From positions 2,053,544 to 2,117,543 of the forward strand of contig NW_003314269.1 in the NCBI RefSeq assembly GCF_000143415.4: a stretch of 64,000 bases of DNA, written 5' to 3'. Position 1 is the stretch's first letter, and every line of letters begins with the position of its first letter. The translations under genes were made by a program, and so were the position numbers. The notes under the pieces are model-generated. The model was given only the letters and a program-made list of their open reading frames with translations, was not told the DNA's origin and did not search any database. This document shows positions 1-64,000 of the stretch, in pieces. The DNA comes from Selaginella moellendorffii. Lineage: Eukaryota > Plantae > Lycopodiophyta.

Positions 1-2777
1 AAGGATCCCTTGTAGCTGGAGGAGACGAGGGAGACGACTTAAGTGAGCTATCTCCCCACCACGCGCTCAGCCATTTGTCAAACATCGTGTTTTTCGTAGC
101 TTGTCTCCAAGACTCCATCATCCCAGTTTGCTCACCATCTGTGAGAGCCGCCGTAACCCATGGGATCATTGATTGTAAAACCTCTGCACCTGTAGTCCCG
201 ACTATTCTACCAACTATCCTATCCTGCTCCTCAAAAGTGAAATGCCTGTCAAAAAGAGGCCAGAGTTCAAGTTCCTCCCTTGCAACATGATGATCCAGGC
301 TACACCGGACGGACTTGCACATGCCTTGAAGCTTCTGAGCCAAGTCTCCCCGTTTCTCTCGAATAGCGTTGATGTTCGATTTCTCGAGCAGGCAATCCGG
401 GATATAGAGACGTGATAACTCTTCCAGAAATCTCGCAATCTCTTCAAAAAGGTGCTGCTCCTGTTTATGGTCCAACGAGTACGAGTGGCTGACGTTGTGA
501 AGAGCTTCTTTCTCTTCCAAGGCTGGAAAAACGATGTCGTCTTCGGCGTTACTGTGGGCTTTGTAGAGACCCCATAAGAAGTGAAACCGTCCAGTGAACT
601 GCCTGAGGAACGTTTCGTCACAACTGTCTAGCTTGGCAGACTCCAAGTCCAAGTACTCCATGTCTTTCCGAATGGCTTTGTGGAACTGAAATATATGGTC
701 GATCGGCTTTGGTTCTACTGGTAACGTGCTGTCAACTTTCCCCCAACCAAAGAGACTGCATCCCAAAGAAGAGCTTTTCGGAGAGCTGAGCGGCTTGCGG
801 ACAGGAACTCTGGCAATCCCAAGGTTTGGACATTTCATTCCCAGTCCTGGGACGCAACACTGCTTCAATACAGCATTTTTGCAAGACGTCGAAGAGCCTT
901 CACTGTCTCCAACATCTCGAGGGCGCTTTGACCTTGTAGAGCCGGCAGACGAAGTACTTTCCTCATTGCTGACCTGCTCAAGCTCCAGCATTTTCACAGG
1001 ACACTCGTGTGCTTCCCCGGAATATATACACTTGAAACTGTCTGAGTTTTGACGGTACCCCTTGCATGCCCAGCCGGAAAAGAGCGCAACAAGGTGCTTG
1101 TCAGAAACCGGTGCTGCATAATAAAACGCCAATAAGAAAGTAACATCAACACAAAATAGAATACATGAAAATAAATAGAGCTACCTGCCAGACACATATG
1201 GTGCAGCATATCTCTGGTTTCCTTGTCACTTTGCATTTCCACAAACCAAGGTAAAACTCGTTCAAGCATTCTCAAAGGCATAACTCTTAGGCTTCGGTAT
1301 AAAAGAACACGTTGCTCCTCAATCGTGCAATGCTCTTGAGCGAGAGAAATCAACTATATCACGAAACTAAAGAAGTCAGCTCATGGAAACCACATAGACA
1401 CGATGATACCTTGAGCTCCGGGTTGAAGTAGTGCTCCCGTATGGTTTGAATAACGTACTCTACCTCAATACAAAGCTCATCGGCTTTCCCTTCAAGGTGT
1501 CCAATGGCTAGAATGCCATCCGCTAAACGTTGAACCATTTCCAGGTGTTGGTTATCTTCTTCAACGTTTGCTCTCTGACCAACTGCCGGACTGAGTACTT
1601 TATCTTCCGCAGCACTGACCAAAAAAGATAATTAACAAGTTCGAAGCATTATAGAAAACCATACCTATGGAAGATACACACTTCGACCAGAAACCTCAGC
1701 CGGTCCACGAACGAAGACAATGTAGATGGCGACGCAGACCGCAATAGTTTAACCTCCTCCGCGAGCCTCTCCATGTCCTTCTTGATAGCATCGTTCCACA
1801 AAAGCAATTTGTTTATAGGAAATTTGCGTTGGTGGTCTCCTGATAAGTCATCCGGTTGTAAGGCCTCCTGTTCCATACTTGACATTTTCGTGCCCGAAGT
1901 CTCCCTTCCTTTTAGCCATGCAAAAATCACCTGCAATGGCCTATCTGAACGCCGGTGATAGAATAGAGTTAGTCCATACCTGTTGGAGAAGGTGTTCACT
2001 AGGTACAATCCTCCGCATACAAGCTATCATTTGGTCTCGATCTTCCAGTGATAGGGACGAAGCCAGCCAGGGAAGAAACAATTCCATCAGGTTCACCGGT
2101 ATACTACAGAGAAACTGCCAAACGAGCGCGGCTTGTTCGTCATAAGTGAAGTGCTTCACAAGTAAAGGAAATACCTGACAAAGAAAAACTGTCAAGTTAG
2201 AGTTTTGATAAGATAAAAGCACAAGGAACAAACAACACATACTTGTTCTTCTTCTTTGCACAAATGCTGGACAAGAGTCGTTAGCAGTGCTTCCGTGCAG
2301 CACACAACATTCCGGATGCTCTCCTTCAAACCATCGTCTTTAACCGCGAGCACCGCGTTGAGAAGCTCGAAAAGCTGCTCGAAAAGGTTGCCCTCCACTT
2401 GATGCTCCAAGGAATACGAATGCGCGACGTTCTTAACGCGAAGATCGAGCGCTGGCAAAATTACCTGATAGAGAAGATGAAAAGAGCCCGATGGAAAGTA
2501 GAAAAAAAACAAATAAACGAACCTCGTCTTCTGCGCTACTATGGTGCTCATACACACTGCGCAGGAATTGGTAGCGCCGGATCAGTCCTTTGATCTCCTG
2601 GTCGCTGCCCTTGGCTATTTGCAGAGCATCGCCGTGCAATTTCTCCAATTCCGCTCGAATCGCCTTGTGGAAGTACATGAACTGCATAATCGGTGGCATG
2701 ACATCGTCCTCTGACTCCGCCGCCGGCTCGACGATCGGCACGGCGCTAGCTAGATCGACAATCACAGGGCTCGCCAT
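1..2777 (-). CDS. BTS: BRUTUS-like hemerythrin / CHY-RING E3 ubiquitin ligase, 5' part (runs off the left edge)
   Basis: ATG at 2777 (MASPVIV...PIMQFMYFHKAIRAELEKLH...YEHHSSAEDE / VILPALDLRVKNVAHSYSLEH...HLCKEEEQ / VFPLL...EQAALVWQFLCSIPVN). Further hemerythrin repeats include LLWNDAIKKD and PIDHIFQFHKAIRKD. GT-AG introns of ~50-60 nt. The CHY zinc finger is visible only in the duplicate fragment at 31013-31909. Confidence 0.88.
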
Positions 2778-3310
2778 CGCCAGGGCAAGCTCAAGAACAC
2801 CAGACGGCAAATCTGTCCGCCAAACCTGGAGAGGTAGCAAAGGAGAAGGCGCTGGACGGGCATCCGAGACGCATTATCCAAATGCAAAGCATTTTTCTCT
2901 GTGAATCCTGTGAATTTAGATCGCTAGAATGTAGAACCCGCGCATAAACCCTAGCTAACGCCTCTCTCTCTCTCACTCCCGCCCTAAATAAGAGGCTGAA
3001 ATACCTAGGCCCAGAGAAGCAAGACTTTGCTAAACGTTTCTTCTAGCTAGTTTTTGAAGAGCGCCGCAACATGTGACCTCCACGATGCGGCGCCGCAGCG
3101 GCACGAGGGAGGTATTTTCGGCGACATAGTAGCATTTACTTTGCCCGGTAAAACCACGCCGCGATAAGAATCGCTGACGTGGCGTTGCCCGTGCAACTGG
3201 GAAGCTGTCCGCGTGTGGGCACGTGGAGATTGGCCTCGGCCACGACCACTACACACCGTCCGTACAACTTACGTGGGTCACAGCGCCCAGGTCATTGTAG
3301 GGTTTTTGCG

Positions 3311-4759
3311 ATGATCAATGTAGCACCGCCTAGGGTTCTAGCGCCAAGAAGCAGGGCGCTATCGGGAATTCCACTCCGCGCATTGTCGAAATCGTGCTCC
3401 ATCTCGGGTCCGCCGGATGATTTCAGCTACAGGGAAGCGGTGTCGATGGACACTGAGGAGATCGTGGGGACGCGATGGCCTCAGCTGATTGATATTGTGC
3501 GCGAGGGATCACTCGTAGCGGTGAGGAATGTGAATGCGGGTGAAAATGGTGAGCCGGAGCTGGTGATTCTCGTCGGGACTGCTCATGTGTCCCAGGTTTC
3601 GGCGCAACAGGTCGAGCGCGCGATCAAGACAATCCGTCCCGATAATGTCGTTGTGGAGCTCTGCAAAAGCAGGTAAGCATGTAGCACTCTATCTCTAGTA
3701 AACAATGGGTGAGGATTTTGGATGCCGCAGGATTGGAATTATGTATTTGGATCCGTCAATGGCGAATTCCACCGCGAATTTCTTATCGTTGACAGGCACG
3801 GATCGCAATGCAGCTTTGGCTCGTAGTTTTAATCTCGGTAATCTATCTTTTATTTAAAATATAGCTTCCATTCGATTTCATTTTTTGTTTTCTCAGGTGG
3901 GAGATCAGCATTTTTTCTGAGATTGCTGCTTGCCAGTGTTTCAGAAAAGATTTCTAAGTCTGCGGCTGTGCCAGTTGGCGAAGAGGTAAGACAGTTCATT
4001 GACGTAAAAGCTGGATATTCATGGCGATTGCTTCTTACAGTTCAGGGCTGCAAGAAGAGCAGCGAAAGAAGTTGAAGCTCAGCTTGTTTTGGGTGATCGG
4101 CCTATTGAAATCACTGTAAGTGTAGTTTTGCCGGGAGCTACTTGTTAATGTTTTGTGTAGTTTCTGTAGTTGAATCGCGCATGGCGCGCTTTGACGTGGA
4201 AGGAGCGTCTGCGTCTTGCTAACACGTTCTTGCAGACATTCCTGTTTGCCAATGTTGACGCATCAGAAGCAGCGTTGAAGGTGAAGGCTTTTATGGATTA
4301 TAATTTACTGTTTCTGACTTTGTTAATGCAGTCGATGAAGTCCGACGATGTGATTTCAAGCATGTATTCATTTATGAGCTCTCAGTTTCCTTCTCTATTG
4401 CGACACCTCGTTTGGGAGCGCGATCTGGTGCGCTTTCTTTTAGAATAGTCACTTTCCTTTGATGTAGTCGTTTGACACTTAGCTTTGTTGTACAGTATAT
4501 GGCGTGGTCTTTGAAGCGCAGCAAAGCAGTTACGGGCTGCAAGACTGTGGTTGGAGTTATTGGAAGGGGTCATCTCTCCGGAGTAGTTTACGCTCTCCTT
4601 CACAGTCAGGAACACTTGAGTTTCCGGGACCTGGTCGGTAAAACTGAAGACTCGATAGCAGATCCCTTCAGAATTTACAGAGGCATTATTGCCGAAGGCA
4701 TACTTGGGCTTCTTCTATGGTTGCTCTACAGCTACATTAGCGCGAACTTGGCTGTGTAG
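3311..4759 (+). CDS. TraB-domain protein, copy 1 (apparently intact, with putative N-terminal targeting peptide)
   Basis: Motifs ILVGTAHVS...IRPDNVVVELCKSR, LVLGDRPIEIT, WERD and VVGVIGRGHLSGV, plus a C-terminal hydrophobic segment. Spliced through short GT-AG introns from ATG 3311 to TAG 4759. Confidence 0.85.
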
Positions 4760-4794
4760 TCCACCAAATGTTCCTCAGTCAGGCTGTTAGCTAT

Positions 4795-7700
4795 TTACAG
4801 CACGGGCTGGGAAAGTACTCTCTTGACATGGTTGGAGAGTTTGGCCTGTACTTTATTGGTACCTGGAAAGACGTTCATAATTCTGGCCGCATTGAGAAAG
4901 AGCTGCTTGCAAGCTTGTGGCAGCGCGCCGGGCTGCAGAGTTTCGTACAGAAGCTTCTGCATGTTCTTGTTCGCAAGTGCTTGGACCTCACTTAGTGCTT
5001 CACTTTCAGTTAACTGAGGATTCTCTTCAAGGTAGATGGTGATACTGTTGAGGCTTGAATCCACCTGGAAAAGCTCGAATGGTGGTAAGGTATTTCCTAT
5101 TTCGTCTATTTCTTCGGGTTTACCTTGTCCGTGTGTGTATCTTGTACCAGGCGTGAAGCAGTGTTCATCATTTGGCAAATGGCCGAGTCTTTTATGTCTC
5201 CGGTGGTGGCGAGCGTTTCGCCGACGAAGTACATAGTGCTCCGGACAGCAGGCTCGATGCTTGAATGTGAGGCCTTTAGATATTCCTCCAAAGTTGGATT
5301 GTTGTCTGACATTTTCCACTTGGTTCTCTGCAGTAGGCTCGATAGCCACGTTTTCCACTGCCAAAGCAAATATTGATCAGATTTATCAACGCTTCTCACC
5401 GAAAACACTTACGATTTCTCGCAGCGCTCCTCCTATACTCCGGCCTTGGTACAAGAAGCCCTGCTTGCTATGGTTTTGAACGATGTTATAGAGCTCGACG
5501 AACAGTATTTTCACTTCGGCGGAGCAGTTTCCAAGCGAGTTCACGTTCCACCTGTGCATCAGCTGTCAGATCTCGAGTGGCATTGAATTTGTGGCGTGAA
5601 TTACCTCTCGACATTGTTTATGAGATCCTCAAGTTCTTTGGTGGACCCCAGGTAGTCAAAGTATTCATTAATACCGAGTGATATGAACCAGCATTGCGAC
5701 CATATAATCCTTGCTGCTGAGAGCTCCGGCTCGAAGATGGTTGCGGCAGCTGAATAGAACGTGTGCTCCAGTTTGCTGCGGGAGAATCCTTTGAACATTG
5801 ACAGGCTGCTCTCGTCGTACCACCTGTGATGGATTTCGGGTGAGTATATCTTGTTTTACATATATACTTTCACCACCTTTCAAGTTGCTGAAATTCTTTT
5901 CTGTGCAAAGCCTGACACATGTTGAAGTCTGCCTTCGCGAGCTCTAGGAAAATTGAATTGTTGACGAAGGGCATCCTGTATCAGTTACAGGAGTTAGCTG
6001 GCAGCGTTGATTTCCGTGAAAAGATTCTCACCTGTAGAGGCTCTTCCCGATCCAGACATCGTCAGCCGCGTACTGATCGATATATCTTCTTGTTGCCAGT
6101 CTTTCTAATCTAGCATGCATTGGGTTGTCAAGCGCAAACTCGACCTGTAAAGTGTTCACAGGTCAGTTTTGTTTTGTGACATGCTCTAACGCAGACCTCT
6201 CCTGGCAGATCTTTAGAGATAATCCACTTGTCGTACAGCTGATTCTCTCGGCGTTTTCCTTCGAGAAACTTTCTGGCAAATGAGCCTGCTTCTTCCAGGA
6301 TTGTTTCGCCAGGAAACATCAGTTGAGAAGCCCGGTACAAGTTGTACATTCCTGTCACTGCTTGACCCGCTTGCCCGCTGAAGCAGACGAAGGAATCGCC
6401 CTCTTGGAAGTTTTTAAAGGCGTCTGTGTTGCACAACATGAGAGGTGAAGAAAGAAGCGGGTATGGCTTGGTGAGTACCTGGTGATATGTCGTATCCGTG
6501 ACTTCGCAAGAGCCGGAAGGCCATGGAAGTATCGTCAGCGTCTTGAACAGGTGAACCTCTGGCCCATGCTATTCCTTTGTCTGTCCAGTATCTGTTACAA
6601 GTTCTCACGTTGTGTGTTTGTCATAGGTGGTACTACGCATACACACCTGTACACGTAGTCAAGAGCTGATTTAATCTCTTGAGTGAAGTAGCGAGAAATT
6701 CCCAGGCGTTGTAAACGGTCAACTACCCAGAGATGCTCAAACAGATCCACTGGGTATCCACCTGGTACTGTCGAGAAACAAGAGTTTTTACGTCAGGAGT
6801 TCTCGGAGGTAAAGTTTCACACCTGCGCAGTTGAATCTCTTGACGAGGTTGTTCAGGTACTGCAGGCATTTCTCGTTTCCCGTATGCATCAGTGCGCATG
6901 CTGTGGAGGCGGGGCTGAATAGCAGTGAACCATCTGGTGACTGCAGTTTTATGACCTTGTCCCAGTCTATAGTCTTATAAAGTCCTTCCAACGAATACAG
7001 GAGAGTGGTCGGATAGTTTTGGACCACATTCATGGGTATTCTGCGTGCGGGTATCATGTCAGTAAAGTTTTCTCAAGTTGAAACATTTTCTATGTCTAAC
7101 CTTTCAAGTTTCTTCTTCCTTTCAGCATAAATTGTTTGGAGCATGGGCGCTGTATAGTCGATGTCAAGCTCGAGTGCCATGGCCTCCTCTATCATTGCCG
7201 GAAACACAATTTCAAATCCTATTGGCATGTGAGTACTGTCCTCCATCTCCATCTCAGGCATAGTTTTGCGAATAAACTCGAGGGCTGAATGAGAATGAGA
7301 TGGTTAGTCATTGTTTTTCTTCTGAAAGTGATTACTTAGTTACCTTTGTGAATAATCTTGTCTCCGGTGTTCCAGGTTTTGAGAGCTATTGCACATGCCA
7401 GTGTCGAACAGATGCGATCACACGTAAGAAACAAGTCTCTATCACCCCAGGATCCATCCTCGAGCTGATTGACCATGATCCAGTTTAGGCACATGGGAAA
7501 TTGAGGCGTGTTGCTGCCATCCAAAGCTGGTACTCGTGCCACCCAAGCCGTATCGTAGGCTGACACGGATATCTCCCCGTCGTGCAGAGAGTTCAACATG
7601 CTTCTTACGGTTTCGACGAGTTCCCACTTTCGTCCGCCATCAGTCGCTGGAATTGTCTGCAGACCAAGAAGAATTCCGATCAGGACCTCCGGCCTTACGG

Positions 7701-8105
7701 GATCTTGCAGAACATACTTCTGGGACTTGCCGAGGTGTTGAAAGCTTCCGTGCGGGAGTTTCCACGCGAGATGAAACTGGAGATAGTGTTAAGTTAGCAG
7801 CAAGCTCACAACCGGGTGAGTTAGTTCTCTTTCATACCTGGAACTGATGCGGTCGGCACTGCAGGTAGTGAAGGCGTGGTTTTGGAAGCATCGTCGTGGC
7901 CTGGGAACAAAGACAAGAAGTTAGCCGCAGGAGTCATCACAGGAGTGAGTGCCTTGGTCTCCTTACCTCTCGCTTCTAGTTTCTGTGCTACAACACCACG
8001 ACTTACAGGCGTCGTCCTGCAGAACATGGAAGAGGAAGAGGAGGAGGCAAGGAAGGCTGCATTCCATACAGTTCCAGCGGCAGAAACAGCAGCTGCTGCT
8101 GCCAT
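4795..8105 (-). CDS. Monofunctional class II diterpene synthase (CPS-like), copy 1, with LYS/PGG in place of LHS/PNV
   Basis: [15 protein letters not shown] and the class II DXDD motif (VQDADDT) are present. Class I motifs are degenerate (INEYFD for DDxxD; [10 protein letters not shown] for NSE/DTE). Ala/Ser-rich transit-like N-terminus. Manual splicing gave a continuous frame to the stop at 4795. Confidence 0.9.
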
Positions 8106-8227
8106 TTGCGGCTGCTCCGCCCGCCTTTCCTCTCTCTCTGTGCCCCTGCCTGGAGCAAAGGCAAGGAGGAGCAAGAATATATCGGAGCAATATCTGAGCA
8201 GCAGCTGGAGCAGAAGCAGGAAAAGGG

Positions 8228-8400
8228 CTAACCTTTCAAGTTTCTTCTTCCTTTCAGCATAAATTGTTTGGAGCACGGGCGCTGTGTAGTCGATGTCAAG
8301 CTCGAGTGCGATGGCCTCTTTTTTTTGCGCGAAACACAATTTCAAATCCGTACTGTTCTCCCATCTCCATCTTAGGCATAGATGATTAGTCATTGTTTTT
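8228..8400 (-). pseudogene. Deleted fragment of a diterpene synthase exon ([26 protein letters not shown]) fused to the 5' UTR of copy 1
   Basis: Matches ~7096-7320 and ~35994-36200 in the same orientation, with internal deletions. Confidence 0.85.
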
Positions 8401-8469
8401 CTTTTGGCTTGGCTTGTGGCTTGTCCCTTGTCTAGGGCCAGCTCTAGTGAACTTGAGTGTTTGGTTTCT

Positions 8470-11370
8470 GACACAAACCATAGGAATATTTTAAGAATAT
8501 TTCATGGTAACATTTTAAGGGCTTAGGGTTTGCTCTCTTGTTTGTTTCATTAATATCGGAGTAATATGTTCTTTTGGGGATGGTAGGTGTAAAATATTGA
8601 TCTTGGTGTTAGTGATGATGGACCATTTAAGTTCATGCTCACTCCCATCTAAGGGCCTTAACCCTCAGTCTCAACCTCAAGTCGGTTTGGAAACATTATT
8701 AAAGAGTTATTTCAAGACTGATTCTTGGACCTCATTATCCCTATTATACTTTTGGAACCCCTTATGGGACAATTGCTTTAAGCTTTCACCCCATAACCTA
8801 TATTAATATTTAGACTTAATTTCGAACTTGATATCAAACTCGGTCTCAGACTAGGTTTTGGACTCAATTTCAGACTTGATCTCAGACCCAGCCTCGAACT
8901 TAGTCCTGCACTCAACTTCGGACTCGGTCTTGGACCTGATCTCGGATCTCGGATTCAATTTCAAACTCAGTCTCGGATTCGGTCTTGGACTTGGTCTTGG
9001 ACTCGGTCTCGAACTCAATTTTGAAATTGGTCTTGGACTCAATCTCAAACTTGGTCTCATTCAATAAATTTTTTATCATTCCAATTATGGTTTCAGGAAT
9101 CCTTTAGCCTATAACATTTTGGGGAATTAATTCCTTACACAACCCAAATAACATCATTTTCTTGAAAGATCTTGGGTAAACCAATGATAAAATCTATTGA
9201 GATGTTATCCCATTTATTCTCAGGTACATATAAAGGATGATAAAGGCTAATAAGTTTTTAATGATCAACTTTAACTGCCTAATAGGTCAAACAACCATGT
9301 ATGTACTTTTCAACATCTGACTTCATCCCAGGCAAAAAAAAATGCCTTTTCACCAACATATATGTTTTCAGTACCCCCAATGCCCAACACTTGGCATATC
9401 ATGACACTCAACAAAAATCTATTTGATGAGTTTGTCCATACAAGGAACCACTATATGTCCCTTCTTCATTAGGATTCTATCTTATATCTCGAATGACACA
9501 AACTTGTCACCCTTCAAATCTGTAGAGGCATCCCTCAATAAAACTTTCATGCGAATGTCAATGATAAAGGAGTCAAAGTCAACAAACTCCTTAAACTCAT
9601 CCAAAAGATTGCTAGATAGCTTCATGAACGAAATAGAATTTACCATCTTAAATAATGCATCACCTACTTTATTGTCACCTCCATGCTTATTGATCATATT
9701 TTAACAAACATTTCTTGTAGGAATTCTTGCCAATGAGCAAGGCAGCTTTGAAGATCCTTTTTGTCGACTGAAATACTAGAAAGATTGATGATCTAAATTT
9801 ATATGGAAGTCATCTATATAGATAATGTCACAATTTCTTCACAACAACAATCACAACATACAACTCCTTGTCTCAAGTAGGTTAATTCTGCTGTGTGGGA
9901 TCAAACTTATGGCTCATAAATGCAAGAAAATGCCTAACTTGAAGCAATATGGCCCCAATAGCAATATCACTTACATCATTGCCTATTATTAATTATAGAT
10001 TCCACTATAGTGACTTTAGCATTTGTTGACCCCTTTAGGACAATCCTTGCCTTGATATCTAACCTTGTGGTAATGAAAATAACTACTCTTTACCTTGTCT
10101 TTCTCTCGTTGGCCTAAATAAAGTTGCTTAGCCTCATTGCCATTTATATGCTTTGAGCCACGACGGAATAATGATCATTTCTTCCCCAAATATGAAGCAT
10201 TGGCAGGTTAGTCATCATATTGACTACCCTATAGACCATTTTGTTGACCAGAGTTGACCAAATTAACTAGTGAAAAAATCTGAGCATCAATCAATGTTGT
10301 TAGAAAATCCTTTTTGACCTTCTATTGTACATCCACTAAACTCAAACCTTTGATAAAACATTGCACCTTTAGCAAATCATTATAAGTGCCCATGAGACTA
10401 ATGCAAAAATAATGGAACTTGCAAGCATATACATCTAAAGATAAAGTCCCCTATTGGATCTCTAATAACTGATTCATGAGATTAGTTTTGATGTAGTTCT
10501 TCCTGAAGAAGCATAACCTATAAGCTTCATCACAAAAAAATCAATTTTTACCTTATCCTTAGAAGGATTGTGATTCCAACCAAGAATCAACTTCTTGACT
10601 ATCACAAACATTCAATGATGACTTCTATTCCACAATACCATAATCCTTGGTATACTTGATGTACCAATGGTAATCATGGATATGAGATTAATTCAACTTT
10701 TGAGGGTCCATGCAAAGCAAGAAATCCTTAATGAGATTGATGGAATCTTTAACCTTCTTAATGCTGCTTTGAAGTTTCTTTGCTACACAACAACATTATT
10801 AAGAGTTTCAATGTTGTTGTTGTTCTCACTGTTGTTCTCACTCCTGTAAAGGAAATTGATTGTGGTGCTCCTAGCTCATATGGAGTGGTGCCCCACATGA
10901 GTACCATGTGGTTTATTAATCCTCACTCAGGGCTTGGGCTTTCCCTTTGGGAAAGTGGGGGAGTAAAGGTACCCATATTGAGCCATTAGGCCATAGTGTT
11001 TGCCCCTGAGATCCTGAACCAAGTGAGGCACCCAAGGCTTGGGATTTAGAGGATCCTATGATCAAGTCTTGTTGTACCAAGGATTTTAGGAACATGGAGG
11101 CTTGATGTGTTTGGCTACTTGTGTTTGCAAAAAGTGTAGCCGAACTTTAAATCCAATCTAACTCAAGGAGGGGGATTAGGAGAGAATTTAGGAATTCATG
11201 AATGGATAGCTAACACTTCATTGTTTATGTAGTAAGTATCAAAAACCAAGTAAAACTAAACAGGAGCTAGTACAATAGGCGAGAACCTTGGCAAGGGAAC
11301 TTAATTAATGCCAAGGCAATGGTGATTGAGTAGACGAGGTAAGCTAGCAAACTAAAAAGGAAAAATTTAT
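8470..11370 (-). mobile_element. Degenerate Ty3/gypsy retrotransposon remnant (RNase H-integrase)
   Basis: Minus strand reads LYHPLYVPENKWDNISIDFIIGLP (integrase) and ECHDMPSVGH (HHCC region) around 9170-9410, with many stops and frameshifts. Boundaries are approximate. Confidence 0.65.
8810..9060. repeat. Degenerate 6/12-bp tandem repeat (tcggac/tcggtc/ttggac)
   Basis: Repeated units such as ggtcttggacttggtcttggactcggtctcgaactc. They produce the spurious PSPRPSPR ORFs. Confidence 0.8.
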
Positions 11371-11379
11371 GGTTTACAG

Positions 11380-12740
11380 GTTGTTGTGGATAGTTTAATA
11401 AAGATGGTTCACTTCTTCCTAGTGAAGATGACTATTAAAGCTTTTGAACTTGCTTAGTTGTTTATAAACCAATTATTCAATCTCTATGGTTTGTTAGGTG
11501 ACATTGTGAGTGATCAAGATCCCAAGTTCACGTTTAAGTTTTGGCAAACAATTTTTGAGAAGCTAAAGACTAAGCTAAGCATGAGTAGTGGTGAGCACCC
11601 ACAATCAAATGGGCAGACAGAGCATATAAATCAGCTATTGGAAGATATGTTAAAGTCTTTTGTAGGAAACTTGACTTGACAGGGAGTATGGGAAAAGTAT
11701 TTGCCTTTGCTTCACTTTGCTCATAATAGCACTCATCAATCAGCTATTAGTATATCTCCATTTATAGTGATGTATAGTTATAAGCCTAAATCTCCCATAA
11801 GTTTGAGTTTAGCTTTGGTTTGGGTATCTCATGCTTGTGATTTCCTGGAAGATATGCAAAACAAGCTTGAGTTGGCAAAGTTGAATTTGAGGCAAGCTCA
11901 AGATTGAGACAAAAAATTGGCAGATGAGCATCATTATCATCAAGAGTACAAAATTGGTGACAAGGTTTTCCTTGAGTTGTTAGATGCACAACAGTCTTTG
12001 AAAGGAGATGGTAGTCCTAAGTTGTCTCTATAATATTGTGGGCCTTAGACAATTTTACAACATGTGGGAGATCTTGCATACACTTTGGATTTACTAGCTT
12101 GTTCGAAAATTCATCCAACATTCCATGTGAGCAAACTTAAGCATGTTTGCACTCTAGTGATGTTGTGGATCAATCCATCATCCAAGTCCTAGAAATTAAT
12201 GTTGAGAAGGCTTAAAGATTTCCTAATATTCTTTTTCAAAGATTGGTGAAAAACACGCTAGAAAACAACTAGGGAGTCGTTAGTTCAATGGAATGATTAA
12301 TCCATGGACAAAACTATATGGGAAACTAAAGATGACATGAAGAGAGTGTTTATAAGTTTTGGTTATGACTTAGATGACATTCTTGAGGAAGGGGAGAATT
12401 AGGTTCTATAGCCATAGTGTTATATGATTTGAGCCAATTGTTCTATTCTTATTCTCTTGTTTCCATGACCGTATTGTCATATGAGAAAGCTATATTGCTT
12501 TTTTTCTTTTGTAGCTACTGTCACAACGTTAGTGTTACCATTTTCACATCTTTTCTCCATGGCTATATTGCCTTGGACTCCCTTCATGTGAGGCTGGTTA
12601 GCTTCTCGAGGCTGCCATACGTGGTTGGGTCATGAGGGCACAAACTATAGAATTATTCTAAGAATATTCTATGGTCTATGGGATTTAAGGCCGTATCCCT
12701 TTTGTGATATTCTAGAGATTTTTGGTGGAACCTTCATATA
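11380..12740 (+). mobile_element. 3' end of a chromovirus-type gypsy element (integrase core, GPY/F region, chromodomain-like segment, PPT, probable 3' LTR)
   Basis: IVSDQDPKFT..FW..HPQSNGQTE, IHPTFHVSKLK and LVQW..IWE motifs. Polypurine tract gaggaaggggagaa at ~12385-12398. Confidence 0.75.
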
Positions 12741-13336
12741 ATAATTTAAAAAGGTTAAAAGTTGGTGTGAGAATTTTAGAGAAAAATACCTATGATCACA
12801 ATTGAAAATGTTGATTAAACTCTTGAAATCATCTGTAGCTACTTGGAATTCTTGTACTAGGCAAATAAATTTTTGGACATCAAATAAAAAGGAGCAAAAT
12901 AAAATATCACCGTGTTTTAATTGTAATGCCCTAGGCTACCTAGGTCATGTGAGACAAAATTTATGATAATGATGAAATTGATGTTTATGAATGACTATAT
13001 TTTATTCAAATAAACATGTTTAAACAAAATTCATGTTCCCCTAGGTCATGCATGACGAAATTCCCTACACTTAGAAATTTTTTCTTGCGAATACTTTGGG
13101 CCAATACATGTGAGCTCCCATGTATGAGCTTGTCCCCCAGCCATGCTGTCATTCCCAGTTTGCCATGTCAAAGCTTATGTGGCAAAGGAGAATGAGATTT
13201 AACAAGAGGCATATTCCATGGGGAGAATTGCATAATGTGCCTTTCCCATGCTCACTCCTCGCTCCCTCTGCAGCGTGCTTAAGTCACGCCCAGCTCTGCA
13301 CCCTAAATGTTTAACAACTAATTATAAATTAGTAAG

Positions 13337-14500
13337 GCCAAACTTTAATTAATAAATGTTGTTAATAGATATGTTAATGACTATAGCTTTATAATTAGCC
13401 AATGAATGAAAGGAACACTCAACCTTTTATTTTGCATGTGGATGCTTCTGAAGTTAATCTTAGAGGCATATTGATAATTTATAAGTATATTTGGTTTAGG
13501 TTTTTCCTCATTATGTTTTATGTTTGTGCTCCTTATATTTTCTTTCTTATTTTATTCATTCTCTTTAGTATTATGGCTAGATTGAAATATATAGATCATG
13601 CTCAAGATACTATTCTTTTTTTTCTGATCTTATTGAGAGAACTAATAGTAAATTAAATTATTTTACCTTTTGTATTACAATTAGTCTTCTTTTAAAAGAG
13701 AGATAATGTGAAATATGTCATCAACCAATGAAATATTAATTTGATAATCAAGGTTGTAAAGATGGTTTGAAGTGGAATTATAAAAATTGCAATACCACAA
13801 GATCTTTTAGAATTAATACTTGTTTTATAAATAGTAATTTCACATTTGCTTAAATGCTTAGAGTGATATTTTTTTGGTGCATTAAAATGCCACAAGATCA
13901 AACTCGTATTGAGTGTAGTGTTAAAATTGAGCACACAACAACAAATTGGTACAACTTTTGTCATGATATTTGTGTTACAATGAGGTAGTCAAAAGATTAG
14001 TGGTCTAGAAGAATTTTGGAAATTGATGAAATTAAGTTTAGTAAGAAAAAATATAATTGTGGTAAAAGAGTAGAAAGTCAATGGGTCTTTGGAGGAATTG
14101 AACATAATTCAGATTGAATATTTATGGTTTTGGTGGTGGATCGTACTACAAAAACTTTAATTGATATATTATATACATATGTTGAACCAGGTAAGTTCTA
14201 TTTCTATTATTATTCTCAACTAATATTTATAATCAATTTTTTAGGATAATTATATATAGTGATTGTTGGGCTGGTTATAATTCAAAATGGTTGAATCAGT
14301 TAAATTTATTCATTATACAGTCAACCACTCCCAAAATTTTGTTTATCCCGTGACTAGAGTTCATACAAATCATATTAAATCAACATAGAATGTAGTGAAA
14401 AATCCTTTACTCACTATGGTACAACAAAAGGATTATACAACTCTTACTTTCAAGAATATATTTGGCAAAAGATATATATTAAAAGAAAAGAAACTACATT
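13337..14500 (+). mobile_element. Merlin (IS1595/ISXO2-like DDE) DNA transposon remnant, 5' part
   Basis: NWYNFCHDIC, EIDEIKFSKKKYNCGKRVESQWVFGGIE, DRTTKTL..YVEPG, intron 14191-14244, IIYSDCWAGY, HYTVNHSQNFV.P.TRVHTNHIKST, YFQEYIWQK. Contains frameshifts and stops. Left boundary is uncertain. Confidence 0.8.
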
Positions 14501-15804
14501 TGTGAGTGTATGGAATATGGAAAGGGAATACAGAAAATGTATATATTAATTAGCCCAAAAACTCTAATTTATGTATAGGAGCAAGTAGTCCAGATTGAAA
14601 GCAGTTCGATGGCTACCAAAATCCCACTATACTAATATTAGTATATGGCATCGTAGCCATACACTTGGACCTCACATCATCCCTTCCTCTCGGAATAATG
14701 AAAGACTATCAGGGTTCTATCATAGATGGGTCGGGATTTAGAGGAACATCAAGAGGAGACATCGGTGGATTTGTAGATGGTACTAGTTGTTTCTGATCCC
14801 TTTGAATGAAGTGTTTCAACTGTTGTACATGCATAATTTCTGGAAGATCAACCTTGCCACAACACCCAATACAGTCCTTTCCACTAAGCAAGAAGCCCCT
14901 TAAATAAACCACATACCATAAAATGGGAAAAACACTTAGGCTATGTATAAGTGGGACAACAATGGCACTACAACTCCTATCATTATCCACCTACGAAGTA
15001 CAAAGTGGATGACTTCATATTAGTGCATGACATTAACTAAAACATGAGCCTCATTCTAACAAAAACCATACACCTATAGGCACCTTGTCATGAATTCCCC
15101 TCAATACCCTGTGCGTCTCAGATTTACTAGAAGAGTCCTTTTCATGATGTTCTTCGTGAACAACCTATGCGATCGGAGCTAGCTTAGAAAAATAACCACA
15201 CAAAGTTATGAGGTTGTTATTCCACTCCCAATTGGAATCAAAGGTTGTGGGTTCTTTCATGGGATTGAAAGAATTGGGGTGTTGTCAAGTGTCCCACTCA
15301 ATTGTTGCTCACAGGGCGTGACCTTCTTTCTCTTATATAAGCTTGATTATAGGTGGAGAGCAGACGCATAGAGCGAGTTGAAGAAGTGGCACTTGAGCAA
15401 AGCTTAAATGAAATTCCAGGAATCACTCATGGAATGTATCACCAAAACCTGACCTTCAAAGACCGTTCTAGGAAATACACATTGGTATTGATATTATGTT
15501 TCAATAATATCAATTGAAGGAATTGCATTGATATTGGAAATGCGTAATATTGATAGACTGGCACATAATATCGGTTTTGTTGATATTGATTAGTTGGATT
15601 GTCGTCAGGGTAAAGATGGACGACAAAACTGTTGTGAGTGTTGGAGGGAATAATAACTTTGTTAGGTTAGTGGAGTTTTATATTTGATTGTTTATACCGA
15701 CTGTCACATTTTTCGGTTGGTTAATATGTATAAGGAGACAAATCTGTATGTCACATGGCATACAAGGTCAAGGACACTAAACTCTAACTATGAGAACAAG
15801 CCAA

Positions 15805-15950
15805 AGGGCATGCCATGTGTCAATGTGGCAAACATTGAAAACCATAAAACTCTGAGCACAAACCAAAGTGCATGCCATGTGTCAATATGGCACACATTGA
15901 AAACCATAAAACTCTATAGATCAAACCAAAGGCTATGCCACGTGTCAAAA
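15805..15950. repeat. About 2.5 copies of a ~60-bp unit (tgccatgtgtcaat.tggca...cattgaaaaccataaaactct) inside an unclassified insertion
   Basis: Direct repeats are visible at ~15811, ~15873 and ~15935. Confidence 0.65.
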
Positions 15951-16627
15951 GAAGTGGAGTGTGGTCCCCAAAATTTTGATAAGTGTCATTTATTGATATT
16001 GGAAATCTGGGGTTGCTGTTTTCTGGTATTGGGTCAGTGATTCTGACCCAACAAAATAAAGAAGGCCATCTTCAGAGAAATATTGAGAATATAAATGCCG
16101 AAATGCTAAATCATCAATAAGTGATACAAGATTCTTAAACCCATCTCGGAGCATTCGAATCCATAACTCAATCTTTTGAGCCTCACGAACCTCATCAAGA
16201 AAAGGTAAATTTTTTTCTACACCTTGTGAACACTGAATGCCAAGTACAGCAATGGCCGATGGCACAAAATCCTCGTCTAAAAAATCCACAAATGCTGGTA
16301 ACAAGCTCGTTAGAAATATGAAAAGAGAGCAAAGAAGGAAGAAGAGCTTGGGAAAAGGCATCAGCATCAACAATAAAAATCCTCGAGTGATGAATAACAT
16401 AAAAGTCATATATCTGAAGCTTTAAAGCCCACTAAGCAATACGACTAATTAAATTCTTCTATTTCAATAATGAAGTAACAACAGCATGATCACTTTTAGT
16501 AACATCCAAAAACCATGTAAATATGCATGACCCTAGACTACTACTAAACACTCCTCCTCTATCGTGGAGTATTTTGCCTCTGCTAGTTGTAATGTATGGC
16601 TTATATATGCAATGAGATGGCATTAAC

Positions 16628-19600
16628 TATAGCGCACGTGGTTTTGACCCTTTATCCTATGGTGATTTACCATAGGATAACACCACGAAGCGGAACCTAA
16701 ACCCTCTTTGTGCCACGTGACAGATGCCATATGTCACATGCCACGTGTCCATGCCACGTGTCCATAGGAACCCGAGGTTCAAGGCCTTGGGCCATTGAAC
16801 GAAGGAATGGTGCCAAACTCCCAAGCATGGAGCCAAGGAGTGACGGAACCGAACCACGGAGCAACTCCCGAGCATAAAGCCCAAGGAGCGAAGGGACAGG
16901 AACCTGGAGCGACTTGGAACAGTCCTGGAGCAACCAGCATCCCAATGCTAGGACCAGCACGCAAAACGGAGCCAAACGGAGTCTGGCGCTATTTCGGCAT
17001 ACCGGTGGCCTAACGCGAGAATATGGGTACTCCACCAGCTAGCATGGAATGGAACTTGGGCTTAGACCCAAGCCGGACGCAAAACAAGGACAGGCACACA
17101 AGCGGGAGTTAGATTATGCCTCAGGTTGGTCGGCCATGCCCAACCTACCGACTATCCCTACTATACATTTGGAACTCCCCCACAGCCCCCCCCCCCCTTG
17201 AGGAACACACGCTTTGGGCTTTCACCCCAAGCCTCCCTTAGTATCAGGAGTTAGTCTCTGGGACAAGCTCAAAATTTACTAAATATGGAATGTCCCTAGA
17301 TTGTGAATTTGGACATGGGACGAACACTATTGTGTTCGGGACGATCTCTACATTCCATAGATATGCTAAATGAGAAAATCTGGACACTTTCCATAAATAG
17401 CATTTGGGACCGAAATGAGACCAACACAAAGGGCATGATAGCAAGGGTGTTTGGCAGACACGGTAAGCTATCATCTAGCGATATTGAGGGACCAATCTCA
17501 ATATCGCGGGGGTTCCCAACACTAGCAAGTGCAAGTCAACGAATGAGTTTCTCTAACCAAGTCAAGTATGCTTGACAAATAGCACGTAAGAATTCCGTCC
17601 TTATGCCCATCTGGTCAAGTGCACACGCGAAGACTAGTTTCTCAACTAGCTTAGGCAGAGATTGATAACGGGCCCAGCAATACCGACCTCCTACCATCGT
17701 GGCAGTAAGGTAAGAGTGTCCATAAGGACTAGCCGACAGGTAACTTTCGATACCCGAAGTCACATTCATGACACTCTCCCCCCCTAGGGAAGATCGACGT
17801 CCTCGTCGATGCATACTCAAGTCTAGAATACCGCCAAGGAAACAACTCCAGAAAAAATTCACAGTACTCACACTATGTGAGAAATGCACCAACTTAAATG
17901 AGTTAGGGGTAACCTCTTTGTCTAATGCGGATGCGCTACCAGCTCAGACACCTTCTGGCCGTTGCCGACAAGGAAATGACCAACGGAGTCAGCCACCCTT
18001 GCTGCTCTGAGAGTCACCCAACTTACAAAAGTGTGATATGCCCCTGCCTGCAGGAACATAGAGAGAGAAGCCAAAGGCCCCAACCCTCCTAAGCAAAGAA
18101 ACCAAACCCGTCGGTAAGGTTTAGATAGACTATTGTAAACAGGCAGTTAGAGTTGTTTACACGGTCACGCCCTTTTTAACGGAATAAGGAACATCGACAG
18201 AGAGGCGGGTTATGTGACCAATCGACAATAGCTACCCCATGACTAAAGATTTCAACATGCACACAAAGTGCCAAAGCCAGTCTGCCTATACTAGCCCAAA
18301 CTCAAAGATCAATAGATGGACATTATCAAAGTCAAAGACAATGATATCTTAGAGACTTAATTACTAGTGATGAAATCTTAGATTAGAACATAATAGTATT
18401 CTAAGTAAGTTATCATCCGATAAACCAATATTATTGTAGATAGGAACCACCAAGATCATCATAGTTGGTAAACATAGGATTCACCATCAAACAAAATTCA
18501 ATAGTAAGTATATCATCAAGTAAACTCAATGATAAAGTTTAACTATTAAAGATTGCAGACAGAATGCCAAACAACTTACGAAAAATAACTCAAAAAACAC
18601 AAAGTATCATGGACTGACAAGCAAAATGCTCGCAAATGTATCACCCAAAGGAAATAACATCCAAATCTATCAAAACTAACTCAAGCAACAATCAATAGAA
18701 GAGAATGAATGCGGTAAGACCAATAAACACTCATTCCTGCCAACTATCACAAAAGCCAATCTAAATAGATCCCAGCTAACAATATCAAGGAACTCAAGTT
18801 GCCTAAACAAGTGTCAGCAACATCCTATTGATGTCTCAAACCCAAGAGACCAATCTAAGGCAAACCACAAAAAACATGTGGTATTGCGAAAAGCTAAAAG
18901 TTTATCAAAGAGAATAACTAACCATCATGAAAGATCATCAATCATCCCATCAAAAGAGATATGCATAATCATTGTCGAAGAAACAATCTATCAACAATAA
19001 TCAAGTAAAACCTCTGATAAGGATAATCAACTATCTTAGATGATAATCAATCATCACCAATGACTACAAGATGCAAAAGCCAACTTCAATATTGAAGTTA
19101 ATGAGCCATAATGCCTTCCCCAACAACTTCTAACAAATGAAACAACGAGCATAAAACTCAAAGAATCAAAAGCTCGAAGAAGTCTATAGCCAAGTCTTTC
19201 CTAACAATGATCACAAATCTTACATGAGCTAACTTTAATGCTAAAGAAGAAATTATGGTGCAACCCACAATATCTTCCTCAACACATCCATAAGCTAAAT
19301 TTCATAATGCCAAAGCTAATGAAGAGCATATCTGCATCAATCCAAAAGCTAAGCATAACGAAGCTATGCTCAACAAGTGATCACCAAACGATCCTTCATG
19401 AATCCATCTATAGCAATACGTAACTCACATCATAACAAGCACAAGAAGAATCATCAATGATCGATATATTCCAACTCAAATCCAATAAGGATTTAAACAT
19501 TTCAATATCGATCACTAACTCTTCCGCTTGTAGAGTTAGCATAGTCCACAACTGAATCACTTTTCAAGGAAAAGCCAAAGCTCAACCTTTACTAAATAAT

Positions 19601-22600
19601 CTCGTCTAGAACATAACTAACTCAAACTTGCCATTCAATTCGTTTGAACGTCAATACAGTTGCTAACTAGCAAATGCACAAATGCCAATAACATAAAGCC
19701 ATAGCCAAATCATCAACACTATCTTCATCGAGACTAGTGAACTCAATATCAATCTTATAAAAAAACATCTCATTTCACTTGAATCTCAACATCAATATTG
19801 TCAATGACAAGGCATCACTTCAATGTCATCAACACCATAACAAAGCTAAAAGAAAGCACGAGTGAATCACCACTCAAAACTCTTTAGCAACTAAGCTAAC
19901 CAAAGTTGAAGATACTTTACTTAGTATCCGAGACTAATTCTTCAACAATATTCAGCCATAGATAACACTTTATCAAGGAGAGAATCACCACGTCCAAGAC
20001 TCAATGAAATCCAACACTACGAACTAAATGCAACCAAATGATATCGACAGAGGTAGAGTCAATATACCAACATGGAAAACCATATAAGTCTAATGACATG
20101 ATCCTCCGCAACACGATCCGGTAAAGCAAGCCCATCACTGCTGAATCATCATCAAGTGCAGCAAGTGTCACAGTCTTCGACAAAATCTACAAGCAATCAC
20201 TAGTTGCAAAGTAACCAACAATCACTCTTCAACTTACCTTCTCAAGACCCAGCACTAACCCACATCATCGAGTCATATACTTGTCTAACATGAACGTAAT
20301 ACCTCAGGTATGAGATAAAGGTTCATGGACAAGCATAAACTAAATGACCACTCGAATCCAACTCAACCGCGATAAGCTCACCAATGCATTTAGCCATTAG
20401 CTTTGAGCATGCCTTGAAGAGGTTAGCTACACATGATCAACACTAAGTCGAAACTTAAGTGAAGACCATGAGATGGACTCATGTTGGCACACAACCTCCA
20501 CTTAGACAAAGCTATAGTATGGGTACCAACATCTCAACCTTAAATGACTAAGTTGGACATCACTATCCTCAGCTAAGGCGCAGAGCCACCAAGACCAAGT
20601 CAAGATCAATGAGAGCTCACTACTCTCATAGAGTCTTACGAAATGCAAGGTGCAACCTGCCTCCAAACATAATGCCACAGAAGAAAGGCACAAGGGTCAC
20701 CCTTCTTAGAAAAGTGCAACGGCCACTTTTCTACACCAACTCCAGACTCTATCCAACTCAATTGCCTTAGCCCCAAAAGTTAGCATCCCTTTCGGACCGC
20801 ATCATACAAACTACCTACTAGGATCTAAACCAACTGAAGTCAACTCCAACCCCTTCACTAGTTTGTATTGGCTTACGAAAACGGAATGGTTTTTGGGCAA
20901 AGTGATAACATATCAGCTATTGGAAAAGTCCAAGAAAATTTGTTGAAAGTTTTCCAACCTAGAGAAAGAATGACTCTCAGTTTAGGAATACAAACTTTCA
21001 AGACTCAACTAACTTCTTTCTACCAACAACTTCACATGAGTTCACCTCAACACAAATTCTCGAGACCCATAGCATGCTTAATCATCGAACATCTTTTTGC
21101 CCATACTTCCGACATTCAACACTGACATCCGTAAAATGCAAATGGAACATCTAAGGCTTGATCACGAAGACCACATCTTCGGATATCCACATTGCACTAA
21201 CACTCTTCTTCAACCACCTTCAAGATCCAATGTGAAGCTAAAACACTAACAAGAAAAATGACATGGAAAATCAAACTTTAAGGAAACTTCCTCATCACTT
21301 AAAATAACAATGCCACTTCCACTAACACAAGTGTTAGTAATGTCAATGCCTCAACCTCACACCTTCTTTATCCAACAATCTACTCCAAGTGTTAATGGAT
21401 CAACTAATGTTAAGCTTAAGTTGGTTCCTTGTTCCTTGAGGATTTGCCCGTTAGGTGTTGGAAAAGGGTTGTAGCATTTATTTGCTATAGCTCATAATGG
21501 ACCACCATCGAGAATCTAGTCAAAGCTATTACAATGCTACTATGTGCAAGTAGACTAGCTTCTCCATCAACCACTTTGGGGTTAATCATCATTTAACCAA
21601 ACAACTACGTAAACACATTGCTCACTATCACATGGATATGATATGAGTATCACAATGACTTGATCATCAATTGAGCAACACCACGAGCAATGCCTATGTC
21701 ATTACTTCAAAGGTTTATATGAATATTAAGTGCCAACTCAATTCAACAAAATGCAACATAAATGCCACACTCCACTAATAGAGATTTACAACACTCAACA
21801 CCACTAACTTTTGTTCACAACATGGACAAGCTCATGCTACTCTCTATCCGACCAAACTCAACACTAATCTAACACCAAACTACTCAAGGAACAATAGCAA
21901 GGTTCCCCAGAAAAGAATTGAGCATTGCAATTCAAGTCTTCCAATAGCAAGCCTAGACTAAATGGTATAGCACTTCAACGCTATCCATCCCACAACTCAC
22001 CATTTGTAAGACCATCATCTCCAACATGCATCAAGGTAGGGACTCTTGATTGCATAATGTGAACACGAGCAATGAGTTAACACCTCATTGCAAATCATTT
22101 CTTCAAGAAGAGAAAATGATTTATGTGTTTGATCCCTCGTCTCTGACGACTCTCTTTTCGGTCTCATCTTTGACTAAACCTCAAGCTTGCGTTCGCACTG
22201 CCTTCAATCCAATCCAAGAAAAGTTTATGAGAGAGCACAGCAATGACTACTTGAACCAATAGACTAATCCCTATAGTCTTGATTGATCCACTTATAATCA
22301 TGCCTAGGAAGGATCCACTAATGCCGTGCTAAATAGCTACGAACCAGCCTATTTGCCACTCATAGCAAACCCAGGGAGGTTTGGTTTCACCCACGGTACA
22401 AGGAACAACTCATGGAACCACCGATAGGCTAATATTAATCCTACCAACTCAGAGTGTAACCTTGAGTTACTAATGTGCCTCACTCACGAGCCCAAGCTCA
22501 AACTCGTGTGAACGGAACAACTCAATCCCTCTTGTGAGCCCAAGCCCAAGCTCACATTATCACGGTACAAAAAGGTAACAAAAACCATACCTAAGGAACG

Positions 22601-23865
22601 ATTGTGAAGCCTTTGCACCAAAATGTGTACCCACTCGGATCATCGTTTTCATCTCTGCGTATGCAACGAGACTAGTTGCCCAATCTCATTGGATAGCACT
22701 CGCTGAGATGTATCCTCTGATACCAAATGTAGCGCACGTGGTTTTGACCTTTTATCCTATGGTGATTTACCATAGGATAACACCACGAAGCAGAACCTAA
22801 ACCCTCTTTGTGCCACGTGACAGATGCCACATGTCACATGCCACGTGTCCATAGGAACCCGAGGTTTAGGGCCTTGGGCCACTGAACAAAGGAACGGTGC
22901 CAAACTCCCAAGCATGGAGCTAAGGAGTGACGGAACCAAACCATGGAGCAACTCCCAAGCATAAAGCCCAAGGAGCGAAGGGACAGGAACCCGGAGCGAC
23001 TTGGAATAGTCCTGGAGCAACCAGCATCCCAATGCCAGGACCAGCACACAAAACGGAGCCAAACGGAGTCTGGCGTTATTTCGGCATACCGGTGGCCTAA
23101 CGCGAGAATATGGGTACTCCACCAGCTAGCATGGAATGGAACTTGGGCTTAGACCCAAGCCGGACGCAAAACAAGGACAGGCACACAAGCAGGAGCTAAA
23201 CTATGCCTCAGGTTGGTCGGCCATGCCCAACCTACCCACTATCCCTACTATACATTTGGAACCCCCCCACAGCCCCCCCCCCCCCCCCCTTGAGGAACAC
23301 ACGCTTTGGGCTTTCACCCTAAGCCTCCCTTAGTATCAGGAGTTAGTCTCTGGGACAAGCTCAAAATTTACTAAATATAGAATGTCCCTAGATTGCGAAT
23401 TTGGACATGGGACGAACACCATTGTGTTCGGGACAATCTCTACATTCCGTAGATATGCCAAATGAGAAAATCTGGACACTTTCCATAAATAGCATTTGGG
23501 ACCGAAATGAGACTAACACAAAGGGCATGATAGCGAGGGTGTTTGGCAGACACGGTAAGCTATCATCTAGCGATATTGAGGGACCAATCTCAATATCATG
23601 GGGGTTCCCAACACTAGCAAGTGTAAGTCAACGAATGAGTTTCTCTAACCAGGTCAAGTATGCTTGACAAATAGCACGTAGGAATTCCGTCCTTATGCCC
23701 ATCTAGTCAAGTGCACACGCGAAGACCAGTTTCTCAACTAGCTTAGGCGAAGACTGATAACGGGCCCAGCAATACCGACCTCCTGCCATCGTGGCAGTAA
23801 GGTAAGAGTGTCCGTAAGGACTAGTCGACAGGTAACTTTCGATACCCGAAGTCACATTCGCGACA
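16628..23865 (-). mobile_element. Non-autonomous LTR element (LARD-like) with ~1.14-kb LTRs (16628-17773 and 22728-23865)
   Basis: 5-bp TSD TTAAC on both sides (16623-16627 and 23866-23870). tRNA-iMet PBS (tggtatcagag on minus) at 22715-22725 and PPT at 17774-17786. The ~5-kb internal region has no recognisable intact pol. Confidence 0.88.
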
Positions 23866-24265
23866 TTAACTAAGTACACTTGGGCTCTTTTGCATCAACA
23901 CACCTCCAAAATTAATATCAAAAACATCCATACACAAAATGAAAGGTCAAATGTAGTTAGAATACACCAAAACCGGAGGAGTTGTTAATAGCTCCTTGAG
24001 ATCCATGAACACCCACTCATAGTCCACAAACTAGATGAAACATGACATTGATGACTTCAGCAACGCTCGCAATAGTGTAGTGCGATCAAAAAGATAATTC
24101 ATAAAATGACTGAGATACTACATCTTGCCCAAGAAGTGTTGCACATCATTCAAATATTTCAGAGTAAGGAACTTTAGAACAACCACAAATTTGTTAGGAT
24201 CAACTTGCAAACCCTCATGAGAAATACAGTACCCAAAATAAATTGTGTCCTTGGACCCAAACACG

Positions 24266-24857
24266 TGTAAACTCTTAAGTTTAAACTTCCCAAGAGATCA
24301 CCCAACTTAGTACTATTTAAACTAAGGGACATTTAACCCCAAATATCCCAAAACCCTTAACCAATTGAAAAAGAGGGTGCATTTTTTTTCATAAGCCCTT
24401 TCCCTTTGTATTTGAACCCTATGGATTGTCTCTCAAGTAGTTCTCTTTGATTACTTACAATCCACCACACTTCCCTACAAGTTCATGCCCTCGTGAACGG
24501 AAGTTGAGAGCCATAGCTATCTCAAGAGCCCCGCTCTTTTAACACCATACCTTAGGTCGAGCCCAGCAAAAGTAAACTGGACCTATCAAATGTCAATCAA
24601 TATGTGGTGTGATTCTTTTATCCAATCAATAGAGTTAGACCCGAGACCCTCTATGATACCAAATGTAAAGTCCTAAATTTTGACTTCCCGAGAGGTCATC
24701 CAACTCAGTATTATTTAAACCTAAGGACACTTAACTTTAAATATCCCAAAACTTTTAACCAATTAAAAAAGGGGTGCACTCTTTTTCATAGGCCCTTTCC
24801 CTTTATATTTGAACCTCATGGATCGTCTCTCAAAGTTGTTTTCTTTGATTGCTTATA
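24266..24857 (-). mobile_element. Cassandra-like TRIM: two ~194-bp LTRs, each carrying a 5S rRNA-like segment
   Basis: LTRs 24266-24459 and 24664-24857 around a ~200-bp internal region. Met-type PBS (tggtatca). TSD ACACG/ACATG. Minus strand aagttaagtgtccttaggtttaaataatactgagttggatgacctctcgggaagtc aligns to plant 5S rRNA aagttaagcgtgcttgggcgagagtagtactaggatgggtgacctcctgggaagtc. Confidence 0.82.
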
Positions 24858-27276
24858 ACATGCATTTTGACCGCTTCAGCTTTAAACTAACTTCCCATAG
24901 CCGATCTAACACTTTATGAACATTTCCCATATCCCCTTCGAGTGGATTAAAACATCATTGATAAAGTTAGTAATCACCTTCAGCATATTGCAAAGAACCT
25001 CATCCATCATCCACTGGAAAGTCACTAGAGCATTATTCAAACCAAACGGCATCACCAAGAACTCGTACAAACTATATAGTGTATGAAAAACAATCTTAGA
25101 AATATCTTCTTTGGCTATCGGTACTTGCTAGTATCCAGAAGCAAGATCTAGCTTGGTGAACTAACAACTTCTCCTCAAACAATCCAAAAGATTAGCAGTG
25201 TGAAGAAGAGGGTACACATCTGAAATTGTCACTTCGTTTAACAAATGATAGTCAATGCAAAAAAAAAAATACTCCCATCAAGCTTCATCACAAGATGAGG
25301 TTCATATGCCCAAGGATTCCATGATTTTTAAAGAACACCTTTTTCCAACATCTTCTTGACTTTTGTACGTAAAATCTTGATCTTTTTGGTGACCAACAAC
25401 AAATAGAAACTTTGATTGAACTAGCATCCCCAATTGGAATCGAATGGTATATGGCAATCTTGGCCTTAAATGATAAGTCAAATTCAAAGAGATTGGCATA
25501 CTCTTTCATAAGCTGGTCAACTGATGCAACATAAATATCATCAGAGAGATCATAAAAGGGAAGAGCGAAATAAGATAAAAAACATAAGAGGAAGTAATGG
25601 GGAGACAAAAGTAATGGAAACAGAGGCAAGAAAAGGTAAAAGCAAAAGGATGAAAAGGTATGAAAGTGAGAGGAATGGATAAAATATAAGGAAGTATAAG
25701 ACAAAACTCAACTCGACACCACCCACAATGACTACAACTCAAGCTCAAGATTACCCACATGCACAACTAGGTCTACTTCATCCCGTGCACATGCATATGT
25801 ATAGTAGTTGCCATAAAGAATGAAAACTGGCTTTGCTACAAAATGCAAATGTAGACAGCAATGTATGACAATAGGTTGAGCAATAGAAGATAAACTCAAA
25901 CCTATATCAGCTAATACAAAGTAAATAATAAAAAACCTCTTGATATAAAAATGAGCTTAGAAAGTAAACATTGGATGAACTGGTGCCGAATGATACTCCC
26001 AAAAGAAATATGAAAGGGTTATTGACTTATTTATGCAAGATCCCTCTGTTACTCACATAACTCCTCGTTTCTCATATGCATCTCGGTGTCTAGACCTTCC
26101 ACTGCAGCAACACCAATAGGACATTGTTGATGCCAAGGTCTTCATGCAGGAAATGGAGGCCACCAATCCGAAAAATGCTGACAACACTAATAAGTGTGAG
26201 CAACTTTATCACACGCCCAGCAACAAACATTATGGCCATGACCACATCCTTGCCCTTGTCTTTGAACTCGAGCAGCAATAACATCAACTTCCATTAAAAC
26301 AAGACCATCTCCCATAGAAAGTGGAGTTGAAGGACGTGCAACAAAAAGTGGAAGAGGCAATGTCTCATAACGTTATGCCAAGCGAAGGGCATCATCAAGG
26401 ATGGCTAGAGCAAGTGTATGTATAAGGTCTATAAGATCTTGATGAAATGCTGATCACAACATTCCCAGCTTTATCCGCTCTGACATATTTAGCTCCGCAC
26501 GAAGCAAAAGGCTTCAAAAACAAATGCCAAATTGCGTTACTGACTCAAATAGCCCTTGATAAAAATGATGCAATTGTTGGAAGGCATCATTACGATCGTC
26601 GGCATGTCTGAATGCGTGTTTAAAAATATCCAAGAAAATACTCTAATCCTCACAATTAGTTGCACTCAAACCATTGTACCACTGTAGTGTTGTCCCTTTG
26701 AGACACATGAGAAACACACACAAATATTGAGCATCATCCCAAGAATGATATATAGCAATTACCGTGAAGTGATCAAACCAATAGTGCAGATCATCCTTAA
26801 GATTCCCACAAAAGAACTTTAGCCGAATGCGAGGATTGATACCAAGAGCAGGATGAGTTGTACCACATGTCATGAATGTTGCCATCAACTGAGTTTGGTT
26901 GTTCAATTGCAATCGCATAGCATTGAGCAATTACACCAATTACTGCTCCAAAGTCATAGAAGGAGACTACTACTCTGCCATAAAGATGAATGAAAAGGAA
27001 AGAGCAAAAAAAAAAAAAAAAAAAAACTAAAAGGAAAGGGAGATCTAGATAATGCAAAAGTTAGATCAAAACCAAAATCCCAAATCCAAGCATTCTTTAT
27101 GGACAATCAAAAATGCCTTTCATCTCCACCAATGTGAGTGCATGGAATATAGAAATGAAATATAAAATATATGCATATTAATTAACCCTTGATTTATATA
27201 TAGGAGTGAAATCAATTCAATGGCCACTACGCTAATATTAATATACGGCATCATAGCCATACATTTGGACCTCATA

Positions 27277-27430
27277 TATTTAATATTCTATGTAGTCATA
27301 TTAAGATATACAATCAGATATTTGATTTTGTACTTTAAAATACTTAAAAATAATTAAAATAATATACTAGAACAATCTTTAATTTATATTAATGAGGTAT
27401 AAGCAAATGACCCTAAATAAAAAAGGGTGC
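27277..27430 (+). mobile_element. Merlin transposon remnant, 3' part
   Basis: Removing the gypsy element and one 4-bp TSD copy rejoins ...KRKETT-FNILCSHIK in frame with the 5' part. Confidence 0.6.
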
Positions 27431-27439
27431 TATATTGTG

Positions 27440-29665
27440 CATTCTGGGTGCACTATCTTTGGACCAGATGGTGATCCAGTGGCTGATGGCATCTGGTATG
27501 ACACTCTACTGCCTTAATACAGAATCAGTGTTTCCTTCAGCTTCCGAGAGGCAGCTTCTTGTCTTTTGTGACCCTTCACCTATCTGTCTTTGGCGCGCTC
27601 GGCTTGGGCATGTCAACAAGCAGGAACCTTATTGCTCGCCCGCAATTTTGTTGAAGGCTTCACTCTTCCCTTTGGACGACTCGGGATTTGTGACGCATGC
27701 AAACTGGGGAATTTCCTTGATGATCACAAGACGATGGTGCTTCAAGGAAATTGGATCTCATTCACAGTGACATTTGCTATCTACCAGTGGACCTTGGAGC
27801 CATTAGAGGTATTTTGTATCTTTTATTGACAATTCTACTCGTTACATTGTGGTGGTGCTTCTTGCTGAAGTGTTGACACACTTCAAAGCCTACAAGACCT
27901 GGGCACAGACTGCCATATGCAAGAAGATAAGGTATATTGCACAGATGGTGGAGGGGAATTCATCTCCAATGAATTCCACCAGTTTCTCCAAGATGCTGGT
28001 ATTCTCTATCAATACTCTACTACTTAAAGCTCTCAGAAAAATCGCGTTGCTGAAAGCGCCAACAGAACTCTTGTAGAGAGCATATGCTGTATGCTGCAAC
28101 ACTCTAGACTTCCTCACGCGTTTTGGGGGAGAAGCGCTCAATACAGCCGTGTATCTCTGCAACCGGCTTTATGAAGTGCCAAACTACCCATATTCCTTAT
28201 GCACGCAAGAAGAAACTCGATCCCAAGAGCGAGAAATGTTTCTTCTTGGGGCACCATGACCAGATGAAGGCCTACAGGCTTCACACCTTTGATCCTCCTC
28301 TCCCGTTAGCAACCAGTGGACTACAACACGCTCTAAACAAACGATCGAGCTCTCTATCAAAGCTCAAGAAGCAAAAGCCACGGCTCCAACTCGCACTACT
28401 CGTCGTGGTCCTTTCTACTGGGCCATGCATGCTGTGCTTGACACTCCACAATATTGAGGCAGAAGCTTGGCAGCAGGCAATGCAAGAGGAGTATGATTCA
28501 CCCCAGAAGAATCAGACCTGGATACTAGTTCCTCTTCCTTCAAGTCGCAAGCTTGTTTCAGCCAAGTGGCTGTTTAAACGCAAGTAAAAAGTTGATGGCA
28601 CAGTGGAACGTTACAAAGCACGCTTTGTAGCTAACGGTTTCTCTCAAGTTCATAATACCGAAACATATAGTCCAGTGGTAAAACTCACTATCATTCGTTT
28701 GCTCTTAACCTTGGCTATAGAGCTAAACCTAGAGCTTCATCAGCTCGACATGAGAACCACGTTCGTCAATAGCGACCTCCAAGAAGATGTCTACGTCGCT
28801 CAACCTCCACGCTTTGCGTGCACTGGCCAAGAGCATCGCCTCGCATGCAGTACAACAAAATCAATTATTTCACTTGGCTTCGTGTGTAGCACAGCAGACA
28901 CAAATCTCTACATATACAAGCAGGGCTGTGGCTTTCTTTCCTAGATGTTACCATACTCGCCTCCAACCAGCTTCGTCTTCTCAACCAGATCAAGAAGTCT
29001 CTCTTCTCACGACTGATCTGGGACACTACTGTTTGGGCATCGAAGTTTGTAGAGACACGCGGGATTCTGGAAGTACATAACAGATGTCCACTCCAGATGC
29101 TCCAGCGAGATTGTCGGGAGTTTAATCTATCTGGTGGTTTCAAGATGACCTAATCTTGCTTTTCATTTCTTTGTGGGCAGACCATCCAACACCAGATTTC
29201 TGGGCAACGACTAAGTGGATCATGCGGTTGGAACTAGAAACTTATCTCTGCGATATTCCAGAGGCGAGAGCTCAACAAGCTCCGGGTATACTGATGCAGA
29301 CTGGGGAGGAGATGCTAATGACCGACATTCTACATCCAGCTACGTGTTTCTCTTCGCTGGCAAAGTGATCAACTGGTGCAGCAAGAGGCAATCAATCACA
29401 GCCATGTCCAGCACAGAGGCAGAGAACGTGGCTGCTGCTGCTGCAAAGGAGGTGATACGGCTCCAGGGACATGGGAGTGACATCGCGCTCAGTCAAGCTG
29501 TGGTGTGACAATATGTCCACGATAGCATTCACCAAGAACGCCAAGTTCCACTCAAGGACAAAACACATGGAGATGCACTTTCACTTCGAACATCCGGGAA
29601 CAGGTTCAGAAAAAGCATAATTCTCCTGGAGTTTTGCCCAACAGCCTCGATGGTGGTGGCTGGCT
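27440..29665 (+). mobile_element. Heavily deleted Ty1/copia pol remnant
   Basis: LWRARLGHVN, KKLDPKSEKCFFLG, WQQAMQEEY..NQTWILVPLP..KWLFKRK, RYKARFVANGFSQ, GYTDADWGG..STSSYVF..WCSKRQS..SSTEAE and HSRTKH. Truncated directly at the XPG fragment. Confidence 0.9.
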
Positions 29666-31012
29666 ATTTCTTGGTCGTTTTCCGAGATACAAGCCGCCCT
29701 TGTCAAGGAGCATAAGGTCCGGAGACTCTATCCAGTCTCTAAGCTTTTGCAGCCCATCCTCTCCAGGAAAGGCATTCACAACCTCGATAGTATTCACAAT
29801 TCCTATACCACTGAAACAGAGAAATGTTGACGCAAGAGAAAAACTACTTGACGGATTGATATTACCTTATTCCTTGGGTATAATCACTGCCATGTAGCAT
29901 GGCCATCCGTATCAACTTATCTTGATTCAAACCGAGATCAGACTCCGCATCCTATAAAAGTAAACGAGTCACAAAAATAAGTAAATGGACAGCTTAGTAA
30001 GTTTCGACGTATTTGTGGCCATTGAATATGTTTTGGTAGACACCTCCAAAAAGAAACACGTCCGAATCATCAGTAATCACACCATCGACGAGATCTTCTG
30101 CATCCATGAAGGCACATTGTGCTTCAGCTTCCATGGGTGCTACCACATACAGGATCCCAAACAGTTGGAAGTAGTTCCTACGTAATAGTTCCCATATGAA
30201 ACAAGCTACCTGGCACTCGGCAAACATTTCATTTGTAACCGTCTCTGCATTACGTTCGTTTCTCTTTTTCTCTGCTCGAAGCTCCGCTTCTTCTTGTAGC
30301 AAGTTTTCCCTTTCCTCGTTGATCCGTTGCTGAGCAGCTCTGTCCTCAGCATCGAGAAACCGTTCTTCATCCTCTGTTATCGTCGTTGCCTTCCTGCTTC
30401 GATCCAAATCATGGACTCATTAGCTTGTTTTTCAATTGTGTGGTCGAGCACTGCCTTTCCTTTACGTGAGTGCTCAGATTCTTCTTTGTCCTGAACTGCG
30501 CCATGCTTCACAGAGTCTGGCTCTTGTATGGTAAGAGGCTTAAAAGCTTTCTGAAGGCCAAAGTCCACTAGCCTTCGACGGATTGCTTCTTTCAATCTGA
30601 GCGCATACTCCATGTTCAATGTTCAACGTTCCATAATTTCATAACACCAGTCGTTTTCAAAGCAGAATCTCCAATACCGATCATCTTACACTGTTTCCGA
30701 GCATCAGGTTCACTGACTGACACCACCGCGTGACCGTCGTCTTCCCAGTCGATTTCTTCGTCCTCTTGACCACGAGCCAAAGTTTGAAACGTCTCATCAA
30801 CCTCAAGGTTGCCCTCTCTCAGCAATCACGTAATTTCTTTGAAAAGAAGAAAGACTGCCAGATCCTGCTTCATCTTGAGCTTCTCTGGCGGAAGATAAGC
30901 GTGCATCACTTTCGGTGTAAGCGTCCTCCCATTCAATTTCATCCGGCTGGCTTTCCGAAACCAAGCTTGCAAAAAGCTCGTCAGGCTGGAGGCTGCCATT
31001 ATCGACGAACGA
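29666..31012 (-). pseudogene. Partial, deletion-riddled duplicate of UVH3/XPG (equivalent to ~50557-52343)
   Basis: Near-identical blocks to the XPG gene ([28 protein letters not shown]; [16 protein letters not shown]) with introns retained, so it is a DNA-level copy. Internal deletions and frameshifts. Confidence 0.92.
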
Positions 31013-31909
31013 CAGTTGCAAATGTTGCAGTAATACCTGGCCATTCTGAAGTCGGAGCATTCAGGATTGTGACAGGATCCTGCGACTGGTTGCACTTCGA
31101 GGCACTGCATACACACCATTTCCTTCGTTTCATGCCTGCTACTAAAAAACAAGAGACCGCTGAGTATCTGCTTGATAACCGAAACAGCACAAGAGTACCT
31201 GTTCATGGGATGGTCACTCGCTCGGTCATGACAAAACCGGCAAGCGGCCCGATTCTTGAAGTGTGCTCACAACCATATAAACCTCTGACGGGATCATGAT
31301 AGGACAGGTTGCGCCCAGGAATGTCTTCAGACGTATCTGTTTCTTGTAAAGAATGCTGCTGAGCCGCAATCCTGAAAAGGAAAGAAAGTATTAGAAATGG
31401 TGACAATCAGCGGGCAAGCTACATAAAACTTGAGAGGAGGAGCTAACCTGCTCATCAAATTTCATATAAGGTACGTTTTCCTCCGAGGATCCAGGGAACT
31501 GTCACTAAAAACCGTACGGATGGCAGCCTCTAGTTCCTTCTGGTTCATTCTAAAGATGTACTGCCATCTTGGTTTGAACTTTCCGCTTCAAGTTTTTGGG
31601 GTTTGTCCTTCTCGTCACTTCTCATGCAGCAGTCTTGAGCGGCATCGTACTTTGAGCAACTTTTGCAGCTTTCAGATTTAGTATCCGAATCTTTGGCAAA
31701 GTAATCAGCCACCAGTTGCAAGGACTCGCTAGAGCCGGAAGGTGGAGTCGAAGGATCCTTTGTAGCTGGAGGAGACGAGGGAGACGACTTAAGTGAGCTA
31801 TCACTCAAGCATTTGTCAAACATCGTGTTTTGTCTCCAAGACTCAGTAAGCCATGGGATCATTGATTGCAAGACCTCTGCACCTGTAGTCCCAACTATTG
31901 TACCAACTA
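31013..31909 (-). pseudogene. Partial duplicate of the BRUTUS-like gene (end of hemerythrin region to CHY zinc finger)
   Basis: 31751-31909 matches 1-216 with deletions. Also contains FRMNQKELEAAIR..LDPRRK, IAAQQ..YGCEH and EMVCMQCLEVQPVAGSCHNPECSDFRMARYYCNICN (CHY finger). Confidence 0.9.
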
Positions 31910-31927
31910 ACTGTCCGCGTGTGGGCA

Positions 31928-32168
31928 TGTAGCAGTTCTAAAATGGGCGTAAGCCCGGGCGAGGTGGAGTCCACACCAGGCCAAAGCCCTTACTGTGCTC
32001 AGATCTTGATCGCCCTTGCTCGTTGTGCCATTCCCAAGCCAATCCTCCACCTAGCCCTAGCTTCTGCCACGTCCTTTATCGCTGCCCTATTGCATCCCAA
32101 GAAGTCCCCGCTAATCCTCTGTAACAAACTCCTCCCCGCCACGTCAGATCTCCCTGCCGAGTCATAAG
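31928..32168. mobile_element. ~240-bp insertion in the duplicated TraB promoter, possibly an LTR fragment
   Basis: Absent between the matching anchors in copy 1 (3206-3245). Starts with tgtagc. No TSD recognised. Confidence 0.4.
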
Positions 32169-32224
32169 TCGGCCACGACCGTCCGTACGACTTACGTGGG
32201 ACAGGTCATTGTAGGGTTTCTGCG

Positions 32225-33655
32225 ATGATCACAGGGTTCTAGCGCCAAGAAGCAGGGCGCTATCGGGGATTCCACTCCGCGCATTGTCGAAATCGTGCTC
32301 GGGTCCGCCGGATGATTTCAGCTACAGGGAAGCGGTGTCGATGGACACTGACGAGATCGTGGCGACGCGATGGCCTCAGCTGATTGATATTGTGCGCGAG
32401 AGATCACTCGTGGCGGTGAGGAACGTGAATGCGGGTGAAAATGATGAGCCGGAGCTGGTGATTCTCGTCGGGACTGCTCATGTGTCCCAGGTTTCGGCGC
32501 AACAGGTCGAGCGCGCGATCAAGACAATCCGTCCCGATAATGTCGTTGTGGAGCTCTGCAAAAGCAGGTAAGCATGTAGCACTCTATCTCTAGTAAACAA
32601 TGGGTGAGGATTTTGGATGCCGCAGGATTGGAATTATGTATTTGGATCCGTCAATGGCGAATTCCACCGCGAATTTCTTATCGTTGACAGGCACGGATCG
32701 CAATGCAGCTTTGGCTCGTAGTTTTAATCTCGGTAATCTATCTTTTATTTAAAATATAGCTTCCATTCGATTTCATTTTTTTTTTTCTCAGGTGGGAGAT
32801 CAGCATTTTTTCTGAGATTGCTGCTTGCCAGTGTTTCAGAAAAGATTTCTAAGTCTGCGGCTGTGCCAGTTGGCGAAGAGGTAAGACAGTTCATTGACGT
32901 AAAAGCTGGATATTCATGGCGATTGCTGCTTACAGTTCAGGGCTGCAAGAAGAGCAGCGAAAGAAGTTGAAGCTCAGCTTGTTTTGGGTGATCGGCCTAT
33001 TGAAATCACTGTAAGTGTAGTTTTGCCGGGAGCTGCTTGTTAATGTTTTGTGTAGTTTCTGTAGTTGAATCGGGCATGGCGCGCTTTGACGTGGAAGGAG
33101 CGTCTGCGTCTTGCTAACACGTTCTTGCAGACTTTCCTGTTTGCCAATGTTGACGCATCAGAAGCAGCGTTGCAGGTGAATTTGTTTTTTGGATTATAAT
33201 TTACTGTTTCTGACTTTGTTAATGCAGTCGATGAAGTCCGACGATGTGATTTCAAGCATGTATTCATTTATGAGCTCTCAGTTTCCTTCTCTATTAAGAC
33301 ACCTCGTTTGGGAGCGCGATCTGGTGCGCTTTCTTTTAGAATAGTCACTTTCCTTTGATGTAATCGTTTGACACTTAGCTTTGTTGTACAGTATATGGCG
33401 TGGTCTTTGAAGCGCAGCAAAGCAGTTACGGGCTGCAAGACTGTGGTTGGAGTTATTGGAAGGGGTCATCTCTCCGGAGTAGTTTACGCTCTCCTTCACA
33501 GTCAGGAACACTTGAGTTTCCGGGACCTGGTCGGTAAAACTGAAGACTCGATAGCAGATCCCTTCAGAATTTACAGAGGCATTATTGCCGAAGGCATACT
33601 TGGGCTTCTTCTATGGTTGCTCTACAGCTACATTAGCGCGAACTTGGCTGCGTAG
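32225..33655 (+). pseudogene. TraB-domain gene, copy 2, with frameshifted N-terminus
   Basis: Body is nearly identical to copy 1, but the start reads ATG ATC ACA GGG TTC TAG (stop at 32240) after a net 13-nt deletion. An in-frame ATG at 32341 could still give a protein lacking the targeting peptide. Confidence 0.75.
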
Positions 33656-33690
33656 TCCACCAAATGTTCCTCGGTCAGGCTGTTAGCTAT

Positions 33691-36600
33691 TTACAGCACG
33701 GGCTGGGAAAGTACTCTCTTGACATGGTTGGAGAGTTTGGCCTGTACTTTATTGGTACCTGGAAAGACGTTCATAATTCTGGCCGCATTGAGAAAGAGCT
33801 GCTTGCAAGCTTGTGGCAGCGCGCCGGGCTGCAGAGTCTCGTACAGAAGCTTCTGCATGTTCTTGTTCGCAAGTGCTTGGACCTCACTTAGTGCTTCACT
33901 TTTAGTTAATTGAGGATTCTCTTCAAGGTAGATGGTGATACTGTTGAGGCTTGAATCCACCTGGAAAAGCTCGAATGGTGGTAAGGGATTTCCTATTTCG
34001 TCTATTTCTTCGGGTTTACCTTGTCCGTGTGTGTATCTTGTACCAGGCGTGAAGCAGTGTTCATCATTTGGCAAATGGCCGAGTCTTTTATGTCTCCGGT
34101 GGTGGCGAGCGTTTCGCCGACGAAGTACATAGTGCTCCGGACAGCAGGCTCGATGCTTGAATGTGAGGCCTTTAGATATTCCTCCAAAGTTGGATTGTTG
34201 TCTGACATTTTCCACTTGGTTCTCTGCAGTAGGCTCGATAGCCACGTTTTCCACTGCCAAAGCAAATATCGATCAGATTTATCAACGCTTCTCACCGAAA
34301 ACACTTACGATTTCTCGCAGCGCTCCTCCTATACTCCGGCCTTGGTACAAGAAGCCCTGCTTGCTATGGTTTTGAACGATGTTATAGAGCTCGACGAACA
34401 GTATTTTCACTTCGGCCGAGCAGTTTCCAAGCGAGTTCACGTTCCACCTGTGCATCAGCTGTCAGAGCTCGAGTGGCATTGAATTTGTGGCGTGAATTAC
34501 CTCTCGACATTGTTTATGAGATCCTCAAGTTCTTTGGTGGACCCTTGGTGGTCAAAGTATTCATTAATACCGAGTGATATGAACCAGCATTGCGACCATA
34601 TAAGCCTTGCTGGTGAGAGCTCCGGCTCGAAGATGGTTGCAGCAGCTGAATAGAACGTTTGCTCCAGTTTGCTGCGGGAGAATCCTTTGAACATTGACAG
34701 GCTGCTCTCGTCGTACCACCTGTGATGGATTCGGGTGAGTATGTCTTGTTTACATATATACTTTCATCACCTTTCAAGTTGCTGAAATTCTTTTCTGTGC
34801 AGAGCCCGACACATGTTGAAGTCTGCCTTCGCGAGCTCTAGGAAAATTGGATTGTTGACGAAGGGCATTCTGTATCAGATACAGGAGTTAGCTGGCAGCG
34901 TTGATTTCCGTGAAAGGATTCTCACCTGTAGAGGCTCTTCCCGATCCAGACATCGTCAGCCGCGTACTGATCGATATATCTTCTTGTTGCCAGTCTTTCT
35001 AATCTAGCATGCATTGGGTTGTCGAGCGCAAACTCGACCTGTAAAGTGTTCACAGGTCAGTTTTGTTTTGTGACATGCTATAGCTCATACCTCTCCTGGC
35101 AGATCTTTAGAGATAATCCACTTGTCGTACAGCTGATTCTCCTGGCGTTTTCCTTCGAGAAACTTTCTGGCAAATGAGCCTGCTTCTTCCAGGATTGTTT
35201 CGCCAGGAAACATCACTTGAGAAGCCCGGTACAAGTTGTACATTCCTGTCACTGCTTGACCCGCTTGCCCGCTGAAGCAGACGAAGGAATCGCCCTCTTG
35301 GAAGGTTTTAAAGGCGTCTGTGTTGTACGATATGATAAGTGATGAAAGAAGCGGGTATGACTTGGAGAGTACCTGGTGATATGTCGTATCCGTGACTTCG
35401 CAAGAGCCGGAAGGCCATGGAAGTATCGTCAGCGTCTTGAACAGGTGAACCTCTGGCCCATGCTATTCCTTTGTCTGTCCAGTATCTGTTACAAGTTCTC
35501 ACGTTGTGTGTTTGTCATAGGTGGTACTACGCATACACACCTGTACACGTAGTCAAGAGCTGATTTAATCTCTTGAGTGAAGTAGCGAGAGATTCCCAGG
35601 CGTTGTAAGCGGTCAACTATCCAGAGATGCTCAAACAGATCCACTGGGTATACATTTGGTACTGTCAAGAAACAAGAGTTTTTACGTCAGGAGTTCTCGG
35701 AGGTAAAGTTTCACCATTCCTTTACCTGCGCAGTTGAATCTCTTGACGAGGTTGTTCAGGTACTGCAGGCATTTCTCGTTTCCCGTATGCATCAGTGCGC
35801 ATGCTGTGGAGGCGGGGCTGAAGAGCAGTGAACCATCTGGTGACTGCAGTTTTATGACCTTGTCCCAGTCTATAGTCTTATGAAGTCCTTCCAACGAATG
35901 CAGGAGAGTGGTCGGATAGTTCTGGACCACATTCATGGGTATTCTGCGTGCGGGTATCACGTCAGTAAAGTTGTCTCGGAACATTTTCTATGTCTAACCT
36001 TTCAAGTTTCTTCTTCCTTTCAGCATAAATTGTTTGGAGCACGGGCTCTCTATAGTCGATGTCAAGCTCGAGTGCCATGGCCTCCTCTATCATTGCCGGA
36101 AACACAATTTCAAATCCTATTGGCATGTGAGTACTGTCCTCCAACTCCATCTTAGGCATAGTTTTTCGAATAAACTCGAGGGCTGAATGAGAATGAGATG
36201 GTTGGTCTTTGTGTTTCTTCTGAAAGTGATTACTTACCTTTGTGAACAATCTTGTCTCCGGTGTTCCAGGTTTTGAGAGCTATTGCACATGCCAGTGCCG
36301 AACAGATGCGATCATACGTAAGAAACAAGTCTCTATCACCCCAGGATCCATCCTCGAGCTGATTGTTCATGATCCAGTTTAGGCACATGGGAAATTGAGG
36401 CTTGTTGCTGCCATCCAAAGCGGGTACTCGTGCCACCCAAGCCGTATCGTAGGCTGACACGGATATCTCCCCGTCGTGCAGAGAGTTCAACATGCTTCTT
36501 ACGGTTTCGACGAGTTCCCACATTCGTCCGCCATCAGTCGCTGGAATTGTCTGCAAACGAAGAAGAATTCCGATCAGGACCTCCGGCCTTACGGGATCTT

Positions 36601-37025
36601 GCAGAACATACTTCTGGGACTTGCCGAGGTGTTGGAAGTTTCCGCCCGGGAGTTTGCACGCGAGATGAAACTGGAGACAGTGTTAAGTTAGCAGCAAGCT
36701 CACAACCGGGTGAGTTAGTTCTCTTTTATACCTGGAACTGATGCGGTCGGCACTGCACGCAGTGAAGGCGTAGTTTTGGAAGCATCATCGCGGCCTGGGA
36801 ACAAAATAAGGATCCACCCGACAAGCAGTTAGCCACAGGAGTCATCACAGGAGTGAGTAGCTTGGTCTCCTTACCTCTCGCTTCTAGTTTCTGTGATACA
36901 ACACCACGACTTACATGCGGCGTCCTGCAGCTGGACCAGAACAAGGAAGAGGAAGAGGAGGAGGAGGCAAGGAAGGCTGCCTTCCATGCAGCTCCAGCAG
37001 CAGCAACAGCAGCTGCTGCTGCCAT
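33691..37025 (-). CDS. CPS: Monofunctional class II diterpene synthase, copy 2; probable ent-copalyl diphosphate synthase
   Basis: DXDD (DADD), LHS (His codon 35898-35900), PNV (35651-35659) and FEHLW motifs are typical of ent-CPS. Class I motifs are degenerate. Native 5' UTR and upstream region are retained. Confidence 0.88.
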
Positions 37026-39104
37026 TTGCGGCTGCTCCGCCCGCCTTGCTCTCTCTCTCTTTCTCTCTCTCTCGGCCCCAAAGGCACTGGAGAAGCACGA
37101 ATATATGGGAGGAATATCTGAGCAGCAGCTGGAGCAGAAGCAGGAAAAGAGAAGCTAAGGAAAGGAAAGAGAGAAGAAAGAAGAAGAAAATGCTGAAAAG
37201 GCAGAACGGGGGGGACAGGACAGTCCCCGAGCAACAGGTAATCAAGCGAAAACACAAAAGACAATTGATTCAAAACAACACTAAGTTCGGAGGATCTGCA
37301 GTATCAATGTGCGGAGGAGCACCTTGTGAGGCAGCTGGTGGATCACGAAAAGCAGCGCCAGCAGTGAGGCCAACGGAAAAGCAACGCGAAGCCAAATTGC
37401 CGACTGGGTGGCTTGGCTCCCTGCATTGGACGTTAGTCGGAGGTAAGGATGGATGGCTCTTCTCCTTCTCCTCCTCCTTCCTGCTTGTTTTTCTTCATAC
37501 ACTTATATATCCCTTGATTCTCTGGCTCACCAAGTGTTATATGACAGGTGCTGCCAAAGCGAATATTGGGCCCTTGAGTGCTCATTATTCCACATGGAAT
37601 ATATTCCTCATGTTGAGGAAGGCATCGGGACCGAGAGTTTCAGACAAAATGACTATTTCCATCCACTTGGACGGTAAATGGCTGCTTTTAATAGGGGTCG
37701 GGCTCTAATGTTTATCCTTTTTCGTCCATTTTTGCCTACAGTGAAAGAATTAAACGACGCTAGAAAAGTGGCATGGAGCAGTGAAATGGTGAACCTTGCA
37801 TCCTCTCTCCCGCTCCCGGGTTGATTTCACGACCGACCAAGGCAAGCGAGCAAGCGCCAATGAGCGGTGTCTTGTGACATTATAATGTTTTTTGATGCTG
37901 GTCAATGTAGAGCCGTGTTCCAAGTCTCGCGAAAAGAACACTCCGTGCGGTTCCTTGCGTGAAGCGATCTCAGTAAAGTAAGTTGTTTGTTTGAATCGAA
38001 GTCTTCATGCTATCTCTCTTTCCAGAAATGCAGAAGACTGATGGAGCAAGAGCAAAGTAAGTAGTTTCTTAAATCTTTTGGTCACCTCTCTTCTCCAGGA
38101 AGCTACTCAAACAATTGCCTGGTGGTGGACTGGGCCAAAGCTGCAGCATAAAGCATCCCCATGCTCCACCACGTTGTGGCATGGACAGAGAGATTCGCCA
38201 TGGATGGAAACGAGCAGTGCACAACGAAAGTGTGCGTATATATCGATCGAAGAAAAAAGTTCCTGCCGGCGATCTGGATGGATCGGTAAAGCCAGCGGAT
38301 CAGGAAAAAATGGAGCGCAAACTAGTACGTGATTTTTTTCTTTCTGTTGACTAAAACGCTTCTCTCGCTTGCTTTGTTTCGTTGGTTTCCAGATCTTATC
38401 TCTTTGATCATAAAGTCTTCCCTGTTGTCGGCCTTTCGCCCTGATAGATTTCATGAAATATAGCGCTGCTACTGAGACGTTGTGGAACCATATCAGTGAA
38501 TGGAATAGAAATAAAAGCCATGGTCCCATTTTCTTGCTATATGGTACCCCAACATTATTTCACTGACACAGCTCTATACTACTACAATCTTCCACGTTGA
38601 CTAGTTACCCACCCATTTTTACAAATTCCACCCCCCAGGAAGGAATAACATTAACTGCATGTTGACTGTTTCACCCGCCTTTCGTGTGTGACGGCCTGAC
38701 CACCTGTACGGACGCGTGTGGCCCGTCGCTTTCCCCGTCCACGTGCCCGTCGTGCCGCGGGCATATTCCCGCCGATTCGGTGGGCCTTTAAAACCCCAGC
38801 GCTCTTTCCACCGGGCCACCAGGGGAACCACGCGCGTACGGTGAAATGTTGACTCGTCGGGGCCCGTCAGGTGGATGGCGCGACGGGCGAGATAGGCGAG
38901 ACGAGCCGGCCATTGGAAGGGCCGCCCGTCACCGCGACGAAGAAATCAACACACTTGGACGAGAGAGAGACCTTGGAAATGCCAGTTGACAATTTTGGCC
39001 CAATGCTCTGTGTCGTGACATTTTAGGTCGACTCCTTTCTCCCAATCCCTCTCATTCTTCCATTTCTCCCATTTGGCGGTCGATCGATCGAGAGGGAGAG
39101 AGAA

Positions 39105-40142
39105 ATGGGCGTTGAATCGCCAATGGATCCCAGCGGCAGCAGCTCCAGCGCCATCGCCAGCAGCAGCGACTCCAATCCCTACCAGGTGAACATCAAGATC
39201 ATGATTGCCGCCATTGTCGTCCTCTTCTCGGTCATCCTCTTCATCCTCTCGCTCCACCTCTACGCCAAGTGGTTCTGGAAGAGCTCCCAATTCGCCGCGC
39301 GCCGCCGCCGCCTCCTCCACCTCCAGCAGATCCAAGCCATCCAGCAGCAGATCCAGGCGGCGGCGGCCGCGGACCCTCTCTTCTTCTCCAATTCCCCGGC
39401 GCTGGGCGTGGACAAGTCCATCATCCAGTCGCTCCCCCTCTTCGTCTTCCGCGAGAGCGACAAGATCAAGCTCGATTGCTGCGCGGTCTGCCTGTGCGAG
39501 TTCCAGGAGGGCGATCACGGCCGGACTCTCCCCAAATGCGGCCATAGCTTCCACACCGAGTGTATAGATATGTGGCTGCATTGCCACTCCACTTGTCCCC
39601 TGTGCCGTGCCAGCCTCCTGTCCGGCTCCAACTCCGCTGGATGTCCCAAGAGCATCGTCCCAGAGCTGCTGCTTCTTCCGGATCTAAATCTCGTCGCCAC
39701 CACCACTTCTCCGCCAACGCCTTCTTCCACGGATCTAGTTTCTTCATCGTCGTCGTCGACACCATCGCCATCGTCTTCTAGCTCCTCTTCCTCGTCGAGT
39801 TCTACGTCGGGCGATAGTGATTCCCAGCACCAGCCGCAGCAATCGGTTCAGGTGGTCCAACTGGTTTTGGATCTAGACGAGAATGCCACCTCCAAGTCGC
39901 TGTCTAGTTCTCCGTCGACTTCTTCCTCGGCTGGCGGGTCTCTGTCGGCCAAGCGCCGGTGGAGGAACTTGAGACGAATGCTCGGTAGGCCCTCGCCATC
40001 GTCGCCTCTGCTAGCACTGCCGCCTTCCGCGTCGTGTTCGTTCTCATCTACGTCGTCAGCGGCGTCTTACGCGGTCTCGGTTGTCGGGGAGTCATCGGAT
40101 CTGCAAGGCAGCTACAACTCAATCCTGGTGCTGGTGGAGTGA
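39105..40142 (+). CDS. ATL-family RING-H2 E3 ubiquitin ligase (single exon)
   Basis: N-terminal TM segment, GLD-like motif GVDKSIIQSLP, RING CAVCLCEF..LPKCGHSFHTECIDMWLHCHSTCPLCR, and a Ser-rich tail. Confidence 0.93.
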   Translation: MGVESPMDPSGSSSSAIASSSDSNPYQVNIKIMIAAIVVLFSVILFILSLHLYAKWFWKSSQFAARRRRLLHLQQIQAIQQQIQAAAAADPLFFSNSPALGVDKSIIQSLPLFVFRESDKIKLDCCAVCLCEFQEGDHGRTLPKCGHSFHTECIDMWLHCHSTCPLCRASLLSGSNSAGCPKSIVPELLLLPDLNLVATTTSPPTPSSTDLVSSSSSSTPSPSSSSSSSSSSSTSGDSDSQHQPQQSVQVVQLVLDLDENATSKSLSSSPSTSSSAGGSLSAKRRWRNLRRMLGRPSPSSPLLALPPSASCSFSSTSSAASYAVSVVGESSDLQGSYNSILVLVE

Positions 40143-40991
40143 AAGTCTTCGTACCTTGCAAGTTTCTTCGTTGGATGTATCGAGTTCCAACAAGGCAGAA
40201 CCGAATCCGCGACGGAGGAAGGAAGCAAAGACTGGGCGAAATGACAGTTGCGTGGTGTATACAAGGTGTCAGCCAGTTCTGTATAACCAACAGCGCTTTC
40301 TTCACCAGAAGAAGACGAACACGAAGAAGGATCCGTCACTTCTGGTCAGTAGCTTCCAGCTGGAGAGAGAAAAAAAAAAAGGAGTACCTATTCGATTCCG
40401 GCTGCGAGCCAAAAAGAAGATCTTCCGCAGACCTGGAAGTGGAACATCTGGTCAGCACGAGCTTTTGTAAAAACAATTTGCTTTTCTTAGTACCTCAGAA
40501 ACAGACAGTGGTCGACATCTCTAATGCTCCTCCTTTTTTCTCCACAAAGTTTAAAAAGCTGTGCACGCGATTTCAAAGCTTAACTGGCACTCAAAGACGA
40601 GTGCCTTACCACCAACAATGTTCTCCACTTGCATACTACGTATACGCAGCATGTCGGCTCTAAGCTTAAAGTCTTGCACTTCCGGCAACTTGCCTCCAAT
40701 CTGCGAAACACGGTCTCAGTTTGAGTCACTTTCGAAAGAAAATGATGAACTTACCAATCCAAAGCTGGCTCTTTGCATCTTGAAATGATTAAACTTAAGA
40801 TAAGAGGCCTGTCTCATCACTTTCACGATCGCTATTGTTTATGCCTGCACAACTAGACAAATAGCTGCTCATCAATTTCGGGACCCACTCGTTGATGCTT
40901 CAGCAGCGTTGCGAAAACAGGGAATTAGAAGAAAGAAACATATATAAAAATTCTGCCGAAAAGAACACCGTCGATACTATCTTCTTACGCT

Positions 40992-43133
40992 TCACGAAGG
41001 CAAACTTGGTTTTCCTAGACAGACGCCTCTGATGCTCTTCACACGTTGAAAAGCTTCCTGAGCCTGCATTCCAATAAACATTGTAGACTCCACATAAAAG
41101 CGAAAGCCATTTACCTGCTTGTTTGATCTCTTTGCAATAACTGGAGACGAAGCCTGTGCTTTCTCGAGGTACATTTCGCCCAGGCAAAAGTAAAAGTTCG
41201 CAAGCTCGAGTGATGGACCTGGTAGGACCTTTTCCATGCACTGCAATATGAGACGACAAACGCGCAGTCCTTCCTCAGCATCTCCCATCGCTCGGCAGCA
41301 GTTCATAAGTGGAGTCAAAGCATCGAAGAGGAACACGTGAAGAGGGTGCTGAAAAGAAAATGCAGTTATGTTTGCGAAGATTTATGAACACCATACCAGC
41401 TTTCCCGTGAACTCAGATAGATAGCTTTCCAGTAATTTCCGGGCCTCCTTGAAGCGTCGTTCGCTGTAAATACGAACCGCAGCCACAAGCCTCTCCTCGG
41501 CTTTGGCAATCACTTCCCAAGGAGGATCCTTGAACCTCATAGACTCTGGATCCAGGATCCGCGAACACAAATCACATTCCCATGTAGTTGACGACGCTTG
41601 ATCTTCATGCAAAGCTGCCGTTCTGAGAAAAACTCCCCCGCAGCCTCTAACATGGCAGACACAGCCCTGCCAGGATAATCTTCAGCAAACAAGGATTTTA
41701 AATTCCAGGCTTACCTCAAGAAATCTGTCAATGGATGTGTTCAGAGGCTCTACGCAGCGGTCACAAGTACAGTCGAAATGCTTTGTTGCCACCAACAGTG
41801 TTTTGCGTACTCGGCGGGACTCATATAAGTTAATGTATGAAAGACAAAGCTGCTGCACTAGATTAGACCAAATGAACGCAGAATAAAAACGGCGATCACC
41901 TCAGCTCCCTTCGGAATATCTTGGACTGCTCGCACGTACATCACAGAACCTTCCGAAGCAAAACAGCAGTTTGGCCTACAAATTACCATCAGTTTCAGTC
42001 CAAAAAAAATTCATAAAAATAAGAGCTTACCGGCAAGAGTGGTTAAGAATAGAAACATATGGAAATAGGCCGAGGGCCACATGCGTGTTTTGTAGATTCT
42101 GTGCACCCATACCATGAGAATTGGTGTTGATCAGAGTGGCCAGCATTTCCAATTCTTCTGTGGTTGAAAGAAACGTAACTGTTAGGCATTGAATAGAGAA
42201 TGCGAAACGATTTACCTATACTGCACGATACAGGAGCTGGTTTCCCACCGTTTCCCACGCAAGCAATCTTGTGCAGCCGGGTGCATCCGTTTCGGACCGC
42301 CTCCAGCCAACTCGATGGTGCTTTGCTCCTGTGAGTTTCCAAGCCCAGAGCGTCTTTGAAACAAGAGTGTATCACACCGTCTACTGTGCAAGTTTCATCT
42401 TTCGAGTTCTGAAATGGAAGAGTCTCGATTAAAAGTTCCAACTGTAGCAAAGACGATCTTGCCTGAGCCGTGCCAGCCTTTTTCAATGCAAGGTTGAAAA
42501 CCAACCTTAAAAGATCAGCATCGCAGTTTTCGTCTCTGGCAATGCTGGCGATCTCTCTATACACAGCGCAGTAATTCTCGTGTGATCCCTGTGGAGGCTT
42601 GTAGCACTCCTGAAACAAACAAATGTAAGGCTCTCGATCGCGAATCAAAAGCTCACCTCGCAGAAGATCGTGTAGTTACACGCGGAGCACTCGAACTTTG
42701 GGCCATTCTCTGCAACATTGACGCCACAGACATGGCAGATTGCCTTGCGATACTGCCCGCGAGGAACAAATGCTATGGCCTGCTCCGCCACGACAACCTC
42801 TCCAGCCTTGATCGCCCTGACAGAGTTCCAAAAAAACTCACTCACAAACAACGAAAGGAAAATAGAAAAAATGCGTAGAACCACTCACCTCGTCGCGACG
42901 GCACAGCGGCCTCGATTCTTCACAGTCGCTACCTTCCAGGGAAAGGAAGGCTCCAGCACGAAGTTCTTCTTCTTCTTCTTGCTCTTGTTCTTGCTCCTGC
43001 GATTCTTCGCCTCCGCCTCATCGGGTTGCTGCTGCTGCTTCTCTTGCCCAGAAATCTCTAGATTTTGCAGCAGAGCACCTGTAGAATCGCTCGATGCCGG
43101 CGTCGCGACCTCCACGGGACGAGAATCCTCCAT
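40992..43133 (-). CDS. SMYD/ASHR-type SET-domain lysine methyltransferase
   Basis: N-SET GRCAVATR..IKAGEVV, MYND-like ICHVC..ECSAC...FC, SILNHSCRPNC, LCLSYINL and post-SET HFDCTCDRC, followed by a TPR-like helical C-terminus. Confidence 0.85.
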
Positions 43134-43217
43134 TGCCGCGCCGGTGGCCAAAAAACCCTAACCCCTAAAACTTCACAAAACTCTAGGCTAGTTCTTCGAT
43201 TTGCCCTAGCTCTCTCA

Positions 43218-44078
43218 ATGGAGAGGGGCAGCAAGGCGCGGAAATGGGCGATTGATTTTGGCGATGGCGCGTCGTCCAGGGAAGTCGCCGATCCGCCGGG
43301 CTACTCCCGAGGCGCTTCTTCAGAGATTGTGAGTGTAAAAATCTCGCGGTTTGTGTGACCTGAAAGAAGGATTTTGGGGCGTGATCGCAGGAAGATGCTA
43401 GCGCTGCGAGGCAAAAGGAGAAGGTCGAGGCATCGTGGAAACAACAGGTAACATTTCTTCTCTTCTTTCTTCTGCTAGAGTTTTTGTTTGCTTTCTTTCT
43501 TTGTTTGTTCTTAGTGTGTGATCTTACTGTGTGTTCGTGTGTGTAGAAAGCATGGGAAATCGCTCAAGCTCCTTTCCGGAATCTCTTCATGATGGGATTC
43601 ATGATGTGGATGGCTGGGAACACGGTCCATTTGTTCAGCATTGGCATTACGTTCTCGGCTCTCTGGCAGCCCATCAGTGCTCTCCAAGGAATCGGGAAAG
43701 GTTGTCACAAAGTTTTCTATCGCCATCTCCATTTCTCTTCTGACTCTTTTCTTTGCTTTCACAGTTTTCGAGCCATACAAAGATGCTCGAACGGACGTCC
43801 TAATGCCCAAGCTCTTGTTCATCGCCATGAATTTGGTGGCTCTTGGAATGGGACTCTGGAAGGTAAGTTTTTCCACAAGTTTTTAGACAAAAGATCGGAT
43901 CAAATGTTTTCCTTGCAGCTAAACTCGCTGGGCCTTCTTCCTACTCATGCCTCAGACTGGGTCTCGTCACTGCCTCCGCCACAGGTTTGCATCTTTTATG
44001 CGATTTAGAAGAACTCTAATGTCAATCGATCTATATCACCAGATGGTGGAGTTTTCCGGAGGAGTTTTGTCGAGCTAA
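43218..44078 (+). CDS. EMC4: ER membrane protein complex subunit 4 (DUF1077)
   Basis: KAWEIAQAPFRNLFMMGFMMWMAGNTVHLFSIGITFSALWQPI ... WKLNSLGLLPTHASDW. Confidence 0.9.
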
Positions 44079-44305
44079 TGTGGAGCTTCTAAAGATTTCC
44101 ATCGAAGAATTAGCAGTGCTGATTCTTTCTGGACGATATTGTGTTGATTAACGTTCTTTGCTTTGAAAGAAAGTTTAAAATGTACACTCTCTTTTTCGAG
44201 CAAATCGTAGCGGTGGCGGCGATGATAGCGGCGGCGGCGGCGGCGGCGGCGGGCGGCGGACACAATGAATCGTTTTCTGTTTCTTTTCGTTTTTCTTTCT
44301 TTCTC

Positions 44306-47016
44306 CTATACGTAAGGAGCAAAACCTTGCCTGAGCGCTGCTTGCCACACCTTGTCAATGTTTTCTATATCGATGGAACCAATCTCGTGATGGTCCCAGC
44401 CTTCCAACGCGTGGAGTAGTCCTCCGGCATGGCATGCATGAACCACGCCTCGAGGCATTGTAAACTGTCACACACAATGAGATGATGAGATGATGAGATG
44501 ATTCAACAAAAAAAGCTCTTACCTCGCAGAAATGCAAGCCTTCATGGTTCTTCGGCAAGTACATTCCTGAGAGCTTCCCGTAAGTAACGTCTTTCCGGAT
44601 TTCTGCTACCGGTGGCACGACAAATTGGTGAAAAAAGGTACCAGGAGGAGCCCAGCTTTGGTCCTTGGCAAAGATCCACTTTCCTACGATCCACGTCTGT
44701 TTGAGAAAAGAATGAGAATGCCTCGTAAGAAGAAACGAAGTACGGAAGTACCTTGCAGTTTTGTCCCGCTTGATACTTGGTAACTTGCACCAAGTTCTTT
44801 TGGAACTCGACAGGGGCATCTTTCACAACTGCTTCGTAACGCTCCCTCGAATTCGTAAGCATCTGCAATGCCAACGAGAAATTCAGCACAAAGAAACGTG
44901 AATTGCCACAGTACCAGAACTCTAACTCCTCGCCTGCAAAGGTAAAGAGCTAGTGCGCGACCGATCTTAGACGTTGATCCTGTCAAAAACACTTCCTTCG
45001 CATCCGGTCGGAGCTCGTTGATAACCACGGCAGCAGTAAGTGTGTTGCCGTGGACTATCTTTACTCGCAGGTTGGTGTATTTCTTCCAAAAGAGCACACC
45101 ACCTCCATTAAGTTCCTCGTTCTGCAAATATATATTAAACCAACGCTTCTATGCTTGAAGAAGAGAGACGACGTATCATACCTTGTTAAGCGCAGCAAGG
45201 CTCAATACCTTAACACCTGATCTATCGGCTTCCAGGATTGCTTCTTCAATGAAACCATTGATACTCTTCTTACCAAACGGCAAGAAAAACTAGAAGAAAA
45301 AAAAAACAATTAGCACTAAAAACTGCAAAGAGGACTCAAAAGCTTACATGGAAACCATATCGAGGAATAACTCTAACTTGAGCATGGACACGTCCAACTA
45401 AGTACTCGCTGTAGACCATCGTTCTCCCCCAGGCCCACATTGCAAACATGGGTGGGACTGTCAATATCAGAGGTGGCCACAAAAACCATCTCGGCCCGAA
45501 AGGCTCGGCAGCCAGAGACCTGAAAATAAACGACGTGTGCATCGTTGACATGAAGTCAATTATGTGCGCCAAAAATATAAACTGAGGAACCTCCTCTTTC
45601 CGACCTGGGAATGAAAACAAACTTTCAAAAATCTTGGCGCCGTGGACAAAAACAAATATAAGAAAAACACACCAACCTTTACGAAGTGCCGTGTAGAGAG
45701 CCTCTGTCTTGGGATGCATCGTGCCCCCCAAATAATCATAAACTGGCATGAACAGGCAGAAGTTTGAGTTGAGACTGCTGTGGTGAAGAGAATGATACCT
45801 GGAAAAGAGAGTAACACGAAGGGAATTAGAATTACTGTCTCAACAAATCGAGGCCCGCCCAATGCATTCTATATGCTTGCAACTCGCCAGAAGGATGCAA
45901 TGAAGGTCACTAAATGAAAGCACGTGATGACTTCCAGCAACTGGAGTGATGTTAAGGCGCACCCCCACCAAACTTCATAAAAGCAAAGCGGAATCAAGCA
46001 AAAAGAGAACACGTCGCGACAAATGCATAAATTGGAGTTCTTATGCAGCTTGGCACCAAATAAAAAAGGGTGTAGCGAAAACTTACGACGGCGTGTAGAC
46101 CACCAGCTTGAGCAGCGGAAAGGCTCGGAAAAGTGACTCCGGGAAAATTTCGCAGTTGAAATGGCCATACATCTTGAGCACGTCGTAGGATAGGATGTAG
46201 AAGTAGAACATAGAAATTGACGCAGCTCCCATGACAGCGGCTCCAAGCAGCGGTAGAGCTATCAATCCAGTCTGTACCAAGTGCTCCAGGAACGTCGAGT
46301 TACCAGCTGAAAGAAAAGTGGTCACTACGGATAAAGCCAGGACAATTCACGTACTTGTGGCGACTTCCGGGTTCACAGAAGCGTGGTGCAAAGAATGGTA
46401 ATTTTTGAACAGGTGGCCATCGTGGAAAGCGCGGTGGATCCAGTAGTACAACGGCTCCGTGACCAACGCGTGGAAGATTACAACGTAAAGCCATCCTCTG
46501 TAGTTCCAAACGGGAAGATTGCTGAAGCCAGGTACCCACGAATGCGCTGCTAATGCAATCAGCCCCTGGAGAATGATAAAATTGTCCCTGGATACAAGCA
46601 AAAAACAATCAGCACAGAAAAGCACCAAGCGCCATCTTGACTTACCAGTGGAACTCTCTATCCAGTTGCTCGAATGTGATCTTGAAGGCGCTGACCCGGT
46701 GCTTCTTGACTACCCCATGTAAGTGTTGAAACAGGGAGGCATAGAAAAATGTTTGGTACCGAATCAGGCACAGAACAAAAATGTGCAAGCACCAGTTATC
46801 TGTGTCCTTGTAAGCAGCATTGTAGAAGTTCGCATACAGAGCTCTTGCCGCAAAGGGAACCGAGATCCAATACTGCAGAGAGAAGCACAGAAAACCATCA
46901 TCACTCAGTCAACCGCTATAAAAATGCAGAAGGCAAAAAACTAAAGCACGGACCTTGTAGTTCCCGAGAAACGTCCACGGCCAGGACGAGAGTGGTGCAG
47001 TCGTTGCAGCAGCCAT
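44306..47016 (-). CDS. CER3: CER3/WAX2-like very-long-chain alkane/wax biosynthesis protein
   Basis: Start [21 protein letters not shown]. His boxes [15 protein letters not shown] and HSLHH. C-terminal [34 protein letters not shown] and VHACHAGG. Confidence 0.88.
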
Positions 47017-47966
47017 AGAGTGTGCTGGTAGTAGCGCTCGGAGGCAGCAAAACGAAGGAATAAGCCGCCCCAAGTATACCAGAGAGGATCAAAGAGGACC
47101 CATACCAAGTTGCTTTCCTCTTGCTCTCTCCACAGAGTCCGCAAAGAGAAATGCCCAAAGGAAGGACTGCCAGGATTGTTCACGCACAGCACACCTGTCG
47201 TCTTTATAAGTGTTTTCACAGTGATTAGTAAAACCAAATCCAGACTTAGCTTACTCCCAATAAATGGCGCCGCATATTCTCGCCAAGGAAGAAACAGTGA
47301 TCTTTCGTCGTGTAACTTCGGCGGCCAGCTTTCTCAAGCGGGAGAAAGCTGGAACAATACAAGCCCGCTTGAAGCGTCTGCTAGTCACGAGGATAATCCT
47401 GCTGCGTTCTCCGAGTTATAGTTGGTGACAGAATTGAAGAGGTCAACATGGTCGCATTTATAAAGACAGCCAACGAAAGTCGCAAGTAGCTCTGGGGATG
47501 GTCTCTGAGAGACAAGACGGACACTAAAACGAGAGGTTACATGCATTTGATGAGCGGATTCCCTGCAAAGCATTGACAAAAACAGGACAAAGAGATACGA
47601 AAAGAGAGATGAAGAAATAGAATACATCACATTGAAGAGCCGAGGATTGACTTATTAGAGGATCACTCGCGGGACGGATTGGTATCTCTCCCAATCCCAA
47701 CACCCTTTCCTCGACAGTGGAATGAGCTCGTCGTCGTCTATACCAGCGATAGTACAAAAATTAAGAGCGTCAGCTTTTAAAATTAATTAGATGCTTCAAG
47801 GACCATGTGACGCTGTCATACGGCCATTAACTTGGAAGACGGTGATGTCCTTTACGGTCTTTCCAGCGCCCCTACCTACAAACTGAATGTTAGACAAAAG
47901 TACTTGGTGACCAAGAGCCGAAAATGTGAAAGAGAGGAATAGATAGATACCTTCGTCGAGCTTAGA

Positions 47967-49188
47967 CTAGACAGCCGCTTTCTCTTTCTCGGAAGCCGCT
48001 TGTGTGTCCTCTGAAGGCCTGTTCTTTTTGCCATCCTTTATAGTCCAGAAGTCAGACACTCGAGTCTTTGGAGGCTCTTTTGCTTCGCCAATTGGTGCTA
48101 CAAGCCCCGGCTTTCCGTCGTCAATAACACCATCCACCAGGCCGTAGTCGACTGCTTCCCACGCATTCATGAAGTAGTCTCTGTCCGTATCAGCTTCAAT
48201 CTGCAAAATAAAAATCTTCCAGTCTCAGGCATTTGAACAAATAGAGGTCTAATAAAAGCAACCTGCTCTTCAGACTTTCCAGTTAGGCGAGACAGGATTT
48301 TGTTGAGCTTTGCTTTGTGGTACATCATCTCTCTCACTTGTATCCCAACGTCGATTGCCTAACAAGCGACACGAATATAAAGTCTCAGCAGACATGCGAC
48401 GAAAAGACTAAAAAAAGTCTCAAAATTAAGAGAAAGGAAGCTTTACTTACCACACCGCCGGCACCTCCCAGTGGTTGATGGATCATGACACGAGCATTTG
48501 GCATGCAATATCTCTTTCCTTTTGTTCCAGAAGCCAGCAGAAAAGCCCCCATCGACGCTGCTAGCCCGAAACAAATAGTTGAGACGTCCGCACGGCAGAG
48601 CTTCATAGCATCATAAATTCCCATCCCTGGAAGCTGTCAAATGCTTAGCCAGAAGATAAAAAGAGAACCAAAACTCTGGCCAGAAGATGGAAGGAGAACC
48701 AAACTCTCTTAAAAAAAATCTTGCAGCTTACCAGCTGAAACTGAGCCACCGGGCGAGTTGATAAACATTTTGATATCCTTGGTTGGATCTTTAGCGTCGA
48801 GAAGGAGCAACTGGCTGATGATAAGATCGGCAGAAACATCATCCACCTTCAAGAACAAAAACAAAAGAAACGTCCAAAGAGAATGAAAATTTGTAAGAAC
48901 TTTCGCTACCTGCGATCCGAGGAACACAATGCGCTGCTGGAGCAACACTCCCGCGGGCTCCAAGAGGAGCGATCCAGCCTCCGACGGCCTCGACTCACGG
49001 CCAGAGCTTCCAACACCCCACTGCTCACAGAGAAGCCCTCGTCTCTCTTCTCGCGCTCTCGCCAAAACTAAGCTCCTCCCGCGAGCAGCGCCTAATCTAT
49101 GTACCTTGTTCTTGGGATGGAGGCCATCGACAACGCATCGCAGCGACGAGGACGAAGAATGCGGCATCGTCCAAGCCGAGGTCGCCAT
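47967..49188 (-). CDS. CLPP3: Plastid Clp protease proteolytic subunit, ClpP3-like
   Basis: [31 protein letters not shown] (catalytic Ser), MIHQP and DTDRD...[13 protein letters not shown]. Confidence 0.9.
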
Positions 49189-49251
49189 AACTCCTCTGCT
49201 CTAGAGGCGAGAGCCCTAAACCCTTCATTAAATGGCCACATTAAAGCAAAA

Positions 49252-52200
49252 CTAATCGTTGCTTTTGCGTTTTCTTCGAAAGTTTGGAATGGCCAGCAAG
49301 CTCGGATCGCGCCTTTCTTCGTCACCATCTCTTTCGTCTCTCCATTGTTTCTCGCGACGATCTTCTTCTTCCGGAGCTCCGGGACGATCCAGAGAAAACT
49401 CTTCCAGATTTTCCTCTTGGCGACGAACTTCTCCATCTTGATCTTCCGCGATGAATCCTCCACCTCTTTCCATCTCGGCCATTTCTTCTGCTTCGTAAGC
49501 TTCGAGGTCCTCCTCTGTAGGACCACGAAGATCTTCCGAGTCCTCTAGAATAAATCCTCCTCCACTTGATGCGTGTGCTCTCGGAGCAGCAAACTCTCGA
49601 GCCTCTGGATCTTCCAAAATAAATCCTCCTCCTCCTCCCGACGATTTTTCTGCTGCCTCGAAAGCTGCAATGTCCTCCTCCATTGGAACGAACTCTCGGT
49701 CTTCCGAATGAGATCCTTCCGCCGTTGAAACAAACTCTCGTGCGCCGCCATCTTCAGGTGTTTCGTCCAGTGTTCGTTCTGCGGGTGTTGTGATTTCCGG
49801 AACCTGCGCCTCTGTATCCTTTGCGGCTCCACCTTTGGCTCTTGCTTGACGTTTTCTCGGCGTCCTTTGAGCTGCTTCAGTTTTTTTCCCAGCAGCTGTC
49901 GCTTTTCTCTTCCTTGGCTTCGGAGCAGAGTTTTCGTCCGATGGTTTTATCCTCCTTGTCTTCTTCGTGGCTGGAATGGCACCATAAATCATCTCCGGCA
50001 GTGTTTGCCCCGTTATCCCAGAGACGGCTTTCTGAATCCTGCTGCTTCGGATCTTCGCGAATCGCTGGTTGAAGCTGTAGAACGCATCGATTCGTAGTTG
50101 CGTCTGCAATCAAAGATATTGCAATTACAAGCCAAGTATAGGTACGATCTTACCTCATGACGATCGTACTCTTTCAGAACTGGAACTAGAAGTTCATCGG
50201 CTTTTTCCTTTGTCCATCCGAATTTTTCAAAGCAAAACCTGTGTCACGTTAAAAACATTAAGCCAGTTGTAAGATTGCGTGATATCTTACTTCCGAAGTA
50301 AGTCGAGGTCAGGGCGACCCCACGAAAAGGTTTCCTTCGACTTGTCTACTTGAGGACATTCATACGCCTCAACTACAGCTTTGCTGGGAAAAGAAGAAGG
50401 GATCGTCCAGTTCTTGCTTACTGCACGCTAAACGAACAAGACCGAAATGCTGCTTACGAAAGAAAGCAAGAAAACTTACGTGTTTGTGCATAAATATTTC
50501 TTTTCTCTTGTCAAGCTGCACGCCAGCGTCATCACTCCCATCGAGATTATCTTGCGATTTCTTGGTCGATTTCCGAGATACACCCTGGGCCTTGTCAAGG
50601 AGCATAAGGTCCGGAGACTCTATCCAGTCTCTAAGCTTTTGCAGCCCATCCTCTTCAGGAAAGGCATTCACAACCTCGATGGCATTCACAATTCCTATAC
50701 CACTGAAACACAGAAATGTTGACGCGAGAGAAAAACTACTTGACGGATTGATATTACCTTATTCCTTCGGTATAATCACTGCCAAGTAGCATGGCCATCC
50801 GTATCAGCTTATCTCGATTCAAACCGAGATCAGACTCTGCATCCTATAAAAGTAAACGAGTCACAAAAATTAGTAAATGGGCAGCTTACCTTCATGTAGT
50901 AAGTTTCGACGTATTTGTGGCCATCGAATATGTTCTTGTAGACACTGCGGCCTCCAAAAAGAAACACGTCCGAATCATCCGTAATCACACCATCGACGAG
51001 ATCTTCTGCATCCATGAAGGCACATTGTGCTTCAGCTTCCATGGGTGCTACCACATACGGGATCCCAAACAGTTGAAGTAGTTCCTACGTAATAAGAATA
51101 AGAGTTAGTTCCCATATGAAACAAGCTACCTGGCACTCGGCAAACATTTCATTTGTAACCGTCTCCGCATTACGTTCGTTTCTCTTTTTCTCTGCTCGAA
51201 GCTCCGCTTCTTCTTGTAGCAAGTTTTCCCTTTCCTCGTTGATCCGTGCGTGCCGAGCAGCTCTGTCCTCAGCATCGAGAAACCGTTCTTCATCCTCTGT
51301 TATCATCGTTGCCTTCCTGCTTTGATCCAAATCATGGACTACTTCAGTGTTTTCCAACTCATTAGCTTGTTTTTCCAATGTGTTGTCGAGCACTGCCTTT
51401 CCTTTACGTGAGCGCTCAGATTCTTCAATGTCCTGAACTGCACCATGCTTCACAGAGTCTGGCTCTTGTATGGTAAGAGGCTTAAAAGCTTTCTGAAGGC
51501 CAAAGTCCACTAGGCTTCGACGAATTGCTTCTTCAATCTGAGCTTGTTCGTCGGATACTCCAGTAAGCTTTCCATGCTCAATGTTGCATGAGTCCTCGTT
51601 GTCCGGTTTTTGCTCAATCAATTTACCAGGAGAAACGTTCCGTGCAACTTCTTCCCCTCCAGTGCCTTTGTCATCGTCCGGTTTTGAAACCAGCGGATGG
51701 TTTTCTTCACTTTTCGTGGCGTCTGGCTCGCCAACGTCCACTAGCGAAGTGTTCTCGGAAATATTTTGTGCGACATTATCATCTTCCTCCCATTCAACTT
51801 TTTCAGCGTCAGGCAGGACTTTATCAGCTTGAGGAGGGTGACTATCAGCCTGCATGTCTTTCGTACGCTCGTATCTTTCACCTTGATTGAGAACAGTAGA
51901 ACCTGCTTGAATTTCAGCTTGTTTGTTCCCGTTTAATTCCATGACACCGGTAGTTTTCAAAGCAGAATCTCCAATACCGATCATCTTAGACTGTTTCCGA
52001 GCATCAGGTTCACAGACTGACACCACCTCGTGCCCGTCGTCTTCCCAGTCGATCTCTTCGTCCTCTTGACCACGAGCCAAAGTTTGAAATGTCTCGTCAA
52101 CCTCAAGGTTGCCATCGTCCACAAACGAAACCTGGAAGTTCTGAGCCCCTGTCTCAGTAATCACGTCATTTCTTTGAAAACGAGAAAGACTGCCAGATCC

Positions 52201-54103
52201 TGCTTCATCTTGAGCTTCTTTGGCGGAAGATATTCGTGCATCACTTCCGTAATCTTCCTCCCATTCAATTTCATCCGGCTGGCTTTCCGAAACCAACCTT
52301 GCAAAAAGCTCGTCAGGCTGGAGGCTGCCATCATCGACGAACGAGACCCTCATTCCTGTACTATTAGTCTGCCCAGCTGAAACATTGGTTTCGTCACCAT
52401 CTTCTTCAACAGCTATTTGATCTTCAGAAACCAGTTTTTCAAATGCGTAGCTCTCGTCGTCTGCTGGAAGTTCTATTGCTTCGTCTTCTTTACTTTGAGA
52501 TGCCTTGTCTTTCATAAGATATAAGTTCCACTGTAAATCACGAGTCATCCGAACACCCATTCCCCTGATCCTGCTAACTCGTTTTCTCCCTTTACTATCG
52601 AGATATGTCTGAACAGTGCTCCTATCTGCTGCTCCCCTTTCTTCTATGTCTTTAGACATCTGCTTCGCAGTAGTCTCTTCGACATTTTGCACCCCATCTT
52701 GGCTCCTGCCACAAAAGGCAAAGGGCTATTAGGAAAATGAGAATAAAACATGACATACTTTTTCTTTCCAGCTTCCGTCGAGAAAATATACTCGCGATTG
52801 GCTTCTGAAGCAATTCGAACGCTTGGAACACCATCTTTACTTATGTTCGCAGCCGCTTTTTGCACGAGATTGATATCCCGGCGAAAGGCTACTGTTTTTA
52901 AGTAAGCCTCAATCTGAAGTTTTGAAAACGAAGAAGGTGCCTGAAAAAAAATATCGTTAGCACACTACAGAATGTCAAATCTTACACACCTTCGCAACTT
53001 TCTCAAACTTCTGTCGATTTTCTGCAACAAGTTGCTCCCTCATCTGCGAAGGTAAGATTAACGAGCGTACACGCAACAATATAGATCCGAACCTCGTCAA
53101 AGAGTTGAAGTTGCATGGATGGCGGTAGCGACGCAAGAACTTCGGGATCAACTTTTCCGTTAACCACAGGCTGCCGAAAACAAGAATAACGAGATCAGAA
53201 CGAATTTCCAAACCAAAGTAAGAAGGAAGCCAGCGACGATCTAGGCAAGACAAACACAACAGCTATGGAAATATCAACATGAACTGATAGACACTGACTA
53301 TGATGATCAGCAAACTCACAGATCTAAAGGGCCGTTGGATTTACGAGTATTTGTTGTTGTTCCTCGGAGCCAGAATCCAAGTCTATGGCACCATCTTCCT
53401 CCCACTCTTTTGCTAAAGAAGCTGCCAACCTGAGATGAAACAAAAATGAAAACCACGATAGAAAACAAGAACATCAATCACTGGAAACTTACAATGCGTC
53501 GGCATTTTCTTGGTCAGAAGAAGTTTTGGCTTGAGAAGAGCTCGAAGGAATTTCTCCATTTGCTCGTGCTTGGTCTGGAGCATTTGGTTGCTCCTCACGA
53601 ACGAGTTCCTCGAGCTTCTTTGCTTTTAGCTGCAACAAGAAAAAATGAAACAAGAGAGTCAGAGACGCTGAGAATGAAACTCACACACGTACGTGATTCA
53701 GCAGTAGCTTCTCAGCCGTCTTGCGGATTTTCGACTGTGCTTGCTCTCGCTGCCTTCTCCTCGCAATCACAGTCCTCCTCTTCAAGAATGGCGTGCCACC
53801 ATCGAAGACAAACACAGGCTTGACGCGGAGGAACAAGAGCTTGCAAATCCGGCGAAAGAATCCCAGGAGGTGCGCATTGCGCATCACTTCTCCACGATCA
53901 TCGCGCATAGCCTTGAGAAACTGGATGATCCAAATGCTGGCATCTAGAAAAAAAGAGATGAAGACTTGTAACAGCTGGAGAGAAATCCCAAGCTCGCGAA
54001 TCACAAGAATCTCACCGATCGCCAGCTTCTTGTTGCCGAGGAGCTCCACCGACACGCGCCGCCCCACTGGCGCCAAGAGCTCCCATAATCCATGAACTCC
54101 CAT
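49252..54103 (-). CDS. UVH3: XPG/Rad2 structure-specific endonuclease
   Basis: [43 protein letters not shown], long acidic spacer, [23 protein letters not shown]3TH region and [21 protein letters not shown]. Confidence 0.95.
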
Positions 54104-54154
54104 GAAGAAACTCTAGGTTTATTTAGGGCTCCTTACATCCAACAAGAGGGGAGA

Positions 54155-55884
54155 ATGGCGGAGGAGGACGATCGCTTCTTCCAGCAGCGACTGGCCAATC
54201 TGTGAGTACTGCGCTCCAGCGGCATAGAATCGATTGAGAATTCTCTTGTCACAGGAGGCAATCCCGGGAGCTCTTTGAGAACACAAGGAAGCTGCTCAAT
54301 CAGCAAACCACGGACGCTGGAGGCTACTTTGGGAGATTGTGCTTGCAGCTCAAGGACGATCAGAGCAGCGTCAAGGCTCTGCAAGAGATGAGCTCGAATT
54401 TGCTACTCAGAATCGCGAATGGAATGAATCTCTTCCAGGTGAGCTTGTTTTCTTCGATCATTATTGGATTATAGGTTGCTGCGCAGGGTGGAAATGGAAA
54501 TGTGGATGGTGATCGTTTGGTATCGGACACTGCCTCGGCTCACAGGTATGTTCTTACTTTCTTTTCATTCGGTACATTTGGTCGACTAAAGCTAGCCTTG
54601 ATACCAGCGAGACCAGCGCATTTTCTTTGGCTAAATGCAAAGCGTCGGCTACTTCTTTCACACCCCGGCTTCCATCTAGACCAGTTGGTAGAAGCGATTT
54701 CGTGCGAGGGCTGGAAAAATCGAATGCTACTATCAGTTAAGATCAGACAACAACGAACACTAAAACAGAAGAAAATGGTATTCGTTCTTGGTTTTTGTTC
54801 TTCTGGTCAACTGATCATGGTGTTTCTTTCGTGAGTAGATTCACTCTTCTCTGAGGAGGAGGATCCTCCACAAGCCGGGCTTGCTGCTTTAGAAGAAGAC
54901 GCTAAGAAAGATGAAGATCACAAACGAAGTTCGAGCGATCGGGCATCCTCTTCTACAAGCCCCTCGGAGACGGACTCGGATGCCCTCAACGCTCTCGTAA
55001 CGGATGAGCTTCTCCAGCATGAAACTCCGAGAACAGGAGAAAACCAAATCGAGGTCGAGCACGTCGAAGATGATCGTCACCATTCCAAGCACAACAACGA
55101 TGCTGCTCTTGACTTCCAGCCTCCCAGCGAGGAGCTCCTAGCTCTCGGCCGGCTTACATCCATGGAGAAGCTCTCCATGCTGTGCACGCTCATCAACACG
55201 CTCAACTTCTGGGAGGACGAGCTCCTTCTCGACGGAAGCTGGACGACTACCACTCAGAGCTCGGTCTACACGCTCATCGCCGCGGCACGGGAGAGCCAGA
55301 AACGGCTCTTCAAGATGCTGAGCTCGTCCGATCACTCCAGGGCGGGGCTGTGCTGTGCCGCCATTCGCGAGCTCGTAAGAGCTTATCCTCCCGAGAGGCT
55401 ACTCCCGGCTGGATTCCTCGTGGTCTTACTCAAGAACACAGACACTGTGGAGAGACTAGAAGCTTTCCAGGACAACGATGCTGCTAGCTTCTGGGATATG
55501 CTCATGACTTTCGCGGTGACGCTCATGGACGAGCATGGCAACACGGCAGAACAAGTCGGCTCCATGCTGCTCGACTTTGTCGTTCCGGCTCTAGCTGCGG
55601 AGCAGCAGCCACTGGTGGAAGATCCGGAAGAAGCCCGAGCTGTTCTCCGTCTCTTCCTGGTGTCACACATTTGCTGCCGGATCATGTACAAGGGAGCCAG
55701 GGCCAATAGTAGCAGCAGCAGTGGCTCCAACGAAAGATCAAGCTTTCATAGCAAAAGTGATATCTCGGACAGTGAAAGCAAAGTTCTTAAGCTGGAGAAA
55801 TCTAAAGGGCGAAAGACCAAGCGGCTGTGGAAGTCTGTGCTAGCGCTGGCTTGGAAGAAAAACTCGACTAAATCTTGGCGTTAA
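54155..55884 (+). CDS. Uncharacterised spliced protein (probably 4 exons)
   Basis: ATG 54155 (MAEEDDRFFQQRLAN), GT-AG introns and an acidic linker in frame with the 240-aa ORF 55162-55884. No domain recognised. Confidence 0.6.
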
Positions 55885-56202
55885 TAAGAACTGCATTAAG
55901 GGGCTTAAGCGGGGATAGATCAGCTCGGAGAGCATCACTGAAGTTCTGAAGGCCGCGTGTTCGATCCACGCAAGAGTGGCTTCGAAGAAAACTCGACTAA
56001 ATTTTGGCGCTAAGAACTTGATTACAAGCTTAAGCGGGGATAGATCAGCTCGGAAGCGTCACTGACGATCTGAAGGTCGCGTGTTCGATCCACGCTCACC
56101 GCAAGAGTGCCTTCGAAGAAAACTCGACTAAATTTTGGCGCTAAGAACTTGATTACAAGCTTAAGCAGGGATAGATCGCGTGTTGAATCCACGCTCACCG
56201 CA
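55855..56202 (+). repeat. Three ~130-bp tandem units, each with a degenerate tRNA-Phe (55909-55971, 56034-56103, 56165-56202)
   Basis: gcggggatag.tcag...gaaggtcgcgtgttcgatccacgctcaccgca matches plant cytosolic tRNA-Phe(GAA). Each copy has an anticodon-arm defect, a truncation or a deletion. A T-run follows the last copy. Confidence 0.85.
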
Positions 56203-56239
56203 ATAGTTTTTTCATTAGTGAGAAAAAGTGAATGCTTCG

Positions 56240-56820
<581 letters not shown>

Positions 56821-57315
56821 TTTCAACCCCAGGCCTAGAACGGATATTCGTCAACGTTAACCGGATATTCGAGTCTGCCCTAATGCTTACGTGGAGCGTG
56901 AGTGCCACGTGTAAAGTGGCCGTGGTATAAATTGATTCTCTCCGAATATTTTGCCCCAGTTCGTTCGCGATCGCTGGGAGCTCGAGGTAAGCCAATGCGT
57001 GTTCTTTCCTGTCAATCGCTGCTTCTCCGGTGCTCTGCCTGTGATATTATGGATTCCTCTTGCCTCTTTTCGGGATCTTGATCGCGTCCTTGCTCGATTG
57101 AATCTTTCTTGCCTCTCCTCTGGATCTTTCTACGATTTGATCGCATCGGCACTTGATCGTTGCTCTCCTTTGCCGATTCCATGCTTCGCGTGAATCTTTC
57201 TTGCGTCTTCTCTGGATCTTGATCGCTCCCGCTCTAGAATCGCCTCGATCTTGATGGATTTCTTGCGGATTTTGACCATTCGATCCCGCTCTCGCCATTC
57301 CCAGGGTGTCTCGCG

Positions 57316-58704
57316 ATGGATCTCGACGGCAGCAACCGCCTCCTGCGCCTGATCGCGATCTTTCTCTCGATCGTCTCCGCGGCACATGCATTCGGCTACA
57401 TGAGCACCATGGCGGCGCTGTGGGGATCCGGCTCCTCCCCGGTCAAGAGCTTCTCCGTCTGTGGCATCGACGCGAGCTCCGGCAATCCACGCTGCTGGGG
57501 CACATTCGCGATCAACAACGCCTCCATCCCGCCCGCCAACATCTCGCTCTGGTCGCTCACCGGCGGCGCATACTTCGCTTGCGGCCTCACGCTCGACGGC
57601 CACAACCCCGTGTGTTGGGGCCAGACCCCGGGCAGCATCGTCCCCGCGGCCTTCCAGAGCGTCCGCTACTCCACCATCAACTGCGGCGGCTGGCACGTCT
57701 GCGCAATCCGGGACAAGAGCATCCTCCCGGGCGACGAGGGCCGGGTGGACTGCTGGGGCAACAACGATTTCGGCCAGTGCTCGCCCCCGATCACCATCCC
57801 CATGCGCAGCATCACCGCAGGCGACTACTTCTCGTGCGGCCTCACGCAGTACACGGGCCGGGTCGTGTGCTGGGGCCAGATGTCCGGCGACCACAACGAT
57901 TCCGCCCAGCGCAACCGCTTCAACCAGCGCAGCCTCTTCGACACCATCGCGGCGGGGCGGACACACGTCTGTGGCATCCTCCGGAAGGACCACCGCGCGC
58001 TGTGCTGGGGCGCCAACGATCACGGCCAGTGCTCGCCGCCGGAGGGGGTGGCCTTCTCGGCCATCTCCGCGGGGATGTTCCACACTTGCGGCATCCGGCT
58101 CGACAACCACTCGGCGCAGTGCTGGGGGGACGATTCGGTCGGCCAGTCGAGCGCTCCCGCGGGCGTGGCCTTCTCGCTCATCACCGCCGGGGATCGATAC
58201 ACTTGCGGCGTGAGGCTGGATCGGGATGATCACGGAGGCGTGGAGTGCTGGGGGAATCAAGTGGCGGCGCCGCCCGACCTGGGATTCAACGCGAGCCAGG
58301 GGGTGTGCGTGGAGAGCTCGTCGTGCCGATCCACTCAGTTTGAGCTCGCGCCTCTGGTGGTGGTGGCTGGGGACAATCTCACGGAGACCGCGGCGACCAC
58401 CGGGTGTAAGATCTGCTCGCCTTGCGCTACGTGCGGCGATGGGTTCTACGAGGCGGCCGCTTGCGGCCAGAGCCGGGACACGGAGTGCTCGAGCTGCGCG
58501 GCTTGCCGGTTCCACGAGCACGATCGGTGTACCAAGGTTTGCGAGCGCTACCGTCGGATGGGCGATGATGGGAGGGGCTCGGGCAGGAAGAAACCCGCGG
58601 CGGTGACTGCTGCTAAGAGCAGTGTCAAAGCTGCGGCAGTGCCATTCCTCGCCGGGAAGACGACGGTCATGGCGGTGGTGATCTTTTCTTTGGCTTTGTT
58701 CTAG
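57316..58704 (+). CDS. CRINKLY4-like ectodomain protein without kinase domain
   Basis: Signal peptide, seven crinkly (RCC1-like) repeats ending in CWG, a TNFR-like Cys-rich region, and a hydrophobic C-terminus ending at the stop. Single GC-rich exon. Confidence 0.85.
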   Translation: MDLDGSNRLLRLIAIFLSIVSAAHAFGYMSTMAALWGSGSSPVKSFSVCGIDASSGNPRCWGTFAINNASIPPANISLWSLTGGAYFACGLTLDGHNPVCWGQTPGSIVPAAFQSVRYSTINCGGWHVCAIRDKSILPGDEGRVDCWGNNDFGQCSPPITIPMRSITAGDYFSCGLTQYTGRVVCWGQMSGDHNDSAQRNRFNQRSLFDTIAAGRTHVCGILRKDHRALCWGANDHGQCSPPEGVAFSAISAGMFHTCGIRLDNHSAQCWGDDSVGQSSAPAGVAFSLITAGDRYTCGVRLDRDDHGGVECWGNQVAAPPDLGFNASQGVCVESSSCRSTQFELAPLVVVAGDNLTETAATTGCKICSPCATCGDGFYEAAACGQSRDTECSSCAACRFHEHDRCTKVCERYRRMGDDGRGSGRKKPAAVTAAKSSVKAAAVPFLAGKTTVMAVVIFSLALF

Positions 58705-59829
58705 AGTTTGCGCGTAGTCAATCCGATGATTCATCAGGTTTATTAACTGTTTTGGGGCCTTTATTATTCGCTTCTTTTTACATAAGAGTAGTTAGGGTAT
58801 TTATATAGATGGGGTAATCTTTTTATTGAAGAGAATATACTAACCAATTTGAGATTCTTGAACCACGCACAGTGGATTTATGTTGAGAATGCTGTCCTCA
58901 TAGAGCTGCCAAAGAGAAAATAAAAGAAAATCTATAAAGAACATGGATCCATGAGAGATCATAGTACCTTGGATGCCAAGGCATAGCCATGGATGATCTT
59001 GCTAAAGATGCAATTGTTAGCTTCCTACTGCTGGTGTTATGATGATCCCCATCTTCTAGATGGGATCGAGCTTGTGATGAAAATCCCCAGCTTCTATCAA
59101 GATCACAATAGATTTCATCAACCTAGAATTGGCAAGCCAGCAGCAATGGTAGCTTACGCTGAGAGGGCAACGTTTGGAGAGGCATTGAATGATTCACTAA
59201 TGATTCCTTCACTTCAATTGATATGCATTCTCACTTTGGCAACTCGTCCTAAGGCAAAGAATATCTTAAAATATTTTTTCCCTTCATATCAAAATCCCAA
59301 AGCACCAATATTTTTGGCAAAGGTTTAACAAGAATGATTCTCTAGATGCCAATATCATAACATTCTTAAAAAGTTGATCAAGTGCCAAATAAGTCTCACC
59401 ACTGCAATTCATTACACAAGCATCCACATTTCCATCTGCATCAATCTAGTGCACACACATCCACATTTGCATCTGCATCGGGCATATTAAACATGGATTG
59501 TGTGTAATCTCTTTTTACAATTAGCATTCTTCATCACATAGCATATTGCCAACATTTTTCATTGTTGTGCCTTGCCATGCTTATCTTTGTTTCATTCCTC
59601 ACATCATATAGTGCATCACTAGCATTGCTCATGGCTATGCATCACCATGCTCATTCTTGTTTCATTTTTTGCATTGTATAGTGTATTGCTAGTATTGTTT
59701 ATTGTTGTGCAAGATTATGTTCATTATTGTTTGTTAGTGGTTATGTGGAGAGGAAAAATGATTTGTGATAGGAAAAATTATAGATATAATATCATGAAAA
59801 AGGGATTTGACATCATCTTGCAAGCTTTC

Positions 59830-61660
59830 AACAATTCAACAATAATAAAAATGAAGAAAGCATGATGGCTGCAATGTAAGTTTTTTTTTTCTTTTACTTC
59901 TATAATTTCTTTTTTGCTAGGTACCTTGGAATTCCATTTAAAAACACACTCTTTCGAGTTTATGCGTCAACTACTACACATGGCAAATGTGTGATTTTGT
60001 TCTCCAAGCACAATATTAAAGATGAGAGTGACAATAAAGCTGAAAACGGGGAGCGAGAGGATGCTAACAACATCAAGGAGTCCACATGTGAACAAAAAGG
60101 GGGAGCCAAAGGATGTTATGAACCCAAGTGGTGATGGCAATAATATGATTAAGAACGGTGACCCAAACCTAGATACGACTAAGAATGAAGAGCCCCCGGA
60201 TGCAAATGAGAACGAGGACCCAAACAAGAATGCAAACCATGAAGGTGACGAGCCAAATGTGGAACTTAATGCCGAGCTAGATCCCAATGACAAAGAGAAG
60301 GGTAAGGAGGAAATAGAGGAACTATTCTAAAAGATATATTGACTAGGGAGAGTTGGCAAAGGACTTTTAATAACTATCATTAATAAGAATTGTTTATTTT
60401 GTTGCAATGTAATGTAGAACATTGTTTGCATGTAAGGCCTTTTAGTGACTTTAGGATAGAGTGGCTGGAAAGGTTTTTCAATTTCATAGCAAGAAGTGGA
60501 AGTGATTCCACAAGTATATGCTTAGTACTTTCTATCATTTCTAATTTTTTTTATTGTACAGTTGCAATTACACAAATTAATTTCCATTTAAAAATTCTTG
60601 AAATGCTCCCTCTACAAAGTAGTGGTTCTAAAGTGGGAGTAAGCCTAAATGAGGCTTACTAGACTTGGATCATGGAGTGGACTAAAGCAATCTGATTATG
60701 GGTAAGCAAGATAATGTAGAGGTGACCCTAAACCCTGTGCTCACTGAACAATTCAATAATAATAAAAATGAAGAAAGCATGATGGCTACAATGTAAGTTT
60801 TTTTTTTCTTTTACTTCTATAATTTCTTTTTTGCTAGGTACCTTGGAATTCCATTTAAAAACACACTCTTTCGAGTTTATGCGTCAACTACTAAACATGG
60901 CAAATGTGTGATTTTGTTCTCCAAGCACAATATTAAAGATGAGAGTGATAATAAAGCTGAAAACGGGGAGCGAGAGGATGCTAACAACATCAAGGAGTCC
61001 ACATATGAACAAAAAGGGGGAGCCAAAGGATGTTATGAACCCAAGTGGTGATGGCAATAATATGATTAAGAACGGTGACCCAAACCTAGATACGACTAAG
61101 AATGAGGAGCCCCCGGATGCAAATGAGAACGAGGACCCAAACAAGAATGCAAACCATGAAGGTGACGAGCCAAATGTGGAACTTAATGCCGAGCTAGATC
61201 CCAATGACAAAGAGAAGGGTAAGGAGGAAATAGAGGAACTATTCTAAAAGATATATTGACTAGGGAGAGTTGGCAAAGGACTTTTAATAACTATCATTAA
61301 TAAGAATTGTTTATTTTGTTGCAATGTAATATAGAACATTGTTTGCATGTAAGGCCTTTTAGTGACTTTAGGATAGAGTGGCTGGAAAGGTTTTTCAATT
61401 TCATAGCAAGAAGTGGAAGTGATTCCACAAGTATATGTTTAGTACTTTCTATCATTTCTAATTTTTTTTATTGTACAGTTGCAATTACACAAATTAATTT
61501 CCATTTAAGAATTCTTGAAATGCTCCCTCGTGGTTCTAAAATGGAAGTAAACCTAAATGAGGCTCACTAGGCTTGGATCATGGAGTGGACTAGAGTAATC
61601 TGATTATGGGTAAGCAAAATAATGTAGAGGTGACCCTAAACCCTAAACCTTGTGCTCACT
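59830..61660. repeat. Recent tandem duplication with a ~917-bp unit in AT-rich, probably TE-derived DNA
   Basis: Near-identical ORF pairs offset by 917 bp (59967/60884, 60022/60939, 60390/61307). Confidence 0.92.
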
Positions 61661-63109
61661 GATCCCCCCCCCCCCCCCCCCACAACCACATTAGTGTCTA
61701 TATATTTTGCCTCATTTTACAATACAAGATCAATATTGGTTGTTACAACAAGTTGATATTTATATTAGATGCACCTTTGCACCTTGGTCTTGTGAAGGTT
61801 TGACATGTTGTGGCTGAGCAAAGATGACTCATAATCATTTGAAATTAAAAACTAATGCATTACTATCAAAGGAGGCCAAACACTTTTTTATGGTAAGGAA
61901 TTACTTTTATGTATACTTGTTATGAGTAATGTGTATGAATATCTGACAGGTGTATGCCTATGAAAAAGGTAAACTTCACAAGAAATAGAGTATCTACTAC
62001 TTAATTGAATCAAGTCAAGTTATAGTCCACACTTATTTTGGAGCAAATGACATCATGAGGTATATCAGTCTCTTATGTTTTTTGACTTATTGGATCACAT
62101 CAAATGATTGTAATGACAACGGTAAATGTATAGTTATCATTTGGTTGCAAAAAAAAAAAAACTTTTTGATCATAGGTTATATTGATAGAAGCAATAGCAA
62201 TTGTAAACACATCTAAGTATATTTCTCCATGGTTTGGCTCAATACATTTTTTATAGCCATTTTCATCATTCTTTTTTTCTTGAGTTATTTCAAGTAATGC
62301 TCTAGATAATAGGCAACAGTTTTGGGATGGCAATGCTTGCTTATTAGTTTTGCTATAAAGGGTTATCAATAATGAGTTAAGTTTCTTTTGGTTCCAAAAA
62401 CTATAGGGTAAATAAATAATGAGAGAATTTTTGAAATGAACAAGGAATAAACTCAGAGAACTTTTGAAATGAACAAAGGCTAATTTCCTAACCTTTAAGG
62501 TCTTCTAGCTTTAAATCCCACATGCCAAAGTATATTCTTAGAATTCTCTTGTGGTTCATATCATTCTCCCCTCCTTCATAAATTAGCCACGAATTGCAAG
62601 ATCGAGAAGCTAAACAAGACTTATATGAAAGGAGTCTAAGGCAATATGGCCATGGAGAAAATATATGTAAACGACAACACCAACATTGCAATAAACAGCC
62701 ACGACAAAAAGAAAGCAATACAACTTTCTTGCATGAGAAACAAAAAAATGAAAGTAAAACAAACAACTCAATCATATAGCAATATAACTATAAACTTTAA
62801 TTCTCCTCTTCCTCAACAATGTCATCCAAGTCTTTACAAAAACTTGGAAACACTCTTCACGTCATTCTTGGTTTCTCATGTAGTTTTATCCATAAATAGC
62901 CATTCCACTAAACCAACAATTTTTGAGTTGTCTTATAACATGACTTCACCAACCTTTAAGCAAAAATATTTGTTGGACTAGCCTTTTCAATATTGATATC
63001 TAGGACCTAGATGATAGATTGATCCATGACATCTGCTCATATAAAATATTGGATGAATATTTGAACTAACTAGCAAGTCTAAAGTGTATGTAAAATCCCT
63101 TTGTAATCA

Positions 63110-63710
63110 ACTAATTTTTTCATTCTACTTTAGTCACTTAACTGTACTTTTGACCACTTGAAAAAGTCTATCTCACAACCTTGATAAATTTTATTCCCAA
63201 TTTGGGGACTTATTAGCCCCATAATGCCACTTTGCCTTTGCACTTGGTATAAATGCTCCACATGTTTAATCCTACTATAAACACCCAAAGGTACCATTGA
63301 TATATCAGCCAATTACTCTAAGGCTATATCTATTCACTTTTGTCTCATTGGTAATCCAAGACCATCCATACCATAGTCCTGTCTCTTCAAGACTAGACCA
63401 TCATGTCAATGACTAAATTTTCCATTCTTCTTTAGTCACTTAATTACACCTTTAACCACTTGGAGGAGTCTCACTCATAATCTCCATAAGTTATATTCCC
63501 AATTTGGGGATATGCTAGCCCCGTGAATGGCATCTATGCCACTCAGCTTTTGCACTTGATCCAAGTGCTCCACATGTCCAATCCCATGACAGACACCCCA
63601 AAAGTACCATCGACATATCAACTTGTTACAGTAAAGCCATGTCCACTTACCCTTGCCTCATTGGTAGTCCTAGATCACCTGTGCCATAGTCCCATCTTTT
63701 AGAGACTAAG
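63110..63710. repeat. Old degenerate tandem duplication with a ~300-bp unit
   Basis: cattctactttagtcacttaa...aattcccaatttgggga...tgctccacatgt...gtacca recurs at ~63121 and ~63423. Confidence 0.7.
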
Positions 63711-64000
63711 TCATTTGTTCATGAGTGGTCCTCCTAAGATCACACCTTAGCATCCTTAGGGTACATGAAGATATAGAGAATAGCCTTTCCCAATATCTCT
63801 TCTTTAGTCCCCACCAAGTTTTTCTCCATTCATGGCCATGTTCACCAACATTGCCACAGGGTTAAGGCCCAAAGGCCCAACCACTAAATCCCATTGACCT
63901 CTGTGACTTCCTTGCCATTTAATTGTATCTTTCATCACTACCCAAAAGAATTGTTCACCTTCCTTTCCACAGTCTGGGGCTTTGGGATGACATTTTGAAA

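Follow-up and report, generated by a model that had tools for sequence, protein, structure and literature searches.

The duplicated cyclase locus

The window considered here is the whole stretch of 64,000 nucleotides that was analysed from Selaginella moellendorffii, and it contains two closely similar cyclase genes, named copy 1 and copy 2 in the following, together with the features of a tandem duplication:

4795 to 8105, minus strand: copy 1, coding sequence of a CPS-like class II diterpene cyclase from ATG to stop, 15 exons, 836 amino acids
33691 to 37025, minus strand: copy 2, a CPS with LHS and PNV motifs, 840 amino acids, 15-exon model equal to XP_024527840.1
3332 to 8225, unstranded: downstream duplicated unit, copy 1 and a convergent TraB-family gene (self-BLAST; TraB Pfam match)
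32233 to 37149, unstranded: upstream duplicated unit, copy 2 and a second TraB-family gene (self-BLAST; Pfam)
8228 to 8349, minus strand: CPS exon 5 fragment of 122 bp, about 92% identical to 7096-7219

Both genes lie on the minus strand of a single scaffold, 29 kb apart and with distinct flanks, and self-BLAST places them in a tandem duplicate of 4.9 kb (3332-8225 against 32233-37149, 96.2% identity over 4934 bp). The duplication boundary, to which the exon 5 fragment is adjacent, lies just some 120 bp ahead of the ATG of copy 1, and copy 1 thus retains very little ancestral 5' flank. Pfam searches on the long open reading frames elsewhere in the window gave no matches.

Copy 1 corresponds to SELMODRAFT_144572, and its 15-exon translation is exactly XP_002967364.2 / EFJ31963.1, with the following exons:

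8105-7967, 7900-7838, 7776-7718, 7656-7344 and 7284-7101, minus strand: copy 1 exons 1 to 5, in the model matching XP_002967364.2
7040-6823, 6767-6647, 6591-6479, 6423-6197 and 6144-6032, minus strand: copy 1 exons 6 to 10, same model
5975-5877, 5823-5605, 5551-5413, 5357-5124 and 5064-4795, minus strand: copy 1 exons 11 to 15, same model

A single-exon search of protein cluster representatives, which gave only distant matches of at most 65% identity, served as a guide for the gene model. At the 5' end of copy 1 an enumeration of two-exon solutions was ambiguous and was set aside; joints in RNA contigs together with the RefSeq model place three short exons there.

The S. moellendorffii assembly includes both haplotypes. 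On the scaffold of the other haplotype a single CPS, SmTPS9/SmCPS1 (J9QS23, with LHS and PNV), is found between the same flanking genes, and copy 1 is missing at the syntenic position. At least half of the gametes can therefore do without copy 1. The initial annotation had left open whether the two genes of the window are among the Selaginella enzymes already assayed, and this can now be answered. The mature part of copy 2 is 100% identical to Swiss-Prot J9R388, so that copy 2 is SmTPS10/SmCPS2, SmTPS9/SmCPS1 is the gene of the other haplotype, and copy 1 is neither of them. SmTPS10 and SmTPS9 were assayed as monofunctional CPSs (Li et al. 2012, as cited in PMC3650682). For copy 1 no assay was found, and its accessions occur in none of the papers that a full-text search covered. 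The two assayed CPS “genes” hence appear to be haplotype counterparts, which corrects the record, and copy 1 is the real second gene at this locus. For EFJ37889.1 no contig record encoding it was found. As its core is identical to SmTPS9, this protein is in all likelihood a shortened model of that gene on the other haplotype and not a second copy.

There are 95 sites at which copy 2 agrees with the gene of the other haplotype but copy 1 differs from the two, and it is thus not an allele of either. The initial annotation regarded copy 1 as recently derived from the ent-CPS beside it. That copy 1 is a recent tandem paralog with derived features holds, with a synonymous divergence of about 0.03 from its neighbor, but it does not descend simply from copy 2. 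The family-wide residues T172 and Q538 are kept in copy 1 and replaced in both copy 2 and SmTPS9, and copy 1 forms the deeper branch also at intron and upstream sites. A maximum-likelihood tree from a quick search gave the same order, (SwCPS, (P0166, (copy 1, (copy 2, SmTPS9)))), with SH-aLRT values of 100/99/100/90, and places copy 1 in one Selaginella clade with SwCPS, which is named an ent-CPS by its source.

By Pfam, copy 1 contains PF01397 (1.9e-49) and PF03936 (6.5e-45). It matches AgAS (3s9v) over the full length with an E value of 1.5e-199 and AtCPS (3pya) over the beta-gamma part with 4.9e-189, which points to a three-domain, gamma-beta-alpha architecture. The class I motifs are degenerate according to the exon translation and the AgAS alignment, with NEYFD in place of DDxxD and QDTHTDK in place of (N/D)DxxTxxxE, and by such sequence criteria copy 1 is a monofunctional class II diterpene cyclase of the CPS-like TPS-c type. 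SmTPS10 and SmTPS9 share with it the locus, the 15-exon structure, DADD, NEYFD and QDTHTDK as well as the lineage-specific oddities W488M, P493E, E496A and G505A, but they carry LHS and PNV where copy 1 carries LYS and PGG.

Transcription and integrity of copy 1

Copy 1 is a real and expressed gene. Spliced contigs with at least 99% identity to copy 1 come from three studies, and sequence specific to copy 1 is present in contigs from four runs, each of a different study; one run, of 2024, is guessed to be DNA. The codon for Tyr268 in LYS is covered without differences by contigs of the runs X5, X6 and X8, and the PGG codons are covered by contig 4 of X1 and contig 7 of X5. A 1717-nt contig of X5 spans exons 4 to 13 without any difference from copy 1, LYS and PGG included. 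Spliced contigs from the runs X1, X5 or X6 show joints at 13 of the 14 junctions, and the junction between exons 6 and 7 follows from the coordinates recorded for an X5 contig. Transcription and correct splicing in independent runs exclude both that copy 1 is untranscribed and that its variants lack support outside the assembly, two objections that the initial annotation had anticipated.

These data also bear on the possibility that the copy with LYS and PGG is no second gene but an artefact of the assembly or of the haplotypes, such as a mis-assembled allele. The assembly includes both haplotypes, and on the other scaffold the genes that flank the locus enclose a single CPS, which would permit it. 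The two copies are nevertheless separated by 29 kb on one scaffold and have distinct flanks, and contigs specific to copy 1 were recovered from four studies, so that we consider such an artefact very improbable.

The reading frame of copy 1 is intact, as the initial annotation had stated, with zero stops, frameshifts or splice-site losses, and all introns are of the GT-AG type. Between copy 1 and copy 2 there are no exon indels, as compared to 20 gap columns over 601 intron positions. Nine of the gap columns fall into the intron between the two altered motifs:

6768 to 6822, minus strand: copy 1 intron 6, 55 nt, between the exons that carry LYS and PGG

This intron has 64 nt in copy 2, where the donor context reads G|GTAAAG and not G|GTGTGA as in copy 1. 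Contig 4 of X1 is unspliced from 6647 to 6978 and thus keeps the copy 1 intron, which is spliced out in contig 7 of X5. Retention would truncate the copy 1 protein ahead of PGG.

Such observations can be read as signs of a decaying duplicate, which would encode a catalytically dead or crippled enzyme, owe its remaining transcription only to its youth and have lost the dyad through damage rather than adaptation. The presence on only one haplotype would fit this, as would the new promoter context with about 120 bp of ancestral upstream sequence and a stray exon fragment at the boundary, and also the weaker intron 6 donor with the intron kept in the X1 contig. The dN/dS between the copies is 0.53 overall and 0.84 in the N-terminal third, which is again in line with decay. 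Against decay stand the absence of stops, frameshifts, splice-site losses and exon indels, compared with the 20 gap columns of the introns, and the presence of full-length, correctly spliced mRNA in at least X5.

The dN/dS analysis by region, which the initial annotation had proposed, gave no signal of positive selection, neither pairwise nor by region nor by lineage, and in the lineage comparison the copy 1 branch had no excess of non-synonymous over synonymous changes relative to its sisters. With this pattern the rate test cannot tell a new function from mild relaxation, and the evidence for a change targeted to the dyad is positional and not rate-based.

The catalytic dyad positions

The codons reported in the initial annotation were recovered when read on the minus strand, namely TAT and the PGG codons in copy 1, and CAT (His of LHS, 35898-35900) and CCA AAT GTA (PNV, 35651-35659) in copy 2. 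The relevant features of copy 1 are:

6995 to 6997, minus strand: Tyr268 codon TAT in CTG TAT TCG (LYS), replacing the dyad His of LHS
6757 to 6765, minus strand: CCA GGT GGA, Pro327-Gly328-Gly329 (PGG), replacing PNV, with the dyad Asn and the adjacent Val lost
6531 to 6542, minus strand: DADD, the DxDD general acid, intact and the same in copy 2 at 35425-35436
6977 to 6979, minus strand: Tyr274 (EGLYK), where another His (EGLHK) is replaced by Tyr, six residues past LYS

Tyr268 aligns with H263 of AtCPS (residue 180 of the 3pya chain) and with the Tyr in the LYS of AgAS, and the aligned counterparts of PGG are PNV in AtCPS and PCH in AgAS. The change from NV to GG comprises three copy-1-specific nucleotide changes in two adjacent codons (6762, 6761 and 6758). 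As multi-nucleotide clusters are also present in the introns and upstream sequence of the duplicate, three changes within 5 nt are not unusual here, and their clustering is not taken as evidence of selection. The exon that encodes DADD, exon 8, has 0 differences in 113 nt between the copies, and both gene models translate exactly to their RefSeq proteins. The initial claim that the paralogs differ at exactly the two motifs was overstated, since 27 of 745 core residues differ (96.4% amino-acid identity over the mature protein). The column of Tyr274 is poorly conserved in the family.

What distinguishes the dyad changes is their position. In 124 family members, whose alignment contains 189 columns with at least 90% conservation, the ancestral dyad residues occur in 94% (His), 90% (Asn) and 93% (Val), and LHS/PNV is the ancestral and copy 1 the derived state. 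Only three of the 189 conserved columns separate copy 1 from copy 2 and from the gene of the other haplotype, and these are H268Y, N328G and V329G. When NV to GG is counted as one mutational event, two changes in conserved columns would hit precisely the dyad His and Asn with a chance of about 1 in 17,766 (1/C(189,2)). The remaining derived substitutions of copy 1, about 16, avoid all conserved columns, for which the neutral probability is about 0.01 (0.747^16).

That the other 186 highly conserved columns are all untouched argues further against decay. In favor of damage, Gly-Gly at the PNV position is absent from the about 320 relatives compared, and two consecutive glycines at a conserved, helix-adjacent position of the active site could cripple catalysis. 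The loss of the dyad alone does not kill such an enzyme, however, since alanine replacements at the two dyad positions of AtCPS left a good catalytic efficiency (PMC11795633). Taking both sides together, we regard a decaying copy 1 as unlikely, though it deserves serious consideration. We rather think, with a probability of about 0.55, that copy 1 is a young, expressed, selectively maintained and neofunctionalised tandem duplicate of a gibberellin-type ent-CPS.

Precedents and predicted product

It is already well known that CPS duplication followed by dyad changes can alter the product, and the mutagenesis results and conifer motifs cited in the initial annotation agree with the literature, in which conifer enzymes use LYS/PCH (PMC11795633; PMC9945934). 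In AtCPS, H263A and N322A lead to the 8-hydroxy product (ent-LPP) and H263Y to ent-kolavenyl diphosphate (PMC11795633). More generally, an aromatic residue at the dyad His has been described to predict ent-KPP synthases (PMC9169658; PMC11795633), and a change of the dyad Asn to Ser to result in 8-hydroxy-ent-CPP (PMC9169658).

The closest precedent for copy 1 is the tandem array of Tripterygium wilfordii, where TwCPS3 (H268/N327/V328) forms ent-CPP, TwCPS5 (H/T326/A327 plus T115) ent-8-hydroxy-CPP and TwCPS6 (Y265/N324/V325) KPP (PMC9214345). Like copy 1, these are tandem TPS-c duplicates derived from a gibberellin CPS, with changes at the same His, Asn and Val. Their switches were demonstrated by reciprocal mutagenesis, as TwCPS3 H268Y gave KPP and TwCPS3 I115T/N327T/V328A gave ent-8-hydroxy-CPP (PMC9214345). 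Each Tripterygium paralog has one side of the dyad changed, but copy 1 has both, Tyr and Gly-Gly; the Tripterygium paralogs share 87-90% identity and date back 8-11 million years, while copy 1 is 96% identical to its neighbor, belongs to a lycophyte and is found on only one haplotype.

Copy 1 combines features of several enzyme groups. With the AtCPS H263Y/F mutants, OpKOS from the liverwort Odontoschisma and TwCPS6 it shares an aromatic residue at the LHS His on a TPS-c scaffold derived from ent-CPS. Among these ent-kolavenyl diphosphate synthases OpKOS and TwCPS6 keep PNV, but copy 1 lacks the Asn, for which a hydrogen bond to the Tyr that keeps water out has been proposed (PMC9214345). In the water-adding class II sites (AtCPS H263A/N322A, OlIAS with LHS/PSV, AbCAS with LYS/PSD, AgAS H348D/Y287F) the Asn or the partner His is gone and the residues at the PNV position are smaller, so that water can quench the C8 cation. 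Copy 1 shares such a replacement, with Asn328 to Gly and Val329 to Gly, as expected of 8-hydroxy-CPP synthases and comparable to PTA in TwCPS5. None of these sites has Gly-Gly, however; the ent-type ones keep the His, and those with Tyr belong to the normal-CPP TPS-d3 lineage. The bifunctional TPS-d3/h enzymes of conifers and lycophytes, AgAS, PdLS and SmMDS, also have LYS, but they possess the PCH partner His and an active class I domain and form another clade, whereas copy 1 has PGG and no DDxxD. The pairing of LYS with PGG is not described in any characterised enzyme. Of the features of gibberellin-type ent-CPP synthases, copy 1 has lost LHS and PNV and keeps LFEHLW, whose FEH His we take to be H331 in AtCPS numbering. 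This His has been tied to Mg2+/GGPP inhibition in the CPSs of primary metabolism (PMC9169658).

The retained FEH His also speaks for the possibility that the product of copy 1 is unchanged ent-CPP, or a different stereoisomer or double-bond isomer of CPP, with a substitute base such as the hydroxyl of Tyr268, in which case the duplication would add dosage or a different expression pattern. According to reviews LHS/PNV is not required for ent-CPP, and other class II cyclases have alternative arrangements (PMC9945934; PMC11795633). The Tyr hydroxyl of the AgAS LYS was proposed as the native base (PMC13142921). In AgAS, however, this Tyr pairs with the hydrogen-bonded His of PCH, in place of which copy 1 has PGG. 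The change of His to Tyr alone gave KPP in both AtCPS (PMC11795633) and TwCPS3 (PMC9214345), and in the tree copy 1 groups with the ent-CPSs and not with the normal-CPP enzymes of TPS-d3/h. We think that CPP formation through an alternative base is quite improbable.

For the preferred neofunctionalised duplicate the following course can be proposed. Copy 1 would be a plastid-targeted, monofunctional class II enzyme of three domains. It keeps what the protonation and bicyclisation of GGPP require, namely DADD, the other highly conserved residues and the FEH His, but has lost the His-Asn pair holding the water that acts as the catalytic base. With this base lost, the usual deprotonation of the labda-13-en-8-yl cation at C17 would no longer be available, and experiments on related enzymes suggest two outcomes. 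Either water in the space opened by Gly-Gly may capture the cation, which would result in ent-8-hydroxy-CPP (ent-LPP), or the aromatic ring may exclude water, and 1,2-shifts would then lead to ent-kolavenyl diphosphate. We infer that copy 1 retains cyclase activity and forms a product other than ent-CPP; as both dyad residues are gone, it probably makes a different diterpene precursor, and by analogy to the known enzymes it would most likely supply a specialised diterpenoid branch rather than ent-CPP. As a rough division, we would assign 40% to a hydroxylated labdane, 35% to a clerodane-type rearranged product and 25% to another double-bond isomer or still CPP.

More tentatively, at slightly less than even odds, copy 1 may represent a neofunctionalisation caught very early, with both halves of the dyad replaced together and a scaffold as yet unreported from lycophytes. 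This could be ent-kolavenyl diphosphate of the clerodane type or an 8-hydroxy-ent-labdane, or else the combined switch might yield a mixture or an isomer that is new. Natural examples are usually millions of years old and have one dyad side changed. Here, the ancestral and the derived form lie 29 kb apart as a natural experiment, with three switch residues against a background of about two dozen changes, and the pair could test how well the published motif rules predict the product with both switches combined, and whether clerodane or hydroxylated labdane precursors are made by lycophytes.

Catalytic-base codons and identity of the two genes

Copy 1 (CPS-like gene at 4795..8105, minus strand; protein P0273) is an expressed, constrained and haplotype-specific paralog of a known Selaginella ent-CPS, in which the catalytic base is specifically replaced. 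To this extent the interpretation in the initial annotation stands, whereas the exclusive two-motif difference from copy 2 (33691..37025, minus strand; protein P0158) and the origin from that gene do not. The motif codons were read directly and lie where they had been placed before:

6995-6997, minus strand: copy 1, Tyr codon TAT in CTG TAT TCG (LYS)
6757-6765, minus strand: copy 1, codons CCA GGT GGA (PGG)
35898-35900, minus strand: copy 2, His codon CAT (LHS)
35651-35659, minus strand: copy 2, codons CCA AAT GTA (PNV)

That the copies differ at exactly these motifs was overstated, as 27 of 745 core residues differ. Exon structure was modelled with homologous proteins as guides. The final model of copy 1 has 15 exons, every intron being GT-AG, and translates exactly to P0273 (836 aa); transferred to copy 2, it translates exactly to P0158. 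Each protein has the three domains of a terpene synthase and the acid motif DADD, and because their class I motifs are degenerate (NEYFD for DDxxD, QDTHTDK for the NSE/DTE motif), they are monofunctional class II enzymes.

A profile search led to “copalyl diphosphate synthase 2 [Selaginella moellendorffii]” (P0158), which copy 2 matches at 100%, and identities were taken from a comparison of the nine members of the 90% cluster of P0158. Copy 2 is XP_024527840.1, Swiss-Prot J9R388, “Copalyl diphosphate synthase 2; Terpene synthase 10” (SmTPS10), and copy 1 is XP_002967364.2, “copalyl diphosphate synthase 2-like” (EFJ31963.1, SELMODRAFT_144572). J9QS23 (CPS1; named SmTPS9 in publications) and XP_002960350.2 carry LHS/PNV and are located on another scaffold (6.95 Mb). 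A review lists SmTPS9 and SmTPS10 as monofunctional enzymes that convert GGPP to ent-CPP (PMC3650682). Whether the two genes were among the assayed Selaginella enzymes, as had been asked, can thus be affirmed for copy 2, which is SmTPS10, but not for copy 1, whose accessions are cited by no paper in the searchable full texts, with Li et al. 2012 outside that search.

Duplication, haplotypes and branching order

Self-comparison of the window reveals a tandem duplicate (3332-8225 vs 32233-37149) with 96.2% identity over 4934 bp, in each unit of which a minus-strand terpene synthase gene converges with a TraB-family gene on the plus strand. The associated features are:

3179-4759 and 32284-33655, plus strand: TraB/PrgY/GumN-family genes, duplicated with CPS and convergent to it
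8228-8349: 122-bp fragment of CPS exon 5, ~92% identical to 7096-7219
31006-31802: partial, rearranged copy of the downstream hemerythrin/zf-CHY gene after copy 2, 88-98% identical to 18450-19361 of L001, the CPS locus of the other haplotype
16630-17767 and 22730-23859: two 1.1-kb direct repeats between the CPS copies, 94.5% identical, 6 kb apart
59830-60736 and 60747-61644: 0.9-kb head-to-tail tandem repeat, 97% identical
29660-30602 and 50551-51543: dispersed 1-kb repeat, 91% identical

The exon 5 fragment sits directly at the duplication boundary, ~120 bp ahead of the start codon of copy 1. It indicates that the rearrangement was complex, and copy 1 has lost nearly all of the ancestral promoter. 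From the partial hemerythrin/zf-CHY copy behind copy 2 it follows that the original duplicated unit was larger than CPS plus TraB and later lost ~3.3 kb. The 1.1-kb repeats look like the LTRs of a retroelement that entered the region separating the CPS copies. Between 8.3 and 32.2 kb there are no ORFs of at least 180 aa except 30730-31299, which is without Pfam match, and 7821-8474, which straddles the lower edge of this interval and covers the first exons of copy 1.

On scaffold GL377565.1, L001 (encoding EFJ37888.1) aligns to window 47433-32233 with 98.1% identity and to 8225-1 with 97.3%. The first alignment takes in copy 2 with its TraB gene and the genes upstream, the second copy 1 with its TraB gene and, downstream, the hemerythrin/zf-CHY gene. 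As L001 aligns to both units, a single CPS must lie between the same flanking genes there; this is SmTPS9, and copy 1 has no partner. The called TraB/PrgY/GumN-family gene of that haplotype extends into the CPS gene at its 3' end. In the literature, SmTPS9/SmCPS1 (L001 10001-14129) and SmTPS10/SmCPS2 (window 33691-37025) are handled as two genes. Their syntenic positions on the two haplotype scaffolds, the single gene on GL377565.1 and 98.4% protein identity suggest that the two are haplotype counterparts and not paralogs, a clarification that is new.

In a three-way nucleotide comparison, 95 sites are unique to copy 1, 40 to copy 2 and 24 to the other-haplotype gene. Since this excess extends beyond exons to introns (17 vs 8 vs 3) and upstream sequence (38 vs 7 vs 3), it reflects an older split and not faster protein evolution. 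It is limited to the 5' 2.7 kb; downstream of ~5500 the distances are near-equal, with 7, 19 and 13 unique sites, respectively. This regional pattern would weakly fit a later gene conversion, or an origin of the one-copy haplotype by unequal crossing-over between the copies. Furthermore, copy 1 has kept T172 and Q538 (98% conserved in the family), which are replaced in both copy 2 and SmTPS9. This makes copy 1 a sister of copy 2 and contradicts its proposed derivation from the neighboring ent-CPS. A quick ML tree joins copy 1 to the pair of copy 2 and SmTPS9, then the 56%-identical LYS/PNT paralog, then SwCPS.

Transcription and constraint of copy 1

Part of a 1-kb stretch dense in copy-1-specific sites is contained in 20 public runs, with a word share of 61-76% in the best 7 of these 20. 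Contigs from four runs of four studies (X1, X5, X6, X8) were placed on window 4700-8300 at an identity of at least 99%. The expression of copy 1, for which the initial annotation had advised confirmation, is evident from X1, X5 and X6, whose contigs lack introns at GT-AG boundaries and hence are RNA-derived. As contig joints, 13 of the 14 model junctions were seen, including three short 5' exons, and for the E6/E7 junction the record coordinates of one X5 contig (1717 nt) imply splicing. This contig spans exons 4-13 with zero differences, LYS and PGG included; the Tyr codon is also covered without differences in X8, dated 2024 and presumably a DNA run, so that outside data bear out the variants. 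Single-letter mismatches of copy-1-type contigs occur at 5392, 6022, 6223, 6322, 6437, 6920 and 7880, several coinciding with sites that separate the two copies. They hint at copy 1 alleles that differ between accessions, or at small conversion tracts.

The dN/dS between the copies is 0.53 overall (0.84, 0.44 and 0.09 in successive thirds), and the copy 1 branch has no non-synonymous enrichment relative to its sisters; the rates therefore give no signal, whereas the positions of the changes do. Among 124 aligned family members, 189 of 738 columns are at least 90% conserved. Twelve departures from these are lineage-specific and common to all three Selaginella genes, and copy 1 adds only three, H268Y, N328G and V329G. 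By our own arithmetic, with NV to GG taken as a single mutational event, two conserved-column changes would strike precisely His and Asn of the dyad with a chance of ~6e-5, and that none of the other ~16 derived substitutions falls on a conserved column has P ~0.01 under neutrality. Exons are free of indels, whereas the introns have 20 gap columns over 601 positions. With no exon indels and conserved columns otherwise spared, the protein is under purifying selection everywhere but at the catalytic base. This speaks against a crippled young duplicate, one of two main rival readings, which we consider less likely. On the side of such a loss, intron 6 (6768-6822) is retained in X1 contig 6647-6978, the sole X1 contig across it, and retention would truncate the protein by a stop just ahead of the PGG exon; in X5 the intron is spliced. 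Compared with copy 2 it is 9 nt shorter, with the loss beside the donor (GTGTGA for GTAAAG).

Within residues 488-505 of P0273 ('[24 protein letters not shown]'; about 6040-6130 of the window), copy 1, copy 2 and SmTPS9 share W488M, P493E, E496A and G505A, at positions 90-96% conserved in the family. They also share Ala at the second DxDD position. SmTPS9 and SmTPS10 are reported active in spite of these departures.

Expected product of the altered dyad

AtCPS uses a water molecule as base, held by H263 and N322; Ala at either position leads to ent-8-hydroxy-CPP (ent-LPP) with good efficiency, and Tyr or Phe at H263 to ent-kolavenyl diphosphate (ent-KPP), as also found at the dyad His of natural ent-KPP synthases (PMC11795633; PMC9169658; PMC9945934). 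The AtCPS facts invoked in the initial annotation agree with these studies. Among natural systems, the Tripterygium tandem array comes closest: there TwCPS3 (H/NV) forms ent-CPP, TwCPS6 (Y/NV) KPP and TwCPS5 (H/TA, plus T115) ent-8-hydroxy-CPP, and reciprocal mutants interconvert the products (PMC9214345). Copy 1 joins both kinds of switch. The divergence mechanism is of an already known kind; new are the LYS/PGG combination, the youth of the duplicate and the lycophyte setting. LYS/PGG was not found among ~320 sequences compared, and the named enzymes have LYS/PNV (OpKOS), LHS/PSV (OlIAS), LYS/PSD (AbCAS) or LYS/PCH (AgAS and PdLS).

An altered product is the best reading, to which we assign a probability of roughly 55%. 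Tyr268 would exclude water and favor rearrangement, and Gly-Gly would make room for water and favor hydroxylation; as these rules oppose each other, ent-LPP and ent-KPP are not separable for copy 1. That it still makes CPP, the other main rival reading, seems improbable: the Tyr hydroxyl has been proposed as base in AgAS (PMC13142921), but there it has a partner His, which copy 1 lacks.

An older S. moellendorffii paralog on a 6.18 Mb scaffold outside the window, P0166 (“copalyl diphosphate synthase 2-like”, 56-60% identical), combines LYS/PNT with a DGDD acid motif and is, by the published motif rule, a candidate kolavenyl-type cyclase.
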